Source: a virus
DNA length: 64,000 nucleotides
IMG/VR virus record: IMGVR_UViG_3300029813_000617
Span: 1 to 64,000 of that record
Strand: one strand, 5' to 3'
Shown here: positions 1-64,000 of the stretch, piece after piece
Layout: the number at the start of each line of letters is the position of its first letter
How positions within the stretch are numbered: the first letter of the stretch is position 1
Made by a program: the position numbers and the translations under genes
Notes under the pieces: model-generated
Seen by the model: the letters and a program-made list of their open reading frames with translations, nothing else
Told to the model about the DNA's origin: nothing
Databases searched by the model: none

Positions 1-585
1 AAAGCCATTGTCAGCTTTTGTCTCACTGGATTGGTGTTGAACCTCTAAGATCTTTTGTGTCGCCAGAGTGAATCTTCCCACTATGATACTACGATTTGCC
101 ACTCTAGCAGTATCGAGTGAGCTGGCAAACTCACTAGTTCCTACCAGAAGTGTCGCAGCATCCGTTATGTTTTGCAGTCTCGTCTGATGCAAGCCAACCT
201 GTCGTGCAGGAGCGGAGATAAGACAGCGATATGTTCCCGCATCCAGAGTGATCTGGTTTGAGCCGATGCTACAAATACTACTAGCGTCTGCAAGCTCCTC
301 GTTGATATCCCTCGTCCGCCAGTCCCCAAGAGTGAAGGTGCCCCCATCAGTATTCTGGTTCTTCTTGTCTCTGACGCAGACATAATCACGCACACTATGG
401 TCGTACATGGAATGATCATGATCTGCTAGGCCAGCCAACCCTCCATGGTCCAGTTGCTTGCCGTGCCCAGCTGCACCCGTATGGTCATGCCCCGTTGCAG
501 TATCGAGTACGTCATCTCTCAAGTCGTTGTACTGATCCTTTAGGACTTTGACATCCCCTGCACCAAGCTCACTACTGTTTGGCAT
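1..585 (-). CDS. Tail fibre protein 2 (3'-partial; not in the ORF track)
   Basis: Read manually: SD AGGAGAG, ATG at 585, open to the window edge. MPNSSELGAGDVKVLKDQYNDLRDDVLDTATGHDHTG...GLADDDHSMY matches the N-terminus of the 784-aa fibre at 5738-8092. A C1q/TNF-like beta head follows (NQITLDAGTYRCLISAP). Confidence 0.8.
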   Translation of the reverse strand, partial: MPNSSELGAGDVKVLKDQYNDLRDDVLDTATGHDHTGAAGHGKQLDHGGLAGLADHDHSMYDHSVRDYVCVRDKKNQNTDGGTFTLGDWRTRDINEELADASSICSIGSNQITLDAGTYRCLISAPARQVGLHQTRLQNITDAATLLVGTSEFASSLDTARVANRSIIVGRFTLATQKILEVQHQSSETKADNGF

Positions 586-606
586 CTTTACTCTCCTAAC
601 TGCCCA

Positions 607-2394
607 CTAGTTGCCAAGAACACGTAATCGCCAGATGATATGGCGAGCCTCATTGAGCCCTTTAGGGCTACCTACCGAGAACTCTCCTCTACAATACATA
701 TCCCCATTCTCCAGGAACAGCCTGATGAAGTCAATTCGATCGAGAAGTGAGGCTAGGAGTGATGTATCATAGTCCAGCACGAAATAGTCAATTAGTTGGT
801 TGAGGGCAGGACTTCCCACCTTAGAGTCATATGCAGATATCCTGAATGAGAGCCACTGCCAACCCTTGGCAACATCACCATGGGCTGTATTGAATTGCCA
901 GTAGTTAGCAGCGTCGTTGCCAATCTTAATCCTAAGATTGCCGTCTAGGGAGTCAGTATCATCCACATAGTAGAAGAGCTGGAGCCAGGCTGAGGTAGTA
1001 ATGACAGGGGTGAGGCTGGTCACATAGTCATCTATGCGGTCAGTGCCTGTATGATCGAGAAGGGCCTTACAGTATAAGTAGATATAGCAGTTGTATGAAC
1101 TTAATGCGTAGGCTTCGGTACAGAGTTGCATATCATCCTCATAGAAATAGATATTGCCGCCTGAGATACGAATTCTGAGTTGACCGGTTGCTGCTGACCA
1201 ACCAGCGTTGTGAAGCTCAGTTGGTGCTCCCCCCACCTGCTTGCTGACATAAATCGTGGAGGTGTCCTTTCGCTTACCGATAAAGTAGAGATCATTCTCG
1301 GTATATGGATCCGAGCTAGTGACCTTGGTCAGAGAGATAATGATAGCCCTATTCTCACAGTTAGCTTGGTCAACTGTGATACAAATTTCTGACGTGGTCA
1401 GATCGTGAGCACTCGCTGTTACAACCCCAGCAAAGTCCCCATTTGCGGGACAGGCACACTCTAACCGACCATTCTGCTCGGTTACTTCTCCTGTTGCAAC
1501 CTCGAGCTTAGACCAGTAAGCTCCTATAGTCCCATCTGTGAAGCGGTCTTCATCACCCGTAGGAGCCCTCAAAGTGGTATTCTGGAAACGGGGTGTCTCA
1601 TCACTCCCCTCTGCTTCTAGAGCAGCAGAGCCCTCCCTATAGTCGGTCAACTCAAGTGACCCATCGTTAGCGCCGTAAGACCAACCTGTTTCAGAATCAC
1701 AACCATTGACCATTCTTGCGATCTCGTCGGCGTTGAACAGGCCAATCTCTGTCCAAGTGCCTGATGCTACGCCCTTGGGAAACTTGGCCCCATATCTAAC
1801 CACGACTCCAAGTTCCCTGACTTGCTTCGTACTAATTTGTACCCGAGCCATCTCAGACCCGAGTGCTGTCGCTGCAGCAGGGGAGCCACTTGCTGGGCCT
1901 GCCCCAGCAGCTACGTAGTCTGGGGTGACTGGATCTGTGTAATCATCAGGTGCATCCTGAGCATCAGGCCCCAGCAACCACGTTGAATGCAAGAGTCGGT
2001 AGCAGTTAGTCACCAGGTCACAGGTGCCCGCAACTCGCCTTTCCCCCAGATGCTCCAGCCATTCCTTGAATCTCTCGGTTAACTTAAGTACTTTGGAGGA
2101 CCGTGCTAGGCTACTCCCGAGGTTGAGGAATGACTTGAGTAACCTGAGTAACCTAATTGTGAAACGGATTCTCTTGGCAACATATTCCATTTCGTCTTCG
2201 TTCTCGAAGAAGGCAAACTCTTTCCCGTCGTCGAAGCACACTATTGCTAAGGACTGGAAGCAGTTTCCCCCAGGGCTGTAGAGTGTAACCGTTCCTATCC
2301 GACCAATAAGATGCGAGAATGGCCCATAGAAGCAGGTGCCTCTTTTGATTCTGACCTGATCCCCGACTGTTATCGCATGATCACTGTTCTCCAC
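607..2394 (-). CDS. Tail-collar/fibre-attachment-like protein with inserted carbohydrate-binding-like domains
   Basis: ALGSEMAR...FPKGVASGTWTEIGLFNAD...NGDMYCR matches the 132-aa neighbour, with about 335 aa of beta-rich sequence inserted. The N-terminus looks SH3/KOW-like. Confidence 0.65.
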   Translation of the reverse strand: MENSDHAITVGDQVRIKRGTCFYGPFSHLIGRIGTVTLYSPGGNCFQSLAIVCFDDGKEFAFFENEDEMEYVAKRIRFTIRLLRLLKSFLNLGSSLARSSKVLKLTERFKEWLEHLGERRVAGTCDLVTNCYRLLHSTWLLGPDAQDAPDDYTDPVTPDYVAAGAGPASGSPAAATALGSEMARVQISTKQVRELGVVVRYGAKFPKGVASGTWTEIGLFNADEIARMVNGCDSETGWSYGANDGSLELTDYREGSAALEAEGSDETPRFQNTTLRAPTGDEDRFTDGTIGAYWSKLEVATGEVTEQNGRLECACPANGDFAGVVTASAHDLTTSEICITVDQANCENRAIIISLTKVTSSDPYTENDLYFIGKRKDTSTIYVSKQVGGAPTELHNAGWSAATGQLRIRISGGNIYFYEDDMQLCTEAYALSSYNCYIYLYCKALLDHTGTDRIDDYVTSLTPVITTSAWLQLFYYVDDTDSLDGNLRIKIGNDAANYWQFNTAHGDVAKGWQWLSFRISAYDSKVGSPALNQLIDYFVLDYDTSLLASLLDRIDFIRLFLENGDMYCRGEFSVGSPKGLNEARHIIWRLRVLGN

Positions 2395-2419
2395 TTATCT
2401 CTCCCTGTTCCACCCTGTC

Positions 2420-2818
2420 CTATGCAATCCTCAGTTTACCTACCACGACTTTCACTTGATCTGCGGTCTTGGTAGTAAAGCCACTCGTGTTCTCGTCCCT
2501 CACCAGCATGTCTCCATCCGTGTCTGCATTGAACAGGCCGACTTCCGTCCAGGTGTCATTAGCGACACCCTTGGTGAAGATAGCTGAGAAACGAGCGATA
2601 TCGCCTCCAGTCAGCCATCTGGCAGTAATCGGTTCTCGATGGAGCTCGTTGACTAGAGCAGTGAGTTTAGTGTCCTCGCCCTCTGTGAGAATCCCAGTCC
2701 CGACTGCAATGTGAGAGGGTCTAACAAAGACATGATAGTTAGGATCCTCAGGGTCTAACTCCCCATAGCCTGCCATCCGCTCAGCATGGCGCTGCCGATA
2801 TCGATCTACGATGGTCAC
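2420..2818 (-). CDS. Tail-collar/fibre-attachment-like protein
   Basis: HIAVGTG...TALVNELHR...WTEVGLFNA..GDML motif typical of phage tail-collar-like proteins. Confidence 0.65.
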   Translation of the reverse strand: MTIVDRYRQRHAERMAGYGELDPEDPNYHVFVRPSHIAVGTGILTEGEDTKLTALVNELHREPITARWLTGGDIARFSAIFTKGVANDTWTEVGLFNADTDGDMLVRDENTSGFTTKTADQVKVVVGKLRIA

Positions 2819-3078
2819 TTCTTCAACTCCAGTCGAGTCTCGATAGCCGTCAATCTGTTTGTCATAGCCACCTGGAGCTCCTGGAAGTTATCTGACAAAG
2901 CTCCAATGTGGTTCCCCAACCTGTCAACTTGCTCCTCTATACTCTTCTCACATTTCTGAAGGGCCTTGATGAACTCCTCCCTGGACCTACAGACTGCCTT
3001 GTTTACGTAGACATAGGCTCCAAGGATGGCTAGGAAAAGCGCAACCACGACGGGCACAAAAACAGCGTAGGGAACCAT
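2815..3078 (-). CDS. Putative holin-like membrane protein
   Basis: One N-terminal TM helix followed by a coiled coil; SD AGGAGG; near the endolysin. Confidence 0.5.
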   Translation of the reverse strand: MVPYAVFVPVVVALFLAILGAYVYVNKAVCRSREEFIKALQKCEKSIEEQVDRLGNHIGALSDNFQELQVAMTNRLTAIETRLELKK

Positions 3079-3223
3079 GTAGCCTCCTATGGATATAAGT
3101 TGTTGCTAGATCACCCTATCCCTATTATGTAAACCCTAATCCGTCTATCCCGTCATGTAAACCTAGGTCTATATGCTAGGAAATCCTTATAGGTCCAGGT
3201 TTACACTAGTGACATATCTTGAC

Positions 3224-3252
3224 CTGACAAAGACCGCCTTTAGGTGTACTAT
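3224..3252 (+). promoter_or_regulatory. Sigma70-like promoter for the RHH gene
   Basis: CTGACA-17 nt-TACTAT. Confidence 0.45.
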
Positions 3253-3295
3253 GGAAGAAAGATACCCAAAGTTCTCCCATAGGAGGATACACAAA

Positions 3296-3631
3296 GTGCC
3301 CAAGAGAACCTTCGTCTTTCCGTTTAGGCACAGTCAAGCACTCCGACGAATAGCCAAAGCTGACGAAGAGCAGATGTCCGTTATCCTACGGCAACTCGTT
3401 CGAGAGGAAGCCAAGAAACGCGGCTTCTGGCGAAGGAGTTCGAAGCGGGCCTTAGGAGGCAAGGTGGGAACTCTAGATGAGCGGGTGCTAGTTAGAGTCT
3501 CACTATTCCACAAGCGGGTAGCCCGACAGATGGCTGACGCTGATGGAGAGTCAGTCTCCGCCTTTGTCAGAGGACTTATCCGAGAGGAAGCTTTGAGACG
3601 CAGCCTCTGGCTAGAAGTTGGTCGTCGATAG
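3296..3631 (+). CDS. Tandem ribbon-helix-helix DNA-binding protein
   Basis: Two RHH-like units (..SVILRQLVREEAKKRGFW and ..SAFVRGLIREEALRRSLW). GTG at 3296 follows AGGAGG. It is the only credible plus-strand gene in the structural region. Confidence 0.6.
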   Translation: MPKRTFVFPFRHSQALRRIAKADEEQMSVILRQLVREEAKKRGFWRRSSKRALGGKVGTLDERVLVRVSLFHKRVARQMADADGESVSAFVRGLIREEALRRSLWLEVGRR

Positions 3632-3937
3632 CTAGATGACCGGAGCGATGCGGGTTGGTCGAACAACAAAGCTGCCCTCCTCAGCGGCTTGACCTGTGCC
3701 AGTGCTTTCCCAACGGTAGTACCAGGTCCCTGACTCGTCGATGCTGATGTTCACATGATAGTGGCCTTTTGAATCCCAGACAAGTTCATCATCTGTTTCG
3801 TAGATATATGAGATGGTATTACCACTGGGATCAGTGAACTTGAAAGTGACAGTCGTTGGATCAATATCCTCATCGTCATCATCTGTGAAAACACCTGCAA
3901 TCTCAATCAACTTGCCTATGTCATATACGTTAGGCAT
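3632..3937 (-). CDS. Small Ig-like virion protein
   Basis: DPTTVTFKFTDPSG...GHYHVNI...GTWYYRWESTG pattern. Confidence 0.6.
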   Translation of the reverse strand: MPNVYDIGKLIEIAGVFTDDDDEDIDPTTVTFKFTDPSGNTISYIYETDDELVWDSKGHYHVNISIDESGTWYYRWESTGTGQAAEEGSFVVRPTRIAPVI

Positions 3938-3942
3938 CCTGT

Positions 3943-4041
3943 TTACCCCTCCACCTCTGTCTCGGTGATGATGATAGTAGTCAGTACGGCTTCACTAACT
4001 GAGACAGAGGTTATCACTGTTTCCGAGACTGTAATGGTCAT
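3943..4041 (-). CDS. 32-aa Thr/Val/Ile-rich repeat peptide
   Basis: SD GAGGAAAG; MTITVSETVITSVSVSEAVLTTIIITETEVEG*; fills the gap between its neighbours. Confidence 0.5.
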   Translation of the reverse strand: MTITVSETVITSVSVSEAVLTTIIITETEVEG

Positions 4042-4056
4042 AGTGATCTTTCCTCT

Positions 4057-5643
4057 CTACCAGGAGATGTGTGTCACCTTGTCCCACTGATCAATAGGGC
4101 ACACGACTATGCCACCCATAAACGGCTGCCATCGGACCCCCTTAGTGTCGTCTGTGTCACGGAGGGGTGTCCCCAGACTCTGCTTCCTGGCATATAGTGG
4201 AAAGGCGTGGCCTGGAGTGTAAGGCACGCCGATGGAATTCCAGGCCAGGTTGCGAATCTCCTCGTCAGTAGGAATCTCTGCTGGCGGAGGAGCAGGCATT
4301 CCGCCTGGTCTATACGCGCCCTTTGCCACAACATGATTCACGATGCGCCTGGACATGCTTCTTACAATCGTGAAGGAAGGCCAATTCCAATCGAGCCAGA
4401 CGAAGGGGGTCACGATTTGGACAGCTGGGTCTGCCGAGTATGCGATGCCACGCATTGCCAACTGACGCATATATTCAACTTCGTCCCCACCCAGTTTAAC
4501 CCGCCAGCCATCTGTCTCTGCGCCACCTCCACGATCTATGCCATGCTCTGTGATCCAAATTGGCGGTACGCGAAAGCCAGCGTCTTGTAATGCCTTCACA
4601 CCGCGCTTGTAGTGGCCTATGTGCCACTCGTTTTCAGGAGTAGAGTTAAGCGTGTCCATGCCATATTCATGCTCAACTAACACAGCAGCCTCATGACAAG
4701 CGGGACCAAAGATCTCCCACTTACGAGTGATCGGAGGCATTGGGTTAGCTTTGGGGCCTGAGGGGTGGCTCGTGCCGAAGACTCCCACTCCAGTGTCTAT
4801 ACCGCGCTGACGATTCAGGCGGACCAACTCAACCGTGAACTCGGTGAGCCACTTCATAGGGTCGAGATCGTTGGGATCCTCGGAATTCCCCGTGGAAGGT
4901 TCGTTAGGAGCCTGCCAGAGCCGAATCCAGGGACAAGCATCCTGCCTAGGAGCACACATGGCGACGTACTGTCGTGCCCCCATAGCACCCTGCTGAATGA
5001 GGGCTAGATCAGGGTCACCAGCAAAGACTAGTCGCCCCATGGCATGTACACCCGGGAATGGGTTGTATGTCCCTAGTACATCAGGGTCAATAAGTACCCC
5101 AGCCCAGACTCCCGCTTCGACTATGTGCTGCACAACCCAGTGGCCTGCCTGTCCTGGCCGCAGCAGATCACATCGCTGGATTGAGAAACTCAACTTGCTC
5201 ATCAGAAACCTCCTTAGGTAGTCTTTGGGATCGAGCCAGTCTTTGAATAGCGGGTTAGGCACCCCATCTTCTTGAATGCCCCAATGTAGATGTGGACCTG
5301 TGCAGGAGGGTGTCCCGTCGTCCTTGACTCCCGTAGCACCTGTTTTGCCTATCACCTGGCCGGCTCGAACCGTTTGGCCATAGGCTCCGATTGTCCGTAC
5401 CAAGTGTGCATGGAATGTGAAAAAGCCTTCCCCATAGACTCGAACAGAATTGCCATATTCGCCCCGCCATCTAGGATCTATCCAACCATTATGGGTGGCA
5501 AAGGTCGGAGTCTCGACTGGACAGGGAAAGTCCCAGCCTTCATGGCCAGCGAGACCATAGGGAATATACCACTCTGGGTGCTCCCCGAACTTCTGGCTGA
5601 CGGTCGTGAATCCAGGTGGCAGGGGCCAAGCTCGTATTATCAT
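4057..5643 (-). CDS. Endolysin: M23 peptidase + TIM-barrel glycoside hydrolase-like domain + C-terminal binding domain
   Basis: M23 motifs HEGWD and GPHLHW; GH-A-like NEP and WITEHG motifs. Confidence 0.8.
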   Translation of the reverse strand: MIIRAWPLPPGFTTVSQKFGEHPEWYIPYGLAGHEGWDFPCPVETPTFATHNGWIDPRWRGEYGNSVRVYGEGFFTFHAHLVRTIGAYGQTVRAGQVIGKTGATGVKDDGTPSCTGPHLHWGIQEDGVPNPLFKDWLDPKDYLRRFLMSKLSFSIQRCDLLRPGQAGHWVVQHIVEAGVWAGVLIDPDVLGTYNPFPGVHAMGRLVFAGDPDLALIQQGAMGARQYVAMCAPRQDACPWIRLWQAPNEPSTGNSEDPNDLDPMKWLTEFTVELVRLNRQRGIDTGVGVFGTSHPSGPKANPMPPITRKWEIFGPACHEAAVLVEHEYGMDTLNSTPENEWHIGHYKRGVKALQDAGFRVPPIWITEHGIDRGGGAETDGWRVKLGGDEVEYMRQLAMRGIAYSADPAVQIVTPFVWLDWNWPSFTIVRSMSRRIVNHVVAKGAYRPGGMPAPPPAEIPTDEEIRNLAWNSIGVPYTPGHAFPLYARKQSLGTPLRDTDDTKGVRWQPFMGGIVVCPIDQWDKVTHISW

Positions 5644-5737
5644 TGCTTGAGTCTCCGCAGGTGCTCTGCTGCCGCGTCGCTACTCTCCTGGACATGGGGC
5701 TGCTAGTTTTGTCATCGAGCTCCTTGTTGTCTGATCT

Positions 5738-8092
5738 CTAATGCCAAGTTGTAGACATAGACTGCCCAACCCTCGCAGCACCTATAACAGTTACGAGAAC
5801 TGTAACAGTGTCAAATGCTTGTATCCCAGGGTCGATACTCAGCTTAGCTGTGCCGGTATCCATCGTCCAAGCGCAGTTACCAGTGAGGTCTTTACCCATA
5901 AAACTCGTGAAATCCACAATAGGATTAGCTGCGGCATGACCTCGTAGTGAGTAAGCGATGATTCCGCCACCAAGAACAGCCGTGCCGGAGTCTTGAACTG
6001 CTATCTCGAGTTTGACAAGACAACCTGCCCAGCTCGCCGGAAAACCTATGGTTACCACATCAACTGCGGCAGCACCTTCAAGCTGATAGAGAGCGTGTTG
6101 CTCTGCAACCCCCTGGACAACGCCTGACCTGGTAATCATCTTCTTAGCAGTAGGAAGGTCAAGCTCGCCTTCCACTCCCAGGTCGCCCGCAATCGTGTGC
6201 GTCGGAAACTTGGCGTTGGCGTTCATCAGAAGGGGCTTACTTGCTGTGGGAGCTGCTGTAGGTTCAACGTGATGCAAGGCAACGCCTAACCCTGCTGGGT
6301 GTTTGTGCACATGGTCGCGGTGAGAAAACGGCAAAGCTGTTCCTGGTGAAGCTGCGCCGGCAATGTCTGCTGGGTTGGTAGCATCAAGAGCCGTCTTCCA
6401 TGAAGGCCTAGTCTCTGTGTCGTCAATACCCAAGACGTTTCTTACGTTGACTGCAGGAACAGCTCTGGCTAACCTTGACCACTTTGGTGTTGCATTTCCT
6501 ATAATTACATCGCCATCTATAACTGTATCCGCTAAAGTGTCTTGGTGATCTGCGCCTAGAAGATCGTGTCCACGATTGGCCAAGTCTTGATAGTTAGCAG
6601 GGGTTGCAACCAGAAAGGTGGTTTCGAAGGCGGATGCCGCCTCGGTTATTTCCGGTGCATCTTTGAACGCAATGATTCGTGCAACTAGCACTGAGAACCT
6701 ACTACAGATGTCCGGCACAGCGGGAAGTTCTGCTGCCTCTGCCTCATGTAGTTTGTAGCTGGCTCGTCCATACACGACATGCAGATGACTGTCATTGTCG
6801 AGATATACCCAATATACACCGTAACGGTTATTGGCAAGTGCAGCCAAACCTGTGCCTGTATCGTAGTTGGCAGAATCAATGTCGGTTTGATCTGCTGGAT
6901 GGCCAGTACTAGTCCAATTGCCTCCACCATCGTGATACCAAGCTCGAAATCTACCCGCACCCGACGTGTCCACTTCAGATGTTGTGTATCTATTAAACCC
7001 TGCGTAGAGAACGCCAGCAGTCACTTTTATTTTCAGTGTACCTTCATTAGAAATAATTGCGTCAGATGCTCTCTCAAAAGATCTCAATTCTCTGGCTCGC
7101 CCATGCGCCCTTCTTGCTAGATTGTAGATTCGCGTACCACCGGACAAAATATGAACCACCGTACCTTCACGAAAGACAGAACCAATTGTAAACTTGGTCG
7201 TGTGGTCTACAGTAGCATCAGGATCATCAGTGGCTCTGACTGTGGGCGTACCAGCGTTGTAATCAACATATATTGTGTTCCTTTTAGCATCAACCAGCAG
7301 GATGTTATTAGTTGTCGGCCAATCCATGAAGGCTGTAACACCATCAAACTCATCATCAGTCTTTTTGATCATTCCTTTGCCAGCAGCAACATTCACACGA
7401 CCATCAGTGATGTTACCGTCATCTGTTCCATCTGGAACATTGGCAACTGTTATAGTAGTTTCACCTGCTGCATATGTTGCATTACCAATGGTTGTATAGT
7501 CGCCGTCGTTGCCGGTAGACCCAGAGACAGTGAATACAACCCCGTCAGCGAAATACGCCATCATGTCACCAGCGACTTTAAATGTCTCTGCCACCTCGTC
7601 GGCATCTGTGATTGCATATGATGTTGCTGTGATTGCGCCGTCAGCGATTGCCCCAGCAGATTGCATGGTATTGATCCAATCCTGCACATCTTTGTATGCA
7701 GGCGCACCAACCTGCTCAACTACAACATCAACGGCGTGGTTTTGTATTCGTTCCCATCCAGCACCGTCATAGATATAGAGCAGATCTTCATCAGTGCGGT
7801 AGAAAATGCTGCCATCCACAGGTGCACCTGGAAACTCTGTGCCACTTGGCACACGCATGGTTCCTGTGAATGTCCATGCACCTGAGATGGTCTCTGCCTG
7901 AGCATGCCCGGGATATTGGGGATGATCGTCATCTCCTAAACCAGTAGTAGCTCCGTGATGAACTCTTTTCCCATGCTCAGCTACACCCGAGTGATCGTGT
8001 CCTGAAGCCGTATCCAGAACATCATCTCTCAAGGCATTGTACTGTGCAGAGAGCAGATCATCGCCTGGGTTTATTGCAGACGAGTTTGGCAT
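5738..8092 (-). CDS. Tail fibre protein 1
   Basis: QYNALRDD..GHDH N-terminus, GLGDDDHPQY, FYRTD..LYIYDG..W and DHVH motifs. Confidence 0.8.
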   Translation of the reverse strand: MPNSSAINPGDDLLSAQYNALRDDVLDTASGHDHSGVAEHGKRVHHGATTGLGDDDHPQYPGHAQAETISGAWTFTGTMRVPSGTEFPGAPVDGSIFYRTDEDLLYIYDGAGWERIQNHAVDVVVEQVGAPAYKDVQDWINTMQSAGAIADGAITATSYAITDADEVAETFKVAGDMMAYFADGVVFTVSGSTGNDGDYTTIGNATYAAGETTITVANVPDGTDDGNITDGRVNVAAGKGMIKKTDDEFDGVTAFMDWPTTNNILLVDAKRNTIYVDYNAGTPTVRATDDPDATVDHTTKFTIGSVFREGTVVHILSGGTRIYNLARRAHGRARELRSFERASDAIISNEGTLKIKVTAGVLYAGFNRYTTSEVDTSGAGRFRAWYHDGGGNWTSTGHPADQTDIDSANYDTGTGLAALANNRYGVYWVYLDNDSHLHVVYGRASYKLHEAEAAELPAVPDICSRFSVLVARIIAFKDAPEITEAASAFETTFLVATPANYQDLANRGHDLLGADHQDTLADTVIDGDVIIGNATPKWSRLARAVPAVNVRNVLGIDDTETRPSWKTALDATNPADIAGAASPGTALPFSHRDHVHKHPAGLGVALHHVEPTAAPTASKPLLMNANAKFPTHTIAGDLGVEGELDLPTAKKMITRSGVVQGVAEQHALYQLEGAAAVDVVTIGFPASWAGCLVKLEIAVQDSGTAVLGGGIIAYSLRGHAAANPIVDFTSFMGKDLTGNCAWTMDTGTAKLSIDPGIQAFDTVTVLVTVIGAARVGQSMSTTWH

Positions 8093-8931
8093 TAGATTAC
8101 CTCGTAACTTGGAAGGAACCCTGAGAGAAAGGGTTGCGGAAAGGCAAGTAGCTCCTCAGCGCGTGCCTTCTTACGATCCAAGTATACAGTTGCTCCCTCA
8201 TAAAGTAGAAGGGCCACTCTTTGAGGCAGAGAGATACCTGAATACCTTACTGCGAAAATGCTGTCATGGCGGGTTGGTCGGGCTCTCGTCTTTATGTGGC
8301 TAGAGATGAAGTCACTGAAAGCCCAAACCATGCTCTCAGTTCCGACCAAGTTTATCTTAAAGCCTCTGATCTTCCCATTCCGTCTGAAGTAACTGATAGA
8401 CCCATCGCCATCGACCATGCCCCGCCAGTAGTGGGCTAGCAGAGACTCTGAGATAGCACTACAAGGTTCCAGAGTCAGAGATTTCCTCTGTGTAACACCG
8501 AGTCGCTTAAGGCTATCTACCAGTCTCGTGGATCCAATATGCACTCGTGCTTTCTGATAACCACCTTCCCAGTAGACCTTGACAGGATGTCCGGACTCTA
8601 GTGCATCAACGAATTTTCGCAAGTGCCTCTCGTCCTTACCAGATAAAGCCAGCTCCACGAAGTTTTTGCCAATCGTCCCATCTGCTGATAGGAATCCCAG
8701 CCAATACGCCTTAGCTTCAGAATCTATACAGTCGAAGAACTCCTCATTCACAGCATATTTCCTAGAGACCTCCGACCGCGATCTGCGAGGCACACCAGCT
8801 TGCTTGAGAGCAAAGTAACAAGCATTAGGAGAGTATCCAAAAGTGTCCGCTGCCACCTTTGCTGTAGCGCCATTTCTGTAAATCGCAACCATTGTTTCCC
8901 GATGCGTTTGAGGAATTGTCTTATTTGGCAT
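8092..8931 (-). CDS. Free-standing two-motif LAGLIDADG endonuclease with N-terminal HTH
   Basis: AYWLGFLSADG and HYWRGMVDGDGSI motifs; C-terminal YLDRK. Confidence 0.85.
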   Translation of the reverse strand: MPNKTIPQTHRETMVAIYRNGATAKVAADTFGYSPNACYFALKQAGVPRRSRSEVSRKYAVNEEFFDCIDSEAKAYWLGFLSADGTIGKNFVELALSGKDERHLRKFVDALESGHPVKVYWEGGYQKARVHIGSTRLVDSLKRLGVTQRKSLTLEPCSAISESLLAHYWRGMVDGDGSISYFRRNGKIRGFKINLVGTESMVWAFSDFISSHIKTRARPTRHDSIFAVRYSGISLPQRVALLLYEGATVYLDRKKARAEELLAFPQPFLSGFLPSYEVI

Positions 8932-8936
8932 CTCTG

Positions 8937-9146
8937 CTACTCCAGGATCGGGCGGTCCCAGACTGTAACGCCATCAGACCATTTCGCAATCCCATCATCC
9001 CAGTGAGATGTAGCCACTGGTCCACTCAATATCACATCATCATATTCGCCCACGAACGTGGTGAGAATGCGATGTGGACTCTTGGGGGTTCGCCTGTCGA
9101 GCATCTTGTAGATTCTACCCAGGATAGCTGGAAGTCTTTCCATCAT
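8937..9146 (-). CDS. Small tail-tip protein, paralogue B
   Basis: RL..ILGRI...PKSPHRILTTF.G.YDDV.L..P shared with 9143-9394. Confidence 0.6.
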   Translation of the reverse strand: MMERLPAILGRIYKMLDRRTPKSPHRILTTFVGEYDDVILSGPVATSHWDDGIAKWSDGVTVWDRPILE

Positions 9147-9394
9147 TCATCATATTGTGCCTCATCCCAGAGGACATTGCCATTTTCTTCATCCCATGCA
9201 CCCTCATTGTCCGCCCAATACGGGGGAAACGGCGGTGATCGAACTTCCATGACCCCTGGGGAGTTGGGCTGATCTAGTGTTACATCATCATAGGAACCCG
9301 TAAAGGTTGTTAGTAATCGATGGGCACTCTTGGGAGGGAGCACCCGCTGGGCCTTTTGGAAGATCCGACCAATAAGTGTGTCTAGTCTTTGCAT
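9143..9394 (-). CDS. Small tail-tip protein, paralogue A
   Basis: Paralogue of 8937-9146; Trp/Asp-rich C-terminus; ATGA coupling. Confidence 0.6.
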   Translation of the reverse strand: MQRLDTLIGRIFQKAQRVLPPKSAHRLLTTFTGSYDDVTLDQPNSPGVMEVRSPPFPPYWADNEGAWDEENGNVLWDEAQYDE

Positions 9395-9399
9395 GATAC

Positions 9400-9951
9400 C
9401 TAGGCTCCCTGCCAGAAAGTGAGCTGTGTCACAACTTGCTCATCAGCGAAAGCCGCTTCCCACCCACCTTCTCTGTAGGTTCGAGTTAGTTTCAGGCGCT
9501 GAGATAGATAGCGTAGAAGTTCACGATTATATGTGGCATATACCACTATCCCCCGACCGCCTTCACCTTGACCTGCCTTAATCTCCCGAACCGCTCGCTT
9601 CCAAATTTCGAAATCCCTTTGTTTCTTCGCTCTTAAGGGATATCTCTCAAAAACTTCGACTAGGCGAATGTTGTCATCAATACGGCACACGGTGAACTGG
9701 GCACAAGGATTACTTCCTCCAGATACTGCTTTCCGAGTAATCGTTCCCATTCTCAGCTTCTCCTGTATCTCTAACAGGATTTCCAAGTCATCATCTCGCA
9801 ATGAAATGGCAAACTGAGCGCGCCAGTTCCCCCCTCTCGCTCCTCCATACGTCTGCTTAACAATCGTAAAGCTCCCCTCGCCTGCCGCGAATCCCGCAAA
9901 CCAGTCAAGGAAGCCGTCTTTGTTGAGTTCGTCTAGTTCAGACTTGGTCAT
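9400..9951 (-). CDS. Free-standing single-motif LAGLIDADG endonuclease
   Basis: WFAGFAAGEGSF...DD..IL..IQ..L.MG...YPLRAKKQRDF. Confidence 0.85.
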   Translation of the reverse strand: MTKSELDELNKDGFLDWFAGFAAGEGSFTIVKQTYGGARGGNWRAQFAISLRDDDLEILLEIQEKLRMGTITRKAVSGGSNPCAQFTVCRIDDNIRLVEVFERYPLRAKKQRDFEIWKRAVREIKAGQGEGGRGIVVYATYNRELLRYLSQRLKLTRTYREGGWEAAFADEQVVTQLTFWQGA

Positions 9952-9983
9952 TGTGAAACCCTTCTACTTTCCCAATCTAGGAT

Positions 9984-11672
9984 TTAAAGAGGATACGGTT
10001 GATTGGCGAACTCTACAGTCTCTCTGACTAGATCAGTAACTCCACCTACTCCATCGCTGACCTCAAAGAAATGCTTGGTCACATGGAGAACGTACATAAT
10101 TATCGGGTTCTTCTCGGTCTTACCACTCTTCCAAAAATCCTGATAGTCGTAGAGGTCTTTGGCATCACTGATCAGCAGAAAGTATTGGCCTGGCTTCCAG
10201 CCAGTAAGGGTATAGGTCGCAAAGGAACCTGAGCGGAAAGGCCAAGCGTAACGCTGCAAGAGATACTCCCCCATAGCTTCAATCGGGTCAATGGAGGATA
10301 CCCGGAGACTCGGAACCGAGATCATGAATTCATGAACTCCTGAAGAGTTCTCGCGGTCAGCCATGAACTCAATGCTGTAGATATCCTCATACATTGAGAT
10401 CTGGTCAGGCATAGCAGGATAGTACCAAGCTGTGACATCTCCCGCAGGCAAGTCGGTAGTCGGAAAACGCATACCCATGTTGAACAGGCAAACGAAAGCC
10501 TCTGGTGGATAGTCTGGAGGACCTTTGCCAACTAATGTCTCGGTTGCTCCATCAAGTGGATCCAATCTCACAATGCGAGTACCATGATCTAGTCCATTAA
10601 TTGGATCCTCGCCAACAACTTCGACTTCAGTATTTTCCCAATCCCAAGGTTCCTGGTAGAGTTTGTAGAAACTCTGGTTTGCCACGTTGGGATAAGGGCC
10701 ATCCTGATAGAGGATGTCACCCTTCTCTGAATAACCTTTGACATAGACCCTGTTCTTGATTTGGGTTGCATCCTCAGTTACCACTACGTTACCGATATCC
10801 AGGTTACCTACATCGTCCAAGTCGAGTTCATTTCCATAGCTGACATTCAGCGGCGAGGGATTCTCCTCGAGGGCAAAGAAATGGATCTCCTTATCAAAAT
10901 CCACATACCACTGATAATGACAGGCTTCTGAGACTTCATCCAGAACTGAGCTGAGAGGCACATAGTCGTAAGTCTCTGCAGCCACTGTAAAGCCGTTCTC
11001 GACGTGAGTGGTCCCAAAAGGAAAGGAAGGTAAATCTATTTGGATCCAGGCTATCAGAGCCTTAATTCGATCTCCTGCAAGCTCCGCGCCGCGCTCTACC
11101 GTTATGAGTTTGCGATCAAGCCAGCGAGTAAAATCTGTGCATTCACAGTGGTAGCGGGTCACATCAGGATTGAACGGGTCTTCTGTAGCAATGCCAATGA
11201 TGCCCTTGAAGTGAATAGTCCCACCAATCCTTACCAGGACAGGATTGCCACTCTTTGGCCTGTCAATAGTGTCAGGGACGAGGACATTCGGTATCTCGAC
11301 TAGAAAGTTGCAGGTATCACCGTGGGGTTCTAGCCCCTCAGTGATCTCGAGGCTGGAGAGATCCAGATAGGTTCGGTATTCAACTCCGTCTATTTCAAAC
11401 ATATTGGCTGGCTCCTCTTCGAAGTCTACCTCGAGGAGCAACTGAGTTGCGCGACGCTCCTCAGTCGCGTCCTGATCGACTTCGACCAGGATTTGCGTAA
11501 TGCGTCGGTCTGTGTCCTGGACCTGATCTACTTCTGCTAGAAGCTGAGTGACATGGCGATCTGTATCTTGCTCTTGGTCAACCTCGACCAGAACTTGAGT
11601 AATGCGACGACCTGTATCTTGTTCCTGGTCGATTTCTGCCAAGAGCTGTGTGATACGTCGTTCATCGCCCAC
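9984..11672 (-). CDS. Baseplate hub/tail-tip protein with five N-terminal 17-aa repeats
   Basis: Downstream of the tape measure; WYVDFDKEIHFF and IKNRVYVKG hub-like motifs. Confidence 0.7.
   Translation of the reverse strand: MGDERRITQLLAEIDQEQDTGRRITQVLVEVDQEQDTDRHVTQLLAEVDQVQDTDRRITQILVEVDQDATEERRATQLLLEVDFEEEPANMFEIDGVEYRTYLDLSSLEITEGLEPHGDTCNFLVEIPNVLVPDTIDRPKSGNPVLVRIGGTIHFKGIIGIATEDPFNPDVTRYHCECTDFTRWLDRKLITVERGAELAGDRIKALIAWIQIDLPSFPFGTTHVENGFTVAAETYDYVPLSSVLDEVSEACHYQWYVDFDKEIHFFALEENPSPLNVSYGNELDLDDVGNLDIGNVVVTEDATQIKNRVYVKGYSEKGDILYQDGPYPNVANQSFYKLYQEPWDWENTEVEVVGEDPINGLDHGTRIVRLDPLDGATETLVGKGPPDYPPEAFVCLFNMGMRFPTTDLPAGDVTAWYYPAMPDQISMYEDIYSIEFMADRENSSGVHEFMISVPSLRVSSIDPIEAMGEYLLQRYAWPFRSGSFATYTLTGWKPGQYFLLISDAKDLYDYQDFWKSGKTEKNPIIMYVLHVTKHFFEVSDGVGGVTDLVRETVEFANQPYPL
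11410..11660 (-). repeat. Five tandem 51-nt/17-aa repeats R(R/H)xTQ(L/V/I)LxE(V/I)D
   Basis: RRITQLLAEIDQEQDTG, RRITQVLVEVDQEQDTD, RHVTQLLAEVDQVQDTD, RRITQILVEVDQDATEE, RRATQLLLEVDFEEE. Confidence 0.9.
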
Positions 11673-11673
11673 A

Positions 11674-12699
11674 CTATCTTACCACCATCCCAACTTCGAG
11701 GTTGTTGATCTCGCTCTCTGTCCAAGCCGCTCCAGTAGCAGGACTGGTCTCCACGATTTCTGGATGGTAACTATAGTCCCGATCGTATCCAATGTCATCG
11801 CTTTGATAATCTACGCCAGCGATACGCAGTAGCCGAGCAAAGTTTCCATTTCCCGAGACCGTGTTAAGTGCCCGACAGAGCCACTGTACCGCCGTGACAC
11901 TAGCCATGAATCCAGATGCCACAGGCAAATCTTGCATCTTGTACGTATCTTTCCGATTTACAGTGGCCTCCTCAACATATGTGCCACCGTCATCAGGTGG
12001 TACTTCATCTACTGCTGCCCAGTTAGCACCTGCACTCGGAGTCAGCTGTGTGTAGTTGCCCGCCCCTGTTGGTACAAGACCTATGATGCCACCCTGACCG
12101 AGCCAGCTATTGTTTACATTGCCAGATGGATCATTAATGGCCAAGTCATCGTAATACCCAGTGCAGGGAGCATAGTAAAGGGAATAAGAAGTATCACCCA
12201 AAAGCACTGCCAATACTTCGTTGCTGTCTTTCTGCGTATCTCCCGAGAAGTCAATGACCAGTGTACCATCTATCTTGACCTGAACTATACCCCCAGTATT
12301 GTCTATGAATGCATGTATCTCAATACAGCACCAACTATTAGTGGGCACTATGCCACCACTGGCTATTTCTGTGTCGTTGTAATCTCCCCTCAGAACCAGG
12401 ATAACTTTGTCGGTGTATCGTACCTTGAAGGTAAGTACGTCATGCCCCATTTGATCAGTCAAGATACAGAATATACGATCCCTAGTACCATATCCTCCTG
12501 TCATATACAAGCCGATTCGCAAAAAGAGCTCCGTATAGCTATCCCCGAGGCCTATGCATGCCACATCATGAGTATAGTCTACATACAAAGAGTAGTTACC
12601 TGTTCTAGCCTGTGCAGCAGATATAGCAACAGAACTATAAGTGCGAGAGAAGACATCGAGGGAGCCTGCTTCGAGTCCTGACATCCATATCCTAGTCAT
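11674..12699 (-). CDS. Lectin (LamG/ConA-like) tail protein, paralogue 3
   Basis: MTRIWMSGLEAG...W.CIE...QVKIDG...YYDD...AWT...LEVGMVVR. Confidence 0.75.
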   Translation of the reverse strand: MTRIWMSGLEAGSLDVFSRTYSSVAISAAQARTGNYSLYVDYTHDVACIGLGDSYTELFLRIGLYMTGGYGTRDRIFCILTDQMGHDVLTFKVRYTDKVILVLRGDYNDTEIASGGIVPTNSWCCIEIHAFIDNTGGIVQVKIDGTLVIDFSGDTQKDSNEVLAVLLGDTSYSLYYAPCTGYYDDLAINDPSGNVNNSWLGQGGIIGLVPTGAGNYTQLTPSAGANWAAVDEVPPDDGGTYVEEATVNRKDTYKMQDLPVASGFMASVTAVQWLCRALNTVSGNGNFARLLRIAGVDYQSDDIGYDRDYSYHPEIVETSPATGAAWTESEINNLEVGMVVR

Positions 12700-13712
12700 C
12701 GGACCTTTACACCTATCTCCATGCCATCAACAGCAGCTTTTGTCCATGCACCCGGGCCAGCGTCTGGGTCTTTGTCAATGATCTCAGAATGGAAGTCATA
12801 GCTGACATCAATACCCATATCCGTTCCCTGATAGTCTGTGCCTCCAATGCGTAGGATGCGGGCAATTTTTGGATCGCCAGCAAGAACTGATCTTGCTCTC
12901 GCAATCCACTGTACAGCAGAAATAGTCCCTATGGTAGGCAAGCCTTCAGCTGTATAGCTGTCATGCTCATCGACAATTGAGCTAAAGATATAAGATGTGT
13001 CGTCATCTGGTGGCTTCTCATCTACGTCTTCCCAGTTGTCCTCTCCTGAGTCAGGTTCTAGATCTAGATCAGTACTGGCACCTGCGCCAGTAGGGAAGAT
13101 CGCCGGGATTCCCCCTCGGCCAATCCAGGAGTCATTGACACCACCCGAGACATCATTGAAAGCTATATCGTCGTAATATCCCCGAACCTCTCCAAGGAAC
13201 TCACGTCCCAGCATGAAAGAGCGAACATTAGCATTAGCTGTCCTCTGTGTATCACCTGAGAAGTCAATGACCAGTTTGCCATCAACCTTAAGCTGAAAGA
13301 TTCCAGCTGTATTGTCAACGACTAGTCGGAACTCTACGCAATGCCAGTGATTCTCATAGATTCTTCCACCTGTGCCAATAAGTGTGTCATTATAATCCCC
13401 GCGTCTGACCTGCATGAGTCCAATATCTTGCTGTAGTTGTATTAGGATTTGCTTACCACCAGCACTATCATATAACTGTATTAGTTCATTCCCATACGCT
13501 TCGGTAGTCATGTAGTAAGGTCGAAAGCAAACCCGACCAAAAACTTCTGAAATATTTGCGGGGAATGACGCATATACCTCAGCGTAACCATCAATTTTTA
13601 GTGAATAAGTACCCGTGCGGACCTGTACATCCGAGATCTCTGGTGCATAGGCCCAGCTGTCGAAGACCTCTATGTGTCCAGCCTCAAACCCTGACATCCA
13701 TATCCTTGCCAT
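12696..13712 (-). CDS. Lectin (LamG/ConA-like) tail protein, paralogue 2
   Basis: Likely start MARIWMSG at 13712 (TGATG overlap with the upstream stop); ends MEIGVKVR. Confidence 0.75.
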   Translation of the reverse strand: MARIWMSGFEAGHIEVFDSWAYAPEISDVQVRTGTYSLKIDGYAEVYASFPANISEVFGRVCFRPYYMTTEAYGNELIQLYDSAGGKQILIQLQQDIGLMQVRRGDYNDTLIGTGGRIYENHWHCVEFRLVVDNTAGIFQLKVDGKLVIDFSGDTQRTANANVRSFMLGREFLGEVRGYYDDIAFNDVSGGVNDSWIGRGGIPAIFPTGAGASTDLDLEPDSGEDNWEDVDEKPPDDDTSYIFSSIVDEHDSYTAEGLPTIGTISAVQWIARARSVLAGDPKIARILRIGGTDYQGTDMGIDVSYDFHSEIIDKDPDAGPGAWTKAAVDGMEIGVKVR

Positions 13713-14725
13713 CAGCGCACTTTTACCCCTACCTCCATGCCATTGACAGCAGCAACAAGCCATGCACCAGCAGCTTCGGGATCCTCATCGAGGACGTCAG
13801 TATAGTAGTCGTAGCTGACATCAATACTCTTGTCTGCCCCCTGATGATCCACGCCACCAACACGCAAGATGCGTGCAATCTTCGGGTCACCAGCAAGATC
13901 TGATCTCGCTCTGGCAACCCACTGCACAGCCAGGATAGTCCCTGTGGCCGGTAGATCTCCGGCTGTGTAACTGTCATGCTCGTCAATAACGGCGTCAAAG
14001 ACATACGATGTGTCGTCATCTGGAGGCACCTCATCCACATCTTCCCAGTTGGCTTCCCCTTCATCAGGGACCAAACCTAGATCAGTGCTAGCACCTGCAC
14101 CAGTAGGGAAAATAGTTGGTATGCCACCCCGACCAATCCAGGAATCATTCACACCATCTGCGACGTTGTTGAAGGCAATGTCATCGTAGTAACAGTGCAA
14201 AGAGGCTGATCCCCCATGTGGAGAGTCACCAAAACTGAAACTCTTAACATTTGCATTAGCAGAAGCTTGCGTATCGCCCGAGAAATCAATCACGAGCGTG
14301 CCATCTACCTTGAGCTGGAGAACGCCTGTGGTGTTATCAACTTTCAACCGAAACTCTATACAGTGCCAGCGATTCTGATGAATTTCACCATCTCTTCCAA
14401 GGATAGTATCATTATAGTCTCCACGTCTCACATCAATGGTATGGGTATTGCGATTCAGTGCGAGATAGCACTGGGCATTTCCTGCATCATCTTGTAGAGA
14501 TAGAATCGTATCTCCACCCCCAAAGGTACTACGAAATCCAAACCTAACAAAGATCTCGGCAACAGCAGCAGGCAATGCTGCACGTGCATAAGCATCGTAA
14601 TATGTACCTACACGAAGGGAATAGGAGCCAGTGCGTGCTTGGGCAGCGCTTACCTCGGCCTCATAGCAGCTGTCAAAGATGTCCAGATGCCCTGCTTCGA
14701 GACCTGACATCCAAATTCTTGCCAT
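13712..14725 (-). CDS. Lectin (LamG/ConA-like) tail protein, paralogue 1
   Basis: MARIWMSGLEAG...MEVGVKVR; directly after the tape measure stop. Confidence 0.75.
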   Translation of the reverse strand: MARIWMSGLEAGHLDIFDSCYEAEVSAAQARTGSYSLRVGTYYDAYARAALPAAVAEIFVRFGFRSTFGGGDTILSLQDDAGNAQCYLALNRNTHTIDVRRGDYNDTILGRDGEIHQNRWHCIEFRLKVDNTTGVLQLKVDGTLVIDFSGDTQASANANVKSFSFGDSPHGGSASLHCYYDDIAFNNVADGVNDSWIGRGGIPTIFPTGAGASTDLGLVPDEGEANWEDVDEVPPDDDTSYVFDAVIDEHDSYTAGDLPATGTILAVQWVARARSDLAGDPKIARILRVGGVDHQGADKSIDVSYDYYTDVLDEDPEAAGAWLVAAVNGMEVGVKVR

Positions 14726-14726
14726 A

Positions 14727-17700
14727 TTAGCCAATCCCTACAAAGCCAACTTGGAAACGTCTGTTGAGCTTACGAACAATTGCCTGGCCAACCTTGTCCG
14801 CGAGACGGTTTGCCATAGCGTCATCCAGGATATTGTTGTCAGTGACATACACATTGACGTTGATTGGTCTCTCCCCACCCATTCTATTAAGCGGAATCAC
14901 TGCTTCTCCTGCGTGCAAAAGCGCCAAGGTTGGCTTGCGGACTATACCACCGTGCTGCAAGCCCGTGATTCCGCCCCCAGCCCCAGTGACAGTAGGCGGA
15001 GTGAGGCTCGGCCAGACCACTCTGGGGCGAATCACGATATCGCCAATGCCCTCTTCGATGGAAGACCTAATCTTCTTACCTACTTCTTTGAGATAGTCCA
15101 GGAGGGTACTCAGTCTGGACTTGATGCCAGACTGGAAACGCTCGAGCAGACTAGTCCCCCACTCCTCGGCTAAAAGGTCAACTGTAAGGAGGCCAGTAAT
15201 CCCTGCAACAACAGTCTCTTCAAGGTACGGACGCAGAAAATCAATCCAACCTATTTCGACGCCACCCAAGAATCCAGGAGAGCCTCCACCTAAGGTGCGT
15301 TTCCCTGCACCTTCTGCCTCCCTTTCGAGATCTACAGTCTTGCTGGGTGCGAACAAGTCTTTAATCTGCCCTATCAACTGGCCGATTTTGAAAACTGCAA
15401 CGACTGGAGCTAGCGCGGGTGCCAACCAGGGAAATGCTATTGCTATCGGGAAAGCCCGACCAACTGCCTTTTCGACACCTTTAGCTGTCGCGATAACTGT
15501 GGGATCAAAGGCTGTCATAGCTGCCTTGAATCCTGTGAACATCGCTCCACCCAACGCCTTGCCAAGGCCAATGATGCGAGGTTCTTCTCCCTTTTCTGCC
15601 TCAAAAAGTATATCAATAGCAGACTGGAGAGCAGCTCCGAACAACCCACCAAGAGCAGCAGACAATCTGCCACCAGTCTCTGGGGTCTCGATGAATTTTA
15701 CGAACTCATCTATGATTGTGGCGACAAGGCTCACAAGAGCACCCGAGTCTATCAGAGACTCTCTCACTATCTCGAACACTGTAGCAAAGAACTTTGCAAG
15801 TGAACCAGCGATCCCCGAGAGATCAACTTTCTCAGGCAGAACAGGCATATATGGAACCGCCCAAAGATCGATAGGGACTTCTGGGGCACCTGTGATCGCA
15901 TCTGTAATTGCATTCAGAATGTCTGCGACAAACCCGACGATCTTCGGCTTATTCTTCTCTAACAGTTGAGTCAGGAAATCTAGACCTCCGACGATGATGC
16001 TACCAAAGATATCTATGATAGTCCCAATGATGCTTTGTCCCTCAGGAGATCCAAGTGCCTCCTTGAGCTTTATTCCAATTGCTCTGACAAGTTCCAATGC
16101 GAACGTTGCAAGTCTTTCCAAAAGGGGCGGCCTTACTTCGATTTCCATATCGCCTGGAAATATATCCCACCATTCTGGCACAGAGACTTTTTGAGGGCTT
16201 ATAAGTGCCTCTAGCGCATCAGCAAGCGCAGGCCCAAAGAAGTCCCTGGTCCACTTGAATACCTCTGTCTTGATAGCTGCTGAGCTTGGCAAGAGGAATG
16301 CGGCGAGCCCAGCCACAACGATGCCCAGAGCGGGACTGCCGAAGGCAGTAGCCACAGCGGCAATAAGCCCTATCACAAGGACACGGAGCCACTCCTCAGA
16401 GATGGCGTCTTTGAGTAATCCACCTAGTTGCTTTACTCCTCCCAGGACATCGCCAGCTGTGATGGCCTCCATTGCCTCATTAAGTCCATCGGTAACCTCG
16501 TCGGTGAGCTTTCTTTTCTCCCCAGGAGGATAGATTGCCATTAGGAGCCCTGTCGTTATCCCTGTTAGCAGGGCACCACCTATCTTTGCAAGAGCTTCCA
16601 GATATCTTCCAGACACGAGGTCTTCCCTGATTGCGTCAAGCAGTCCGAACCAAGCCTTCTGTAATCTTGGATCTGTGGAGAGTTTCCAGATGCCTGCTAC
16701 GAGTGCGATGGCTAGTCCTGCGAAGAGAGCGTTAACCGCTGTTCCCCACTCCTGCCCAAGGAGACTCGTAGCAATCGCACTAGCCAGCTTCGCACCAAAG
16801 AAGAGGGCAATTAGCCCAATAGCTGCAAGGAGAGCAGCGTAGAGCTGAGGGGGCAAGTTGGCAATAAAGTCCTTGGCTCCCTGGAGAAAGGCTGCCCAAT
16901 CCATTTCCTTGAGAGCCTGAGCCATCCTTCGTATAGAGTCCCAGAGAGGTTTGTTAACCTGAAGCCACTTCTTGAACCAGGCCCAAAGCCCCGCTACCGC
17001 CTTTAGAACCCGTCCAACAATCCAACCAAGTACTTTGAAAGCAGCAACGGCTAGGAAGATAGCTCCCACGAGGACTATCTTGATGCCGATCCACATCTCC
17101 CTTAAGGTCGGCATGAATTCGTCAAGTGCATCCTTCCAAGTCTGTAGGGCTGATGCCCAGAGGCCAGATGCCTTTACGAAATCTATGACCGACTTCGTGA
17201 GGTAGTAGATCTCCTGGCCTAACTTGACAATGAACTTTAGAATAGGAACAATAAAGTCCTTGATGAACGGAGTTGCAATTAGACTCAGGATTGACTTGCG
17301 AAGAATGCCTATTCGTGCTACCAGACTCTCATAGGTTCCAGCTTGCTCTTTCAGAGATCCTGTAAACCTGGTCTCGATTTGAGTGAGAAGGCCAGTTAGG
17401 GCTGCCTGCCTGCCCAAGAGGGTTAGACGCTTATCCTCAGCTTTGGTAACACGGATACCCCAACTCCATAGACTTGCAAGATTCGACTTCTCTTTTCCAA
17501 TCGCTGCAGACATAGCTGCTGCTGTCTCAGTAGCCTGCTTGGCATTCGCTGCAGCAAGATTCAAAGCTGCCTTCCAAAGCCTGGGGGTGACCTCAAAGTT
17601 CTCTGCAAGCTCCATCCAAGCCTCGGCGAGATCTTCCACTGTATAGCCAGTGCGAGCAGCCTCCTCACGGAAAAAGTCCATGCCACGTGCGGCCTCAGCC

Positions 17701-19448
17701 TGAGTGCCCACGAACCTTCTTATTCTGGCTGTGAGTTTGTCAATCTCCATTCCTTCTTCGAGAGCCGCTTTGGCCATCGCCTTTAGACTAGCAGCAACCT
17801 TTTTTACAGCTTGAGTTACTAACTGAGCAATGGCGTTCATTGTCTTATCGAAGAGCTGAAAAGCTTCATCTAGGATCCCGCTAACTACCTTGAAAGCCCC
17901 CTTCAGGATATTAGTTAGAAGGCGTACACCTCCCTTAGCAGCCTTCACCACAAGGGAGATGAGACCTTTGACAGCCTTCGCAACGAGGGAGACGAGGCTT
18001 TTGACGGCTCCAATTATGAGAGAGAAGAACCCTTTGACGAGTCCCACTCCGAGAGAGATCAATGTCCCCGCAGCCTTGGCTAGGAGACCAAAGGCGACTG
18101 TGAGAGCAGCTGTTGCAAAGACGAGCTTCGTCATCGAGAATCTGAGAAAGACGACATTGAATGCGAGTGATCGGAGATTGAGCGAGAGGATCGAGGAACC
18201 CATCATGAGGCCATGGGCAGCAGACTGAGCCAATCTTAGGGTGTCGATCTGCTCTTTAGTGCGAGGGATACCTGCGGCGATAGACCTATTGACCTGTCTC
18301 TGGGCTCCCTCCTGCTCTACCAAAGTTCTGTGAAGTTTCTCCAGTTCTGGGACCGCTGCACGAACTTGGTCAGCCATAGGCTTGAGTCCAAGTTTCCCTA
18401 GTTCTTCTGCAGTCACTGTAACCTGATTAAGAACTTGGAGCACTTTTATGGCCGTTGCTCTACCACCTTCTAGGCCAAGTAGAGCCTGCTGAAACTCCTT
18501 CAGGATTCCAGGTGCTACCCCCATTCGGTCAAGAGTTTCCTGTAGCGACCTAGCCATCGGCTTTATAGCATTTGAGACTATAGTTCGAGCAGTGGCCTCG
18601 GTGTCACTGAGGGCGCGGCGCATGCGAGCTAGTCTAGCAACTAGAGGCCTGGCCCATTCCTCAGTATACCCAAAGCCTCTACCTAGATTGCGAACTGTGC
18701 TCATCAACTCTTCAACTGTCCTGGAGGTGACCTTGCCTCCTGAGGCAAGTTTCTGCATGGCAGAGACAATACGATTGTAGGGATTCTCGATTGCCTTAAG
18801 TTCCGCCTTAAGCCCTGTAAGTTCATCTTTGAGATCCTTAACTCTACCCAAAGCTAGTACATCGAGGCCAGCCGCTTTGGCTCCTATCTGTGCAGCTGTA
18901 AGCTTCGCAGGAGGTGCTAAGGCCAGCTTCGCCAGAGCTTGCTGGATCTTAAGTTCAGCTCCTACTCTCGCAATGCTATCCTTGAGCATATTCATTCGGG
19001 TCACGATCACAGGATCAGCAGCTGCCCTGAATGCAACAAGGAATCGCTTGGCACCCATCTCTGCAGCCTGTTGACGAGAGGTCAAGACCAGGAGAGTTCC
19101 GCTCATCTTGCGCAAGACTTTGTCAAAATCTCGCATAGTCGCCGAGAGAGGCCCACTGACTTGCTTTGTAGTCTTGAGGGTAGCACGAAGAGCATCGAGG
19201 GCACTGACACTTACTCTTGCAGGATCGGAGAGTCTGAGCAGAGCTTTGGAGACATTGGCTATCGGCTGCGGGATCTTGGCAAGCGAGCCAACTATCTGGT
19301 TGATGGATTTCACCATCGGTGCGATGGCTCGCCGAGCTGACACTTGGGCTGCAGCGTTTATCTTGACCAGACCGTCTGCAATCTGGTCGAGGTTTCCTTC
19401 GCCTCTTGACGAGACGTCAAATTTGAGTCCAAAGATGCTGACTGGCAT
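14727..19448 (-). CDS. Tape measure protein
   Basis: 1573 aa, Ala/Leu-rich and helical; C-terminal GLQHGGIV..PTLALLHAGEAVIPL; downstream of the chaperone. Confidence 0.92.
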   Translation of the reverse strand: MPVSIFGLKFDVSSRGEGNLDQIADGLVKINAAAQVSARRAIAPMVKSINQIVGSLAKIPQPIANVSKALLRLSDPARVSVSALDALRATLKTTKQVSGPLSATMRDFDKVLRKMSGTLLVLTSRQQAAEMGAKRFLVAFRAAADPVIVTRMNMLKDSIARVGAELKIQQALAKLALAPPAKLTAAQIGAKAAGLDVLALGRVKDLKDELTGLKAELKAIENPYNRIVSAMQKLASGGKVTSRTVEELMSTVRNLGRGFGYTEEWARPLVARLARMRRALSDTEATARTIVSNAIKPMARSLQETLDRMGVAPGILKEFQQALLGLEGGRATAIKVLQVLNQVTVTAEELGKLGLKPMADQVRAAVPELEKLHRTLVEQEGAQRQVNRSIAAGIPRTKEQIDTLRLAQSAAHGLMMGSSILSLNLRSLAFNVVFLRFSMTKLVFATAALTVAFGLLAKAAGTLISLGVGLVKGFFSLIIGAVKSLVSLVAKAVKGLISLVVKAAKGGVRLLTNILKGAFKVVSGILDEAFQLFDKTMNAIAQLVTQAVKKVAASLKAMAKAALEEGMEIDKLTARIRRFVGTQAEAARGMDFFREEAARTGYTVEDLAEAWMELAENFEVTPRLWKAALNLAAANAKQATETAAAMSAAIGKEKSNLASLWSWGIRVTKAEDKRLTLLGRQAALTGLLTQIETRFTGSLKEQAGTYESLVARIGILRKSILSLIATPFIKDFIVPILKFIVKLGQEIYYLTKSVIDFVKASGLWASALQTWKDALDEFMPTLREMWIGIKIVLVGAIFLAVAAFKVLGWIVGRVLKAVAGLWAWFKKWLQVNKPLWDSIRRMAQALKEMDWAAFLQGAKDFIANLPPQLYAALLAAIGLIALFFGAKLASAIATSLLGQEWGTAVNALFAGLAIALVAGIWKLSTDPRLQKAWFGLLDAIREDLVSGRYLEALAKIGGALLTGITTGLLMAIYPPGEKRKLTDEVTDGLNEAMEAITAGDVLGGVKQLGGLLKDAISEEWLRVLVIGLIAAVATAFGSPALGIVVAGLAAFLLPSSAAIKTEVFKWTRDFFGPALADALEALISPQKVSVPEWWDIFPGDMEIEVRPPLLERLATFALELVRAIGIKLKEALGSPEGQSIIGTIIDIFGSIIVGGLDFLTQLLEKNKPKIVGFVADILNAITDAITGAPEVPIDLWAVPYMPVLPEKVDLSGIAGSLAKFFATVFEIVRESLIDSGALVSLVATIIDEFVKFIETPETGGRLSAALGGLFGAALQSAIDILFEAEKGEEPRIIGLGKALGGAMFTGFKAAMTAFDPTVIATAKGVEKAVGRAFPIAIAFPWLAPALAPVVAVFKIGQLIGQIKDLFAPSKTVDLEREAEGAGKRTLGGGSPGFLGGVEIGWIDFLRPYLEETVVAGITGLLTVDLLAEEWGTSLLERFQSGIKSRLSTLLDYLKEVGKKIRSSIEEGIGDIVIRPRVVWPSLTPPTVTGAGGGITGLQHGGIVRKPTLALLHAGEAVIPLNRMGGERPINVNVYVTDNNILDDAMANRLADKVGQAIVRKLNRRFQVGFVGIG

Positions 19449-19450
19449 AG

Positions 19451-20143
19451 TTAGCTACCCGCAAGAGCCCTTTCGCATTTGTAGGCGACTCTCTCAATGG
19501 TCCTATCATACTCTCGTATGAATTCAGGATCTTCCTCAACTCTTGCAAAGAGCTGCCGAGCCACAGTGCCTCGCTCCAGGAGTTTCTTGTATAGCAACCA
19601 AGCGAAGTCGTGATGTTGACGAGTCCCCCTTGGTACTCCAGCCTTTCGCTCCACCCAGAGGGAGACGCGCTCGAACATTTGTCTACCAGGTCCAGTCCAG
19701 GGCTTGCGATCTGCCCTGGTCTTACGTGGATACGTGGTCCAACCTCTTGCCCTAGTCCCCTCTTCTATAGAGGGAATGTAGATCATCGGGTTTCGGGATT
19801 GGGAAGTATCGGGTCCAGGCTGTGGATACAGACCGACATAGGCCCAGGGCCAAACCCCCGCCCCAGCGGCTGTGTACCTCCGCAGGACGCTATCGCCATA
19901 TCCCCCCAGAAACTCGGTAGCCATGCTCGTACCAGGCACATACCCAGGCTGCCGATATGCCCTAAGGACTAATTCCTTGACTGCTGCAGTGAGTTCCCCA
20001 AGTTCCTCTCTCAGAACTGGACCAATCCGCTCAATTAGCCAATCGCGAGCAGCCTGTCCAGACTTGTGCTTCTGAATCAAGTCATCTATCAGCTTTGGGT
20101 TGGTCTTCCAGACTGTGATTCGAACTTGAAAGTACTCAGGCAC
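19451..20143 (-). CDS. HK97 gp10-like tail-completion protein (displaced position)
   Basis: YIPSIEEGTR...WVERK...LYKKLLERGT.ARQLF pattern. Confidence 0.55.
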   Translation of the reverse strand: MPEYFQVRITVWKTNPKLIDDLIQKHKSGQAARDWLIERIGPVLREELGELTAAVKELVLRAYRQPGYVPGTSMATEFLGGYGDSVLRRYTAAGAGVWPWAYVGLYPQPGPDTSQSRNPMIYIPSIEEGTRARGWTTYPRKTRADRKPWTGPGRQMFERVSLWVERKAGVPRGTRQHHDFAWLLYKKLLERGTVARQLFARVEEDPEFIREYDRTIERVAYKCERALAGS

Positions 20144-20144
20144 G

Positions 20145-20752
20145 TCAGTGTCTCCTCATCCCACGCTGTTGTCTGGCTCGCTCTTGTCTAGCCTTAGTTT
20201 TCTCTTTCTGGGCCTTCAACTTCTCAGCCTGACCTCTCAGGTTCATCTCTTCGATGACCTGATTGTAAAAGTCTGTAGTGTATTCCTCATAGAATTGCTT
20301 CTCAGTACAACCGAAGCGATCCATGAACGCAATTTTGGCTATCCACTCGGGTGCTTTTGCTCCTCGAAGACCTTGGAAGTAGCTTCGAGCGGCATCTCTA
20401 TCCCTTTTTTTACAGCTCCCTCCACAGTGTATTCCTCAGTCTGGGCATTGATCGCTTCCTGAAGGTAGCGAAGGAAGGAAGTAGGAAGACGGAGAATAGA
20501 GCTTGAGTCCTTTTCCGTTGGGATATCGAGTGGCACATCCGTCTCAGGATCAGTCAAATTCCAGTCCATTATCATCTTGCACAGAACTTCGGCAATGTTT
20601 TCTGCCGAGACATCGTCACCCTCTAGAGGCTCAGTGATTTCATCAGCCTCCCCGAGCAGGAATGAGCCTGGCTCCTTGACATCGATCCAGAATTGGGGGT
20701 AACCCAACTCCTCAAAGTCAACCCGAAACGTCTTAGGCTTGAACCAACCCAT
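20145..20752 (-). CDS. Tail assembly chaperone, -1 frameshift product (gpGT-like, about 202 aa)
   Basis: Slippery GTA AAA AAA GGG at 20402-20413. The -1 frame reads RDRDAARSYFQG...PEWIAKIAFMDRFGCTEKQFYEE...RRH* and ends 1 nt before the next start. Confidence 0.75.
20339..20752 (-). CDS. Tail assembly chaperone (gpG-like)
   Basis: IMDWNLTD...LDIP...ILRLP motif; between tail tube and tape measure. Confidence 0.75.
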   Translation of the reverse strand: MGWFKPKTFRVDFEELGYPQFWIDVKEPGSFLLGEADEITEPLEGDDVSAENIAEVLCKMIMDWNLTDPETDVPLDIPTEKDSSSILRLPTSFLRYLQEAINAQTEEYTVEGAVKKGIEMPLEATSKVFEEQKHPSG

Positions 20753-21344
20753 CTTCGACCCCTTTCTTCTTAGACCTGATTAGGATGTCACCATTTAGCA
20801 ATCTCTGGCACAAGTACAATCGGCCATCCATACTGGCTGCAGGGAACTCTTCTATGATAGTTAGAACCTCGGGGTAGCCCGTGGCCAAGTTTGTGAGGAG
20901 CAGAGTGCGAACTTGCTGCCCAGACAACAGCTCAGATAGCTTCTTGTGAGGCAGCAAGCGGTTGTGGTAGAGCAGAGCCACCTTGGTCAGTAGCGACCTA
21001 GGGAGAAAGCCCAGGTGAGATCCTGTTATGAGCCCCATCTGTACCCACTGTTGCAACTGAGGCCTCGAGAGAAGAATCCCAGACTGCCAAGCCAGTTTTT
21101 GGAAAGCTGTCACACTAAGCACAGGTTCCCCAAAGTGCTCTGAAGCTAGGCATTCTAGACAGACTACCTTGCCCTGGAGAATGAGCTTCTCCGAAGGGCT
21201 CTCTGCCCTTAACAGGCGAGCAGGCTGACGCCTGCCACAAACCTCACAGACGAAGCCAGCCTGCTTCTTTAGCTTCCAGGCCCAGTAGGCCCTGTCCTTG
21301 TAGCCTGTCTTTTCCTGCTCGCGAACGTATACTCCTCTTGGCAT
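20733..21344 (-). CDS. Zn-finger (degenerate HNH-like) + HTH-like protein
   Basis: CEVCG...CLECLASEH, then SRPQLQQWVQMGLI; has its own promoter. Confidence 0.5.
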   Translation of the reverse strand: MPRGVYVREQEKTGYKDRAYWAWKLKKQAGFVCEVCGRRQPARLLRAESPSEKLILQGKVVCLECLASEHFGEPVLSVTAFQKLAWQSGILLSRPQLQQWVQMGLITGSHLGFLPRSLLTKVALLYHNRLLPHKKLSELLSGQQVRTLLLTNLATGYPEVLTIIEEFPAASMDGRLYLCQRLLNGDILIRSKKKGVEDGLVQA

Positions 21345-21362
21345 CTTGCCCTCCTCTCTCTT

Positions 21363-21391
21363 ATTCTACCAGATAGAGAGCTAGATGTCAA
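21363..21391 (-). promoter_or_regulatory. Sigma70-type promoter
   Basis: TTGACA-17 nt-TAGAAT. Confidence 0.75.
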
Positions 21392-21406
21392 GTGATTGAA
21401 GAAGAA

Positions 21407-22357
21407 CTATGGTGAGATGTAGCTATCCTCAGAGTTCTTGAGCACGATCTTGATAGGGCCAGCGTCAGTCGTATTATAGAGTGCCCGCCCACTGACTCCC
21501 AGAGTGATAAAGATCCCACTCTTGTCCAACTCGGCAGGAGCGTCCCCCCAGTTGAGCTGGCTCATTGTGAATTGGATGCTCTTCTCGCTTGCCCCTGTCC
21601 CATAGGACAGGCTTATCACAACTGCGTTCGTGGCGTGAGTTAGTACATAGTTCAATTCTGCATTGTCAATTGCATCGAAGGTCATAGAGCACGTAACGGC
21701 CAGGCCTCCTGAATAGACTGCTGCTGGGAACTGACTTCCGTCTAGGCCGTGACGGGTTGCAGCCTCGCGCTCGAGTGTGAGTTCACAGTCGATGAGTCTT
21801 GCATTGGCTCCCCCGATATCCAGAGCAGCGTGCCACCCAAGCAGAGGAGCACTCGTATCCTCACCTGGGATATCCCCTGAGCCTGGTGCTGTGCCCAGCT
21901 TTCCTGTCAGGTCTGATGACCAGGTAAGCAAACCCTCCGATGAGCTAAAGGTGAATGTCAAACTCGAAGGTAGCATTCCTATGAATCGGCGAGAACTACC
22001 AGATTCATAGACCCCACCCTCTTCCTGGACAGCGAGACTCTTTGGCTGGGAGTCCATAGTGAACGTGTGCTCGTAAGGAGCACTAGTGCCACTAGTTGGG
22101 TCGCCCAATATCGCCAGGATCAAGAACCCCATCTCCTCAGGGAAGAAGAGTCCCCCAAGACTCATCTCTACAAAACCTGCACCTTGGTATGCGCCAAAGT
22201 CCATAGCGTTGATGCCCCGAAGCAAGTTATCCAGGATCTGCTCGTAGGGTTCTGTGATGCCAGGCGGCTCAATGGGAAGCATTCGATGGGGAGCTTCCGC
22301 CGAACCCCATGAGCTTTCCCTTGCGATCCCAATCTTTATGTCTCTTGATATAGTCAT
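21407..22357 (-). CDS. Major tail tube protein
   Basis: IGIARESSWG N-terminus, PYEHTFT motif, 316 aa, upstream of the chaperone. Confidence 0.85.
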   Translation of the reverse strand: MTISRDIKIGIARESSWGSAEAPHRMLPIEPPGITEPYEQILDNLLRGINAMDFGAYQGAGFVEMSLGGLFFPEEMGFLILAILGDPTSGTSAPYEHTFTMDSQPKSLAVQEEGGVYESGSSRRFIGMLPSSLTFTFSSSEGLLTWSSDLTGKLGTAPGSGDIPGEDTSAPLLGWHAALDIGGANARLIDCELTLEREAATRHGLDGSQFPAAVYSGGLAVTCSMTFDAIDNAELNYVLTHATNAVVISLSYGTGASEKSIQFTMSQLNWGDAPAELDKSGIFITLGVSGRALYNTTDAGPIKIVLKNSEDSYISP

Positions 22358-23505
22358 GTCCTGACCTCCTTAAGTTTCCTCCGCCGAACAGCAAGTGCCT
22401 CTCTGAAAGCAGTAGCCCAGCGATGAGCGTGCAGGTGAATGGCTCGATGGCCTTCCACGTAAGCCTTTGCACTGAGACCTAGTGAATTGCGCAGGTTCTG
22501 GCGAGTGACAAGGGCTTCGATACCCTTGACCCATTCACCAGTTGTATTTCGAACCAGGAGCCCTCTTTTTCGGTGAACAGAACCCTGATATGCGGGTACA
22601 TTGCTAACCACAGACGGGAGCCCAAACATCGAGTACTCGAGGTACTTGAGATCGGACTTCCCTATTCTGTTAAAGTCGTTGCCGATTAGGGGAATAAGCC
22701 CAATGTCAAAATCCACAAAGTGCGATGGATACTCTGCTAGATTAGTATAGCCCGAGTCAGCGATGACTTGTGCTTGAGGAAGCTCGTCAAGCCATCCCGG
22801 TTCCATCCCAACACACTTGAAGCATGTGTTAGGGAATCGGTTCAAGATGATTCTCAGCGGCTCCCGTACAAGTTCTAGGTCATCTCTGTGAGTAGGACCC
22901 CCCATCCAGCCTATGATTAGCTGGCCGTTAGTTTCTGGCTTTTCGATCCTCCAGCGAGGGTGATGTGTGTCAACATAGTTCGATATACAAACTGCCACAC
23001 TACCAGGTTCCATATATTGTCGATAGGTGGCAGCGAGACGAGTTGTAGTAGCAATCAACAAATCGATCTTTCCCAGCACCCTGAGAAAGTCAGGAACCTT
23101 CTCCTTCCAAAAAGTGGCAACAGCCTCAAAGGGAATATCAGGGAAAGAGACTACATGGTCGTCAATATCCATGACGATAGCCTTCCCTAGTCGCTTTGCT
23201 TTTTCTATGATTGGGATAAGGGTATCTGCCCGCTCCTCTCGCTCCAGAAAGAAGACGTTGGCCCAATTCAAGAGTTTCGCCATGAAGGCTTTGGTTTTCT
23301 CGTCAGTCCTGATCTTTCCCTCAGAGTCATGGGGAAGCATCTCTCTCCAAACTGCCTGAATAGCCCCTTGGTCAACAAGAATCTTGAGAGGAAGCAGGAC
23401 CCTGTAGTAGCCACTTGCAAGAGTCTCATAGCAAGGGGCTATGACCTTCAGGGAAGGGATGATTCGCCCTATTCGCCTTCGCGCTCTCTTAGCCATCAAT
23501 CTCAC
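22354..23505 (-). CDS. GT-B fold (GT4-like) glycosyltransferase in the neck/tail operon
   Basis: DIDD, IGWMGGPTH..DL, FDIGLIPL..NDFN..KSDLKYLEY...GLPSVVS. Confidence 0.8.
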   Translation of the reverse strand: MRLMAKRARRRIGRIIPSLKVIAPCYETLASGYYRVLLPLKILVDQGAIQAVWREMLPHDSEGKIRTDEKTKAFMAKLLNWANVFFLEREERADTLIPIIEKAKRLGKAIVMDIDDHVVSFPDIPFEAVATFWKEKVPDFLRVLGKIDLLIATTTRLAATYRQYMEPGSVAVCISNYVDTHHPRWRIEKPETNGQLIIGWMGGPTHRDDLELVREPLRIILNRFPNTCFKCVGMEPGWLDELPQAQVIADSGYTNLAEYPSHFVDFDIGLIPLIGNDFNRIGKSDLKYLEYSMFGLPSVVSNVPAYQGSVHRKRGLLVRNTTGEWVKGIEALVTRQNLRNSLGLSAKAYVEGHRAIHLHAHRWATAFREALAVRRRKLKEVRT

Positions 23506-23993
23506 GCCACATAAACTATACTCCTGCGCTCCAGAACCCGGAGGTGGATTTCACAGTGATGGCAAAGCACAGTTCTTCCAAGCCAAGCATGATCGATCAC
23601 TGGAACCTGAGGTGGCCTGACATGGATGTCAGTTGTCTCAAGCCCAAGTCGCTTCCTGGATTCTAGCGCATTTATGATCTCGTCAACCAAGTCTTGAAAG
23701 ATCTCCTCGCTAGCATCAGAGTCCTTGAGGCCGACGTAACCGCTGATTACGAACAGGTGTTCGCGCATCTCTTGAGGAATCGGTACGCCATCAGCAGTCT
23801 GAGTAAACCCATCTCGGGTGATAAGCCAGACATTGGCTATACGCATGTATTGGTCCACAAGCTTGGTGAAGTACTCCCTAAAACCCTCGGGAGTCCTAGT
23901 ATAGCGGCAATACTCCTGAACGACACCAACACCCGAGATATCCTCCAGGATACCTTTGATGGCAGTTGTGACCTGCTTCCTGAGAGTGGGCAT
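23502..23993 (-). CDS. Tail terminator/neck protein
   Basis: Position and size; SEEIFQDLVDEI...LCHHCEI pattern. Confidence 0.6.
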   Translation of the reverse strand: MPTLRKQVTTAIKGILEDISGVGVVQEYCRYTRTPEGFREYFTKLVDQYMRIANVWLITRDGFTQTADGVPIPQEMREHLFVISGYVGLKDSDASEEIFQDLVDEIINALESRKRLGLETTDIHVRPPQVPVIDHAWLGRTVLCHHCEIHLRVLERRSIVYVA

Positions 23994-23999
23994 CAGACA

Positions 24000-24698
24000 T
24001 TACCTGTAGCCTGGCTTATGGACTAGCAAGGACCGATCCCAAGAGTACCGAGTATCCCAGTCCCCGTAGTGAAAGGCGGGTACCGCTGCACCCTCCGCAG
24101 GGAGACCAAGATGCAATCGCCAGACCTCCTCGCATTCGCGAGCCAAGGCCAGGTACTCCCCTGCCTTATCACGAAAGTTCATCACGTCAACATCTAGGGT
24201 TGGACCCCAGACTCGGGTGTACCTGGCAGCAAGGACTCTAGCTGCCATTGCAGATGCCAGGCTTGCCACAGCCCAAAAGTCAGCATCCTCGACAGTTGTT
24301 GCGGCGACGGCGACTGAGTGGGTATGAGTGAAGGTCAGACGGAGCGTCTTTTCAACCGCAGGAGTGACATTGAGGAGCCTGAGCACAGGATTCCCACTAG
24401 TGCCTTGATATAGGAGCATATCCTTAGGTTCGATGTAGGCAGGAGTCCTGTTACCCTGAGGATACTCGACTTCTAGAACGACCGAGAAATCTTTCTCCCA
24501 AGAATCAGGCAAGATGACATCGTACTCATCAGCACCATCGATGTCCTCAACCTTCTCTAGTGGCTTGTATTTGGAGTGGTGTCGCACAGCCAGCTCAATG
24601 GAATCAGTGATATCAACTGTGCTGATCTCCTCACTCTTTTCCACTTCCTGGAGTCGGCTGCGTATAGCCTCTATATAGTCGCTCAGGTACTTTGCCAC
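24000..24698 (-). CDS. Head-tail adaptor protein
   Basis: Directly downstream of the capsid gene; VEYP.G and ASLASAMAA..LAARY motifs. Confidence 0.6.
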   Translation of the reverse strand: MAKYLSDYIEAIRSRLQEVEKSEEISTVDITDSIELAVRHHSKYKPLEKVEDIDGADEYDVILPDSWEKDFSVVLEVEYPQGNRTPAYIEPKDMLLYQGTSGNPVLRLLNVTPAVEKTLRLTFTHTHSVAVAATTVEDADFWAVASLASAMAARVLAARYTRVWGPTLDVDVMNFRDKAGEYLALARECEEVWRLHLGLPAEGAAVPAFHYGDWDTRYSWDRSLLVHKPGYR

Positions 24699-24733
24699 AT
24701 CCTGCTCCCTGATACCCTCTCACCCTGGACACA

Positions 24734-24770
24734 AGGGGAGCCATCCTGGGCCATGACAGGTTAGCTCCCC
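24734..24770 (-). terminator. Hairpin downstream of the capsid gene
   Basis: GGGGAGC...GCTCCCC inverted repeat; no strong U tract. Confidence 0.3.
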
Positions 24771-24805
24771 CTCAGCCAAGAAAGAAGAGTTTCTCTGGGC
24801 TATGA

Positions 24806-27547
24806 CTAGGCCACGACCGCTGCATACACCCCACGGTGTTCTAGCGGTGCTACCCCGTAGATATGGCGTATTTTGTACCGAACGCTGTCGGCGGTGAACT
24901 GCTTGCCAGTGTTCGCCAGCTCGGTGAAGATCTGAGGCTCTCTAGCTCCATAGAACCCAACCTCGATAGTTGGGATAAGAGCTGGGTCACCCACTATGTA
25001 CCAGTCATTCGGATCAGTCCAATGCCTCACCACGACGGTCTCGAGAACCTTGTAGTGGATATTTGGCACTGTGGCATTCATGCCAGTAATGATCTTAACC
25101 GGTGACATGATCAGATCCCAAGCTGTACCCCGCAACTCGAGAGGAACTAGCAGGTACTTAGGCTCAACATCGATGTAGGTGAGTGCAGTCTCACCAGCAC
25201 CTACGGGTTCCATCTGCTCCAGCATAGCATTTAGAGCTGCTGTGAGTGAAGTGGCACTGAGAGCTGAACTGCCCAGGTTCCCGTGGGAAGTGTCAAACAA
25301 GGCTACTCCTGTATCCCACTCTACATCTTCGTTATCAGGAAAGATGTCGAAGATCGCCTTGTAGAGACCAACTCTTGCAGCAAAACCCATGGAACGAGGG
25401 ACCCGCCTGATAGCATTCAGGTCATCATTTGCAATGGCCCTCAGAGTGATGCTCTCCAGCTTGCCCCGGACAGTGGGAGTATATACTGCCTTTTCGTCAC
25501 CAGGGGAATAAAGGTAGGCATCATAGTCGTCACCTTCATCGACTTCTGCTAGAGCCCCGTACCCCCCAGTTCTCACCCGCTCCTGTTCCTTCATGTTGTC
25601 GAGAGTTTCGATGTTCGAGACAACCTTCTTCCAGTCATCATATCCAGGCTTCCGATACTCCTTCAGAAGCTGACGGGTGATACTGGTGCCAAAGACGTTT
25701 TCCCAAGTCCCGGTTTCGATTGCCTCTCGAAGGAACCCAGTAGCCGAGTCGAAGGGCCTGCCCGAGGCAGATAGGATTTCCTGAGCCCTCACCTCGAAGA
25801 ACGGTCTTCGAGTAACAACTGAGTATGCCTCACGAAGATTGCGGAAGCGCTTTACTCCCTCGATATCCACACCCTCGAACATACCGTCCATGGCTTTGTC
25901 GATCTTGTCCCGAGGGCTATCGCCAAAGCGGACTTGGGGATAAGTAGGTGATACGGCGGGCAGGATTTGTGCCAAGACCTCTTTCTCCTCTCGGATTGCC
26001 TCCTTGAGTTCCTCACCTGTGAACTCGAGGGTTGAGAAGCGACGTCCGAGCTTGTCCTGGACGGGCTGTGGAAGATCGCTCGACCGCAGGCTGGAATCGA
26101 GTTCCACCTGCAGGGCTACCTTCCTGCCAGAGTCCCTCATCTCTGTGAGTTCGTCCTGCAAGCGCCTGATCTCAGTCATCGCCTCGGTGATAGGCGTGAA
26201 GTCTGGCTCAGGCTCAGGCTCAGGCTCTGGCTCTGGCTCCGGTTCCGGTTCTGGCTCAGGCTCTGGCTCTGGCTCAGATTCCAAGAACAGGTCTGGTCGA
26301 AGCTCCTCGAGCTCCTCCTTCGAGATGGAGCCCAAGATATCAAGTTGTCCCACTTCATCCTCCTCTGATTCTAGTATTCTCACGAACCTACCACCTGCAG
26401 CTGGCTCAGTGACAGCATCCACAGACTTTATCCCGTCGATGGAGAGCACTTCTTTGATGAACCGTTCACCCTCGCGGACCAGCTTGTGTCTGCCGATGCC
26501 ACTGATGGAAAAGCCGACTAGATCATGCTTGCCCCGCTCCCAAGCCTCCACGACCTTGTCCCTGAACCAGGCTTCTGACTCGAGTAGATTGAGCGTTGCC
26601 CCAATACCCTTCGAGTTGAGCATTCGGACATTCTCGAACCAGCCAATCAGGTCACGGACACTGCGCTCAGGGCGGTCCCTCCGCTCGGAGGCCGTCTGAT
26701 GGTCAGCATAGCACTTGGCACCCTCGAAGAGAGGTAGTGCCTTCTCGAGGATAGGTAGCGAATATCGGCGGCGTGTAGCTGAAAGCCCAGCCTCGACGAG
26801 AACCACTTCCCATTGTTTTCCATCAGTGTCTTCTACAGCCTCAAGAATCCGACCACTGCGAGCGACGAAGGATTCCTCACGCCTTTCGCCTATCTCCTTG
26901 GCTCGCATCTGAGCGCCACATTTAGGGCACTTCTTGTCACGAGCCTTCACTCCAGCCTCTACTGTCTCCTCGTGGCCGCATTCAGGACAATAGATGACAT
27001 GCTTTCCGTGAGGATGTGGTTCGGCTTTGGAGACTTTGCCATATTCGCCCTTCATCTCAGTCCCACACTTGGGGCACTTCTTGTCCTTGAGATACTCATC
27101 TGCCTTAGCCTTATAGCCACACTTAGGGCAGACAAGAGCAGCCTTGGAGACTTTGCCGTATTCGGCTTTCATCTTAGTCCCACACTTGGGGCAGTTGCCC
27201 TTCGCGTCAGGAGTACCAGTGAAGCCACACTTGGGGCAGCGGTAGGTGCAACCCTTCTCGACTTTGCCGTAGTCTTTGCCGAAATACTGAGTCAGATTGT
27301 CCACAGTCTTCTTTGCGATGGCTTCAAGCTTGGTTTTGCCTTTGACCTTCTCCAGAAAGACTTTGAGCTTCTCTAGAGCCTCAGCATTACGGCTAGCTTT
27401 GGCATCCTCTGTCGCGGTCTGGCCTGCAAGGAGCTTCAGGCGCATGAAAGCGCCTTTGGCTGCCTTAGGGACCTCTTCGCCAGAGCCATCTACTGCTTTG
27501 ACGAAAGCGGAGATCCACGCCTTCACCTTGGATGTGAATCCAGCCAT
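24806..27547 (-). CDS. Fused Zn-ribbons + prohead protease + (EP)12 linker + scaffold + Mu gpT-like major capsid protein
   Basis: Six CxxCG motifs; protease motifs GAKCYADH, GFSI and SVDAVTEPAAGG; coiled coil; capsid motifs PKYLLVP.EL, DWY..DP...IEVGF and YKIRH.YG. Confidence 0.88.
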   Translation of the reverse strand: MAGFTSKVKAWISAFVKAVDGSGEEVPKAAKGAFMRLKLLAGQTATEDAKASRNAEALEKLKVFLEKVKGKTKLEAIAKKTVDNLTQYFGKDYGKVEKGCTYRCPKCGFTGTPDAKGNCPKCGTKMKAEYGKVSKAALVCPKCGYKAKADEYLKDKKCPKCGTEMKGEYGKVSKAEPHPHGKHVIYCPECGHEETVEAGVKARDKKCPKCGAQMRAKEIGERREESFVARSGRILEAVEDTDGKQWEVVLVEAGLSATRRRYSLPILEKALPLFEGAKCYADHQTASERRDRPERSVRDLIGWFENVRMLNSKGIGATLNLLESEAWFRDKVVEAWERGKHDLVGFSISGIGRHKLVREGERFIKEVLSIDGIKSVDAVTEPAAGGRFVRILESEEDEVGQLDILGSISKEELEELRPDLFLESEPEPEPEPEPEPEPEPEPEPEPEPDFTPITEAMTEIRRLQDELTEMRDSGRKVALQVELDSSLRSSDLPQPVQDKLGRRFSTLEFTGEELKEAIREEKEVLAQILPAVSPTYPQVRFGDSPRDKIDKAMDGMFEGVDIEGVKRFRNLREAYSVVTRRPFFEVRAQEILSASGRPFDSATGFLREAIETGTWENVFGTSITRQLLKEYRKPGYDDWKKVVSNIETLDNMKEQERVRTGGYGALAEVDEGDDYDAYLYSPGDEKAVYTPTVRGKLESITLRAIANDDLNAIRRVPRSMGFAARVGLYKAIFDIFPDNEDVEWDTGVALFDTSHGNLGSSALSATSLTAALNAMLEQMEPVGAGETALTYIDVEPKYLLVPLELRGTAWDLIMSPVKIITGMNATVPNIHYKVLETVVVRHWTDPNDWYIVGDPALIPTIEVGFYGAREPQIFTELANTGKQFTADSVRYKIRHIYGVAPLEHRGVYAAVVA
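26204..26275 (-). repeat. 12 x hexanucleotide repeat encoding (EP)12
   Basis: GAR CCN repeated 12 times. Confidence 0.9.
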
Positions 27548-27637
27548 TGTTATCTACCTCCTGTTGAGAAAAGAGAAAAAGCAGCCACATGAGCAGCTGC
27601 TTCTTTCTACTCCACATTCGCTCCACCAAAGTGAGCT

Positions 27638-27847
27638 TTATTCAGCCTTCCGAAGCGCTATCTTTGGTTTCAGAACCGCCTTTCCATTAGAGGCTGAAAG
27701 AGTCACGTCAATCTTGTGGTGTTCATATTCCCTGAGAATTGAGGCAAGCTCCCTGGACTCTAGAAGCTGCCCAATCCAGGCACGGACGATCGGGTGAGCC
27801 TCAGCCCTATTATGACAGATGTTTGAGAAGTTGTCAAGTCCGCCCAC
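27638..27847 (-). CDS. Hypothetical protein
   Basis: 69 aa, coupled to the polyprotein stop. Confidence 0.45.
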   Translation of the reverse strand: MGGLDNFSNICHNRAEAHPIVRAWIGQLLESRELASILREYEHHKIDVTLSASNGKAVLKPKIALRKAE

Positions 27848-27849
27848 TG

Positions 27850-30800
27850 TTATTCGACCTGAATCAGAAACTCTTCCTTGATCGCAGGAGCGCTGACCAG
27901 GGAAATCTTGTCAATCCTGATATCGTAGAGGCCATCAGAACTATCCATACGGCCTTTCCCTAAGATGGAGAAACCCGTGAGTTCTCCCGTAAGGATGCGT
28001 TGTCGAACCTGTGGTGAGAGCACAGCAATCTCGATAACGGCTGTGCCCTTCCTGAACAGTCGCTTCCCAACACGAAAGCTCGCAGGGGCTTGAAAAATCT
28101 GGGTGAGCTTAACAGAACCCTTGGGAACCTTCTCACTATGCTCGATATCAATCTCATAGCCATCGATGGAGCGAAGGGCCTTGGTGATTTCCTCAGCAGT
28201 AACATGGTGCTCCTGGGCATCAGTTTTGCCAGGAATCAGAAGTGGCCCATAGAGGAACATACCCTTCTCGCTAGGAGGTGAGTGGAAGAGCCTAGAACTG
28301 AAGGAGAGAGACTTCGCTAAACGAAATTCCCCATCGCCAGCTGCAAACTCTTTCCATTTCTCTTCTAGCTTTTCATCAGTAATGGGGCCAAGCCATCTAC
28401 GACCTAACGAGTCAGCCTTGAGGACTTTGAGCAAGTCAGCATTCCAGACGATGTGCTTGAGTCGCTCCTTCTGTGCCTGGCGTTCTTTGGACTCACGGGA
28501 ATACTGGAGGATGTAGGGCCGAGGGTTTACAGTAACTCTGTTTATCATCCACCAGTCACCCTCTGCACCGATTTTCGTATACTCAGGTCTGGCTGCCAGG
28601 ATCTGAGCACCCCAGCGACCAGAGAGCTTTTTGGTTCGATCGAACCAGAAGAAGCCTTCGTGATAATCACTCTTGCGGACACCATAAGCGCATCTGCCAA
28701 AGTCTGCAAAAATGAAACGAGCTCCAGTTTTGACTGTAGCCCCAACAGCACCTGGCGGAGCCCAATAGATGAGCCGCTTCGGATTCACGATTGTGAGCCA
28801 AATGAGAGGTTGGACTGCTTCGTCGAGTCCCCTCTCAGCCTCAATAAGCACTCTGAGTGAAATAGGATCTGTGTCTAAAAGCTCAAATGCAAGTATCGTT
28901 CCCTCAGGTAGAACTGCATCCCCGATCTGTACGATCTCGAATTGCTTGTATGCCTCTAGCAACTCGGAGCTATTCTCAACGAGATGGAGATACCGCTCCT
29001 CATCGCAGAGGGGGTTTGGGCATTTCCTATGTGCTACGATCTTATCATCGGGCTGATTCTCGAGAAACTTGTCACGGATGGGGTAGATATACTTGTGCCC
29101 ACTCGCAAACTGTAAGACGATGGATGGAGCATCAACTGTATACCCGATGAGATGTTCTCCCTCAGGTGACCTCATACGCCAGTCGCCGTGAACGTTCCCA
29201 ACGTTCAGGATTTGGTCAAGAGACGGAAGAGATTTAGGAACTTTCTCATCAAGGAATCCATGGACAGCAGCTGAGACGTCTCCTCGCTTGTCAGCAGCAG
29301 CCTGAGCACGGCGCTTGAGAGTATCTAGGGAGCCTGTCAGAATAACTGGTTTATACTTGCGCCAAATGTCAGGAATGAGGCTCGAGTCGCTCCTGGCCTT
29401 AGTAAACTCAGCTCGGAGACTCTTGAGTTCATCTGGTGTCCAGATACCTCGTTCGTGGTGCATATAGACGAAGGGAAAGGTCTTATCAGGAGGCTGGTGA
29501 ACGAGATAGGGATCACCAAACTTACGCTCAGCCTCAGCCCGTTGCTTCTTGTGAGCGGGCTCATCGCCCTCACCAGAAGGCATACTAGACTCAAAGGCAT
29601 AAACTTGGATGCTAGTGTTTGCCAGATCGTAGTAACCCAACTGGAGTCCTTCACGAGGAGAGAGAAAGTCCTGGAACTCAATGGCTACCTTTTTAGTTGT
29701 GAAGCAAGCCAGATGGTTTTTGTCCCACCTGACACACCAAGCACTATGTGCTCCTGCTTCCTCGGGTCCATCCTGACGGAAGGATTTAGGGATAATCTGA
29801 GGAGGCTTCTGAGCTGCTTCGTTAAACTTTCGAATCTTAGTTTCAGCTTCTCTGACCCCTTCTTTGCCATAAGGCTTGATACCTGTCCCAGAAAGATCGC
29901 AGTAGCCAAATTGCCCTATCTCACTAGAGGGCTGCTTATCACGAAACTTCTCTGCATCATTTTTCTGTCGATAACATGCGATAGCTCTACCCTCTGCCCA
30001 AATCACGCACCAACCATGACCTGGCTCAGCGGTAAGAGGCCCCTCAGAAAGAAAGCGAGAAGGCTTGGTGGCCTCGCGAAGCTTTTGAGCTTCGGCGAAA
30101 TCATAGTTCCCAATCAAGAGTTCCTTCCGTGTACCAGGAGCCTGGCCTGTCCGAGTTTTTCGAGAATAGGTCGCATAGCGCATTCCAAGACTGACACCTT
30201 TGATGCTGGAGCCCTTGAAGGCTGCTCTGGTCCGCTTGCTATCGTACATAGAGAGCAGCCACTTACCACGAAGCCCCTTGAGGAACTTGGCCAGCCTTTC
30301 TGGCTCGGGGGCTGTAGATCCATAAGGTTGGAGATCACCACTGCCAAAGTGAGGGGGGTCAATATAGTGAAAGGTGGAAACTGAGTCATACTGCCGCATA
30401 GTCTTGAAAGCATCCTGTAGGGTGACAGTGACATCCCCCTTGAGCTTTTGGCTAGCAGCCTGAAGCTTAGCTACTACTCCAGCCCAGGAGCGAGTTTGAC
30501 CAGTCGAAGCAAAGCCCTTGGCAGGAGAGTCAGCCCAGGAGTTGAAGTTAAGGTAGAGGAACCGATAGAATCGCTCCCGCTTGCGGACAGGTTTCTGGTC
30601 TTTGAGAAACTGCCAGCGACTCTTGGACGGACGCCAGTTCTGTTTCTTGAGCCACTCAATGTCTGACGAGGAGATATTCCTGATGAACCTGAGAGCTGCT
30701 ATGATCTCAGGGTCCATATCGCCTAGGACAGATTTGGATGCTTTGTCCTTGGCAAAGAAAATCGTAGCCGAGCCACAGTAAGGCTCCACGTAAGCCTGGT

Positions 30801-32373
30801 GCTTAGGGATAAGTGGCAGGATGTGCTTGACCAGGAGTGTCTTGCCTCCTGGATGACCAAAGGGCCTGATAGATTTTTGGAGAGTCTTGGGTGACCGTTG
30901 TACGATCTTCTCAACGTCGGCCACAGTATCAGGCTTCTTTCGAGTTGGGTCATACTCGCGAACCCTAGGGAAGGTCCACGAATAGTGTTCCTTGCCCTCG
31001 TCATCCTTCCAGACTCGCATAAGGATCGGAGCGACAGTGATAATATCACCCAACTTGGGACCAGGATCGAGCTTGATCGCATAGGTATTCCCATAGGCCC
31101 AGTCACCACGCTCTCGATGCTCGAAGCCCTTAGCCATCTCCCAGATTTGGGGATCGTCAGTGCCCTTCCAGACTCCGCCCTCATGCTCGGCGTCGAACTT
31201 GAGAGTGAGATCTCCAGGGGCCAGTTTATGCTGAGAGTCAATAGGGATTAGCTTAGAGTCATCGCGAACTGCACACCTATAGTAGAAAGTTTGGGAGTCT
31301 TTCTGGAGCTTACGAAAAGCTTTGAGGGCCTCTTCGCCTTCGAGGTTACGCTTGGAGCGATCAGGCCAAGGGTTAGGTTTGCGAGTTCGACCTATAACTT
31401 GGACATGCAGTTCAGAGACCATCTTGAGCTTTCCCCAATCGGCAGTCTCTTCTCGAGTGCGACCCCGAAGAGGATAATCAGAGTCCAGAGTCTTGACCAT
31501 TGCACCCTCGCTGCCAGGATAAGCGATGGCCTTGTCAAGGGCAGCCATAAAGTCAGCCTTGGATTTGGCAGTCCAAGTCACAGCTTTTCTAAGATGCTTC
31601 TTATCCTTGGGGAGCATCCTGGAAAGAGATGCAAGGCGTTCAGAGTAGGACTTGGTATTGAGTGCCTGACCATCCAGATAGAGAACGTCGTGGATGTTGA
31701 TCCGAATATCCTCTCCCTTGACAGGAGTTTTGCCTACGATGACCCTGACCATCTCTCTGCGAGGGATAGGCTGCTCTTTCTGCCAGAGCACTAGTTCGAC
31801 ATCTACAATCCCCGACTTGATCGGAAGGCCGCGAACCTCGGAGACGACATCAGGAAGAATTGAGGCACGGTCACGCTTCTTGTCTTCAGTATAGATGGCT
31901 ACTCGCTCTCCTTCCCAGTGGATAAGTAGTCTCAGGCCATCATACTTGGGCTGAATAGCGATAGGGCGATTAGCCTCCAGGCGTTCCTTAGCCCAAAGCT
32001 CATACAGGTCACCCTTGTTATTGAATTCGAACTGACCATAGCCAGTACGAGCTTTCAGGGGCGTGAAGGGCTTGAAGAGAGTCACCTGCTGCTCAGCGAG
32101 AACGAGAGTCTGTGCATCATCCTCGGGCAGACTGGATACGAATAATGCGACTCGCTCCTCATGAGAGAGCTCAGCTAGGCTCTCCCCAGATAGCTCTAGG
32201 CAGTCAGTAGGATAGAGGTTTCCTTCATGACCAAGGGTGGGTAGTGAAAATGAGGACAGACCCAGTTCTCGATATCGACTCAGGCTATCGGCGTAGTCAC
32301 CCGAGACATCGTTACCATCTGCATCCAGGACGAAGCAGATATTTTTGATTTTTCGAATCAGGAGTTCAGCCAT
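27850..32373 (-). CDS. Polyprotein: ATP-dependent DNA ligase + Dam-like adenine MTase + two repeats + LigD-like phosphoesterase + XkdF-like prohead protease
   Basis: Ligase QPKYDG, EGAMVK, WGKLK; MTase GGK..L..YVEPYCGS and YIDPPH; phosphoesterase FVYMHH...HGDWR...KLSGRW; XkdF-like YGPLLIP..D.Q...EEI..A...IDIEH...GELTGFSI.G. Confidence 0.8.
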   Translation of the reverse strand: MAELLIRKIKNICFVLDADGNDVSGDYADSLSRYRELGLSSFSLPTLGHEGNLYPTDCLELSGESLAELSHEERVALFVSSLPEDDAQTLVLAEQQVTLFKPFTPLKARTGYGQFEFNNKGDLYELWAKERLEANRPIAIQPKYDGLRLLIHWEGERVAIYTEDKKRDRASILPDVVSEVRGLPIKSGIVDVELVLWQKEQPIPRREMVRVIVGKTPVKGEDIRINIHDVLYLDGQALNTKSYSERLASLSRMLPKDKKHLRKAVTWTAKSKADFMAALDKAIAYPGSEGAMVKTLDSDYPLRGRTREETADWGKLKMVSELHVQVIGRTRKPNPWPDRSKRNLEGEEALKAFRKLQKDSQTFYYRCAVRDDSKLIPIDSQHKLAPGDLTLKFDAEHEGGVWKGTDDPQIWEMAKGFEHRERGDWAYGNTYAIKLDPGPKLGDIITVAPILMRVWKDDEGKEHYSWTFPRVREYDPTRKKPDTVADVEKIVQRSPKTLQKSIRPFGHPGGKTLLVKHILPLIPKHQAYVEPYCGSATIFFAKDKASKSVLGDMDPEIIAALRFIRNISSSDIEWLKKQNWRPSKSRWQFLKDQKPVRKRERFYRFLYLNFNSWADSPAKGFASTGQTRSWAGVVAKLQAASQKLKGDVTVTLQDAFKTMRQYDSVSTFHYIDPPHFGSGDLQPYGSTAPEPERLAKFLKGLRGKWLLSMYDSKRTRAAFKGSSIKGVSLGMRYATYSRKTRTGQAPGTRKELLIGNYDFAEAQKLREATKPSRFLSEGPLTAEPGHGWCVIWAEGRAIACYRQKNDAEKFRDKQPSSEIGQFGYCDLSGTGIKPYGKEGVREAETKIRKFNEAAQKPPQIIPKSFRQDGPEEAGAHSAWCVRWDKNHLACFTTKKVAIEFQDFLSPREGLQLGYYDLANTSIQVYAFESSMPSGEGDEPAHKKQRAEAERKFGDPYLVHQPPDKTFPFVYMHHERGIWTPDELKSLRAEFTKARSDSSLIPDIWRKYKPVILTGSLDTLKRRAQAAADKRGDVSAAVHGFLDEKVPKSLPSLDQILNVGNVHGDWRMRSPEGEHLIGYTVDAPSIVLQFASGHKYIYPIRDKFLENQPDDKIVAHRKCPNPLCDEERYLHLVENSSELLEAYKQFEIVQIGDAVLPEGTILAFELLDTDPISLRVLIEAERGLDEAVQPLIWLTIVNPKRLIYWAPPGAVGATVKTGARFIFADFGRCAYGVRKSDYHEGFFWFDRTKKLSGRWGAQILAARPEYTKIGAEGDWWMINRVTVNPRPYILQYSRESKERQAQKERLKHIVWNADLLKVLKADSLGRRWLGPITDEKLEEKWKEFAAGDGEFRLAKSLSFSSRLFHSPPSEKGMFLYGPLLIPGKTDAQEHHVTAEEITKALRSIDGYEIDIEHSEKVPKGSVKLTQIFQAPASFRVGKRLFRKGTAVIEIAVLSPQVRQRILTGELTGFSILGKGRMDSSDGLYDIRIDKISLVSAPAIKEEFLIQVE

Positions 32374-32392
32374 TACTGTTCACCTCAGGACC

Positions 32393-32420
32393 ATTCTACA
32401 CCAAACTGGAAGTTAGTCAA
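32393..32420 (-). promoter_or_regulatory. Sigma70-type promoter for the polyprotein/capsid genes
   Basis: TTGACT-16 nt-TAGAAT. Confidence 0.6.
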
Positions 32421-32518
32421 GCCCGCTCCAGACAAACCTGAAAATGCCAGTGATCAGTGAAAGAATGTTGGTCTGCATCAGTTTTTATTCTCGCTCTCTA
32501 GATAAGGCCGATCACAAC

Positions 32519-32989
32519 CTATTTTTCAAGCCTTAAGATCCAAGTCGTGGATTCATCGCTAAGTCCAAACCCGCACTTCTCAAAGAGCTTTATCGATCGA
32601 GTATTATGACTGGAGATGGACGCCCGGAGCTCATGTAGCCCCAGCTCCCAAGCTTTTGCTATTGTCGCTCTCAACAACTTCTCTCCTAAACCCTTACCCT
32701 GCGAAATGGGAGAGATACAAACTCCTATCTCTGCTCCGCTCACTCCAGCAGACTGTCGTAGCTGGCTATAACCGAAGAACCAACCCGGACGGCAACCTAT
32801 GTAGATGCGCCACTCGGACTGTTCTAAGTACTTGCTAAACCAAGCCTTCTGCTCTTCCACGGTGATAGGTCTAGGATCTCGTAGCCACCTGTACACTTCA
32901 GGGTTGCTACGTGTCAATCGCACAAACTCGAGTGTTCCCTCGCTCAGGGGTTCTAAGATGATATCACCAGCCAGTATTGATAACATCAA
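32519..32989 (-). CDS. GNAT N-acetyltransferase (PseH/RimJ-like)
   Basis: QGKGLG motif and N.RSIKLFEKCGF. Confidence 0.8.
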   Translation of the reverse strand: MMLSILAGDIILEPLSEGTLEFVRLTRSNPEVYRWLRDPRPITVEEQKAWFSKYLEQSEWRIYIGCRPGWFFGYSQLRQSAGVSGAEIGVCISPISQGKGLGEKLLRATIAKAWELGLHELRASISSHNTRSIKLFEKCGFGLSDESTTWILRLEK

Positions 32990-34073
32990 TCACCTTTTCG
33001 ATATCCTCATCTGATAGACCCAGGTGCAACGGAAGAGAAATCAACCTCTCAGAACAAAGTTGTGCCACGGGAGTCTCACTTATAAGACCACCATAGATAG
33101 AGTAGGAGTTGTTCGGTATATAATGGACTCCTGGCTCGATACCGTTCCCTTTCAGCTTTTTTATGAGGCCATTTCGGTTTCTTGCTTGGATCCAAAAAAG
33201 ATGCTGAGCACAGGTTCTAGTAGGATCTGATAGGGGCATCTTAATCACAATGTCTCTATGAATCAAACCCTCGCTGTACATCACTGCGATCTGCCTGCGT
33301 CGCTCGTTTCCTGCTTCCAGTACCTTGAGCTGGGCTAAGCCAATAGCAGCGATTACGTCATTCATATGATACTTGTAGCCTATCTCAGTAACATCATACT
33401 GCCACGCGTAGGCTCCAGTATCCTCCTCAGTACGTCTCCAAGTATCCTTGTCTATGCCTAGCCATCGTAGTCGCTTGGCCCTTTCTGCATATTTGCGACT
33501 CGAGGTAGTTAGCATTCCGCCATCAGCCGTAGGGAGATTTTTGACAGCGTGGAAGCTGAAACAGGTCAAGCCAGAACCCCCGATAAGGCGATTTATGTAG
33601 GTGCTCCCACAGGCATGAGCGGCGTCTTCGATAACAGTAATACCCAAGTGTCTGGCAGGCTCTTGCAACATAGCAAGGTCACAAGGCCAGCCCCCAAAGT
33701 GGACACACATAATAGCCTTAGTCTTCGGAGTGATTAGCTTCACTACAGACGCCGGATCAATGTTACACGTCCTAGCCCTAACATCAGCCCAGATAGGGGT
33801 TGCCCCACAGTATCGAATCGCATGATTAGTAGACACAAAAGTAAGTGGGGTCGTTATTACCTCATCACCAGGTCCCACTCCAACTAGCAAGAGAGCTAGG
33901 TGCAAAGCAGCTGTACCTGAGTTGAGAGCAACTGCATACTTCGCTCCTACGTATTCAGCAAATGCTTTCTCAAACCCGGCGGTCTTGGGTCCCAGGCCAA
34001 TCCAGCCCGACCTGAGAACTTCCTCGACCGCTTTAATAGCCTCTTCTGTAATGTATGGCTTAAACAACTGCAC
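32964..34073 (-). CDS. DegT/DnrJ/EryC1/StrS sugar aminotransferase
   Basis: SGTAALHLA, IEDAAHA, FSFHAVKNL..ADGG. Confidence 0.92.
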   Translation of the reverse strand: MQLFKPYITEEAIKAVEEVLRSGWIGLGPKTAGFEKAFAEYVGAKYAVALNSGTAALHLALLLVGVGPGDEVITTPLTFVSTNHAIRYCGATPIWADVRARTCNIDPASVVKLITPKTKAIMCVHFGGWPCDLAMLQEPARHLGITVIEDAAHACGSTYINRLIGGSGLTCFSFHAVKNLPTADGGMLTTSSRKYAERAKRLRWLGIDKDTWRRTEEDTGAYAWQYDVTEIGYKYHMNDVIAAIGLAQLKVLEAGNERRRQIAVMYSEGLIHRDIVIKMPLSDPTRTCAQHLFWIQARNRNGLIKKLKGNGIEPGVHYIPNNSYSIYGGLISETPVAQLCSERLISLPLHLGLSDEDIEKVIDVINTGW

Positions 34074-34076
34074 CTC

Positions 34077-34772
34077 TCAGTCCTCCCACGGAGTAAAGTC
34101 TTTGTTCCAATAGTTGTCACTGGATTTATGGATCTTATCTGCCAGAGTGATTGGGACATGCTCTATCTTGAAATGTTGTGCAATTCTGAACCAATAGTCC
34201 CAATCTGCCGTCGCGGAATAGGAAGCACCTGGGTGAGAATATCTCCCGTGCTTATTTCTGAAATATCCCACTTTATCAATGACCTCTCTGCGATGCATTA
34301 CTGCCAAGACTGCTATGAGATTTGTGCGTTTCATCATCTCCATATCAAAATCGCGAGATAGATCACGCCTGGCAATCTCTCCCTGCCCATATAGGTTTCT
34401 GTGCCAAACATAGTCACAAAAGGCTAGTCCGACGCCTGGATGTGCGTCTAAGTAAGCACTCATAATCTCTAAGAACTTGAGTTTGTAAGTGTCATCATGG
34501 TCAAGATAGCAAAAGTACTTCCCACGAGCAATCCTCATACCGTCATTCCTAACACACTCGCCCTGCCTTAGATATGGCCCCGCCTTTTTGATATAGATGA
34601 TTCTGGAATCATCAAACTGCTTGATTACTTGTTCAGTGTTGTCAGGAGAGACGTCATCAATGATAATAAGCTCGAAGTTGGGCATGGTTTGGAGTAACAC
34701 GCTTCTAATAGATCTCTCGATGAAGCGTGCTCCTTTGTAGGTAGGCATTATGACAGATACTAAGGGGTTCAT
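34077..34772 (-). CDS. GT2 glycosyltransferase
   Basis: VSVIMPTY, IIDD.S.D, YLDHDD, DWDYW; start inferred at MNPLVSV. Confidence 0.88.
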   Translation of the reverse strand: MNPLVSVIMPTYKGARFIERSIRSVLLQTMPNFELIIIDDVSPDNTEQVIKQFDDSRIIYIKKAGPYLRQGECVRNDGMRIARGKYFCYLDHDDTYKLKFLEIMSAYLDAHPGVGLAFCDYVWHRNLYGQGEIARRDLSRDFDMEMMKRTNLIAVLAVMHRREVIDKVGYFRNKHGRYSHPGASYSATADWDYWFRIAQHFKIEHVPITLADKIHKSSDNYWNKDFTPWED

Positions 34773-34774
34773 TA

Positions 34775-35896
34775 TTACTCTCTTGCTATTCTGATGATTT
34801 GGCAAACCCTACTGATCTCTCTCTGACTCACAGAGGTGCCAGTAGGCAGACAGAGCACTTGCTGAGTTAGGAGATCAGTCTCTGGCAACAACAGGCCCTC
34901 GTAAAAAGGGGAAGAGTGATACGGCTCCATGCGATGGCAGCCTGGATAGAAGTAACGTCGAGCAAGTACATTCTCGGCATGCAGAACCTCAACTAGGTGA
35001 TCCCGACTGATACCAGAAATCGCCTCATTGATCTCTAAAACGATGTACTGATAATTACACTTCTCGGTTTCGTCATAGGCTAGGAGCTGAATTCCAGGTA
35101 TGCCCTCCAACTCCTCTCGATATCGCTTATAGTTGCGGTAGTTGACAGCAACAAACTCACTAAAACTCTCCAGTCCCGTCAGCCCCATTGCTGCCGATAT
35201 CTCACTCATCTTGCCATTAGTGCCAACGCTAACAACGTTATCATAGCCTGCAAAACCAAAGTTCTTCATCAAGCGAACCCTGGCAGCTAAGTCATCATCG
35301 TTGGTAGTTATCGCCCCACCCTCGAAAGTATTGAGAATTTTTGTCGCATGGAAACTAAACATCTCAGCATTGCCAAAACTACCAACCATTTGCCCTTTGT
35401 GCGAACATCCAAAGGCATGGGCAGCATCAAACAGGAGCTTTAGACCTTGTCGCTGTGCAAGCTTAGTTAACACTTCTATATTACAGGGCCGTCCCCATAC
35501 ATGAACGCCGATAATGCCAGTAGTACGTAATGTGATCAGTCGCCTCACTTGATCTGGATCTATGTTACAAGTGTAAGGATCAATATCGCAGAAGACAGGC
35601 GTAATTCCCAGCCACTGCAAAGCATGAGCTGTAGCAATAAAGGTAAATGAAGGCACAATGACTTCGCCAGACAGCCCCAATGCTCGGATAGCGACCTCCA
35701 GCGCAACAGTACCATTACAAGCAGCAACACAATGCTTGACTCCTAAAAGGTCAGCAACGCGCTGCTCGAATTCCTGCACATAGCGACCCCTGTTAGTCAA
35801 CCAGTGTCTATCCAGGAGATCGTTGATACGCTCTAGTAGACATTCACGACTGCCGATATTAGGACGACCGACGTGTAGTGGACTCATAATAGTCAA
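34775..35896 (-). CDS. DegT-family aminotransferase (VioA/DesI-like NDP-4-keto-6-deoxyhexose transaminase)
   Basis: LHVGRPNIG, FDAAHAFG, SFHATK..NTFEGG, GTNGKMSE, ARRYF.P. Confidence 0.9.
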   Translation of the reverse strand: MTIMSPLHVGRPNIGSRECLLERINDLLDRHWLTNRGRYVQEFEQRVADLLGVKHCVAACNGTVALEVAIRALGLSGEVIVPSFTFIATAHALQWLGITPVFCDIDPYTCNIDPDQVRRLITLRTTGIIGVHVWGRPCNIEVLTKLAQRQGLKLLFDAAHAFGCSHKGQMVGSFGNAEMFSFHATKILNTFEGGAITTNDDDLAARVRLMKNFGFAGYDNVVSVGTNGKMSEISAAMGLTGLESFSEFVAVNYRNYKRYREELEGIPGIQLLAYDETEKCNYQYIVLEINEAISGISRDHLVEVLHAENVLARRYFYPGCHRMEPYHSSPFYEGLLLPETDLLTQQVLCLPTGTSVSQREISRVCQIIRIARE

Positions 35897-36543
35897 ACGG
35901 CATCAACCTTTCGTATAACCCTGGCAGGAACCCCATAGGCCACCATATTATCGGGGACATATCTTAGCACAACAGCGCCAGCCCCCACCAGGGAACCCCT
36001 ACCGATAGTTACATGCTCTATAACTATTGCTCCGATGCCAACCCACGCAGCTGAACATACCCTTACTCCGCCAGCCAGACAAACTCCTGGGCAAATGTGA
36101 ACTCCATCACCTATGATGCAGTGGTGACCAATACTAGTGCAAGAATTGATTATTGCGTTCTCTCCGATCGTTGCCCCAGGTTTTATCACTGCCCCAGCCC
36201 CAATCACAGTACCTGAGCCGACAGGCACGTCAGCTGCGATGACAGCACTGGGATGAATGGCGGTAGCCAATCTAAAGCCACTATCACGAACCAGTTTGGA
36301 CAACCTTAGTCGTGCTCTGCAGTTCCCGAACGCAAGAATACAGTACTCGACACCCATTTCCTTGAGATTGTCTAATTGTTCCTTTCCACCAAGAATAAAG
36401 GCTTCACAGAACTCTATACCACGACGCTCGGGATTCACATCGTCGAGAAATCCTACAATCTCGTACTCGCCCTGCAAGCGTACAATGTCGGCAACCACTA
36501 AAGCGTGTCCTGAAGCACCCCAGACCACCAACTTGCGTTTCAC
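35893..36543 (-). CDS. Sugar N/O-acetyltransferase (PglD/NeuD-like, left-handed beta-helix)
   Basis: WGASGHA, IHPSA, hexapeptide repeats, GVPAR. Confidence 0.9.
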   Translation of the reverse strand: MKRKLVVWGASGHALVVADIVRLQGEYEIVGFLDDVNPERRGIEFCEAFILGGKEQLDNLKEMGVEYCILAFGNCRARLRLSKLVRDSGFRLATAIHPSAVIAADVPVGSGTVIGAGAVIKPGATIGENAIINSCTSIGHHCIIGDGVHICPGVCLAGGVRVCSAAWVGIGAIVIEHVTIGRGSLVGAGAVVLRYVPDNMVAYGVPARVIRKVDAV

Positions 36544-36549
36544 GAGGTA

Positions 36550-36678
36550 CTATCTCCTTTTCGATACGTCGCTATCAACCGAATACAGATGAACATCTTT
36601 GCACCAACGAAGCACTTTACAGATTTCGAGACCGACTTCTGTGCCTCCTGGAAACACCAAAACTCTGTAGGGTCTCAC
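36550..36678 (-). pseudogene. Truncated N-terminus of an ATP-grasp-type polysaccharide-locus protein
   Basis: 42 codons RVLVFPGGTEVGLEI..., GTGA-coupled to the upstream gene, then an early stop. Confidence 0.5.
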
Positions 36679-37277
36679 ACTCCTGCCTCTGAAGGTAGGA
36701 TGCGCTGGCAAATAAGCATATTGGGAACCTCCTGAACTCTCTCCCATTCAGGATTATTAGTTAGCACCTGGTTTACGGCCTTTGCAACGCTTTTCCACTC
36801 AATGTCATGGAAGGCAACATGACCACCCACAACAACCCATTTTAGGAATCCGCAGTCACTAAGAACTGTTGCGGTGTCATGACCACCGTCTATGAAAAGT
36901 AAACCTACTGGCTCCCAATCTAACTTAACAGCATCCAGGGAGTTCATCTCGTGAACTTCAATCTTATGTCTCCAAGGCTTCACATTCCGCTCAAAAATGT
37001 CGCGAGTATCGGGTTTTTTTGAGGGTACAATTCCCCGCCCTGTTTTATCTCTGGGAACTCTACCACCCCTCGGAGCTTTCACAAGAAAGTAATCAATGCA
37101 GATCACTTTTCTCGCCACAGGAGCCATTGCAACGGTTGATTTGCCGAAATAGCTACCAACCTCCAGCACAACTTGATCCCGCGCAAGGCGCTCTAACACC
37201 TCAGCCTGTGCCAAGGATAACCAGCCGAAAACTTTAGCTATTCGCTGAGATAACGATATCTCCGCCATAGTACTCAC
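36675..37277 (-). CDS. Class I SAM methyltransferase (Methyltransf_24-like)
   Basis: LEVGSYFGKST, LFIDGGH, FHD. Confidence 0.85.
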   Translation of the reverse strand: MSTMAEISLSQRIAKVFGWLSLAQAEVLERLARDQVVLEVGSYFGKSTVAMAPVARKVICIDYFLVKAPRGGRVPRDKTGRGIVPSKKPDTRDIFERNVKPWRHKIEVHEMNSLDAVKLDWEPVGLLFIDGGHDTATVLSDCGFLKWVVVGGHVAFHDIEWKSVAKAVNQVLTNNPEWERVQEVPNMLICQRILPSEAGV

Positions 37278-38152
37278 TCCCCAAAAATCTCTAGTTCCTT
37301 AATGACGTATTTGCACCACTTACCAAATGCTAGATCTTGATACCACACTACCTGAGCAAGTTCTCCCATTTGCAATAGCTTCTCCACCGAGGAGGAGAAA
37401 GAGTTCAAGATATCCTCAGCTTCCTCAGCCGAACTCGCATAGAAACTCATTTGATCCCAGTCCAGGAACGCTTTGAAAGGGCGAGTATCTATGTCACTGA
37501 TAAGTAAAGGCACTATCCCTAACTGCATTGCCTCATAGAACCTAAAGGAAGTTGGCCCATAGCCTCGCGGGCTGAGGGCGATATAGGACTGGAGCATCTG
37601 GTTGACAAAGAAACCAAGACTTTTGACGCTGCCGCGTATGTCAGTATCATCTCTCTTGCCTAGAAGGCACTGCATCTCGAATCGGATCGTTGGGTATGTC
37701 CCCAACCTCCCAACAAAAGAGGCTAGCCACTTTTTTCTCGGCTTAGGAGAAGGAGTCTTGTATGGATAAACCAACAAGGGCACATCGAAACTTTTTCCTC
37801 TGCGGGACGAGAAAAACTTGGTGATTCTACCAAGATCAACTAGAGGGCCTGCAGAGTCCTGGCAGATTGTAAAGGTCCTATCCTCATTGAGAGTTCGTTC
37901 TAACACTTGCTGCTGAAGGAATTCCAGTCCCGTCTTTCCATGACTGTGATTCCAGTGATACCAGGTCCAGTATATGGGAAGATAATGCCAATCAGCAACA
38001 CCAGGTCGATTCGTGACAAATCCTGGGTTCTGCTCGAGAAATCTAAGGAAATCTTGCTCAATGCCATAGCTTCCTTTGTTATGTGCAGGATAGGCAAATA
38101 CGGTAGATTGTGGTTGGAGCTCAGGAGGTACTGGCAGAACGAATATCTTCAC
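37274..38152 (-). CDS. Exostosin-like (GT47) glycosyltransferase
   Basis: ASFVGR...LSPRGYGPTSFRFYEAMQLG.VP...PF...LDW. Confidence 0.85.
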   Translation of the reverse strand: MKIFVLPVPPELQPQSTVFAYPAHNKGSYGIEQDFLRFLEQNPGFVTNRPGVADWHYLPIYWTWYHWNHSHGKTGLEFLQQQVLERTLNEDRTFTICQDSAGPLVDLGRITKFFSSRRGKSFDVPLLVYPYKTPSPKPRKKWLASFVGRLGTYPTIRFEMQCLLGKRDDTDIRGSVKSLGFFVNQMLQSYIALSPRGYGPTSFRFYEAMQLGIVPLLISDIDTRPFKAFLDWDQMSFYASSAEEAEDILNSFSSSVEKLLQMGELAQVVWYQDLAFGKWCKYVIKELEIFGE

Positions 38153-38241
38153 TTCAACGACTCCATCCGCATCTTTTACACAGGGGTAAGAAGCGTTCTC
38201 CCCTGCTTAGTCTTTCGTATACCTCTTTGTATGGCTAAACA

Positions 38242-38928
38242 TCAATTCCCCTTAATCAGGTCAGCACACCAGAGGCAGAACAGAGAGCCTTTTAGTCTGG
38301 TCAGTACCTGTTCCGTACCAGGATTTGGATAAAAAAAAGCCTCTTCTACCACAGAGAATTCTGGTAGTGCAGCTAAGACTTGAGATTTGGTGAAAATCCT
38401 GTGAGCATTGAAGCAGAGCATGGATGTATGGCTTATAGGTACACTTATTATGAAGTGTCCTCCTGGCTCAACTACTCGGGAAACCTCTTTGAATGCTTTG
38501 ATGCTGCCATACGGGTCTAACTTGTCGCCATACCGACCTAACCCAACATGCTCTATTACGCACAAGCTACACAAGAGTTCCACGGAGCCATCGGCAACAG
38601 GAAGATTGGTGATTGAAGCTCGCCTGCAAGTCAAGTTAGGTAAAGAGACTGGAAGGGGCCTTATATCAAAACTAGTAGTTGGGAACAACCGAGAGATGAT
38701 CCCTACGAGAAGTGCAGTTGAACCCACGTCAACTACACTCTTTGGATGAATCTCAACGATTCTCTTAAAAGCCCACGTATCCTGACGGAAGCAAAATCCA
38801 TCCACATGAGTCACAGCGGTTTTCTGGCCGAGACACGGGTATCGAATTCCTCCCTTCTCTGCACCAGGAAGTTTCATGTAGGCTATGTACTCTCTGCGAT
38901 ACTCCTCCATCATCTCTTCCCGATTCAC
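38242..38928 (-). CDS. DUF268-like SAM methyltransferase
   Basis: VDVGS, DIRPL, SLCVIEHVGLGRYGD.LD, FNAHRIF. Confidence 0.8.
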   Translation of the reverse strand: MNREEMMEEYRREYIAYMKLPGAEKGGIRYPCLGQKTAVTHVDGFCFRQDTWAFKRIVEIHPKSVVDVGSTALLVGIISRLFPTTSFDIRPLPVSLPNLTCRRASITNLPVADGSVELLCSLCVIEHVGLGRYGDKLDPYGSIKAFKEVSRVVEPGGHFIISVPISHTSMLCFNAHRIFTKSQVLAALPEFSVVEEAFFYPNPGTEQVLTRLKGSLFCLWCADLIKGN

Positions 38929-39521
38929 TATTCTGTCTCCACTTGATACGAAAACACCAGAACTCCTCGATGTATCTTCTGGAAAGATCCCTTTCCCGTG
39001 TAATCCAAACAGACAAAACTCGAACTAATTCTGTATACAGCAAAGTCCACCTCAGCTCTTGTAGGCCAGTTATAGCCACACACCTCGGGATCTCTCTTTC
39101 CAAAATCATCTACATCGTCGATTGCGATAACAAGTGAAGAGCTAGGACAATATTGACGAATAGTTTCTAGCTCATCTAACAAAGGGCACGGAAAATCTGC
39201 ACCGCCAGTGCCACTGCCACTAAAGTGCCCATCTAGCCAGAAGAAGATTCGATCTTCGGAAGAACACAATGGAAAGGTCTGCTTACGAAAGATCTCGTAG
39301 CTTTTACCCAGGAAGACCTGCTGATTCGCCCCTGTTGGATACTGAGACACCGCTAACCTATAAAGCCCTAGTGCAACTTCAACAGTATAACAGCGCTCAA
39401 ATATACCTGACTCAAGAGCCCTTCGGAAAGAGTACCCCAGATGTGTCCCTGACTCGATGAATACATTGCACTGAGCATCCCTAGCAATCTTCAAGATTTG
39501 AGATGTGATAGTGGACATCAT
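38928..39521 (-). CDS. Putative SAM methyltransferase
   Basis: FIESGT..G, FWLDGH.SG, CPLLDEL, IAIDD. Confidence 0.7.
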   Translation of the reverse strand: MMSTITSQILKIARDAQCNVFIESGTHLGYSFRRALESGIFERCYTVEVALGLYRLAVSQYPTGANQQVFLGKSYEIFRKQTFPLCSSEDRIFFWLDGHFSGSGTGGADFPCPLLDELETIRQYCPSSSLVIAIDDVDDFGKRDPEVCGYNWPTRAEVDFAVYRISSSFVCLDYTGKGSFQKIHRGVLVFSYQVETE

Positions 39522-39525
39522 CTAC

Positions 39526-40173
39526 TTACTTAGGGTCTCGGCAGATCGCAACAACTGGCGATGCTTTTGTGTCAGTATCCAAGGAAGGACCGAGAGTGTG
39601 ATTAGAGAGCCTAACGTCACCGAAATATGAGAGAAGGACATCTCGAAACTCTCCAGCAGTCCATTCTCGAACATGCCGTATGTTTCCTGGGGGGCCCTCG
39701 CTCTGTGCTCCTCCTCTAGAGTTTCTGTTCGGCGACGAGATGTAAAGAGTTCCTGGGTCTTTGAGAATGCGGCGTAGCTGACTCAGCACCTTCTGATAAT
39801 CCTTGACATGCTCAATGATCTCAATGGCAGCGATGATATCAAAGCCAGCGTCGGGCAGAGAAGAATCCTTTATATCCCCACACAGAAAGCGAACGTTCTT
39901 CAAGGGGAAACACTTCCTAGCAAACTCATAGCCACGAGGGACTATTTCGACTCCAGTCACCGACCGAGCCTCTTGGGCCAGAATGGCTGTACCTAAACCT
40001 GAACCCGATCCGACATCACAAACTACCCTATCTACAGACTCACGTGCAACAGCCTCGTAGATTTCTCGCTGGGGGTAAGAGAATAACACCCTACTTTTCC
40101 CCCAACGATCGAACATAGTCTCTACAGGATTACATTCCATCTCGGGATTTTCTTTGTACATCATGGTCCTCAC
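39526..40173 (-). CDS. Class I SAM methyltransferase (type 11-like)
   Basis: DVGSGSG.G, EIIEH, SSPN, HVREW. Confidence 0.85.
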   Translation of the reverse strand: MRTMMYKENPEMECNPVETMFDRWGKSRVLFSYPQREIYEAVARESVDRVVCDVGSGSGLGTAILAQEARSVTGVEIVPRGYEFARKCFPLKNVRFLCGDIKDSSLPDAGFDIIAAIEIIEHVKDYQKVLSQLRRILKDPGTLYISSPNRNSRGGAQSEGPPGNIRHVREWTAGEFRDVLLSYFGDVRLSNHTLGPSLDTDTKASPVVAICRDPK

Positions 40174-40964
40174 TTTACAGGAGTATTTGGGAGACTGACT
40201 ATCTCCCGCCAGTTCTTGTTGCGGTGTATCTCAAGACCACCAAACTGCATATTTACGAAACCTAGCTTTTTGGAGAGTTGCTGCTCACCCCAGTTATTTT
40301 CGTTCCTATAATACAGTTCTACCAGACCTAGGGCGATGTTGCTGCGAGCAAGCAGTTCTTCCAGGAACTTGGCACGATATACTGATAGCCAAAGAACAAC
40401 TGGCCAGCACCTGCTCTTCAACACTCCATCTTGGAAGCGTGTCCACCATAACGTATAGTCCTGTTGTCGAGTAGGTGTAAGGTGTACTCCTCTGAAAGAA
40501 ACCTGACCAGGGTCAACGCTTATATGGGTAAGGTTGCCTAGTTGGAAGTTGTGAGCTCTTCCGATTAGCGGATAGCCAACCAGGCGTATCTGCACTAACT
40601 CTTTGTCTCTTTCAAAAGCATCGCAACTATGCTTAAGGAGTTGCTCCAACTCAGAAACATACACATTGTCATCTAAGTGAATGAAACTAAGATCGGAGCC
40701 TTGTTCATGAGCCTTGCGTACAGCAGAGAGAAGAGCCGCAGTGCCACCAAGACGCTTCAGACGCTGAATGTAGGTAATGTTCGGCTTGTTATAAATCTCC
40801 TTGCCTACTCCATACCAAGTGGATCCAGGCTTTGGTAAATCGTCAACAACAATGTGAGGATAAGTCTCGCCAACAACCTTCCTTAGTGAGGCTAGGGAGT
40901 ACCGAGCAAACTGAGCACGCTGCTGACTGTGAATGTAGCTCGGCGTCACAATTGTAAGCTGCAC
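40170..40964 (-). CDS. Putative GT-A fold glycosyltransferase
   Basis: TIVTPSY, IVVDD, FIHLDD; start inferred at GTG 40964. Confidence 0.55.
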   Translation of the reverse strand: MQLTIVTPSYIHSQQRAQFARYSLASLRKVVGETYPHIVVDDLPKPGSTWYGVGKEIYNKPNITYIQRLKRLGGTAALLSAVRKAHEQGSDLSFIHLDDNVYVSELEQLLKHSCDAFERDKELVQIRLVGYPLIGRAHNFQLGNLTHISVDPGQVSFRGVHLTPTRQQDYTLWWTRFQDGVLKSRCWPVVLWLSVYRAKFLEELLARSNIALGLVELYYRNENNWGEQQLSKKLGFVNMQFGGLEIHRNKNWREIVSLPNTPVK

Positions 40965-40968
40965 CTTG

Positions 40969-41469
40969 CTATTCTCCCCTTGAGGCTTCGCACAAAAGAT
41001 CCCCATCTATAATGGATCCATTGCGCGAGGGAACTACTCTGCAGCTTATGATGCTGAATCCCGCCTGCTCTACAAAATGTCTTAGGCTCTCCACGTCAAA
41101 TAGGTTGTGGTTTAGATACCCAGGTCCTCTATTCTGCATACCCAGAATGCTGTGAAGTCCCGTGCTCGCTCGGAAAGCCAAGTCTCCTGCAAGCCAACGC
41201 CTCATATGTGTAGTGATGTTAGGGCATCGAATTTTCAACCGCCCTCCAATCTTCAATACTCTGAGCCACTCTCTAAGCGTCGCAGGAAAATCTGAGGCAG
41301 GTATATGCTCAACCAAGTGCGATGAGTAAACCTCGTCTACACTCTCGTCAGGATAATCCAGATGTCTTACATCCATTCTCTGATCAGCTTTAGAGTAATA
41401 CTTATCTATGTTCACGTAGCCCTTGAGAAGAGCTCCGCCACAACCCAGGTTCAGTTTTAGAGTACACAC
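40969..41469 (-). CDS. SAM methyltransferase (type 11-like)
   Basis: LNLGCG, SSHLVEH, RVLK.GG. Confidence 0.85.
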   Translation of the reverse strand: MCTLKLNLGCGGALLKGYVNIDKYYSKADQRMDVRHLDYPDESVDEVYSSHLVEHIPASDFPATLREWLRVLKIGGRLKIRCPNITTHMRRWLAGDLAFRASTGLHSILGMQNRGPGYLNHNLFDVESLRHFVEQAGFSIISCRVVPSRNGSIIDGDLLCEASRGE

Positions 41470-42452
41470 TATGAAACCCTCCTAATCATCTGAGCTATAC
41501 GCATGTCCCAAGTGTGACGAGCAAGTACTTCCCTTCGCCCTGCAGTAGCAATTTCCTCACGTTCCTCCTCGTGGGCAAGATAGTACTTGGCTAACTCTAT
41601 AGCTTCAGGTACTGAGTTGAACCACACTAGGTGTTTCCTGTTCTCAAAGAATGTCTCTATGCCAGGTACATAGTGAGTTAAGTGAAAAGCCCCACTAGCC
41701 ATCGAGTTCATGGCACGTCTCCACGATGCGTACATATGAATATCGTTCACACCATTGACACCCAGGGTAACTTTTGTGCGAGAGCAAACTTTAGAGAATG
41801 TGCCACCAAAGACAAATGGGTGCAGGTACACATCTCCCCTCTCTCTCAGATACACCCAACTCCCGATAGTTCCAAAGATATGTAAACAGAATCCCTCACC
41901 AAGAATAGTTTCTAGCAACTGGCGGCGAACCTTGTAGCCTGTATTCTGAGGAAGAGGGATATTAGATCCCATAAAGACTAGATCCCAGGTCTTCTCTTCC
42001 TTTTTTGGGTAGAATACTTCAGGATCGACACCGCAACCCCACCAATCTCCAACATACTTCACACCCGCTGCTTCATATATGTTGCGACACCTCGCGTCAT
42101 CATTGTTGAACAAGGTGCAATCTGCGTACTGACCTATATCAACTACCCATGGTTGCAAGTTCCACCGAAAGTCTCCATAGAAATGAATGACATAGGTATC
42201 CAAGCTCTCCTTGATTGCTTCGACAGTAGCTCCAGAAACGTTTCCGCACTTCCCAAGGTGAATCAGGCGAGGCTGAAACCGCAGAGCAGCCTCGACTAGC
42301 ATCTCATTCATTCGAATGACACCGTGTTTGGCAGCGAGAGATCCATTATCGAAAGTTTCTAGGGTAGCGATTTTGCGATACGCCTTTATTATACCATTCA
42401 CGTTGTCTGCTGAGTAGGCAGACGAGATAGTATCAACGTATAGAACTTTCAT
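41469..42452 (-). CDS. CgeB-like (Glyco_trans_1_2) glycosyltransferase
   Basis: Start MKVLYVD (ATGA coupling); MASGAF.LT, YYLAH..ERE.IA..G...V...HTW..R. Confidence 0.8.
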   Translation of the reverse strand: MKVLYVDTISSAYSADNVNGIIKAYRKIATLETFDNGSLAAKHGVIRMNEMLVEAALRFQPRLIHLGKCGNVSGATVEAIKESLDTYVIHFYGDFRWNLQPWVVDIGQYADCTLFNNDDARCRNIYEAAGVKYVGDWWGCGVDPEVFYPKKEEKTWDLVFMGSNIPLPQNTGYKVRRQLLETILGEGFCLHIFGTIGSWVYLRERGDVYLHPFVFGGTFSKVCSRTKVTLGVNGVNDIHMYASWRRAMNSMASGAFHLTHYVPGIETFFENRKHLVWFNSVPEAIELAKYYLAHEEEREEIATAGRREVLARHTWDMRIAQMIRRVS

Positions 42453-43348
42453 ACAGATGCCTTTCCCGCAACTACTGCGTCGATTATGCGCTCCCCTACT
42501 CGTTTCCAAGTATGTTCCTGGACTTTCTCCAGGCCAAGCTTGCAAAGGCACTCTCTTTCTACATCATGGGACAGATAGTAGTCAATAAGATCAAGTTCCT
42601 CTGTAGGACTCCTGAACTGAGGTACGGCATCTCCGAACAAATCCTCTATTCCGGCGTTCCAGGCCGAGATACAGAATCCACCGCTCGCCAATATGTCGAA
42701 TACTCGGACTGGAACAAAACCCTGGTCTGACATTTCGTGATACTGGTCATTCAGACTTATCTTGACTGAGCCATACAAATCAGCCAAGTCGTCATAAGGG
42801 AAAAACGCACCCCCATAGTATTTCTCAGGTAGAAGACTTTTCCATTGGCCACTCCACGCCTTTATCCTGTAATCTCCAGATAGCAAGGGGGTCAGAGCTC
42901 GTCGCCCCCAAGTTCCCTTGGGTCCCTGTCCTGGCCTGGGATTAGCTACAAGAGCTATGTCGCAGCCGAAATCCTTACGCTCTATGGGGGGAGTCTTGGA
43001 GCTAGCCCCAACCATCGTCTCAACATTTTGGCAACCCATATCACGGAGGACTTGAGTGAATGGTGAAGAGAGACAGAACACTTTGCCAAAGCGTTGCAGA
43101 TAACTAGGGTTCCTCCCAGCAGAATTTGGGTGATCATAGAGCCAGGCGATAGTATAGATGTCGGGTAACCTTTGAAAATCATAACCCAATTGAAAGAAGC
43201 AAGCATCTGGATCCTTGTCTGAGACTTCGACTCCTAGTGACTGTAGAGCCCTAGTGATCTCCTGTCTTACCCAATAGTCACCCCATAACAGAGCGGTGGA
43301 TGGTGGTTTGGCATACTGCATATCACTCGAGAGGACATATATCCTCAT
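42449..43348 (-). CDS. CgeB-like (Glyco_trans_1_2) glycosyltransferase
   Basis: WGDYW, KISLND...M...GFV..RVFDILASGG, EHTW..V. Confidence 0.8.
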   Translation of the reverse strand: MRIYVLSSDMQYAKPPSTALLWGDYWVRQEITRALQSLGVEVSDKDPDACFFQLGYDFQRLPDIYTIAWLYDHPNSAGRNPSYLQRFGKVFCLSSPFTQVLRDMGCQNVETMVGASSKTPPIERKDFGCDIALVANPRPGQGPKGTWGRRALTPLLSGDYRIKAWSGQWKSLLPEKYYGGAFFPYDDLADLYGSVKISLNDQYHEMSDQGFVPVRVFDILASGGFCISAWNAGIEDLFGDAVPQFRSPTEELDLIDYYLSHDVERECLCKLGLEKVQEHTWKRVGERIIDAVVAGKASV

Positions 43349-43349
43349 C

Positions 43350-44210
43350 TTACACGCCCCCTGGCATCTTTCCGCTATCAGGGCACCAAGTGTACTGCCC
43401 TATATCTCGAACTGTCACCTTGGTTTCATAGTGGCCGGGGTTTCCTAGTTTACCTTGCTCAGTTAGTTCTCTAACTCTCAATACGGCAGCATTATGAGCA
43501 GACGTTTTGAAGTCTCTATACATTGCCCCATCTTGCATCTCAAAGTTTTCGTCAGGCAACTCTCTGCAGTTAGCATTTCTCACATAGGCACTTCTGAGTC
43601 CATGATGCTGCTGCCTCGTATGGAGCTCGCTATCCTCTAGGCCATATATACTGTGTTCACAGAAATACCCCAGCCTCACGAGTGTGGCAGCACTCATAAC
43701 ATAGAGTCCCCCAGGATTAGGGCAATTATCCAGGAAAACTCCCTCAACCTCTTTCCAAAGAGTCGGGGTAAACCACGTGTGTCCCCAGGGCTGACCAAAC
43801 CCCTGCACGTTGTTGCCAACTATCCCGAGACCAGGGAGCTCCGAAGCATAGCAAAGATAACTAAGCCAGTACGGGCTAACCTCTATGTCATTATCTATAC
43901 AACAGTACCAAGCAGCTTCGCCTTCCGAGACCTTTAGCCCAAAGTTCTTCCCTACTGCGATTCCTCTATTCTCGGGCAACAAAATCAATCTATCGATCAA
44001 GTCTGCTCGCCTGAGCTTCTTCAAGTTCGCAACGGTTTCATCCCAACTACCATTATCAACAACTGTTAAGACGTGAGGTAGGAAAGTATTCGCGAAGACC
44101 GAGATCAGGCTCTGGCCAGTACATTTCCATCTGTTAAAAGTGACCATCGTAACGGAAGCCCTCTGTTCAGACTTCTTAGCATCCGCTACGAACTGTTCAG
44201 GGCTAAACAC
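43350..44210 (-). CDS. GT2 glycosyltransferase
   Basis: VTFNR, VVDNGS.D, ENRG...N, IDND, YGLED. Confidence 0.85.
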   Translation of the reverse strand: MFSPEQFVADAKKSEQRASVTMVTFNRWKCTGQSLISVFANTFLPHVLTVVDNGSWDETVANLKKLRRADLIDRLILLPENRGIAVGKNFGLKVSEGEAAWYCCIDNDIEVSPYWLSYLCYASELPGLGIVGNNVQGFGQPWGHTWFTPTLWKEVEGVFLDNCPNPGGLYVMSAATLVRLGYFCEHSIYGLEDSELHTRQQHHGLRSAYVRNANCRELPDENFEMQDGAMYRDFKTSAHNAAVLRVRELTEQGKLGNPGHYETKVTVRDIGQYTWCPDSGKMPGGV

Positions 44211-44215
44211 CTAGT

Positions 44216-46045
44216 TTATCCTTCTTCCTTGGATTGTGCGAGTATCCCTGTCCACCCAGAAGCCGCTTCTTTTTTCCTCATTTTTGATATGTGACTACCA
44301 GGCCCAGACGTCCTGACATCTCGCGCTGCATCAGGCCACCTGAAATCCATATCAACCTTCTTGCTCAGAGCAGGAAGTTTCTCGGTCCACAGCTGTCTAT
44401 ACCGAGCAAGACTTTCAGGCGGAATCCACTTGCCAGTCTTCCGTTGAGTATAAGCCCACAAATGAGTCAACACAGCTGTCGGGCAGTAAATGTTTTTCAG
44501 GCCCGCCTCGAGACACCTTAAGCCGTAGTCTACATCTCCATAGCCAAGCTTGTACCCTTCATCTATTAGACCTACTAGTTCTATAGCAGATTTCTTGATA
44601 AGCAGACATGCACCTGTGTTAAAGGGAACCTCTCTCACTTCTAGTGATTCTGGGGTATCTGCAGAAGCTCCGTCAAAGGGATGGAAAGGATTCGTGCGAT
44701 GAATGCTCCCTCCTATGTGCTGAATTCTCCCATCAGCATACAATAACTTGGCCCCAACTGTTGCCACGTCATCAGGTTGAGCTAATCGAATCATTTCCCT
44801 GAGCCAACCTCTAGTTCTCACAATGGTGTCACTGTTCAGAAGTAGACAGTATTCTCCTCTAGAGTGCCAGATCCCCTGGTTGTTTGCAGCAGCCCATCCG
44901 AGGTTTTCCTCATTGGCTATCAGTGTCAGACAGTTCTGTTTTTCAAGCCATTCCACACTTCCATCCTTACTTCCATTGTCAACCACGATCAATTCGAAGG
45001 AGCGGATAGTTTTATCCAGAACACTTCTGACGCAATCGGCTGTAATCTCGAGAGTATTGTAAGTGACAACTATTACGGAAGTTAGTCTCGATACTATCTT
45101 GGGAGGCCACCGCTCCAGACCCTCCCGTATCAGAAGCTGACTCCGAGGCAACCGAAGATGTTTAGATGTCCCGAGATCTTTGGGTATTTCGAATGTACTA
45201 GAAGAAAGCCCTTCGGAACTTTTGGGACTCTTTGGAGCTGAGTTCTTCCCCTGGAACAGATCCTCGTCACTACGCAACTCTGGCCACTGGGATACCAATC
45301 TTTGAAGGTTATAATCTCCCCGACCTGCTGACTCTGGTCCTAAACCATTCTCGAAGTGACACAATATGGCTTTGGGTTGATACACAACCTTCCAGCCTGC
45401 TTTGCGAGCACGCCAACAAAAATCAGTATCCTCGAATTGGCCACCCTCGAAGCCCTCATCGAAGCCTTTAAGGTCTTCCCACACTTTACGACGGATCAGA
45501 ATACATGCTCCTGTCACAGCGTTTAACTCACGTCGCACGTTAGCTTCTTCACAAGAGAGGCTCTTTCCTCGAAAGGGATGATAGGGATGTTTTTGACTGG
45601 TACGAGCTACTCCTGCATGTTGAATTGTGCCTCCCAGTGGCTTCCCTTTTGTCTCGGGATAGACTAGTAAGGCACCTACAAGACCAATCCTGGGATCAGC
45701 CTGTAATTCCTGCTGCATGTGAGTAAGCCACTGCTGCATTGGCTCCGTATCAGCATCCAGCAAACAGATATCACCAGGAACTTGCTTGACCGCCCAGTTA
45801 ATGATGTCAGGGAAGTTCCTGCGAACCTTGGATCTGAGGATTACAGCTTGTCCTGAACGCTTGAGTTCACTCAAGTACTTTCGAAGCTCAGTACTAGGGG
45901 AGCAGTCATCGGCGATATAAAGCCGATAGGTTGCCTTGGTATGCTCGCGAAGAGCGTGGATGCAGCGACGCAAATACTCTACCCCATTGTACGTTGGGAT
46001 CACAATGGAGATTACATCAGTAGTAGCATCGGAAGAGGGGCTCAT
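44216..46045 (-). CDS. Double-domain GT2 glycosyltransferase
   Basis: Two GT2 units (ISIVIPTYN...EDTDFC and SVIVVTYN...GDVDYG), each with IQH.G and TGAC.LI. Confidence 0.9.
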   Translation of the reverse strand: MSPSSDATTDVISIVIPTYNGVEYLRRCIHALREHTKATYRLYIADDCSPSTELRKYLSELKRSGQAVILRSKVRRNFPDIINWAVKQVPGDICLLDADTEPMQQWLTHMQQELQADPRIGLVGALLVYPETKGKPLGGTIQHAGVARTSQKHPYHPFRGKSLSCEEANVRRELNAVTGACILIRRKVWEDLKGFDEGFEGGQFEDTDFCWRARKAGWKVVYQPKAILCHFENGLGPESAGRGDYNLQRLVSQWPELRSDEDLFQGKNSAPKSPKSSEGLSSSTFEIPKDLGTSKHLRLPRSQLLIREGLERWPPKIVSRLTSVIVVTYNTLEITADCVRSVLDKTIRSFELIVVDNGSKDGSVEWLEKQNCLTLIANEENLGWAAANNQGIWHSRGEYCLLLNSDTIVRTRGWLREMIRLAQPDDVATVGAKLLYADGRIQHIGGSIHRTNPFHPFDGASADTPESLEVREVPFNTGACLLIKKSAIELVGLIDEGYKLGYGDVDYGLRCLEAGLKNIYCPTAVLTHLWAYTQRKTGKWIPPESLARYRQLWTEKLPALSKKVDMDFRWPDAARDVRTSGPGSHISKMRKKEAASGWTGILAQSKEEG

Positions 46046-47525
46046 TGATCTCCACCTTTGTGAGTGGGATGTGGGGGACTAGATAGGACTTGAAGATAGG
46101 CTTGCCTTGCATGGCCTTCTTGGGTCCACACCAGTTGAAAGTTAGGGTTACAGCGTCAGGCAGAAGACGTCTCAGTTTGAGTTCGATACCCGAGTTACGC
46201 TCAGCCTCTCTAACTGAGATGATATCATCAGCCAAGGTAGCATAGGGATCTTCCACAAGTGCAGCTGGAGGGAGACCTCGATAGAGTTCCCAAGAACGCT
46301 CTGATATCCCCTCATGTCGAGTCTCTCGTTGAGACCAAGGACCTCTCCAGTTCACAGGTACAGCTACCAAGTCAAGCAGAGGCACATAGTCGAAGGCAGG
46401 GCCACGCTTATCATAGACTCGGTGGATCTTGTCAGAAGGGAGCTTGATGACGCGCAGGAGAGCCTGAGTGACCTTTGGATTCTCCTCATCGTCTCGGATA
46501 ACCAGGTCACAATCGTGAGGTTTGCGAAGCTCGTAGACTGCGGATCCTGTGTGGCTAATATAGGAATCAACGATGACGAAGGGGACAAGGCGAAGTTTGG
46601 CCTTGCGCAGTTCTCGGTCCAAGTCATCAACCATCTCATGTGGCAGGCCGCGCCGCTTCATTTCCTGCAAGGCGAAAAAGTGCGCATTCACGACATCTTC
46701 CCTGCTGGCCCCTTCGCCTTTAGCATAGAGCTGGTGAAGAGAGTCATGATAAGTTACTAGTGCCTCGTCATCCTTGATCTCTCGAGCCCTGGCATAGAGG
46801 CTCTTCTTAATCGGAATCTCAATGCCCTCGCCCTCCAGGGATCGCCTAGCTCTATCAAAGAGTTCCCTCGCATGCCGCTTGTAGCCGCTAGGGTGAAACC
46901 TTGCAGCCTCGCGCTCTATGAGTTCTTTGAGGATTGCACGATACTTCTGCTCAATGAGCTCGAGGGAATAGGCAGGCCCTTTGCCTTGCTGCTTAGTAGA
47001 CCACCAGGCCAGCAAGATTCGCATGTCATCACGTAGAATGGCATTGCCCCGCTTGGTCTTGGGAACTTTCGTGGGATCGTAAGAGGTTAGATCTCTGATC
47101 TTCTCCAAATGGAGTTCTTTGGGTGCTGGGTCAAGCCACTTCCAAGACCTGAGCCAAGTCTGAACTTTGGTATCAGGGGGAACTTGAGTTCGCTTAGGAG
47201 GATCATAGGTTTCCAGAACCTGGACTTCATAGGCATAAAAGTTCAGGCTGCCTGGCCACCATTCATCCCTTTCCCTCTCAGTGATGCGATGCTTGCTACG
47301 GAGACCCCTGAATTCGCCCAGAGTTATCGTCTTAGGGCTGCCCAGAACGATCTTGCCATAACACTTTAGCTCCTGGTCTTGCTGGTCAGCGAATAGATAG
47401 ATAGGGATACGGACATATTTGTAAAACCGCTTCGCCCTGATGATCATGGTCTTGTTGACGGTCATAATCATCTCGGCGTGATGCTTAGGACTTAGATTGA
47501 GACCTATTTGCATGAACTTCCTCAA
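46017..47525 (-). CDS. Multidomain protein: ASCH/PUA-like domain + helical repeats + Pol-beta-type nucleotidyltransferase-like domain
   Basis: LSP.HHA..I....KT..IR...CYG.I.L; H...H...H...EM.RRG..H; SHTGS......HDCDLVIR. Confidence 0.6.
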   Translation of the reverse strand: MRKFMQIGLNLSPKHHAEMIMTVNKTMIIRAKRFYKYVRIPIYLFADQQDQELKCYGKIVLGSPKTITLGEFRGLRSKHRITERERDEWWPGSLNFYAYEVQVLETYDPPKRTQVPPDTKVQTWLRSWKWLDPAPKELHLEKIRDLTSYDPTKVPKTKRGNAILRDDMRILLAWWSTKQQGKGPAYSLELIEQKYRAILKELIEREAARFHPSGYKRHARELFDRARRSLEGEGIEIPIKKSLYARAREIKDDEALVTYHDSLHQLYAKGEGASREDVVNAHFFALQEMKRRGLPHEMVDDLDRELRKAKLRLVPFVIVDSYISHTGSAVYELRKPHDCDLVIRDDEENPKVTQALLRVIKLPSDKIHRVYDKRGPAFDYVPLLDLVAVPVNWRGPWSQRETRHEGISERSWELYRGLPPAALVEDPYATLADDIISVREAERNSGIELKLRRLLPDAVTLTFNWCGPKKAMQGKPIFKSYLVPHIPLTKVEINEPLFRCYY

Positions 47526-47700
47526 CTTGTGTTATAAAAGAATCGAGTTCAGCATTGGTCAAATAGATGCTACATATTCCCTTAGGGCTTATGCAGCGAA
47601 TCATGTACTCACCACAGTCAAAACCAGGCCCCTGGTTCTGAAAAAGTTGCAAGGTCGTCCTATCCTGGAAACCTTCGTAAAACGCCATCTTCAGCCTCAT
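47485..47700 (-). CDS. Hypothetical protein
   Basis: 71 aa with SD, after the portal. Confidence 0.5.
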   Translation of the reverse strand: MRLKMAFYEGFQDRTTLQLFQNQGPGFDCGEYMIRCISPKGICSIYLTNAELDSFITQVEEVHANRSQSKS

Positions 47701-47712
47701 TTTGCCCCTCTC

Positions 47713-49038
47713 CTATCCTCGCTTCAAACTGACTCCGAGACCTAGCTGCTCGAGTAGAGCTCCAAAGACACGTTTGCCCAAGTCTGCGTCTATCCATTCG
47801 TTCTTTTGAGCAGTATCCAGGGCCTGAGTAATGCGACTCATCGCGCCACCAGTTCGCTGGAGATCCCTGAGAGAAATCTTGGGCATGATGATGTCAAGTG
47901 CTGTGTCTACATCCTTATCAATTATCCCGTGGATGATCTTCTGGTCAATCACAAAGTTCAGAATCTCCCGTAAAAATCCTTCGATTTCAGACTGGCGTGC
48001 ACTGAGAGATTGATAAGCTGGTGCAGCCATAGACTCAGCAATTGCTCTGCCTGCAGTGGCGGGTTCGCTGAAGAAGTGGACGGGGATACCCATGCCTCCT
48101 AGCGCATAGTTGCGGATGAGCATAGCTTCATCAGTGATGTTCTCAGCCTTTAGACCTATCTCCATAGGCTCCCATTTGACCCACTCATTATGGACGAGGA
48201 AGGCCCCTGGTTTGGGTGGATTGGCTTCCAGCTGAGCGACTTGCCTCTTAATTTTGGCATCATCAGCACCCCTCATCTCGACATCCCATATCCAGCCAGC
48301 CTCATGAGTCATTCGCTCTAGAGAGTTGAAGATAAGCTGGTCTAGACAGTCGATGAAGTCAGCTGCGGCAAGAAGGTCGCTAAGGCCCCGGCTTGCATCC
48401 CCTACACGGTTGACCGAAAAGTAGAAACAATCACCGACTCGCCTTTGGTAGACGGAGGGTGAGTCGAGATCTTCGGATCTTAGTCTCGCCTCTACACCTC
48501 GCTCTACATGGATGACTTTGAGTTCCTTGTTCACACCGGGCTGATCCGTCGATCTGAGCACGACCCTATCATGACGCAACAAGTTCGTGATATCTAGATG
48601 GACATCCTCGACTTGGAAGGGGGAGATATAGGCAAGCTCCACATCCCCGTTGTGCCTGTTCACAGTTGCTGGAACGGTCACTTCGCCATAGAGACTGAGT
48701 TCGAAGGCTAACAGAGGCAGGAACCTATCCAGGTTATGAGTAGGGTTTCCCCAGAACTTCTCGATGCAGGACTGAACAACTGGAGATTTGGCCTTTACAC
48801 GAACCCCACCGCCAACTACATAGTCTCGCATGAGTTCAACGCTTCTATGTGCCAGGGGGTTAAAGCGATAGAGATAGAGGGAAACCTGGAGCATCCGCTC
48901 GTGGTCATAGTCGGGCAGATTGCGAGGAGCTGTATCTGTGAGACGACGCCACTTCCAGGCATCTGTGTCCACTTCTGGTAGTGATGTGTCTACTGCCTCT
49001 AAGAGCCGTTTTCTCTGAACTTTTCCCAAAACTGGCAT
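47713..49038 (-). CDS. Portal protein
   Basis: 441 aa; NPLAHR.V....DYVVG.G, ELSLYGE, RGLSDL, GIP.HF; downstream of terminase. Confidence 0.85.
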   Translation of the reverse strand: MPVLGKVQRKRLLEAVDTSLPEVDTDAWKWRRLTDTAPRNLPDYDHERMLQVSLYLYRFNPLAHRSVELMRDYVVGGGVRVKAKSPVVQSCIEKFWGNPTHNLDRFLPLLAFELSLYGEVTVPATVNRHNGDVELAYISPFQVEDVHLDITNLLRHDRVVLRSTDQPGVNKELKVIHVERGVEARLRSEDLDSPSVYQRRVGDCFYFSVNRVGDASRGLSDLLAAADFIDCLDQLIFNSLERMTHEAGWIWDVEMRGADDAKIKRQVAQLEANPPKPGAFLVHNEWVKWEPMEIGLKAENITDEAMLIRNYALGGMGIPVHFFSEPATAGRAIAESMAAPAYQSLSARQSEIEGFLREILNFVIDQKIIHGIIDKDVDTALDIIMPKISLRDLQRTGGAMSRITQALDTAQKNEWIDADLGKRVFGALLEQLGLGVSLKRG

Positions 49039-49052
49039 TTCTATACCCTTTC

Positions 49053-49670
49053 TTATCTTGCACTCAGGAACCTTCCACTTGAGTCTCGTTCTCTAATCTC
49101 AGGCCTTTGGGTAAGCACAGTTAAGACTTTCTTATCCGCCCATCCTGCAGCAACACGCTTGTAAAGTGTCCAGACATTCAAATCCAACTCTTCAGCCCAT
49201 TCAGCTACACACTTCGTTTGACCTCTTACCGTCAGAAGAACGTTGTTCAGCTTGTTCCGATTTTGCTCCGAACGCGGAACCCAGCGGCAGTTCTCTTTCG
49301 AATAACCTTTAGCGGAGTCAATTCTGTCGAGAGTCATCCCCTCAATATAGCTAGGCCCCATATCTTCCCAAAACCCCATAAAGGAAACCCATCTTTCCGC
49401 ATACTTGATTCCGCACCCACCATACCACCTATAACTCTTGTTCCTCGGATTTGAACATCTGTCTTTCATAGACTGCCAAGAGATATACGGCGGCGTATGA
49501 CTCATCCCGTGCTCTTCGCCACGGCCTCGGATAGGGATTCTACACTCATTCAGATTCCGCCTAACTATCTCACAGGAAGTATGCAAGATGTGAGCTACTT
49601 CCTTTTGTGTTCTCCGCTCAACGACGTAGAGTCGGAGCAAGTCCTCTCTGCGTAGTACTATCTTTCTCAT
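49053..49670 (-). CDS. HNH-like homing endonuclease with N-terminal HTH
   Basis: W.SMK.RC.N....Y..YGG.GI...W..F..F..DMG...TLDRID...GY..ENCRW. Confidence 0.85.
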   Translation of the reverse strand: MRKIVLRREDLLRLYVVERRTQKEVAHILHTSCEIVRRNLNECRIPIRGRGEEHGMSHTPPYISWQSMKDRCSNPRNKSYRWYGGCGIKYAERWVSFMGFWEDMGPSYIEGMTLDRIDSAKGYSKENCRWVPRSEQNRNKLNNVLLTVRGQTKCVAEWAEELDLNVWTLYKRVAAGWADKKVLTVLTQRPEIRERDSSGRFLSAR

Positions 49671-49703
49671 ATCTAACTTTTCCCTTCCATAATTGCTATG
49701 CTA

Positions 49704-49732
49704 ATTGTATATGGGAAGGGAGAATTTGTCAA
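49704..49732 (-). promoter_or_regulatory. Sigma70-type promoter inside an RBS-sequestering hairpin
   Basis: TTGACA-17 nt-TACAAT; inverted repeat TCCCTTCCAT...ATGGGAAGGGA at 49681-49721. Confidence 0.7.
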
Positions 49733-49737
49733 CTTCC

Positions 49738-50304
49738 TCACCACCGGTAGAAACAATACGTGAGAGATCGTGAGTGACCCTGAAGTGCTCTAAAGATGAG
49801 TTTGGCTCCACTAGTGACAACGAGTGGCTCAAGTACGAAGTAAGGATCATCTAGGGGGCCACGCAAGGTCTGCCCAAAGAGCTTGGCTGAGTTACCCTTA
49901 TGGTCTGTGCAGACGAGGGCGATATCCACCACATCTCCTGATGCCAAGTTGACCAGGTTCATATTGCCACCTAGCATGATGGGTGAGCCATCTTTCGAGT
50001 TGAGCTCCAGCAGTGTATAGGAGGTACCGATTTCGGGCAAGAGCTCGTCCTGAATGATGATATCAGGAGTACGAATCTGCTTCTCGAGCCAGTAGCGGAG
50101 CTGGGCGCGTAGGCGCTTCTGGATACGGGACTCGCCTTCCTTTAGAGACCTTTGGGTTCGAGACTCTACAGCCTGGAGATCTGAGACGAGTTTAGCTATA
50201 CGACTCTCTGTATGAGCCTCCAGGATGTTCAGTGCTGCCTTCAGGGCAGCCAAGTCCGCTTCCACAGCATCAACCCTTGTGGCCAGTTTCCTTCGTTTCA
50301 TCAC
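49738..50304 (-). CDS. Hypothetical coiled-coil protein
   Basis: ATGA-coupled to the terminase nuclease gene. Confidence 0.55.
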   Translation of the reverse strand: MMKRRKLATRVDAVEADLAALKAALNILEAHTESRIAKLVSDLQAVESRTQRSLKEGESRIQKRLRAQLRYWLEKQIRTPDIIIQDELLPEIGTSYTLLELNSKDGSPIMLGGNMNLVNLASGDVVDIALVCTDHKGNSAKLFGQTLRGPLDDPYFVLEPLVVTSGAKLIFRALQGHSRSLTYCFYRW

Positions 50305-51179
50305 CGCCTCAGCCTCCTGCTATGACTAGTACGAGATCCCCGTCTACCAAAAGGTGAGCGAGAGCCTCGAAGAAGTCTGCCACCACTGTGCAAAGCGGGA
50401 CCAACCATGCGATTCCCAGGAACGTTGTCAGGATGTGCAGATATGAAGATAGGGTCGCCACTGGCGAGTCTTGCGCCCTCAATCGCTTTCTGGACTGCGT
50501 CCAAAGTATCATTCCGTGAAGTCTTTCCAGTGAAGCTGACCCACTCATCAACAAAGTCTGATACAGAGTCAGCAGGCTCTATTTGCGTGAGACCTGCCTC
50601 GTCAGTAACAAGCTGGCCTCGAACCTTGATCTTGCCACTTTCGAATAGAGGAGCCATAGCAACATAGCGAAGCTCAGGAGGAAAGCGGGTTGTGCTCTCG
50701 ACTATGGGTAAACGCTGTTCAGGGTTGGGAAGTATGTATCGAGTAAAGAGAGCTTGGGCTGCTACAGCTTCGACGGTAATTTGGGCTGGTCGCCAGACAC
50801 TCGCCTCAAGATGAATGCGTTGGGCCTGCTCCAGTGGATCTATTTGTAGATGGTAGGCTGAATTAAGATAGCCATTATGTTGAGAGTCTATACCCAGAAC
50901 TGCTAGGGCGAAATAGTCCGTGCCTGCCCTGCCCGATGGAGAGGGGTCAACTCCGATATAGTAGACGAGTGGTGGCAAGTCCTTGTCCAGGTAGAATTGC
51001 AACCACTCCTTCTTCAGGAAGGCGGATCCAAGGTCAATTGGATCGAGCATGTATTGGGAGCTGAAGGGGATAGAAGTGATCTCCATCTTTTTTGCCTGGA
51101 GACGCTCGATAGACCAGCGCTCAGGCCAGTTTGATCGACCATCTTCAGTGATAGCAGGAACTACTAAGATTCCAGCCAT
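50301..51179 (-). CDS. terL: Terminase large subunit, nuclease half
   Basis: PAITEDG...WPERWS...FSSQY..DP; RNase H-like IGVDP....TDY; E...Q; NDTLDA. Confidence 0.85.
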   Translation of the reverse strand: MAGILVVPAITEDGRSNWPERWSIERLQAKKMEITSIPFSSQYMLDPIDLGSAFLKKEWLQFYLDKDLPPLVYYIGVDPSPSGRAGTDYFALAVLGIDSQHNGYLNSAYHLQIDPLEQAQRIHLEASVWRPAQITVEAVAAQALFTRYILPNPEQRLPIVESTTRFPPELRYVAMAPLFESGKIKVRGQLVTDEAGLTQIEPADSVSDFVDEWVSFTGKTSRNDTLDAVQKAIEGARLASGDPIFISAHPDNVPGNRMVGPALHSGGRLLRGSRSPFGRRGSRTSHSRRLRR

Positions 51180-51499
51180 CGACCTTGTCCCAATGCGTTC
51201 TCAATCAGATAAATCACCCCATGAGGAACATACCTGCTATATCGAATTGTCAGTTTTCCAAAGACACCTTCTGAAGCCCAGGGTCCAAATGGGACCCCTA
51301 CTTGCTTCGCCACCAGATGCCAATCTATCAAGAGCAGATATTCCCTCTCGGGATCAATCTCGGTGTCAGGGAACAAACATTCCAGGAATCGGCAGGCATC
51401 TTTCTGAGCTGCCTCTACAGCAAGATCATGTACTCTTGAAAGATCCTCAAGTGTTAGAGGTGTCATTCTCTCATTGTTGGTAGCAGTACATGTTTGCAT
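51164..51499 (-). CDS. Hypothetical protein between the terL halves
   Basis: 111 aa; overlaps the nuclease-half start. Confidence 0.5.
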   Translation of the reverse strand: MQTCTATNNERMTPLTLEDLSRVHDLAVEAAQKDACRFLECLFPDTEIDPEREYLLLIDWHLVAKQVGVPFGPWASEGVFGKLTIRYSRYVPHGVIYLIENALGQGRWLES

Positions 51500-51503
51500 C
51501 AGT

Positions 51504-51926
51504 CTATCTCCTCAGCCACTCTTGCTCCCATTGATGCCAAGAACCAACAGTGCCCAACTGGATCCTCCCTCTCCGATAGCCAAAGAACTCTCTCAGGAAA
51601 TTCTTTAGCCGCTCCCAGACATAATCAACGCGACTGGTGGTGACAATCATGGTAAGCCTCACGTACCGCCAGGGGCCTGGTCCCTCTCCCCACGCAGGCA
51701 GGGGTGGCTCTGGGCAACAGGCCTCAATAGCCTCATCACAAGTGACTGGATGCCAGTTCTTAACATCCCTGCCCTCCATTTCCTTCGTGTCGCTAATCTC
51801 CCAAGCAGTACAGAGAGGAAACTGACCTCGATGACCTCGACCGTGGAAGTCCTTTAGGATCCACTCAATCCTGCGTTTTTCCCGACTTGGCCGTGTGGAA
51901 AGAACTCCATATCTAAGCCTTGTCAC
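51504..51926 (-). CDS. Hypothetical protein between the terL halves
   Basis: 140 aa; SD AGGAGG. Confidence 0.5.
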   Translation of the reverse strand: MTRLRYGVLSTRPSREKRRIEWILKDFHGRGHRGQFPLCTAWEISDTKEMEGRDVKNWHPVTCDEAIEACCPEPPLPAWGEGPGPWRYVRLTMIVTTSRVDYVWERLKNFLREFFGYRRGRIQLGTVGSWHQWEQEWLRR

Positions 51927-51939
51927 CTTCCAATCCTCC

Positions 51940-52866
51940 TTAATCTGTTCTCCTAGCCTCGGCTATTGCCTGCTCATGAAGCTCTTGTCCAGCTAAGGGA
52001 TCTAGCCCACCTTCCCGCTCCATCTTGTAGAGCTCACTATCGCGAGGATACTTCCCTGGCAAGACAAAAGCACCTTTCTGCCAGACTGCCATCTCACTAG
52101 GAAGATTCTTCCAACGCTCCATTATCTCCGCATAGATGTCATCCTGACTCCAACGTGAGCCGCTAACTACGACTTGTCCGTCGGGTTCCAGGGTATTGAG
52201 GAGAGTCGTCCAGAGCCAATCAGAGGCATGCTTACGCAGAGCAGGAGAGACAGCCTCCTTTTCCCCTACGATGTCGTCCACGATGATGATGTCTGCTCTA
52301 GCTCCTAGGAGAGCAGAACCAATCCCCGTTGCCAGGAGGGATGAGTGCATAGCGTAGTGGGAGCGGCCTACGACCCGCTTCTCAACGTCAGTCCAGCGGA
52401 GCGTCCTTGGTCTGGGGACCAGGAAGCCAAAGACCTCCTGATATTTCTCGTTTCTGTACATGACATTTTCGATCTCAGACAACCACCACTTGGCCTGAGT
52501 TATAGTATTCGATGCTACTATGATTCTGAGATCCCTGTTTACCCCTAGTCTCCAGCAAGGATAGGCCACTGAGCCCAAAACGCTTTTTCCCCACGATCGT
52601 GGCAGCAGGGTGAGAACCCGCTTCTCAAACAGGAGATTCTTGATCATTTCCTTGTGGAACCACTGGAGCTTCAGGGGCACGCCCTTTTGGTCAACAAAGA
52701 CATACTCGATGAAGAAGGCAAGGTCTGCGCGAGCTCTTCGAGGGGCTGTATCGCGGACCGCGAATCCCTCAATTAGTGAGTCAGCGAAGGCAGAACGGGG
52801 GTTCGTGGTCTTCCAGATAGGTTCCCCCTCAGGTGGTTTTGCTATGTCGATCGCTGGCTTTGGCAT
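51940..52866 (-). CDS. terL: Terminase large subunit, ATPase half
   Basis: Q motif LQWFH, Walker A PRSWGKS, Walker B GARADIIIVDD, coupling motif GSRW..DDIY. Confidence 0.9.
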   Translation of the reverse strand: MPKPAIDIAKPPEGEPIWKTTNPRSAFADSLIEGFAVRDTAPRRARADLAFFIEYVFVDQKGVPLKLQWFHKEMIKNLLFEKRVLTLLPRSWGKSVLGSVAYPCWRLGVNRDLRIIVASNTITQAKWWLSEIENVMYRNEKYQEVFGFLVPRPRTLRWTDVEKRVVGRSHYAMHSSLLATGIGSALLGARADIIIVDDIVGEKEAVSPALRKHASDWLWTTLLNTLEPDGQVVVSGSRWSQDDIYAEIMERWKNLPSEMAVWQKGAFVLPGKYPRDSELYKMEREGGLDPLAGQELHEQAIAEARRTD

Positions 52867-52881
52867 AGTAACCTCTGATCT

Positions 52882-52910
52882 ATTCTAGCAGGAATAGGAG
52901 CACATGTCAA
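52882..52910 (-). promoter_or_regulatory. terL promoter
   Basis: TTGACA-17 nt-TAGAAT with extended -10 (TGc). Confidence 0.75.
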
Positions 52911-52968
52911 GCCCAGTAGCAGACTACTATCGAGAAATAAGCTCCCAATTGTAGACTGTTGCTAAGAC

Positions 52969-52997
52969 TTGACCTGGGAGCATAGATAGTATAGAAT
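52969..52997 (+). promoter_or_regulatory. Divergent terS promoter
   Basis: TTGACC-17 nt-TAGAAT. Confidence 0.7.
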
Positions 52998-53032
52998 GGA
53001 CTGTGAGGGTTGTATTCATCAGGAGAGGTCCA

Positions 53033-53635
53033 ATGGCTGGAACAATCACTGACGAAATGCGACGCAAGTCCATCGAGGCTAGGAATGACCCTAGTAGGAT
53101 ATGTGGTGCGCCCGCACCGAAAAGTCGGACTGGGATCTGTCGTAACTGGGCTGGGCAGAGGACCAACCACAAGGGTACGGGATATTGCTGGCTCCATGAT
53201 ACGAAACTACCTGGGACAGAGGTAGTAGACTTGGTGGTTTTGTCCGATCAGGAAGCTCAAGATCCCGAGATACTGGAACTTCGTCGAGAGATCCAGATGG
53301 CGAGAAACAAGCTCCGCCTCTATGCTGAGGATAGTGAGGATGATAGTGAGCCTGCTGGGGACCTGAAGACTATGGCCCTACTTCTAGACACCATTCGCAA
53401 GCTGGTCATGACCAAGAACAAGATCGAGCAGGATCGTCGCTACCTGATTCCTGTTAGTGTAGCTGTCAATATGGCGAAGCGTTTGACAGAGCTCATCAGT
53501 GAATACTTGCCTGAGGAGCAACGATTCGCCCTGAGAGATGAGGTCATCGAGTTACTCAGGACTGAGTTGGCCCTGGATAACAAGGGGGCTTGGGTGGATC
53601 CAGCAGCTAGGTGGTCAGGGCAAAGAAGAGGCTAG
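53033..53635 (+). CDS. terS: Probable terminase small subunit (HGGxSTG-like Cys/His domain + helical region)
   Basis: CGA.......C...AG..T.H.G.G.C..H, then LRREI..AR; SD AGGAGAGG. Confidence 0.65.
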   Translation: MAGTITDEMRRKSIEARNDPSRICGAPAPKSRTGICRNWAGQRTNHKGTGYCWLHDTKLPGTEVVDLVVLSDQEAQDPEILELRREIQMARNKLRLYAEDSEDDSEPAGDLKTMALLLDTIRKLVMTKNKIEQDRRYLIPVSVAVNMAKRLTELISEYLPEEQRFALRDEVIELLRTELALDNKGAWVDPAARWSGQRRG

Positions 53636-53655
53636 GCCATAAGGGAGGAGAAGGC

Positions 53656-53850
53656 ATGAGTGCTTGGCAACAGTTCTTTGTGGATCATCTTATTCTGGAA
53701 GACAAGAAGATTATGGAGTTCCTCTCCTGGCTGCTCATAGCTGGAGACATGATTGGACTCAACCGACACAAGCTCACATATGAACAGCTCCAAGCATTGT
53801 ATGAGGAAGAACCATGGCAGATACTATACCAATGCAGGGAAGGGGCATGA
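53656..53850 (+). CDS. Hypothetical protein
   Basis: SD GGAGGAG. Confidence 0.5.
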   Translation: MSAWQQFFVDHLILEDKKIMEFLSWLLIAGDMIGLNRHKLTYEQLQALYEEEPWQILYQCREGA

Positions 53851-54017
53851 CCAAAATCTATTGCAGTGGATGTGGTGCGTTCATAGGAGAAGTTGATCTG
53901 GAATATGAAGATGACGATGCTGTGAGTGGGATATGCACAATTTGTGCTGGTGTGTCATCGACTGCTGAGGCAGATCCTGGCGATAATGGGCATGGGCCAC
54001 AAGGAGAGATCAGATGA
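53847..54017 (+). CDS. Small Zn-finger protein
   Basis: CSGC...SGICTIC; ATGA coupling. Confidence 0.5.
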   Translation: MTKIYCSGCGAFIGEVDLEYEDDDAVSGICTICAGVSSTAEADPGDNGHGPQGEIR

Positions 54018-54403
54018 GGAAATGCTCGCGCTGCTACTTAAGGGGTACGTCGCGACTAGGGCTGTTCAACACTATCATCGGTTGTCTGTTCAACCGCGTT
54101 CTGGTGAAGCGGGTAGACAGTGATACCAAGAAGACTGTTGGCTGGTTTTGGGATAAAGCAACGAATTGGCCCAAGGTAAAGAGGGAGAGAAAGAGAAAGT
54201 GTCTTTTGTTCCATCACTTCAAAACTATCCGCGATACTGGAGCCACCCTCTACCAGGAGTGTCTGAGATGCGGTATGCGCATCGCACGACAGAACGCTTG
54301 TGGAGGATATCAGCCGGTAGACCAGCAGTGGGTTGACACTGGAGAGTGGACAAAGATTGGGAAGCCTCCAAATGTCGATTCCAGCGTCTCGAGATATAGT
54401 TAA
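54014..54403 (+). CDS. Cys-rich hypothetical protein
   Basis: CSRC, CLLFHH, ECLRCG. Confidence 0.5.
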   Translation: MRKCSRCYLRGTSRLGLFNTIIGCLFNRVLVKRVDSDTKKTVGWFWDKATNWPKVKRERKRKCLLFHHFKTIRDTGATLYQECLRCGMRIARQNACGGYQPVDQQWVDTGEWTKIGKPPNVDSSVSRYS

Positions 54404-54462
54404 CAGCACTTTTAGACCTGGCCTTTCTGCGACCAAGTCTAATTGATAACTCTTGGGGGTTT

Positions 54463-54482
54463 AGGGGCTAGGAAGCCCCTTT
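54463..54482. terminator. Hairpin between convergent genes
   Basis: AGGGGCT-AGGA-AGCCCCT. Confidence 0.5.
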
Positions 54483-54490
54483 ATGTGAAG

Positions 54491-55324
54491 CTACGCCATC
54501 ACAGCGTAGCTCGAGGTGACCAACATCGGGTCACATCCCCTGGCTGGAGTAAGTCTAGGGCTATAAGAGAGCCAATCTATTAGGTCTAGATTTACTCTAA
54601 CCTTCACCATCCAGGAGGCGACAATTCTGCCTCCAAGCTCAGCAAGCTCTTCCTCAAAGAATCCTATTAGCTCAGATGTCATCGCCTCGAGTTCCTCAGC
54701 AGTCTTCCTAATAGGAATAAGGCTAAGGGTCCTTGACATAGCTAACCTTTGAGCTTCTACCTGGACTCCAGGGAGAGCCTTCACTTGGACTTGCTTCTGC
54801 CAGATGGTCACATACCCTTTTTTGTCCTCTTTGGAAGCCTGTACAGTGCGCAGGGGACCTCGGAAGCTCGAACCCTCAGGCATCCTATCCATGATGGTAT
54901 TCCAGTCAATATCCTGGACTTTGATTTGCTGGAGACCTGGGATGCCTGGATGGGGACTCTCTACTAGCATAAAGCGGGTCCCGTCACTCTGATGACACCA
55001 TCGATAGCGGATACCATGTCTGCGCATCCACATGCGGTCTGCCTTCCACTTCAGAGAGTCAGGTGAGTAAGAATAGTAGGCCCAGTAGAGCCAACTACCA
55101 GCTTCAGAGGCATTGGCAGTCTCACGAATGACTGCGGCTTGCCTGCACTCTGGGCAGGCATTAGGACCTTGATAGAGACCACAGTAGATCTGGAAGTTGA
55201 TGAAGCCCTTAAAGTATGCGGCTACTTTAGTGAACCAGCCCCCGCATTTTGCCTTTCGAGCTTCCCGCTTAGTAATAGCTGGCTTTCCGAAGTCAAACAC
55301 TAGCATCCTCCTTAACTTTCTCAT
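54491..55324 (-). CDS. Zn-binding protein, possibly a degenerate Rep-like DNA-binding protein
   Basis: CG...CG......CPEC near the N-terminus. Confidence 0.4.
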   Translation of the reverse strand: MRKLRRMLVFDFGKPAITKREARKAKCGGWFTKVAAYFKGFINFQIYCGLYQGPNACPECRQAAVIRETANASEAGSWLYWAYYSYSPDSLKWKADRMWMRRHGIRYRWCHQSDGTRFMLVESPHPGIPGLQQIKVQDIDWNTIMDRMPEGSSFRGPLRTVQASKEDKKGYVTIWQKQVQVKALPGVQVEAQRLAMSRTLSLIPIRKTAEELEAMTSELIGFFEEELAELGGRIVASWMVKVRVNLDLIDWLSYSPRLTPARGCDPMLVTSSYAVMA

Positions 55325-55538
55325 TGTGGGGCTTCCAGTCTACAAGATAGTCGCGTAACTCTCCGCTCCTCTTGATTTTGACTATAAGCGCCTCCCTGGA
55401 GTTTGCCTCAAGGAATTTCCCTGTGTAGGGATCAACTGTGACATATCTAGTACGCCTGCCAGGGCTGTCTATCGCGAAAAAAGTGGGCACTAAAACAGTC
55501 GCTTCCTCTCCGCTCTGCATCCTTACTGGTACTCTCAT
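55293..55538 (-). CDS. Hypothetical protein
   Basis: TAATG coupling. Confidence 0.5.
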   Translation of the reverse strand: MRVPVRMQSGEEATVLVPTFFAIDSPGRRTRYVTVDPYTGKFLEANSREALIVKIKRSGELRDYLVDWKPHNEKVKEDASV

Positions 55539-55864
55539 TATTCACTCTCCTCTGGTCTAAAAGCGTTATAGACTACAAGCCCAAGTTCAGCCTGGGAAAC
55601 TATATGTACTGGACAGGAATACGGCTCCCCAGGTTTAGGACGCCAGATCATGCCCCAGTTTGGCTCAAAGAATATGCCACCTGGAAGACCTATGGGATCC
55701 CATTCAGTCACTGTTCCACCTAGCATGACATGTCCCCCTTCTCGATAGAAGGTATCATGCACGGTCCTAGCCCAAAGCTCATCTCGCTCGGATACTGCCT
55801 GCTGAACTGCATTCTGGATCTCTTTCCCAAAAAGCCATATTGCCAGTCGTTGCCTCAATGCCAT
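55538..55864 (-). CDS. Hypothetical protein
   Basis: Start inferred at MALRQ after GGAGAAAGGA. Confidence 0.5.
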   Translation of the reverse strand: MALRQRLAIWLFGKEIQNAVQQAVSERDELWARTVHDTFYREGGHVMLGGTVTEWDPIGLPGGIFFEPNWGMIWRPKPGEPYSCPVHIVSQAELGLVVYNAFRPEESE

Positions 55865-55907
55865 GTCCTTTCTCCCTGACAAAGCTACGTGTTTGTCAGT
55901 CAGGGAT

Positions 55908-56102
55908 TCATACAAGTTTTGGATGTGGCTGACCTCTGTCCCCAATCTGTTTGACTTGCCAGCCTGCTGGCGCATTCTCGTTTAGCCTGTGGCATTGTGC
56001 CTCAGCTACTCCCACGAATGGAGTGTGGAAAACCACCCTGTTGGTTAGCCACCACTCCGAACTCTTTCCCGAATACTTCCAGATACCATACACTCTAGTC
56101 AT
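55908..56102 (-). CDS. Hypothetical protein
   Basis: MTRVYGIW..., overlaps the upstream stop. Confidence 0.45.
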   Translation of the reverse strand: MTRVYGIWKYSGKSSEWWLTNRVVFHTPFVGVAEAQCHRLNENAPAGWQVKQIGDRGQPHPKLV

Positions 56103-56505
56103 CTCGATTCCTCTCCTCTGCATCATTGAGATACTTGGCACATTCCTCTAGCGTACTAAGTGCCTGCCCGCCATTGGCCTCAACCAGCCTCGCCACTGCG
56201 TCAAAAGACCGCAGCTGACCAGGGGTAAACCTCAAACCTCCGTCCTCTGCCAGCACACAAAAAACCGTTGCCTTTGGGCGTTTGTTGCTATCATCGACTA
56301 CCTCAGCGATAGCATATACACCTGTCATCAACGGTGTGACGGTGTAGAGACAAAAATCGCATATTTCGCGCTGCCGTATCTCTTCTGCCTGGCAGGCTGG
56401 TGTCCAGTCTGCTACTACAGGATTATAGTACTCGATCTGCAGCATAGGAATCAGCTTGTCTCTCCAGGTCGATTCGTTGCGCGTTCCACCTAGAAATACC
56501 TTCAC
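56095..56505 (-). CDS. Nucleoside 2-deoxyribosyltransferase-like protein (Nuc_deoxyri_tr2-type)
   Basis: KVFLGGT.N.S.WR..LI......Y.NPVV.DW...EE..QRE.CD...SNKRP; SD GGAGG, GTG start. Confidence 0.75.
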   Translation of the reverse strand: MKVFLGGTRNESTWRDKLIPMLQIEYYNPVVADWTPACQAEEIRQREICDFCLYTVTPLMTGVYAIAEVVDDSNKRPKATVFCVLAEDGGLRFTPGQLRSFDAVARLVEANGGQALSTLEECAKYLNDAEERNRDD

Positions 56506-56514
56506 ATGCCCTCC

Positions 56515-56692
56515 AAACAAAAAAGTCTCCCGCGCTTCTCTCAGGCGGCCAGTTCGGTGGTGAGAGACACTTCATCCCTGAGTGAGACAAATGAAGCTTC
56601 TCTCGCTGACCACCTGAGAGAAAAACGGGAGGTTCGCATGGACATGAAAAAACCTCATTCGTTTCACCCTAATCGGCCTCTCACCACCAGCA
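56515..56692 (-). ncRNA. Candidate structured 5' leader/attenuator RNA
   Basis: About 105-nt hairpin (56527-56631) with a U tract; its 3' arm can alternatively pair over 11 nt with the transcript 5' end. Confidence 0.45.
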
Positions 56693-56697
56693 CGCCT

Positions 56698-56726
56698 ATC
56701 GTACCACATTCGGCCTTCGTTGTCAA
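56698..56726 (-). promoter_or_regulatory. Sigma70-type promoter
   Basis: TTGACA-17 nt-TACGAT, extended -10. Confidence 0.7.
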
Positions 56727-56933
56727 GTCCCAATATCTTGCTGCGTAGGGCTTTGTCAAATCCCCGAATCGCCTAACTACCTATTATGTAAAGACGAAGC
56801 CCCCCGCCTTGGGAAAAATGGGCTGAGGGGCTATCCAACCTGGCCCCCCTCCCTCCTCCCAGGGTTCCCCTTATAGTCAAGCCGTCTTTACGCAGAATTT
56901 ACGTATGGCTTGACCATAACATCGTTGGGACGC

Positions 56934-56974
56934 TTGACCAGACTGTTGTCCACATGGTAAAATGCCGATACTAT
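56934..56974 (+). promoter_or_regulatory. Overlapping early promoters
   Basis: TTGACC-18 nt-TAAAAT and TTGTCC-17 nt-TACTAT. Confidence 0.5.
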
Positions 56975-57018
56975 AGTGTAGGTTACACAAGCGAAAGCGG
57001 AAGGGAGAAAGGTGGACA

Positions 57019-57189
57019 ATGGCAGGGCAAGCGAGAGTCCGATTAAGTAGAGATACGTGGGCAATGATTCGCCTTTACATGGCGATCAACCCAATGGGCA
57101 GTGTACGGGTGTTGGCCAACATTATCCACGTGGGCAGCCGGTTTGACGTGGCGCAGGCGCGAGTACTATTAGCCAGGCTCGCATCATAG
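57019..57189 (+). CDS. Hypothetical 56-aa protein (not in the ORF track)
   Basis: SD AAAGGTGG; MAGQARVRLSRDTW...LAS*. Confidence 0.5.
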   Translation: MAGQARVRLSRDTWAMIRLYMAINPMGSVRVLANIIHVGSRFDVAQARVLLARLAS

Positions 57190-57311
57190 GCCACTACCGC
57201 TAGCACCTTAACATATACGGAAGGCCATAGGCGCGGGCCAAAGCCGACCGTCATAGAATCTCCAGACCCCGACCGGTGGCCGGTGCTATCCCGATAGGGG
57301 GAGTGAACATA

Positions 57312-57809
57312 ATGGCGAAAGCCACAGCATCACCGGCAACCCAAACCGACAACCCGCCGGAAGAGGAAGCCCCGGCGGAAGCCCCGATGTCCGCAGTTGC
57401 GACCCTGACTGCCAAGCGCGCCATCTATGCCGACCACGCCGACCTGTTCGCCAATGAGCTCGCCGCCATCGACGCCGCCATCAACGCCGAGGTGTTCAAC
57501 GCCAGTGTAGGCGTGGAGCTCGACAAGCTCGACATAACGGCAATCACCGGCTCCAAGAGTGACGGCGAATGGTCATTCAGTAGAATGCGCCGAGTATCGG
57601 CCTCCACCACAACCGACACTGACAAGGCCGACAACCCGACGACCACGAAAGTGGACCGGCGCGCCCGGCTCCACAATGGCACGATCTACAGATCGGCCAA
57701 GGCGCTTTGCGTCGCACTCGGCCACCCGACGAACGGCGATTCCGCCGTCCGAGTGTTGGCAAAGCACAGCATCACCTGGTACGATCTGCCTGTCCAGGTG
57801 ACCGCGTAG
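57312..57809 (+). CDS. Hypothetical protein (possible DNA-binding C-terminus)
   Basis: SD GGGGAG; low-complexity N-terminus; GTIYRSAKALC..LGH. Confidence 0.55.
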   Translation: MAKATASPATQTDNPPEEEAPAEAPMSAVATLTAKRAIYADHADLFANELAAIDAAINAEVFNASVGVELDKLDITAITGSKSDGEWSFSRMRRVSASTTTDTDKADNPTTTKVDRRARLHNGTIYRSAKALCVALGHPTNGDSAVRVLAKHSITWYDLPVQVTA

Positions 57810-57937
57810 ACTCGATAGTGTGACGACCCGATAGTGTGATCCGCCGCACCGGCCACCGGTCGAGGTTTGGAGAAGCCCACAGGCAGGTATCGGGCCAGTG
57901 ACATCGCGGCATCACCACAGTAGGCATCCGCAGTATA

Positions 57938-58016
57938 CCCAGGAACTGAACTGCTAGCAACCCAAGGAACTGGCAACCCCAGGAACTGACGACCCAAGGA
58001 ACTGACCCGAGAACTG
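57938..58016 (+). repeat. GGAACTG repeat cluster 1 (5 copies)
   Basis: Copies at 57942, 57966, 57982, 57998 and 58010 (AGAACTG), mostly preceded by CCCA(A). Confidence 0.85.
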
Positions 58017-58025
58017 GAGGACATT

Positions 58026-58211
58026 GTGAGGAAACCCTGGACCGACGAGAAAAAGATCGAGATGCTCCATCACGTTTTGACCACACCCACGAAGCGAGTA
58101 AGGGTGACCATCGAGGTGAGTATCCTCGCTAACCTAGACCCGACAGGTGTGGAAGGCGAGAAGGCCATCCGAGATCTGATCGCAAACGAGTTTTACACAC
58201 TGATCTTCTGA
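58026..58211 (+). CDS. Hypothetical protein
   Basis: SD GGAGG, GTG start. Confidence 0.5.
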   Translation: MRKPWTDEKKIEMLHHVLTTPTKRVRVTIEVSILANLDPTGVEGEKAIRDLIANEFYTLIF

Positions 58212-58310
58212 TTCTGACCCGATACCCCGCCACGGCATACTAGACCGCACGCCACCCAGGGGCAGCTAGTGTATGCACCCACAGTGTACCCAGGCGCATC
58301 CAGTGGGTTA

Positions 58311-58415
58311 CCCAAGGAACTGAAGGAACTGGACACTGTCTGGGAACTGGCCAGCCCAAGGATTGGGCTAGGAACTGGACTGGGTAGGAACTGGGTAGAT
58401 TAACCCGAGGAACTG
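58311..58415 (+). repeat. GGAACTG repeat cluster 2 (about 6 copies)
   Basis: Same motif with irregular spacing. Confidence 0.85.
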
Positions 58416-58425
58416 GAGACAGAGA

Positions 58426-58620
58426 ATGGACAAGCTAGTATCCCACTCAGAGTGGTATCGCCTATGGGCTATGGCGCGAGGATGCTATGGGATACGGCAG
58501 CAGCGCAAGGCGAGGCGCAGGCTGACAGTTATGATGTTGGACTTGCGTCAGGCGAGTTACCATAACCTGGCTGACCAGATCGCCACAGTCATTCAGGAGT
58601 CATTTAGAAGAGAGCATTGA
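58426..58620 (+). CDS. Hypothetical protein
   Basis: ORF with SD in the early block. Confidence 0.45.
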   Translation: MDKLVSHSEWYRLWAMARGCYGIRQQRKARRRLTVMMLDLRQASYHNLADQIATVIQESFRREH

Positions 58621-58642
58621 GTCAATGCTAGGAGAGGGGAGA

Positions 58643-58963
58643 ATGAACGTCAAGGGAATACCAGTGGCACCAGAGGCAAGGTATCCATCTTGCCCCAGAC
58701 CTGATCAGGCAAAGGTAGAGCCTGGTCACACTCCGCAGGGAGATGTCGCAGACTATATCTCCCTCACCATACTGATCGAGAAGTCGAAGGCCGACAATCT
58801 TGACCGCACTTTCTGGGCTACCCCAATCGGTACTCTCGTCCGCATGGAGTACGCTCGTTTCGAAGCTCTCAATAGGCTCATGCAGACCACGCTTGGGGAG
58901 AAGCTCATTGACAGGATGAAAGAGATGGGTCTCAGCTACAACCTACCAGACTCGGCTCGCTGA
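58643..58963 (+). CDS. Hypothetical protein
   Basis: SD GGAGAGGGGAG. Confidence 0.5.
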   Translation: MNVKGIPVAPEARYPSCPRPDQAKVEPGHTPQGDVADYISLTILIEKSKADNLDRTFWATPIGTLVRMEYARFEALNRLMQTTLGEKLIDRMKEMGLSYNLPDSAR

Positions 58964-58971
58964 AACGATAA

Positions 58972-59027
58972 CCGAATAGGGGGGGGTTAGCCCTCTCCCC
59001 CTACTCTCCTTACTGAAGGGGAGTAGG
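58972..59027 (+). repeat. Twin-hairpin intergenic element, copy 1
   Basis: Similar to 60559-60620. Confidence 0.7.
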
Positions 59028-59071
59028 TGGAGCGGACAAGCCAGGTCAACAGACCGAAGGGAAGAGGGAGG

Positions 59072-59320
59072 ATGGACGTACAAGAGAAGGCACTGGACAT
59101 CATCGAGAAAGCCGTAGAAAAGCGGAGTGCCGAAGCTACACTGGCGATCATGGCGGGAGTGACAGACAAGGGAATGGCCACAGCCTTGGTAGTCGTGAAG
59201 CAAGGGGTCACTGACGCCGTAGCCGAGGGCTACGATGAGCGAGAGCTATGGCAGATGATCTACGATCTCACCACCAGTGCCTGCAAGGCCTTTGAGAGCT
59301 TACCCAGTTACATGGGATAG
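59072..59320 (+). CDS. Hypothetical protein
   Basis: SD GAGGGAGG. Confidence 0.5.
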   Translation: MDVQEKALDIIEKAVEKRSAEATLAIMAGVTDKGMATALVVVKQGVTDAVAEGYDERELWQMIYDLTTSACKAFESLPSYMG

Positions 59321-59348
59321 CGCAAGGAATAGGAAGGGAGACAGAGGG

Positions 59349-59693
59349 ATGGAAGTAAAGATACACCAGGCATTCTTGGTGGTGAAGAGTCGAGAGACCC
59401 GACTGACCAAGGACAAGGCGCGGCAGTTTCCGATTCGGCACTGGAGAGACTACAACTGCGATCTCCGACCCGAGCGGATGCTGATCGGCCAACCAGTACC
59501 AAAGCCGATCTGCAAGGTGAGGGCACGGACACTTGACCGAGACCTGTCTGGCTGGATGATCCTCGTGCCAGATAAAGAGGCAGGGCTGATCTGGGTACGC
59601 CCAGTGTTGGTCCCTCTCCGCAACCAGGAGAAGATCCGGGAAGAGGGCGGTCGCTGGGATGTACTGTCGGCGATCCCGACGGTGATCCTCTAG
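59349..59693 (+). CDS. Hypothetical protein
   Basis: SD AGAGGG. Confidence 0.5.
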   Translation: MEVKIHQAFLVVKSRETRLTKDKARQFPIRHWRDYNCDLRPERMLIGQPVPKPICKVRARTLDRDLSGWMILVPDKEAGLIWVRPVLVPLRNQEKIREEGGRWDVLSAIPTVIL

Positions 59694-59714
59694 GGCAAGT
59701 GAAAGGAGAGAGAG

Positions 59715-59945
59715 ATGGAGAAGAGAGCAGAAGGGATGGCACATGCCATCACCACAGTGGGGAGCTATCTGGCAGAGAAGGTTAAGCATCTGAGAGGTGT
59801 GCAGGCTGATTGCTGCCCTTCTGTGCTATCAGAGGAGGACCGTCGCCGCGACGCCCAGTTACAGATTGACGCCCTGAAGGATGTGCAAGTCCGGCTGGTG
59901 GGTGTCTTAACTGCATACCACCTGGATGACCTGGCAATCCTCTAG
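59715..59945 (+). CDS. Hypothetical protein
   Basis: SD AAGGAGAG. Confidence 0.5.
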   Translation: MEKRAEGMAHAITTVGSYLAEKVKHLRGVQADCCPSVLSEEDRRRDAQLQIDALKDVQVRLVGVLTAYHLDDLAIL

Positions 59946-59970
59946 GACAAGCGAAAGGAGAAGCGGCAGT

Positions 59971-60477
59971 ATGTTCTGGGTATGCTACGGGGAGTTCAAG
60001 GGCAGTAGGAGATTCCGTCGGACTTGGATCGTTGAGGCAGACTCCTCACCCGACGAGCCAGACGAGAACGGCGAGCGCGCCTATCCCTTCAATGGGATGG
60101 GAGGCTACGTCTGGCACGGTTACGGTACTCGTGAGCACGGTTACAATACTCGCGAGGAAGCTCTCCAAGCTGAGTCTGATCTCGTGGGTGGGGGTATGAT
60201 GCCAAAGTCCCAGGTGGAGTCTGAGGCTGAGATGGTGGGTAGCAGTGTAGTGGGTGGTCAGGTAAAGGTCTTGTTCCCCGACGGCACAGAGCGGATGTGC
60301 CGAGTGGGACCGACCAACGCGGCTGGCAACACCCTCGTCTGGGTTCCAGTCTATGGCACCTGGCTCAAGATGTGGAAGAGCCAGGAGCTACTCAAGGAGA
60401 TTGTGCCAAAGGGCGAGGTACTCCTGGCAGAATCCTCCTTTGATCCCAGGTTGCACAGGAGGTGCAAGGTGGACTGA
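59971..60477 (+). CDS. Hypothetical protein
   Basis: SD AAGGAG. Confidence 0.5.
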   Translation: MFWVCYGEFKGSRRFRRTWIVEADSSPDEPDENGERAYPFNGMGGYVWHGYGTREHGYNTREEALQAESDLVGGGMMPKSQVESEAEMVGSSVVGGQVKVLFPDGTERMCRVGPTNAAGNTLVWVPVYGTWLKMWKSQELLKEIVPKGEVLLAESSFDPRLHRRCKVD

Positions 60478-60558
60478 GGGCAGCGAAGGCTGTACTACCG
60501 ATTTGTATGATGAGTGACAACCAGGAGGGCGGGATGATCTAGTACAGCAGAATGACAG

Positions 60559-60620
60559 CCAAATAGGGAGAGGGGCTGCTAACCCTCTCCCCTGACTCTC
60601 CTTACTAAAGGGGAGTGAGG
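60559..60620 (+). repeat. Twin-hairpin intergenic element, copy 2
   Basis: GGGAGAGGGG-loop-CCCTCTCCC followed by ACTCTCCTT-ACTA-AAGGGGAGT. Confidence 0.7.
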
Positions 60621-60642
60621 GAAGTGGATTAGCTGAAAGGAG

Positions 60643-60942
60643 ATGAGAGTGAGTGAAGTAAAGCCGAGAAGTGGGATGGTAGTATCCATCTTCTGTAACG
60701 CTCCCGAAGGGGCTATGCTACCTGAGTGGAGTGACATCTCCGCAGAACTCCGAGAGGAGATTGACCGAATAGGTGGTTTGCCCTGTTGTGAGTTTACTCC
60801 AGAGAACGTCGGGGTCATGGGTGTGTACTGCATCCGTTGCGAGTACTGCCTCTGGCAGGAGACTGCGATGGTGACGACGAAGGGAGATAGGAGTTATGCC
60901 AAAGGGCACAATTTACCTGATCCACTTCAGTCGCCCCTATAA
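60643..60942 (+). CDS. Cys-rich hypothetical protein
   Basis: SD AAGGAG; CIRCEYC. Confidence 0.5.
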   Translation: MRVSEVKPRSGMVVSIFCNAPEGAMLPEWSDISAELREEIDRIGGLPCCEFTPENVGVMGVYCIRCEYCLWQETAMVTTKGDRSYAKGHNLPDPLQSPL

Positions 60943-61387
60943 GCATGCTCGCCACTACCTGGGCTACACTACCAATCTTGAGGAGCGCCTTAAGTGCCAC
61001 CGATCTGGTGACAACCACAGTGCTCGCCTCATGCAGGTGATTACGGAAGCAGGCATTCCCTGGGAGCTAGTGCGTACCTGGCAGGGAAGTCGCAAGGATG
61101 AGAGGCGGCTGAAGAAGCAGAAGAATAGCCCAAGACTCTGCCCAATATGTAGAAGGGAGAGAGGGATGACAAAGCCAGCTAGGATTATCAAGGCGCGAGT
61201 AGGAAAGCATACCCATTACCTGGAGCTCCGAGGTGGAGCCAAGGGCAAAGGCAGAAGGCTGACTAGGGTACGCTATGATGCCAACAGTCCTATCGCCTTC
61301 TGGAGAGCAGTGGACAGCCTAATCCAGAAAGCACAAGAGCTTGGGTACGCAGTGGACGAGGAGCAATTGCCCCTCAGTCCAGTGTAA
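60896..61387 (+). CDS. GIY-YIG nuclease-family protein
   Basis: IYLIHF......HYLGYT.NL..R...H...E.RLK.....CPIC. An internal SD plus ATG (MTKPAR) suggests a fused second module. Confidence 0.75.
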   Translation: MPKGTIYLIHFSRPYKHARHYLGYTTNLEERLKCHRSGDNHSARLMQVITEAGIPWELVRTWQGSRKDERRLKKQKNSPRLCPICRRERGMTKPARIIKARVGKHTHYLELRGGAKGKGRRLTRVRYDANSPIAFWRAVDSLIQKAQELGYAVDEEQLPLSPV

Positions 61388-61420
61388 GGATAGGCGGGTA
61401 AGCCAAGCAAGGAGACACTT

Positions 61421-61627
61421 ATGTGCCAGCAGGAGAATGAGGGCCATACGATCTGCATCTGTACCATGTGTGGAGCACAGAAGACCGAGGAACTGGCTGA
61501 TGGCAACACCGAATGTCTGTCTTGCGGATTCATCTTCAATCCAAAGAATCCTGGGGTGACGCGCGTGGGTGTTGCCTGGGAGATTGAGTGGATGTTGCCT
61601 TGGAGGCTGGGCGGTTCGTGGGCCTGA
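61421..61627 (+). CDS. Zn-ribbon protein
   Basis: CTMCG...CLSCG. Confidence 0.5.
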   Translation: MCQQENEGHTICICTMCGAQKTEELADGNTECLSCGFIFNPKNPGVTRVGVAWEIEWMLPWRLGGSWA

Positions 61628-61742
61628 TCTCTGAGGCCTGGGATAAGCAGATCGAGGATATAGAGCAAGTCCTGCAGCAGCAGATGGCGGTAGTCTCAGC
61701 ATAGGCTACCATCGTACAGAAGGGAGAATGGAGGGAATTGGT

Positions 61743-61928
61743 ATGGGTGCGGAGCGGGAGGAACTGGTCGCCGAGCTCGAAACTTTGAGGAAGAGTGAGA
61801 TCGTCCGAGTTCTCGCTCGCAAGCACGTTGCGAAGGTGGCGGTACTCAAGCAGAGATCGAAGGCTGAGTTAGTCCAGACCCTGGCAGACGCGATCGATGA
61901 GGGTACAGTCAAGTTTTCCGATCTCTAG
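61743..61928 (+). CDS. Small helical protein (Rho-N/HEH-like)
   Basis: L..LRKSEI...KAELVQ.L; resembles 62554-62745. Confidence 0.4.
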   Translation: MGAEREELVAELETLRKSEIVRVLARKHVAKVAVLKQRSKAELVQTLADAIDEGTVKFSDL

Positions 61929-61971
61929 TACCCACCTGCTTTTATCAAGAACGGAGAGAGGCAAAATACCA

Positions 61972-62343
61972 ATGCGACTAGAGAGCACAGTCAAGATCAG
62001 CATCCCAGACATCCGAGAGGAACTCAAGAAGATTCCCCTCTGGGCAAACGGAAAGGATCAGTGCCGTAACCAGTTCCTCGGCTGCTACTATGGGGAACTG
62101 AGTCGGTGCATTAGCGAGGCGATGCGTGCAGCCCAGGGCGAGGTATTCTTCTCGGACCTAGAGACCCCCAAGGACCGCAGTGGCGAGGATGATCCTAAGA
62201 GACAGTACATCATGGAGTTCGAGGTGTTCGACCGAGCCAAACCACGCGGCAACTCCTGCAACTGGCACGGGCAGAATACCTCACAGTGGGTGTATGCCGG
62301 TGCTATAGTCTACCAGGACGGTCGGGTATCGACGCACCACTGA
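61972..62343 (+). CDS. Hypothetical protein
   Basis: SD GAGAGG; C-terminal NWHGQNTSQW.YAGAI. Confidence 0.55.
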   Translation: MRLESTVKISIPDIREELKKIPLWANGKDQCRNQFLGCYYGELSRCISEAMRAAQGEVFFSDLETPKDRSGEDDPKRQYIMEFEVFDRAKPRGNSCNWHGQNTSQWVYAGAIVYQDGRVSTHH

Positions 62344-62384
62344 CAATCGCCTTTGAGTCAAACACACAAAAGGAGAGAGGGGCT

Positions 62385-62588
62385 ATGAATAGGGGTGTCA
62401 GAGTTAGGCCACCATATAGCCTCGCTGGCGAACTGGGGATGGTTGCCGAGATAACCCCCAGACCTGGATCTGGTGTCTGGGTGCGAATCGACAACGATGG
62501 TGGCGCGTGGCTCCTCTACGAAGAAGAGATAGAGGTCCTGGAAGAGGGATGCAATGGAACAGGCAGAACGGGAGAAGCTCTTTGCTGA
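62385..62588 (+). CDS. Small SH3-like beta-barrel protein
   Basis: VRV......GELG.V......VWVR.D......E.E.L. Confidence 0.4.
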   Translation: MNRGVRVRPPYSLAGELGMVAEITPRPGSGVWVRIDNDGGAWLLYEEEIEVLEEGCNGTGRTGEALC

Positions 62589-62745
62589 GTTTGGTGCTAT
62601 GGAGAGGACGGAGCTAGCTGAACTTCTCTCTGGCTGCTTCGAGGGAGAGAAGTCTAGGGCAGTACTTGAGGGAATGACAAAGGCTGCACTGATCTGGCTT
62701 CTAGTAGGTGCAGCAATGCCAATGGTGCGAAAGGAGAGAGACTGA
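62554..62745 (+). CDS. Small helical protein (Rho-N/HEH-like)
   Basis: AERE.L.AE...M.R.EL...MTKAALI.LL. Confidence 0.4.
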   Translation: MEQAEREKLFAEFGAMERTELAELLSGCFEGEKSRAVLEGMTKAALIWLLVGAAMPMVRKERD

Positions 62746-62963
62746 TGGGCAAGACAGAGAAAGCAGCTTTCATGTTTCTAGTGGCACTTACTGTCTGTGT
62801 ATTAGTCGCCGTCGCCTCCTGGATAGCAAGTGAGCGCTACATCCTCGGTGGCCTGCTCAAAGATGGGTACAGTGTGACCTTCGATGAGTCAGTCTCTCCT
62901 GGTGAGGGCTTCTATATTGTGCGGATCTGGCGCGATGGCTCCTGGGTAGCAGTGGAGAGATAA
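62745..62963 (+). CDS. Small membrane protein
   Basis: N-terminal TM helix; TGATG coupling. Confidence 0.5.
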   Translation: MGKTEKAAFMFLVALTVCVLVAVASWIASERYILGGLLKDGYSVTFDESVSPGEGFYIVRIWRDGSWVAVER

Positions 62964-62989
62964 GTCAACAAGAGGAGACAAGGGGCAAC

Positions 62990-63448
62990 ATGAGTGACAA
63001 AGAAGCAAGCACTGAGAAACAAGCTCTGGATTACGCCCTGAAGTTGACGGACTTCCTTTATGACTCTCACTATCTTGCGCACCTTCCTACCAGGATGACG
63101 GCGAGCAGAAGCACCTATCACCAGGGCGGAAGGGGAGGCTACCCGCACAGGATTACCTACGGTGTGCAGACTCTGCTCAACTTCTATCAGCAAGGCTACT
63201 GGTGCACCCAGAGAGAGCTACGGTATGTCTGGGTAGAGGAGACACAAAGGGAGGCAAAGGGTTTTGAGGCAGTATGGCGGCTCGTGCTTCACGAATTTGC
63301 TCATGTAATACAGGTGAATAGGAAGCAGAGGTTCAAAGGAGGTCTCCATAACTGGTACTATATGGGGATACTACGAGACCTTGTTCGGGGCTTTCCTTTC
63401 TGGCAGTATGGACCCGAGAGATTCACCGAACAGAAAGGAGATGCATGA
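62990..63448 (+). CDS. Zincin (SprT-like) metallopeptidase
   Basis: LVLHEFAHVIQ with a distal His (GLHNW). Confidence 0.65.
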   Translation: MSDKEASTEKQALDYALKLTDFLYDSHYLAHLPTRMTASRSTYHQGGRGGYPHRITYGVQTLLNFYQQGYWCTQRELRYVWVEETQREAKGFEAVWRLVLHEFAHVIQVNRKQRFKGGLHNWYYMGILRDLVRGFPFWQYGPERFTEQKGDA

Positions 63449-63636
63449 CACTGACTATCGGCGAGATCCTCAAAGCAAAGGGGGTCATTCTTTCCCAGGC
63501 AGCATTGAGGAGAGTCCCGCTTGGCAAAGAATGTCCTAAGTGTGGTGAGGACAGGCGGCAGTATATCCACAACAAGAGGCAGGCACGAGCCTGTCTGACG
63601 TGTGGGTATGAGTGGAGAGAAGGGGAAGTAAGATGA
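63445..63636 (+). CDS. Zn-ribbon protein
   Basis: CPKCG...CLTCG.EW. Confidence 0.55.
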   Translation: MTLTIGEILKAKGVILSQAALRRVPLGKECPKCGEDRRQYIHNKRQARACLTCGYEWREGEVR

Positions 63637-63899
63637 AGCTTTGCCCCAGTTGTGAGCGGCAACTATTCGACGAGATAGCCAAGGCGATAGAGGGCTGCAG
63701 TGATCTCTGGCCAGAGGAGCTCCTTGCTCCCCTGGTGGACTATGGCCCAGAAATTGACGAGGATGTATTTCTGACTGCCATGGCTGAGCGTGGCTGGCTA
63801 AACTGCAAGGGATGCCAGCTATGGGTACACAGCACAGATGAAGAGGGCTTATGTGTGGACTGTGAGGAAGGAGAGATGCCATGCCATGCTGGAGAGTAA
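63633..63899 (+). CDS. Zn-finger protein
   Basis: CPSC, CKGC..W, CVDC. Confidence 0.5.
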   Translation: MKLCPSCERQLFDEIAKAIEGCSDLWPEELLAPLVDYGPEIDEDVFLTAMAERGWLNCKGCQLWVHSTDEEGLCVDCEEGEMPCHAGE

Positions 63900-64000
63900 C
63901 CCTAATCGACTTGCGGACAGACGAGACCTTCCACCAGGACGTGGAGGCTGAGACTCGCGCCAAGGCTATGCGCCAGGCAGAAAGCCACATGCGGAGAGCA
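63881..64000 (+). CDS. Hypothetical protein (3'-partial)
   Basis: SD AAGGAGAG; MPCWRVTL...VEAETRAKA... runs off the window. Confidence 0.45.
   Translation, partial: MPCWRVTLIDLRTDETFHQDVEAETRAKAMRQAESHMRRA

Follow-up and report, generated by a model that had tools for sequence, protein, structure and literature searches.

Our analysis of a 64,000-nucleotide stretch of viral DNA (IMGVR_UViG_3300029813_000617:1-64000, here called the window) makes it quite likely that the phage has a split-domain plug-and-socket attachment at its tail tip, in which strands borne by the baseplate hub complete the C-terminal domains (C-domains) of three paralogous proteins, P1, P2 and P3, in trans. This docking interpretation is largely supported as a whole, by computation only. 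Each paralogue would combine a probably glycan-binding, ConA/LamG-like head with a C-terminal beta domain from which the gene omits the last strand; five tandem copies of this strand would instead be carried by the N-terminal end of the hub. During tail assembly, a free strand would insert beside strand 267-278 of the C-domain and complete the domain in trans, which would tether the lectin module to the hub, with the array acting as a scaffoldin. Several binding modules would probably be clipped to the tail tip by such strand donation. The gp27/Mu gp44 fold assigned to the hub is trimeric in every solved relative, so that a hub trimer, which we infer from these relatives only, would offer up to 15 sites. 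The occupancy of all five repeats and the positions of the paralogues on them are likewise inferred.

Gene order and folds of the cassette proteins

The cassette lies on the minus strand in the order tape measure protein (TMP), P1, P2, P3 and baseplate hub (Table 1), and the features listed in the original prediction were all found in the sequence at their places on that strand. A single nucleotide separates the tape measure stop from the cassette start, and the successive junctions read TAA-T-ATG (at the P1 start), TGATG, ATGA and TAG-T-GTG, which fits translational coupling of the cassette genes. Beyond the cassette, no further array or paralogue was found in the window's genome. The phage is probably of siphovirus type and the cassette a tail-tip attachment system, its presence in the virion being inferred.

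Table 1. Features of the cassette and the adjoining tape measure gene, with positions in the window.
Feature	Position	Strand	Basis or remark
Hub protein, 562 aa, GTG start	9984..11672	-	ORF and Foldseek
Hub body (residues 90-562), gp27 / Mu gp44 / VgrG-type fold (modeled)	9987..11405	-	Foldseek
Array of five 17-aa putative donor-strand repeats (hub residues 5-89)	11406..11660	-	motif; purifying selection in orthologous arrays
Repeat 5 (hub residues 73-89)	11406..11456	-	copy docked onto P3 in the complex model (partner 69-90)
P3, 341 aa, adjoins hub gene	11674..12699	-	ATGA overlap with P2
P3 C-domain (residues 206-341), putative "socket" beta domain	11677..12084	-	one strand shorter than in longer homologues
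P3 residues 267-278, strand predicted to pair antiparallel with donor	11866..11901	-	complex model
P3 N-domain (residues 1-205), ConA/LamG-like jelly roll (modeled)	12085..12699	-	VIA-align, Foldseek
P2, 338 aa from ATG overlapping P1 stop	12696..13712	-	TGATG overlap; ORF up to 13763
P1, 340 aa from TTG (probable ATG start at 14725)	13712..14734	-	phrog_2448 E 7e-31
Tape measure protein (1573 aa)	14727..19448	-	Pfam TMP_3 and PHROG tape-measure families

Reading frames, alignment and junctions confirmed the three coupled paralogues of ~340 aa and their identical stop motif, E-[VI]-G-x-x-V-R. Over their full length, P1 is 64% identical to P2 and 44% to P3. The C-domains had been described as the conserved part of these proteins; this holds for P1/P2 (74.5% vs 55.6% in the N-domain) but not for P3, which stands at ~44% in both domains. 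All three paralogues match phrog_2448, a family of unknown function, at E values of 2e-25 to 7e-31 and reach profile position 334/335. P1 matches the family HMM at E 2e-128, and 36,428 cluster representatives (50% identity clusters) match the paralogue-family profile at E <= 1e-3. Pfam has no family for the paralogues, the hub, the fused forms described below or the phiCbK proteins gp315/gp316, and profile searches of PDB sequences returned no relative of the paralogues or of the hub.

AlphaFold2 gave a confident model of the P3 monomer by itself, without a donor strand (pLDDT 93.5, pTM 0.91); the open edge groove expected of a lone paralogue was not demonstrated. In this model, the N-domain has a fold of the lectin/CBM or polysaccharide-lyase type. 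VIA-align placed it at Z 18.2 to both 2zzj_A (rmsd 2.9 A over 188 residues) and 3zyp_A, at Z 14-17 to many lectin/CBM domains, at Z 14.4 to the phage Douge baseplate chain 8zdo_a and at Z 12.8 to the CBM2 of phage J-1 Dit (5ly8_A), and Foldseek gave a probability of 1.00 for the ConA-like fold matches. The anticipated LamG/ConA-like N-domain was thus borne out as a fold; as Pfam Laminin_G_3 had no match among the window's proteins, membership in the ConA/LamG superfamily holds at the fold level only. The result lists of the VIA and Foldseek searches with the paralogue model were filled by these N-domain matches. The heads are probably glycan-binding, sugar binding being inferred without ligand data.

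The hub body has no sequence-level match in Pfam or the PDB. Its model, made as a monomer only and of moderate quality (body pLDDT about 80), aligned in Foldseek with the HFTV1 tail (9h4p_BD, E 2e-15), Mu gp44 (1wru, E 1e-12), the 80alpha baseplate (6v8i_AE, E 5e-11) and T4 gp27 (1k28_D, E 4e-9). The matches at E 2e-15 to 1e-12 extend over ~480 columns, and TM scores by target are 0.6-0.7 for Mu gp44, MuSo2 and gp18. As modeled, the gp27 / Mu gp44 / VgrG fold extends over the whole body, and in homologues the gene adjoins the tape measure gene, coming straight after it in THSA-485A and L010. The 89-residue N-terminal array is absent from close relatives of the body (P0118-P0122, THSA-485A). 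The tblastn match of the hub to phage THSA-485A had seemed to begin inside the repeats; here the alignment had merely been extended through the stop codon of the TMP, and the THSA protein is free of repeats.

The C-domain strand and the hub repeats

The prediction supposed that the family usually continues into one additional C-terminal strand, which the paralogues lack. Among all proteins fetched, 250 of 260 complete C-domains end 0-5 aa past the profile end, just ahead of that strand, as do 115/116 near-length homologues (0-4 aa), and the remaining 10 run on. The strand itself is real. With the surveyed loci included, 17 run-on domains were collected, all embedded in longer proteins, and all 17 continue through a loop of 6-14 residues into a strand with the motif of the hub repeat, followed by a Pro/Thr/Ser-rich linker. 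A 13-residue HMM of the trans strands was too weak for this comparison, with its top match on the cis strand only in P0131, P0250, L076 and L079 and nothing in several others, and a regular expression built from the trans repeats only was used instead. It matched 8/17 cis strands, with 0.0027 expected per window (binomial P about 6e-17). Judged from these alignments, the P3 C-domain lacks a strand that complete homologues have, and the shared motif, together with the position of the arrays abutting stand-alone genes, places the missing strand on a separate, partner polypeptide. The arrangement would probably derive from a "lectin - C-domain - strand - linker - body" protein that was split between C-domain and strand, after which the strand would have been multiplied in tandem.

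The five tandem 17-aa repeats foreseen at the start of the hub were located at residues 5-89, each consisting of R-x-[IVA]-T-Q-x-L-x-E-[VI]-D and an acidic spacer. The spacers proved not to be merely acidic, their sequence (D-Q-x-Q-D-T-D) being itself conserved. Repeat 5 ends in D-F, as the cis strands do, and the other four end in D-Q. A count over the six-frame ORFs of related loci (558,536 residues) gave 117 occurrences of the strict core motif, each adjoining a family gene, and none in the reversed sequences, which excludes chance for the repeats. At the DNA level, the units are only 49-69% identical to each other and are not recent duplicates. Tandem Repeats Finder detected no 51-nt repeat in the DNA, a null result that does not speak against a protein repeat because the units have diverged at synonymous sites. 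Orthologous arrays differ at 18-38 synonymous vs 3-15 non-synonymous codons out of 68; the array is under purifying selection, spacers included. When the hub was modeled alone, the array was disordered (pLDDT 22-28).

The array is also a mobile module. Exactly one 17-aa unit distinguishes the array of the window from that of P0117, three unrelated bodies (P0117 and the window; P0123; P0124 and P0125) carry arrays that share more than 80% identity, and P0118, with a body 82% identical to the hub, has no array.

Truncation and arrays go together across genomes, as had been proposed. In 80 metagenome loci, tandem strand arrays of 2-9 copies adjoin almost exclusively stand-alone family genes. Arrays of at least two motifs occurred in 33/4,879 ORFs vs 3 in the reversed control, and the array ORFs all lie on the coding strand, 0-1302 nt from the family gene and mostly abutting it. 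Where at least 2 kb could be assessed on both flanks, 11/12 stand-alone loci had an array and the twelfth (L031) was positive by HMM, vs 0/9 loci with the fused form only. No array was detectable in a few assessable loci (L024), nor in the short-flanked L049 and L070. The numbers of repeats and paralogues are unequal, being 5:3 here and 4:2, 8:2, 9:2 and 3:1 at other loci. Two matched controls have neither array nor paralogues: L010 has the same TMP, followed directly by the same hub body, and L006 has the same body of the Gp37-like type, at 84% identity. In L006, a 430-aa N-terminal domain is joined covalently to this body by a poly-Thr/Ser linker. This domain was considered as a fused family member and rejected for want of detectable homology to the family, which leaves L006 as an architectural control. 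Among cultured phages, Caulobacter phage phiCbK carries the same gene pair as gp315 and gp316, the latter being 70 aa long with three strands; Brevundimonas phage Fanboy also pairs the family gene with a strand-repeat partner.

Modeled docking and alternative readings

P3 and hub residues 1-95 were modeled as a complex with ipSAE values of 0.93, 0.92 and 0.93 in three runs, vs 0.00 as the best of three for the controls, among them one in which the array was kept and the paralogue swapped. That mark was attained by 58/80 solved complexes and 2/110 mismatched pairs, both counts being approximate here because our own alignments were used. Contacts agreed by at least 94% between runs, with a partner pLDDT of 47-49. 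Hub residues 69-90 run antiparallel to P3 267-278, the lowest-error pairs (P3:hub) being 278:74, 277:75, 276:76, 274:78, 272:80-81, 270:83 and 267:84; they also touch P3 3-13, 200-210, 229-245 and 336-341, and the interface residues lie mostly in the C-domain. The predictor thus gave the confident strand pairing hoped for, with clean controls and with repeat 5 alone bound. Conservation of the modeled interface (0.52 vs 0.43 for the rest of the protein, P 0.002) is not above that of the rest of the C-domain (0.51 vs 0.53) and adds nothing. Recall of a deposited complex is unlikely as the sequence searches gave no solved relative of the paralogue. One cannot, however, rule out that the predictor could have placed the strand from the learned cis form of the fused homologues, which would be likeness and not proof of binding. 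Docking of repeat 5 on P3 is a prediction only, without experimental structure or binding data, and no coordinates were examined, so that the model does not establish a trans strand at exactly the cis position. The proposal that the missing strand has moved to the hub is supported by the cis-strand motif, the co-occurrence and the complex model, again by computation only. It had been worded with the sockets on the hub, which is the reverse of what we propose: the repeats would be plugs (donor strands) and the lectins would carry the sockets.

The use of repeat 5 alone in the complex model might mean that only the last repeat, nearest the hub body and ending in D-F/D-Y, is a true donor. It would then dock one paralogue, forming a 1:1 split protein and not a multivalent scaffold, and the role of the four upstream D-Q-x-Q-D-T-D repeats would be that of a flexible acidic spacer, or they would bind a different partner. 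We hold this to be improbable. With a single paralogue copy in the model, no more than one repeat could have been occupied. It is true that in all arrays of this clade only the final unit ends in D-F/Y, like cis strands, and that repeat and paralogue counts do not match; yet all repeats keep the full strand motif under purifying selection, copy number changes by whole units between 2 and 9, and in more distant phages (L052, L064, L073 and phiCbK gp316) all array units are alike.

Co-occurrence alone is no proof of contact, and since the hub was modeled only as a monomer, an oligomeric fold of the array is not excluded. The array could be an independent element, such as a linker or a stalk formed as a trimeric beta-spiral, or else an inert remnant left by gene fission, with the lectins attached by another surface and the two traveling together merely as one exchangeable cassette. 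This we regard as very improbable, as it leaves unexplained that the array unit has the motif of the strand into which the C-domain continues in all fused homologues, that arrays are absent from the fused forms (0/9 loci) and that the modeled pairing is specific; an inert relic would not show the excess of synonymous changes reported above. A further reading concerns function and not docking, and is compatible with strand donation: the N-domains might be polysaccharide lyases or depolymerases, in which case the hub would display enzymes. The top fold matches include the PL20 glucuronan lyase 2zzj as well as PL14, PL7 and PL36 alginate lyases, and P1 has a weak Pfam Polysacc_lyase match under the cut-off (E 0.008). 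Non-catalytic CBM/lectin domains scored equally, however (AbnA domain 4, sialidase lectin domains, J-1 Dit CBM2, the Douge baseplate protein), and no catalytic residues were identified, none having been tested; we consider the enzyme reading unlikely without dismissing it.

Significance and comparison with known systems

We lean, with some reserve, toward a wider view of plug-and-socket docking. A very large unnamed phage tail family (tens of thousands of clusters, phiCbK gp315 included) would be mounted by a split beta domain completed in trans; the spare strands, in tandem arrays of 2-9 found on baseplate hubs, Gp37-like proteins, a 2,127-residue ORF and free 70-100 aa microproteins, would be portable scaffoldins; and lectin repertoire and copy number would be reshuffled by cassette exchange, giving multivalent and possibly mixed display. 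Combinatorial display is inferred. If the docking is real, it explains how very common "hypothetical" phage tail genes, with neither a Pfam family nor a solved structure, are mounted, accounts for the many repeat microproteins in tail modules, and represents a new principle of phage-baseplate assembly, tandem donor strands as scaffoldin. It would also provide an annotation rule, by which a stand-alone family gene predicts a nearby strand array and an array marks the anchoring protein, and a simple route to multivalent adhesion through gene fission, strand multiplication and module transfer between unrelated scaffolds. The gp315/gp316 pair of the cultured model phage phiCbK, on whose tail tip a literature search found nothing, makes the hypothesis directly testable.

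By analogy, the cassette would work like chaperone-usher (Pap/Fim) pili without being a member of that family. As in these and in type V pili, a beta-domain acceptor lacking one strand would receive it from another polypeptide, as a short extended peptide that becomes ordered only on binding. The systems are, however, not homologous; the acceptor is no Ig-like pilin, Pfam and PHROG scans of the cassette found no pilin, chaperone or usher family, assembly would take place in the cytoplasm within the virion, the modeled pairing is antiparallel, and the donors stand in tandem on one scaffold that would capture several globular modules without head-to-tail fibre polymerization. Cellulosome scaffoldins offer a second parallel, one chain with tandem docking sites, varying in number by whole units, that recruits different carbohydrate-active or -binding subunits. 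The docking unit of the cassette is, in contrast, an 11-residue strand within a 17-aa unit and not a folded cohesin, its contact would complete a fold and not join two folded domains, and Pfam gave no cohesin or dockerin match in the hub, the paralogues or their relatives.

Several modules on one baseplate component are also seen in the phage receptor-binding assemblies of CBA120 (TSP1-4), G7C (gp63.1/gp66), lactococcal phages (BppU/BppA/BppL) and J-1 (Dit, 5ly8). In CBA120, G7C, lactococcal baseplates and "evolved" Dit proteins with inserted CBMs, docking relies on folded adaptor domains or covalent insertion. The cassette would instead dock by tandem spare strands, of which our literature search found no description in phages; literature on donor strands, strand complementation or augmentation in phage tails or receptor-binding proteins yielded only sheath handshakes and pili. 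ConA-like or CBM domains are known to decorate siphophage tail tips, as the fold matches here and the Douge study (PMC13033339) indicate. The hub shares its modeled body fold and gene position after the TMP with gp27, Mu gp44 and VgrG hubs, including HFTV1 gp44, a trimer that anchors the tail fibres (PMC12494034), whereas close relatives of the body lack the strand array. Also close are the phiCbK gp316/gp315 and Fanboy cassettes, annotated as "hypothetical protein", in which phrog_2448 likewise has a strand-repeat partner next door; phiCbK has its array outside the hub, as a free microprotein of 70 aa, and the Fanboy repeats, which end in L instead of D, lie at the C-terminus of a 460-aa protein rich in Gly.

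The tail cassette and the folds of its proteins

The minus-strand tail module reads tail tube, tape measure, the three paralogues P1, P2 and P3, the hub, LAGLIDADG genes, and then fibre genes and an M23 peptidase (see table). Paralogues with a common end, followed by a hub starting with five repeats, had been noted from the sequence; as P1, P2 and P3 align end to end with a common stop position and hub residues 5-89 form five 17-aa units, this first observation was correct. The junctions of the cassette genes (TAA-T-ATG, TGATG, ATGA and TAG-T-GTG) are as would be expected under translational coupling. No further array or paralogue was found in the rest of the 91,230-nt genome.

Coordinates and sources of the features discussed (L and P numbers, fetched loci and proteins)
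Feature	Position or source	Strand	Remarks
Glycosyltransferase-like gene	22354-23505	minus	
Tail tube gene	21407-22357	minus	Pfam Phage_tube_2
Tape measure protein	14727-19448	minus	1573 aa
P1	13712-14734	minus	
P2	12696-13712	minus	extended ORF 12696-13763
P3	11674-12699	minus	
Hub protein	9984-11672	minus	562 aa
Two LAGLIDADG endonuclease genes	9400-9951; 8092-8931	minus	LAGLIDADG_1 E 4e-15; LAGLIDADG_3 E 6e-6 (Pfam)
Fibre genes, M23 peptidase	after hub gene	minus	
Extended paralogue ORF	L003:8932-9999		
Sipho_Gp37-type protein without repeats	L006:8375-11128		917 aa
ORF with internal array	L029:437-6817		2,127 residues
Mixed forms	L039:1746-4010; L041:8709-10973; L042-L044		upstream ORFs
phiCbK gp316, "hypothetical" microprotein	L091:5364-5573		70 aa; three strand repeats and short hydrophobic tail
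phiCbK gp315	L091:5575-6663		family member
Fanboy "putative lectin-like domain protein"	L002:7820-9202		Brevundimonas phage; Gly-rich, 460 aa
Run-on domains P0129, P0130, P0131 (two copies)	"longer" homologue search		
Run-on domains P0210, P0250 (two copies), P0254 (two copies)	exhaustive profile search		
Run-on domains in eight long ORFs	metagenome loci		

The P2 ORF and the downstream-paralogue ORF of L003 carry a Cys-rich upstream extension of ~17 codons (M-A-C-C-C-C-Q-W type) that overlaps the preceding gene's end; most probably it merely reflects the conserved overlapping frame and is no real N-terminus. The gene next upstream of the tail tube gene, within the structural module, is glycosyltransferase-like, with a weak Glyco_trans_1_4 match (E 4e-5, below the cut-off). 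The two LAGLIDADG-type genes are free-standing and lie between the hub and fibre genes; homing by these endonucleases might promote swapping of adjacent tail cassettes.

An AlphaFold2 model of P3, built from 75 homologues, was confident (pLDDT 93.5, pTM 0.91) and predicts a ConA/LamG-type jelly roll at residues 1-205, with the C-terminal 135 residues forming a beta domain of their own. The top structural matches of the N-domain are a glucuronan lyase (2zzj) and Cip1 (3zyp), both at Z 18.2, and it also matches many lectin/CBM domains at Z 13-17 and the phage baseplate decorations Douge 8zdo_a (Z 14.4) and J-1 Dit CBM2 5ly8 (Z 12.8). Instead of lectins, the heads could be lyases. The C-domain type also stands alone, in viral proteins of 140-180 aa without a Pfam name (ESM Atlas). 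Predicted-structure look-alikes of the C-domain (P3 residues 200-341) in ESM Atlas include 415-aa bacterial proteins of Zixiibacteriota (TM 0.89 by query) that bear a type IV pilin N-methylation signal (PF07963); going by these models, the socket domain may serve on pili too.

The hub model was of moderate quality (pLDDT 68 overall, about 80 for body residues 90-562), with residues 1-88 predicted to be disordered (pLDDT 22-28). The modelled body resembles gp27/Mu gp44/VgrG-type baseplate hubs, its best fold matches being HFTV1 9h4p_BD (E 2e-15), Mu gp44 1wru, 80alpha baseplate 6v8i_AE and T4 gp27 1k28_D. Since Thermoanaerobacterium phage THSA-485A and locus L010 also have a homologue of the body directly after the tape measure gene, the name hub given in the original prediction is the right one. 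By analogy with solved trimeric relatives, among them the HFTV1 hub (PMC12494034), a trimer is expected.

A strand missing from the paralogues and its copies on partner proteins

Compared with their own family the paralogues are not shortened: their matches extend to position 334/335 of the phrog_2448 profile, and of 116 near-length homologues 115 stop 0-4 residues past its end. Where the family domain lies within a longer protein, it always continues beyond the domain end, with a short loop, a strand that fits the pattern [R/Q]-h-[S/T]-x-h-x-h-x-[V/I]-[D/E]-[Y/F/H] and a Pro/Thr/Ser-rich linker. Among the complete domains of the fetched proteins 250 end within 5 residues, 10 run on and none is intermediate. 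A regular expression was built only from the trans repeats, the strand units on partner proteins. Within 20 residues of the domain end it matched 8 of the 17 cis tails, where the strand is in the same protein, and across 15,685 positions it had only 2 other matches (P about 6e-17); the remaining nine tails each depart from it at a single position. An additional strand after the C-domain had been suggested beforehand. Because the cis tails share the trans-repeat pattern, this strand does exist and the hub repeats are its copies, which establishes both the truncation and the strand homology. Mixed forms were also seen: one, of 755 aa, has an array at its N-terminus and a C-domain-like segment further inside, and the others are 233-aa proteins in which more repeats come after a C-domain that has a cis strand of its own. 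Chains of this kind could join one another.

Co-occurrence was examined in 80 metagenome loci with family genes, plus IMG/VR loci. Six-frame ORFs totalling 558,536 residues contained the strict core Q-h-h-h-E-[VIAT]-D 117 times, always in an ORF adjoining a family gene, and it occurred not once in reversed sequences. With a looser motif, 33 of 4,879 ORFs (3 in the reversed control) held an array of two or more units, all on the coding strand and 0-1302 nt from a family gene, mostly abutting it. Stand-alone-gene loci with at least 2 kb on both flanks had an array in 11 of 12 cases, the twelfth (L031) being HMM-positive; with at least 1 kb the count was 14 of 17, L028 and L031 being HMM-positive and L024 a true negative. 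None of the nine loci with only fused forms had an array. That truncation accompanies repeat-bearing neighbours across genomes, as had been predicted, is thus demonstrated.

Two natural controls stand out as clear. In L010 a homologous tape measure protein is directly followed by a repeat-free hub body (P0120), without paralogues. In L003, L004 and L005 two paralogues abut a Sipho_Gp37-type protein that opens with a four-repeat array and a poly-Pro linker, and L006 has an 84% identical body with neither repeats nor paralogues. There, a 430-aa N-terminal domain that does not detectably resemble the lectin family is covalently joined to the body by a ~115-residue Thr/Ser linker, exactly where the relatives have the strand array and poly-Pro linker.

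Near-identical arrays front three unrelated bodies: the hub (window and P0117), P0123, and the Gp37-like P0124 and P0125. P0118 has a body 82% identical to the hub without an array, and the window hub differs from P0117 (90% identical) by exactly one unit. Between orthologous arrays, 18-38 of 68 codons differ synonymously versus 3-15 non-synonymously, and the spacers behave alike. Arrays on unrelated bodies and the synonymous excess together demonstrate mobility and selection and mark the array, as judged from sequence comparison, as a selected, portable module. Arrays of 2-9 units occur in microproteins of 70-100 aa, at the N-termini of mid-sized proteins and inside the L029 ORF, which directly precedes a stand-alone family gene; its two-unit array is at ~residue 1480, and arrays are therefore not limited to N-termini. 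In L064, L066 and L072 arrays flank the lectin gene on both sides.

Predicted docking and the proposed mechanism

P3 was modelled with hub residues 1-95 using our own alignments. The ipSAE was 0.93, 0.92 and 0.93 in three runs, and 0.00 in the best of three controls, one of which retained the array and replaced the paralogue. In the benchmark for this score, 58 of 80 solved complexes attained this mark, as did 2 of 110 mismatched pairs; the counts apply only roughly here because the alignments were our own. At least 94% of contacts were common to the runs, and the pLDDT of the hub partner (47-49) was as would be expected if four of five repeats were to stay free. Hub residues 69-90 (repeat 5) were placed antiparallel to P3 267-278, with further predicted contacts to P3 200-210, 229-245 and 336-341 and the conserved N-terminal motif 3-13. 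The anticipated strand pairing was thus obtained, as a prediction only; it supports binding of the hub strand by P3 without showing it.

The most likely reading is that a split domain is completed in trans. N-terminal hub strands would plug into the paralogue C-domains, so that up to five heads could be tethered per hub chain. The docking geometry is a prediction, and full occupancy of the repeats, any site preference, mixed display, a place in the virion and binding of glycans are inferences. It is unlikely that the model recalls a deposited complex, because no solved relative was found by sequence. One cannot, however, rule out that it echoes the cis arrangement learned from fused homologues, and interface conservation gave no independent support for docking. 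Split-domain docking should not be over-read: the P3 monomer model is confident even without a donor strand, the numbers of repeats and paralogues do not match and a few loci lack an array.

Family size, cultured carriers and known systems

The family is very large, with 36,428 representatives at E <= 1e-3 and 13,490 at E <= 1e-30 in a profile search. Cultured carriers are phiCbK (gp315 and gp316) and Brevundimonas phages. The gene for phiCbK gp316 is directly upstream of gp315 and downstream of gp317, a 1413-aa virion tail protein. The Fanboy array protein adjoins two family members and ends in about six variant strand repeats, R-[ILV]-T-x-x-x-[LI]-E-x-L; this array is C-terminal and has Leu in place of the acidic residue.

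Full-text literature searches returned no report of strand arrays as docking sites for receptor-binding modules, nor any work on the tail tip of phiCbK. Multivalent adhesion devices known from phages, such as the branching systems of CBA120 and G7C, BppU-type baseplates and evolved Dits, rely on folded adaptors or covalent insertion. Strand exchange does occur in contractile sheaths (PMC13266070). As proposed, the cassette would share the principle of donor-strand complementation with chaperone-usher and type V pili, and the logic of tandem docking sites with cellulosome scaffoldins. Neither is homologous to it and their defining components are absent; the cassette would work like pilus donor-strand and scaffoldin systems without belonging to either.

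Follow-up and report, generated by a model that had tools for sequence, protein, structure and literature searches.

A block of 16 glycan-biosynthesis genes lies within the head module of an uncultured 91-kb phage record classed as a provirus. We favour, with some caution, the view that it serves to glycosylate virion proteins late and in the cytoplasm, the glycan being methylated, carrying a 4-acetamido-4,6-dideoxyhexose and derived from keto-sugar intermediates of the host. The soluble enzyme set, the head-module placement, co-conservation with a sister phage, and the lack of membrane and export genes and of a 5hmC/5hmU route together lead us to this reading. The preliminary description had proposed a long, O-methylated glycan on capsid or tail. 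The glycosyltransferases and five methyltransferases that this calls for are present; the acceptor cannot be read from the sequence nor the glycan length from the genes, and we infer both. Expression of the island would be late, to judge from gene position only.

Layout and enzymes of the island

The 64,000-nucleotide stretch of the record that we analysed is referred to as the window. In its ORF list, sixteen minus-strand ORFs make up the whole of positions 32519-46045, with 13 of the 15 junctions being overlaps or gaps of at most 5 nt and the other two being gaps of 89 and 131 nt, so the genes are co-oriented and tightly coupled, as first described. The island is bounded by the portal gene and a 502-aa protein upstream, and by a 1507-aa ligase/Dam/XkdF-protease protein and the capsid gene downstream, which bears out its placement between portal and capsid. 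Pfam, NCBIfam and PDB searches gave seven glycosyltransferase proteins with eight glycosyltransferase (GT) domains (one a weak call), five class I methyltransferases, two DegT aminotransferases and two acetyltransferases. In the following list, orthologues are those of the sister phage G001, whose portal is 66% identical and which has an island at the equivalent site.

47713..49038, minus strand: portal protein, upstream flank outside the island (phrog_10963 portal, E 3e-29)
46017..47525, minus strand: 502-aa protein, upstream boundary, no assigned function; backbone gene
44216..46045, minus strand: double-domain GT2 glycosyltransferase, 609 aa (PF00535, two stretches, E 1e-46)
43350..44210, minus strand: GT2 glycosyltransferase, 286 aa (PF00535, E 6e-17; IDNDI motif; 63% orthologue)
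42449..43348, minus strand: CgeB-like GT-B glycosyltransferase, 299 aa, specific to this phage (PF13524, E 6e-17)
41469..42551, minus strand: CgeB-like GT-B glycosyltransferase, 360 aa as listed (PF13524, E 2e-25)
40969..41469, minus strand: small class I SAM methyltransferase, 166 aa (PF08241, E 9e-10; N-terminal LNLGCGG motif)
40170..41006, minus strand: probable GT-A-like glycosyltransferase, 278 aa, weak call (PF00535, E 1e-3, 19.4 bits, cut-off 23.3)
39526..40173, minus strand: class I SAM methyltransferase, 215 aa (PF08241, E 3e-19; 56% orthologue)
38928..39521, minus strand: class I methyltransferase fold, 197 aa (AlphaFold2 model and Foldseek)
38242..38928, minus strand: DUF268/Methyltransf_11 SAM methyltransferase, 228 aa (PF03269, E 6e-12, and PF08241; 67% orthologue)
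37274..38152, minus strand: Exostosin/GT47-family glycosyltransferase, 292 aa (PF03016, 62.6 bits, cut-off 33.4)
36675..37277, minus strand: Methyltransf_24 SAM methyltransferase, 200 aa (PF13578, E 9e-12)
35893..36543, minus strand: NeuD/PglB/VioB-family sugar N-acetyltransferase, 216 aa (TIGR03570, 213.5 bits, cut-off 160.8; PglD_N and hexapeptide repeats)
34775..35896, minus strand: DesI/VioA-like NDP-4-keto-6-deoxyhexose 4-aminotransferase, 373 aa (PF01041, E 3e-110; PDB 2po3, E 3e-125)
34077..34805, minus strand: GT2 glycosyltransferase, 242 aa, within the amino-sugar module (PF00535, E 6e-25; LDHDD motif)
32964..34073, minus strand: ArnB/PseC/perosamine-synthase-like sugar 4-aminotransferase, 369 aa (PF01041, E 5e-107; SFHAVK motif)
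32519..32989, minus strand: GNAT acetyltransferase, 156 aa (PF13302, E 1e-19)
27850..32373, minus strand: 1507-aa ligase/Dam methylase/XkdF-protease polyprotein, downstream boundary, backbone gene (PF01068, PF02086, PF14550)
24806..27547, minus strand: 913-aa zinc-ribbon/scaffold-protease-like/major capsid fusion protein (PF25209, E 1e-35, residues 608-909; also phrog_4523 and phrog_133)
22354..23505, minus strand: extra GT-B glycosyltransferase, 383 aa, between head-completion gene p163 and a 316-aa tail gene (phrog_7162 glycosyltransferase, E 9e-33; weak PF13692 match)

The gene families named in the preliminary description were nearly all recovered: three GT2 proteins (one with two domains), two CgeB-like proteins, one exostosin/GT47 protein, five SAM methyltransferases, two DegT aminotransferases (both with SFHxxK and DAAHA motifs), and one PglD/NeuD-like and one GNAT acetyltransferase. 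Its GT-A-like gene fared less well, the GT2 score falling below the cut-off and hhalign against the GT2 profile being not significant (probability 0.5%); we retain it as a weak but probable call on sequence motifs, IVTPSY, VVDD and HLDDN being kept in a 47% sister-phage orthologue. The C-terminal domain of the 609-aa GT2 (residues 321-601) is the best-conserved island protein, with 74% identity to the sister phage's 370-aa GT2 and metagenomic homologues at 50-79%. The 299-aa CgeB-like protein is only 29% identical to the single CgeB-like protein of the sister phage, and the 360-aa one has a 53% orthologue of 344 aa; because the latter, as listed, shares 103 nt with the gene before it, its real start is probably further downstream. 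The GT47 protein matches human EXT1 (E 1e-4) and has a 54% orthologue.

Four methyltransferases were assigned by Pfam. The 197-aa protein has no Pfam match, and was assigned by fold: its 3109 homologues have E-x-G..E..LDGH..ILIDD motifs in common, and its AlphaFold2 model (pLDDT 92.4) matches Hen1, COMT, CCoAOMT and TrmR in Foldseek at probability 1.00 and TM 0.5-0.6, which are class I, mostly cation-dependent O-methyltransferases. On the strength of the model, it is likely a cation-dependent O-methyltransferase.

Amino-sugar module and source of precursors

The amino-sugar module, of which the 216-aa acetyltransferase gene is the first, is found in this phage and not in its sister. The top PDB matches of that acetyltransferase are PerB (E 2.5e-37), PglB and VioB. 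Its partner, the DesI-like aminotransferase, has an SFHATK lysine motif, a TIGR04427 score of 538 bits (under the 650 cut-off) and cellular homologues at 70-76% identity. As judged by these homologies, the pair is well assigned and would yield a 4-acetamido-4,6-dideoxyhexose. The 369-aa aminotransferase has ArnB as its best PDB match (E 2e-73) and scores 321 bits for PseC and 310 bits for ArnB, both under cut-off; the GNAT gene, which overlaps it by 26 nt, has PseH as its best NCBIfam match (44.7 bits, under the 93.1 cut-off). Therefore, of the two N-acetylated rare sugars originally proposed, the one from the DesI/NeuD-type pair is supported (2po3 and TIGR03570), and the one from the ArnB/PseC-like and GNAT pair, below every equivalog cut-off, would be a more conjectural product.

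No Epimerase/SDR, Polysacc_synt_2 or NTP_transferase domain was seen in either phage record, and no sugar dehydratase or nucleotidyltransferase was found across the 91 kb; as suggested earlier for the keto-sugar precursors, these, and the NDP-sugars too, must be host-made. We envisage that the host would provide an NDP-4-keto-6-deoxyhexose, such as dTDP-4-keto-6-deoxyglucose, the RmlA/RmlB product, which the DesI-like aminotransferase and the VioB/PglB-like acetyltransferase would turn into a Vio4NAc- or PerNAc-type NDP-4-acetamido-4,6-dideoxyhexose, with the ArnB/PseC-like aminotransferase and the GNAT making a second N-acetylated amino sugar. A priming glycosyltransferase would put the first sugar onto a structural protein, the best candidates being the highly conserved C-terminal domain of the double-domain GT2 and the GT-B adjoining the tail gene; the remaining glycosyltransferases would lengthen the chain, and its O-methylation would fall to the methyltransferases. 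The end product would be a lineage-specific glycan coat on the phage particle, and the sister phage's glycan would be different, free of amino sugar yet methylated.

Conservation of the island with the phage backbone

Seven island orthologues are common to the two phages at 47-74% identity, and since they are as conserved as the portal (66%) and the capsid (63-67%), we conclude that the island has been vertically inherited and under selection in the phage. In 63 more distant relatives, portal and capsid are a median of 2.3 kb apart, with no island homologues between them. The extra GT-B, a ninth GT domain lying outside the island and ahead of the tail gene, has a 62.5% orthologue in the equivalent place of the sister phage; it occurs only in the two island-bearing phages and in 0 of 32 island-less loci that reach at least 1.5 kb past p163. 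Both boundary proteins belong to the backbone: pieces of the 502-aa protein and of the 1507-aa polyprotein (sister-phage orthologue 64-71%) are present in island-less relatives too. The 502-aa protein has no match in Pfam, PHROG, NCBIfam or PDB; it has a GS-x10-DxD motif and an ASCH-like N-terminal region (residues 5-133, an ESM Atlas structure lead only).

GC content is 47.6% in the island against 51.2%; such a lower value is expected of moron-like acquisition, and counts against virion glycosylation. It might also, in a metagenomic assembly, reflect a bacterial polysaccharide locus misjoined into a phage contig. We regard this as extremely improbable, as the sister phage was assembled independently and carries an orthologous island at both junctions, which answers the worry over a chimera and indicates that the island is real. 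Moreover, a portal with 89% identity and a GT2 with 77% identity each lie on a 16,031-bp contig, probably one and the same, and the backbone 502-aa gene runs 29 nt into the first glycosyltransferase gene before its stop.

Candidate targets of the glycan

The enzymes could instead remodel undecaprenyl-linked O-antigen, capsule or S-layer precursors at the inner membrane face, relying for export on the initiating transferase, flippase and polymerase of the host; the altered cell surface would then bring about serotype conversion, superinfection exclusion or the shielding of progeny from re-adsorption. O-antigen and capsule loci typically contain such enzyme families, the conserved GT2 has bacterial homologues with O-antigen or cell-wall glycosyltransferase annotations, close homologues of the DesI-like gene (70-76% identical) occur in many cellular genomes, the provirus classification makes lysogen expression conceivable, and the GC of the island is that of an acquired moron. 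However, known conversion modules are small and have membrane components of the GtrA/GtrB/Gtr or Oac type, whereas no protein among these 16 has a membrane segment (no 19-residue window with mean hydropathy of at least 1.8), and the 91-kb record has no flippase, polymerase or initiating transferase and no multi-pass membrane ORF besides the tape measure and one antisense ORF. The absence of exporters and membrane proteins was thus correctly described; it was also taken to argue against host-surface conversion, a reading that it does weaken, but soluble glycosyltransferases could use lipid-linked host glycans with a host flippase exporting them, soluble GT2 and GT-B enzymes on lipid-linked acceptors being the norm in O-antigen and capsule pathways. 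The island also lies amid the head genes, is translationally coupled and has promoter- or terminator-like sites in no excess over background, has co-diverged with the structural genes, and is accompanied by a glycosyltransferase wedged between head-completion and tail genes. On balance, we consider an envelope target unlikely. More doubtful is a protein outside the virion, either host flagellin, pilin or S-layer protein, with receptor blocking, or a non-structural or ejected phage protein such as the 502-aa or 1507-aa one. Distant homologues of the conserved GT2 domain often carry TPR-repeat fusions, an architecture used by protein-targeting glycosyltransferases of flagellin islands (a lead only); sets of DegT, PglD-like and glycosyltransferase genes are also characteristic of loci for the O-glycosylation of pilin and flagellin, PglB, a 'pilin glycosylation protein', is the acetyltransferase's second-best PDB match, and the overlap with the 502-aa gene could be read in the same way. 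Yet the domain search found no TPR or other recognisable targeting domain in the island proteins, the two candidate phage proteins persist where the island is absent, and the head-module position favours a virion target.

Glycosylation of modified phage bases, with oligosaccharides built as a defence against restriction, seems to us very improbable. Amino-sugar tailoring and five O-methyltransferase-like enzymes are not known from DNA glycosylation systems. This phage is rich in DNA-modification genes, and phage glycosyltransferase arrays that place di- and trisaccharides on 5hmC are known (bioRxiv 10.1101/2023.12.21.572611). But the Dam-like domain, two N6_N4 methylases and Mom all lie outside the island, DNA-modification genes being at 82-91 kb of the record, and the 91 kb offers no route to 5hmC or 5hmU: neither record, each only 84% complete, has a dCMP/dUMP hydroxymethylase (Thymidylat_synt), a C5 cytosine methylase or a TET/JBP dioxygenase, this last being a weak result as the TET model matched no control genome. 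Even less probable is a free glycoside or oligosaccharide akin to a secondary metabolite, rather than a macromolecule-bound glycoconjugate. DesI is a deoxysugar enzyme of antibiotic synthesis, and natural-product clusters contain sets of DegT, methyltransferase and glycosyltransferase genes, but here aglycone-forming genes (PKS, NRPS, cyclases) are absent, as is any exporter, eight GT domains far exceed natural-product tailoring needs, and the genes sit in the head module.

Virion glycosylation therefore remains our preferred explanation. Counting against it, neither the capsid domain nor the 316-aa tail protein has a C-terminal extension, Ser/Thr-rich tract or meaningful lineage-specific insertion relative to island-less phages of the group. 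In a few mycobacteriophages, cassettes of glycosyltransferases and O-methyltransferases modify capsid and tail tube (PMC11600133, PMC12363180, PMC12619734), and do so with a much smaller gene set than the 16 genes of this island; no sequence relationship between the island glycosyltransferases and theirs could be demonstrated. The Mimivirus fibril cluster has an aminotransferase, a PglB-like acetyltransferase and five glycosyltransferases, and is associated with methylated Vio4NAc (PMC9614988), a combination of aminotransferase, PglB-like acetyltransferase and glycosyltransferases also found here. Finally, CgeB, to which two of the island glycosyltransferases are similar, glycosylates a spore-crust protein inside the mother-cell cytoplasm (PMC13577073), and provides a precedent for cytoplasmic protein glycosylation.

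A glycan-enzyme block in the head gene string

The source record, of the provirus class, is 91,230 bp long and 84% complete according to CheckV. The island occupies about 15% of it and comprises 16 ORFs within 32519-46045, every one on the minus strand. These are tightly packed: at 13 of the 15 junctions inside the island, neighbouring genes overlap or lie no more than 5 nt apart, the only larger gaps measuring 89 nt (38153-38241) and 131 nt (36544-36674), and the first island gene overlaps the stop of the preceding 502-aa backbone gene by 29 nt. A promoter and terminator scan gave no excess over background, with 17 promoter-like sites against 21.3 in shuffled sequence and eight terminator-like sites against 13.6. 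The island is co-oriented with the structural genes, with the portal on one side and the capsid on the other, and an additional GT-B glycosyltransferase (GT) gene is found before the tail gene.

Genes around and within the island (coordinates, strand, product; island genes numbered in order of transcription)
51940-52866, minus, ATPase part of the split large terminase, upstream of the island
50301-51179, minus, nuclease part of the split large terminase, upstream of the island
47713-49038, minus, portal, upstream of the island
46017-47525, minus, 502-aa protein, upstream boundary, no family match
Island gene 1, minus, double GT2 (609 aa)
Island gene 2, minus, GT2 (286 aa)
Island gene 3, minus, CgeB-like GT-B (299 aa; PF13524)
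Island gene 4, minus, CgeB-like GT-B (360 aa; PF13524)
Island gene 5, minus, small methyltransferase (166 aa)
Island gene 6, 40170-41006, minus, weak GT-A-like protein (278 aa)
Island gene 7, minus, methyltransferase (215 aa)
Island gene 8, 38928-39521, minus, 197-aa protein
Island gene 9, minus, DUF268/MT11 methyltransferase (228 aa)
Island gene 10, minus, GT47/exostosin (292 aa)
Island gene 11, minus, Methyltransf_24 (200 aa)
Island gene 12, 35893-36543, minus, NeuD/PglB/VioB acetyltransferase (216 aa)
Island gene 13, 34775-35896, minus, DesI-like aminotransferase (373 aa)
Island gene 14, minus, GT2 (242 aa)
Island gene 15, 32964-34073, minus, ArnB/PseC-like aminotransferase (369 aa)
Island gene 16, 32519-32989, minus, GNAT (156 aa)
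27850-32373, minus, 1507-aa protein, one ORF with domains of ATP-dependent DNA ligase, Dam-type methylase and, at the C-terminus, XkdF-type protease
24806-27547, minus, major capsid fusion of 913 aa (zinc-ribbon/scaffold/capsid, PF25209)
Downstream of the capsid fusion, p232 and p163, small conserved head proteins of 232 and 163 aa
22354-23505, minus, GT-B glycosyltransferase (383 aa), between the p163 gene and the 316-aa tail gene
Downstream of the GT-B, 316-aa tail protein, then 1573-aa tape measure

Several features of the backbone are worth recording. A 140-aa ORF lies between the two terminase ORFs (region 49053-52866, minus strand), and behind them come a 188-aa ORF and, at 49053-49670 (minus strand), the gene for an HNH endonuclease. 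In the 502-aa protein, an ESM Atlas structure search pointed to an ASCH-like N-terminal domain at residues 5-133, and the conserved HTGS-x10-DCDLVIR resembles the GS...DxD of Pol-beta-type nucleotidyltransferases; pieces of this protein recur beside the ligase/Dam polyproteins of distant relatives. The capsid fusion carries four zinc-ribbon-like CPxCG units at about residues 100-215, a scaffold/protease-like middle, 13 Glu-Pro repeats (423-449) and the capsid domain itself at 608-913. Three paralogues of about 340 aa lie between the tape measure and a 562-aa hub gene (11674-14734, minus strand); one has no Pfam match, and none has a counterpart in the closest relative, the sister phage described below, where the tape measure directly precedes the hub homologue. 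No tRNAs were found in the 64-kb window. Genes of phage type occupy the ends of the record (RuvB-like, RlaP, N6_N4 methylases, Mom, M23 peptidase), and the far end (87227-91230; 5227-9230 of retrieved locus L003) encodes an RlaP-type Pol-beta nucleotidyltransferase, two N6_N4 DNA methylases and a Mom-family protein. This nucleic-acid modification cluster, together with Mu gpT-like capsid matches, hints at a Mu-like lineage.

Enzymes of the island and functions missing from it

Eight GT domains are encoded in the island and a ninth, the GT-B, elsewhere; nine is an upper bound on the number of distinct linkages, unless one of the enzymes is processive. The GT47 assignment is well above threshold (PF03016, 62.6 bits against a cut-off of 33.4), and the GT47 domain of EXT1 was matched at E 1e-4. 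The 278-aa protein, described beforehand as GT-A-like, is a weaker call: its VVDD and HLDDN motifs, of the DxD type, are kept in the sister orthologue, but PF00535 scored 19.4 bits, under the 23.3 cut-off, and an hhalign comparison with the GT2 profile was non-significant (probability 0.5%).

The 197-aa protein itself has no Pfam match. Its 3109 homologues share conserved E-x-G, LDGH and ILIDD motifs, with an E-x-G-x-x-x-G motif taken as motif I of the methyltransferase fold. An AlphaFold2 model built from a 50-sequence alignment (pLDDT 92.4) matched Hen1, COMT, CCoAOMT and TrmR in Foldseek with probability 1.00, so that the modelled fold is that of a class I SAM methyltransferase, and the matches are mostly cation-dependent O-methyltransferases. 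The earlier count of five methyltransferases therefore holds at the level of fold, with the fifth supplied by this model.

PDB sequence searches gave no match for the 502-aa, 383-aa GT-B or 197-aa proteins, seven of ten island proteins matched no PHROG family, and when the island was compared by megablast with 50,697 phage records, there was no match. Against the same records, tblastn with the GT-B found only matches of 24-28% identity, with no mycobacteriophage among the organisms listed.

The preliminary description proposed two aminotransferase/acetyltransferase pairs, each making an N-acetylated sugar; the first appears credible and the second is less clear. Both aminotransferases match PF01041 over its cut-off (E 5e-107 and 3e-110). 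They keep the Schiff-base lysine, in SFHAVK and SFHATK, as well as DAAHA, and lack the ColD histidine, which identifies them as transaminases and not ColD-type dehydratases. The product of 34775-35896 matches PDB entry 2po3 at E 3e-125, which we take to be DesI, the dTDP-4-keto-6-deoxyglucose 4-aminotransferase of Streptomyces venezuelae, although the PDB label reads '4-dehydrase'. The DesI/VioA equivalog family TIGR04427 is its best by far, although the score of 538 bits stays under the 650-bit cut-off, and we predict that the enzyme works like DesI. The neighbouring acetyltransferase passes TIGR03570 (213.5 bits against 160.8), contains PF17836 (PglD_N) and PF00132, and has PerB, PglB, VioB and PglD as its top PDB matches. 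These enzymes acetylate the 4-amino group of 4-amino-4,6-dideoxy sugars. Judged by their sequences, the two enzymes could plausibly make an NDP-4-acetamido-4,6-dideoxyhexose. The second aminotransferase scored 320.9 bits against the 423.5-bit PseC cut-off and about equally well, likewise under the cut-off, with ArnB; the best family of the GNAT was PseH, at about half the required score (44.7 of 93.1 bits). Thus both members of the putative PseC/PseH pair fall under the equivalog cut-offs, and the record contains no SDR dehydratase.

Cellular homologues of the DesI-like gene are 70-76% identical, the named ones being from Nostoc and Calothrix. Among isolated phages, Microcystis phage Mae-JY22 comes nearest (capsid 31% identical). 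Both are weak hints only as to the host, which is probably not an actinobacterium.

A hydropathy scan found no transmembrane-like segment in the island proteins, and among all ORFs of at least 80 aa in the 91-kb record only the tape measure, an ORF antisense to the capsid gene and a 187-aa ORF (65024-65587) have two or more hydrophobic segments. By this measure there are no membrane components of the Wzx/Wzy, ABC or Gtr type in the island or the record; flippase, polymerase, ABC permease, Gtr protein and initiating phosphoglycosyltransferase are thus all missing, in agreement with the initial observation that no export genes accompany the island. Nor does either phage record, this one or the sister's (each 84% complete), contain an Epimerase/SDR, Polysacc_synt_2 or NTP_transferase domain, for which controls were positive in 14 of 14 genomes. 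This bears out the claim that dehydratase and nucleotidyltransferase are missing, and activated keto-sugars must therefore be supplied by the host.

Relatives and the origin of the island

Searches of IMG/VR and GTDB found one close relative, the sister phage, an 86-kb contig (IMGVR_UViG_3300033149_004284 = JALGWB010000001.1). Identities to it are 66% for the portal, 57% for the 502-aa protein, 64-71% for the 1507-aa protein (1343 aa in the sister), 63-67% for the capsid, 65% for p232, 72% for p163 and 67% for the tail protein. At the same insertion site, between genes of the 502-aa and 1507-aa types, the sister carries an island of 14 genes and about 11 kb. Seven genes are orthologous, at 47-74% identity: the C-terminal domain of the double GT2 (74%), the 286-aa GT2 (63%), the 360-aa CgeB-like GT-B (53%), the GT-A-like protein (47%), the GT47 protein (54%) and the methyltransferases of 228 aa (67%) and 215 aa (56%). 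This conserved core and the structural genes have diverged to about the same extent, and this speaks for vertical inheritance and for selection in the phage. The extra GT-B also has an orthologue (62.5%) in the same place.

The rest of the sister island differs. The first GT2 there has one domain only, and some of the genes stand in a different order. The sister island encodes seven GT domains, six methyltransferase domains (including an MT24-GT2 fusion) and two unknowns, with neither an aminotransferase nor an acetyltransferase; where the present phage has amino-sugar genes, there are a further GT2, the fusion, extra methyltransferases and the two unknowns. The amino-sugar module (32519-36543), found in the present phage and not in its sister, is a further addition specific to the former. 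Among more fragmentary relatives, 16,031-bp contigs yielded a portal (89% identical) and a GT2 (77%), and double GT2 proteins were found at 79% and 70% identity. This suggests at least three more island-bearing relatives, the co-location of portal and GT2 being read from the equal contig size. Other portal relatives were 73% and 72% identical.

A portal profile (16 portals) retrieved 80 more distant IMG/VR loci, with portals 30-41% identical. In the 63 that have both the portal and a downstream capsid, several of them near-duplicates, the distance between the two genes was 0.2-8.5 kb (median 2.3 kb), in contrast to 20.2 kb here, and the gap contained no homologue of an island gene; the five longest gaps held pieces related to the 502-aa and 1507-aa proteins. 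The island is therefore an insertion that separates two backbone genes in a single sublineage. Such an insertion fits the GC content of the island (47.6%; GC3 46.8%), which is lower than that of 22 structural genes (51.2%; GC3 51.5%). The GT-B was likewise absent from all 32 loci that extend at least 1.5 kb past p163, and it probably belongs to the same glycosylation system.

Glycosyltransferase clusters of other composition occur on other uncultured phage-like contigs (retrieved loci L091-L094). On one of these, from a subsurface metagenome (L094, 8550-14925), a cluster of three GT2, one GT1, a Glyphos_transf protein and a PIG-L deacetylase, set among small unknown ORFs, includes a GT2 that is 56% identical to the conserved GT2 domain of the island, which indicates that this GT2 travels between glycan cassettes. 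In one distant relative, whose portal is 36% identical, the gene immediately upstream of the portal is of the DegT family (L042, 444-1517), so that sugar-tailoring genes sit elsewhere in the head modules of the wider group.

Proposed target and known systems

We consider late, cytoplasmic glycosylation of a particle protein to be the most likely function of the island, the timing being read from gene position. All the enzymes are soluble. Their genes are set within the head gene string and coupled in translation, the GT-B that co-occurs with the island lies between genes for head completion and tail, and a diverged sister phage has retained the island, though with some change of content. Host NDP-4-keto sugars would pass through two transaminase/acetyltransferase steps to give N-acetylated amino sugars; a priming GT would act on a structural protein, the remaining GT domains would extend the chain, and the five methyltransferases would O-methylate the glycan. 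When the capsid domain and the tail protein were compared with those of 23 island-less relatives, the C-termini were the same, no Ser/Thr-rich tract was seen, and the only lineage-specific insertions were two of four residues each.

The main rival is remodelling of the host envelope, in which the soluble GTs would act on lipid-linked acceptors and the product would be exported by the host. Such acceptors are what soluble GTs normally use, and a provirus with an acquired-looking island would suit this role; however, it has to contend with the lack of any membrane component or promoter/terminator signal, and with the position of the island far inside the late operon and its divergence in step with the structural genes. 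Glycosylation of a non-virion protein, glycosylation of DNA and production of a free glycoside are each less likely. With respect to DNA, neither a thymidylate-synthase-like hydroxymethylase (PF00303) nor a C5 DNA methylase (PF00145) was found in either phage record, each 84% complete, and PF12851 (TET/JBP) had no match either, a weak result since its control matched in no genome; the DNA-modification genes of the record, two N6_N4 methylases and the Mom-family protein, lie at 87-91 kb, remote from the island. A chimeric assembly, which the preliminary description had raised as a concern, is effectively excluded by the orthologous island at the same site in the sister assembly and by the 29-nt overlap with the backbone gene.

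Particle glycosylation can be carried further, to an uncultured tailed-phage lineage that builds a large, strain-variable and heavily O-methylated heteroglycan on the assembled particle in the cytoplasm. This would be a 'serotype' coat like the fibril glycans of giant viruses or the spore crust, made with up to nine GT domains and, in the present member, two phage-tailored N-acetylated amino sugars derived from host keto-sugars, and diversified by O-antigen-like module swapping, the amino-sugar module being present here and absent from the sister. We offer this fuller picture tentatively, as a possibility that we rate somewhat short of an even chance. To our knowledge, experimental proof of phage-encoded virion glycosylation is limited to a few mycobacteriophages with 2-4 genes, in which it alters antibody recognition. 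The size of the island, 16 genes, points to an investment by some environmental phages in coats that match those of giant viruses in complexity. If so, virus-made glycans with bacterial-type rare sugars would extend to tailed phages, and an all-soluble, tractable system would be available in which proteins are glycosylated in the cytoplasm with sugars that are methylated or of the Vio4NAc type. One would then ask what such coats do in nature, whether, for instance, they shield the particle from surface traps or defences of the host, stabilise it or help it to adhere.

Among systems with experimental proof, the nearest is that of the mycobacteriophages Che8 (cluster F), Corndog (O) and Myrna (C), in which glycans are reported at the C-termini of capsid and tail tube subunits (PMC11600133, PMC12363180, PMC12619734). 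In those accounts the cassettes use soluble, phage-encoded cytoplasmic GTs and no export machinery, with an O-methyltransferase added in cluster O, and the island likewise has soluble GTs, putative O-methyltransferases and no export genes. However, the cassettes described there have 2-4 genes against 16 here (eight GT domains and five methyltransferases, plus the ninth GT domain) and lack the two amino-sugar tailoring pairs; in contrast to their C-terminal glycans, neither the capsid nor the tail protein of the present phage shows an acceptor tail at its C-terminus. Nine GT domains in a 91-kb phage is a high number, given that a cyanomyovirus with 13 scattered GTs is reported as possibly holding the most of any marine phage (PMC12801897).

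In enzyme logic, the closest system is the fibril cluster of Mimivirus (APMV), R135-L143 plus added genes, which includes the aminotransferase L136, the PglB-like N-acetyltransferase N-L142 and five GTs, and yields 2-O-methyl-Vio4NAc (PMC9614988). Here too a 4-aminotransferase, a PglB/VioB-type N-acetyltransferase, several GTs and methylation are combined in one cluster whose content varies between clades, as that of the island does between the phage and its sister. Mimivirus makes its virion-surface glycan without host secretory machinery, a feature to which we liken the gene content of the island. Unlike the phage, Mimivirus encodes a 4,6-dehydratase (R141), and it is a eukaryotic giant virus with a promoter per gene, whereas the genes of the island are strung together like an operon and belong to a tailed phage; in sequence the two sets are not closely related.

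The spore crust of B. subtilis (CgeB/CgeD, sps operon; PMC13577073, PMC7439481) is the closest cellular analogy. CgeB glycosylates CgeA in the mother-cell cytoplasm (PMC13577073), and the system shares with the island soluble CgeB-family GTs (PF13524, two copies in the island), a DegT-type aminotransferase and an acetyltransferase, with which a self-assembled protein shell is decorated inside the producing cell's cytoplasm without a flippase. It serves cellular differentiation and also involves legionaminic acid and rhamnose, and it resembles the phage genes no further than in the families involved. Bacterial loci for O-antigen, capsule and the O-glycosylation of pilin or flagellin (PglB/C/D/E, PseC/PseH, PerA/PerB, VioA/VioB) have the DegT, NeuD/PglB/VioB, GNAT, GT2, GT-B and O-methyltransferase families in common with the island and are its probable evolutionary source. 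Unlike them, the island sits inside a phage head module and has no initiating phosphoglycosyltransferase, flippase, polymerase, ligase/oligosaccharyltransferase, dehydratase or nucleotidyltransferase. We believe that it is best classed as a much larger, amino-sugar-equipped form of phage virion glycosylation, and not as a new kind of system.
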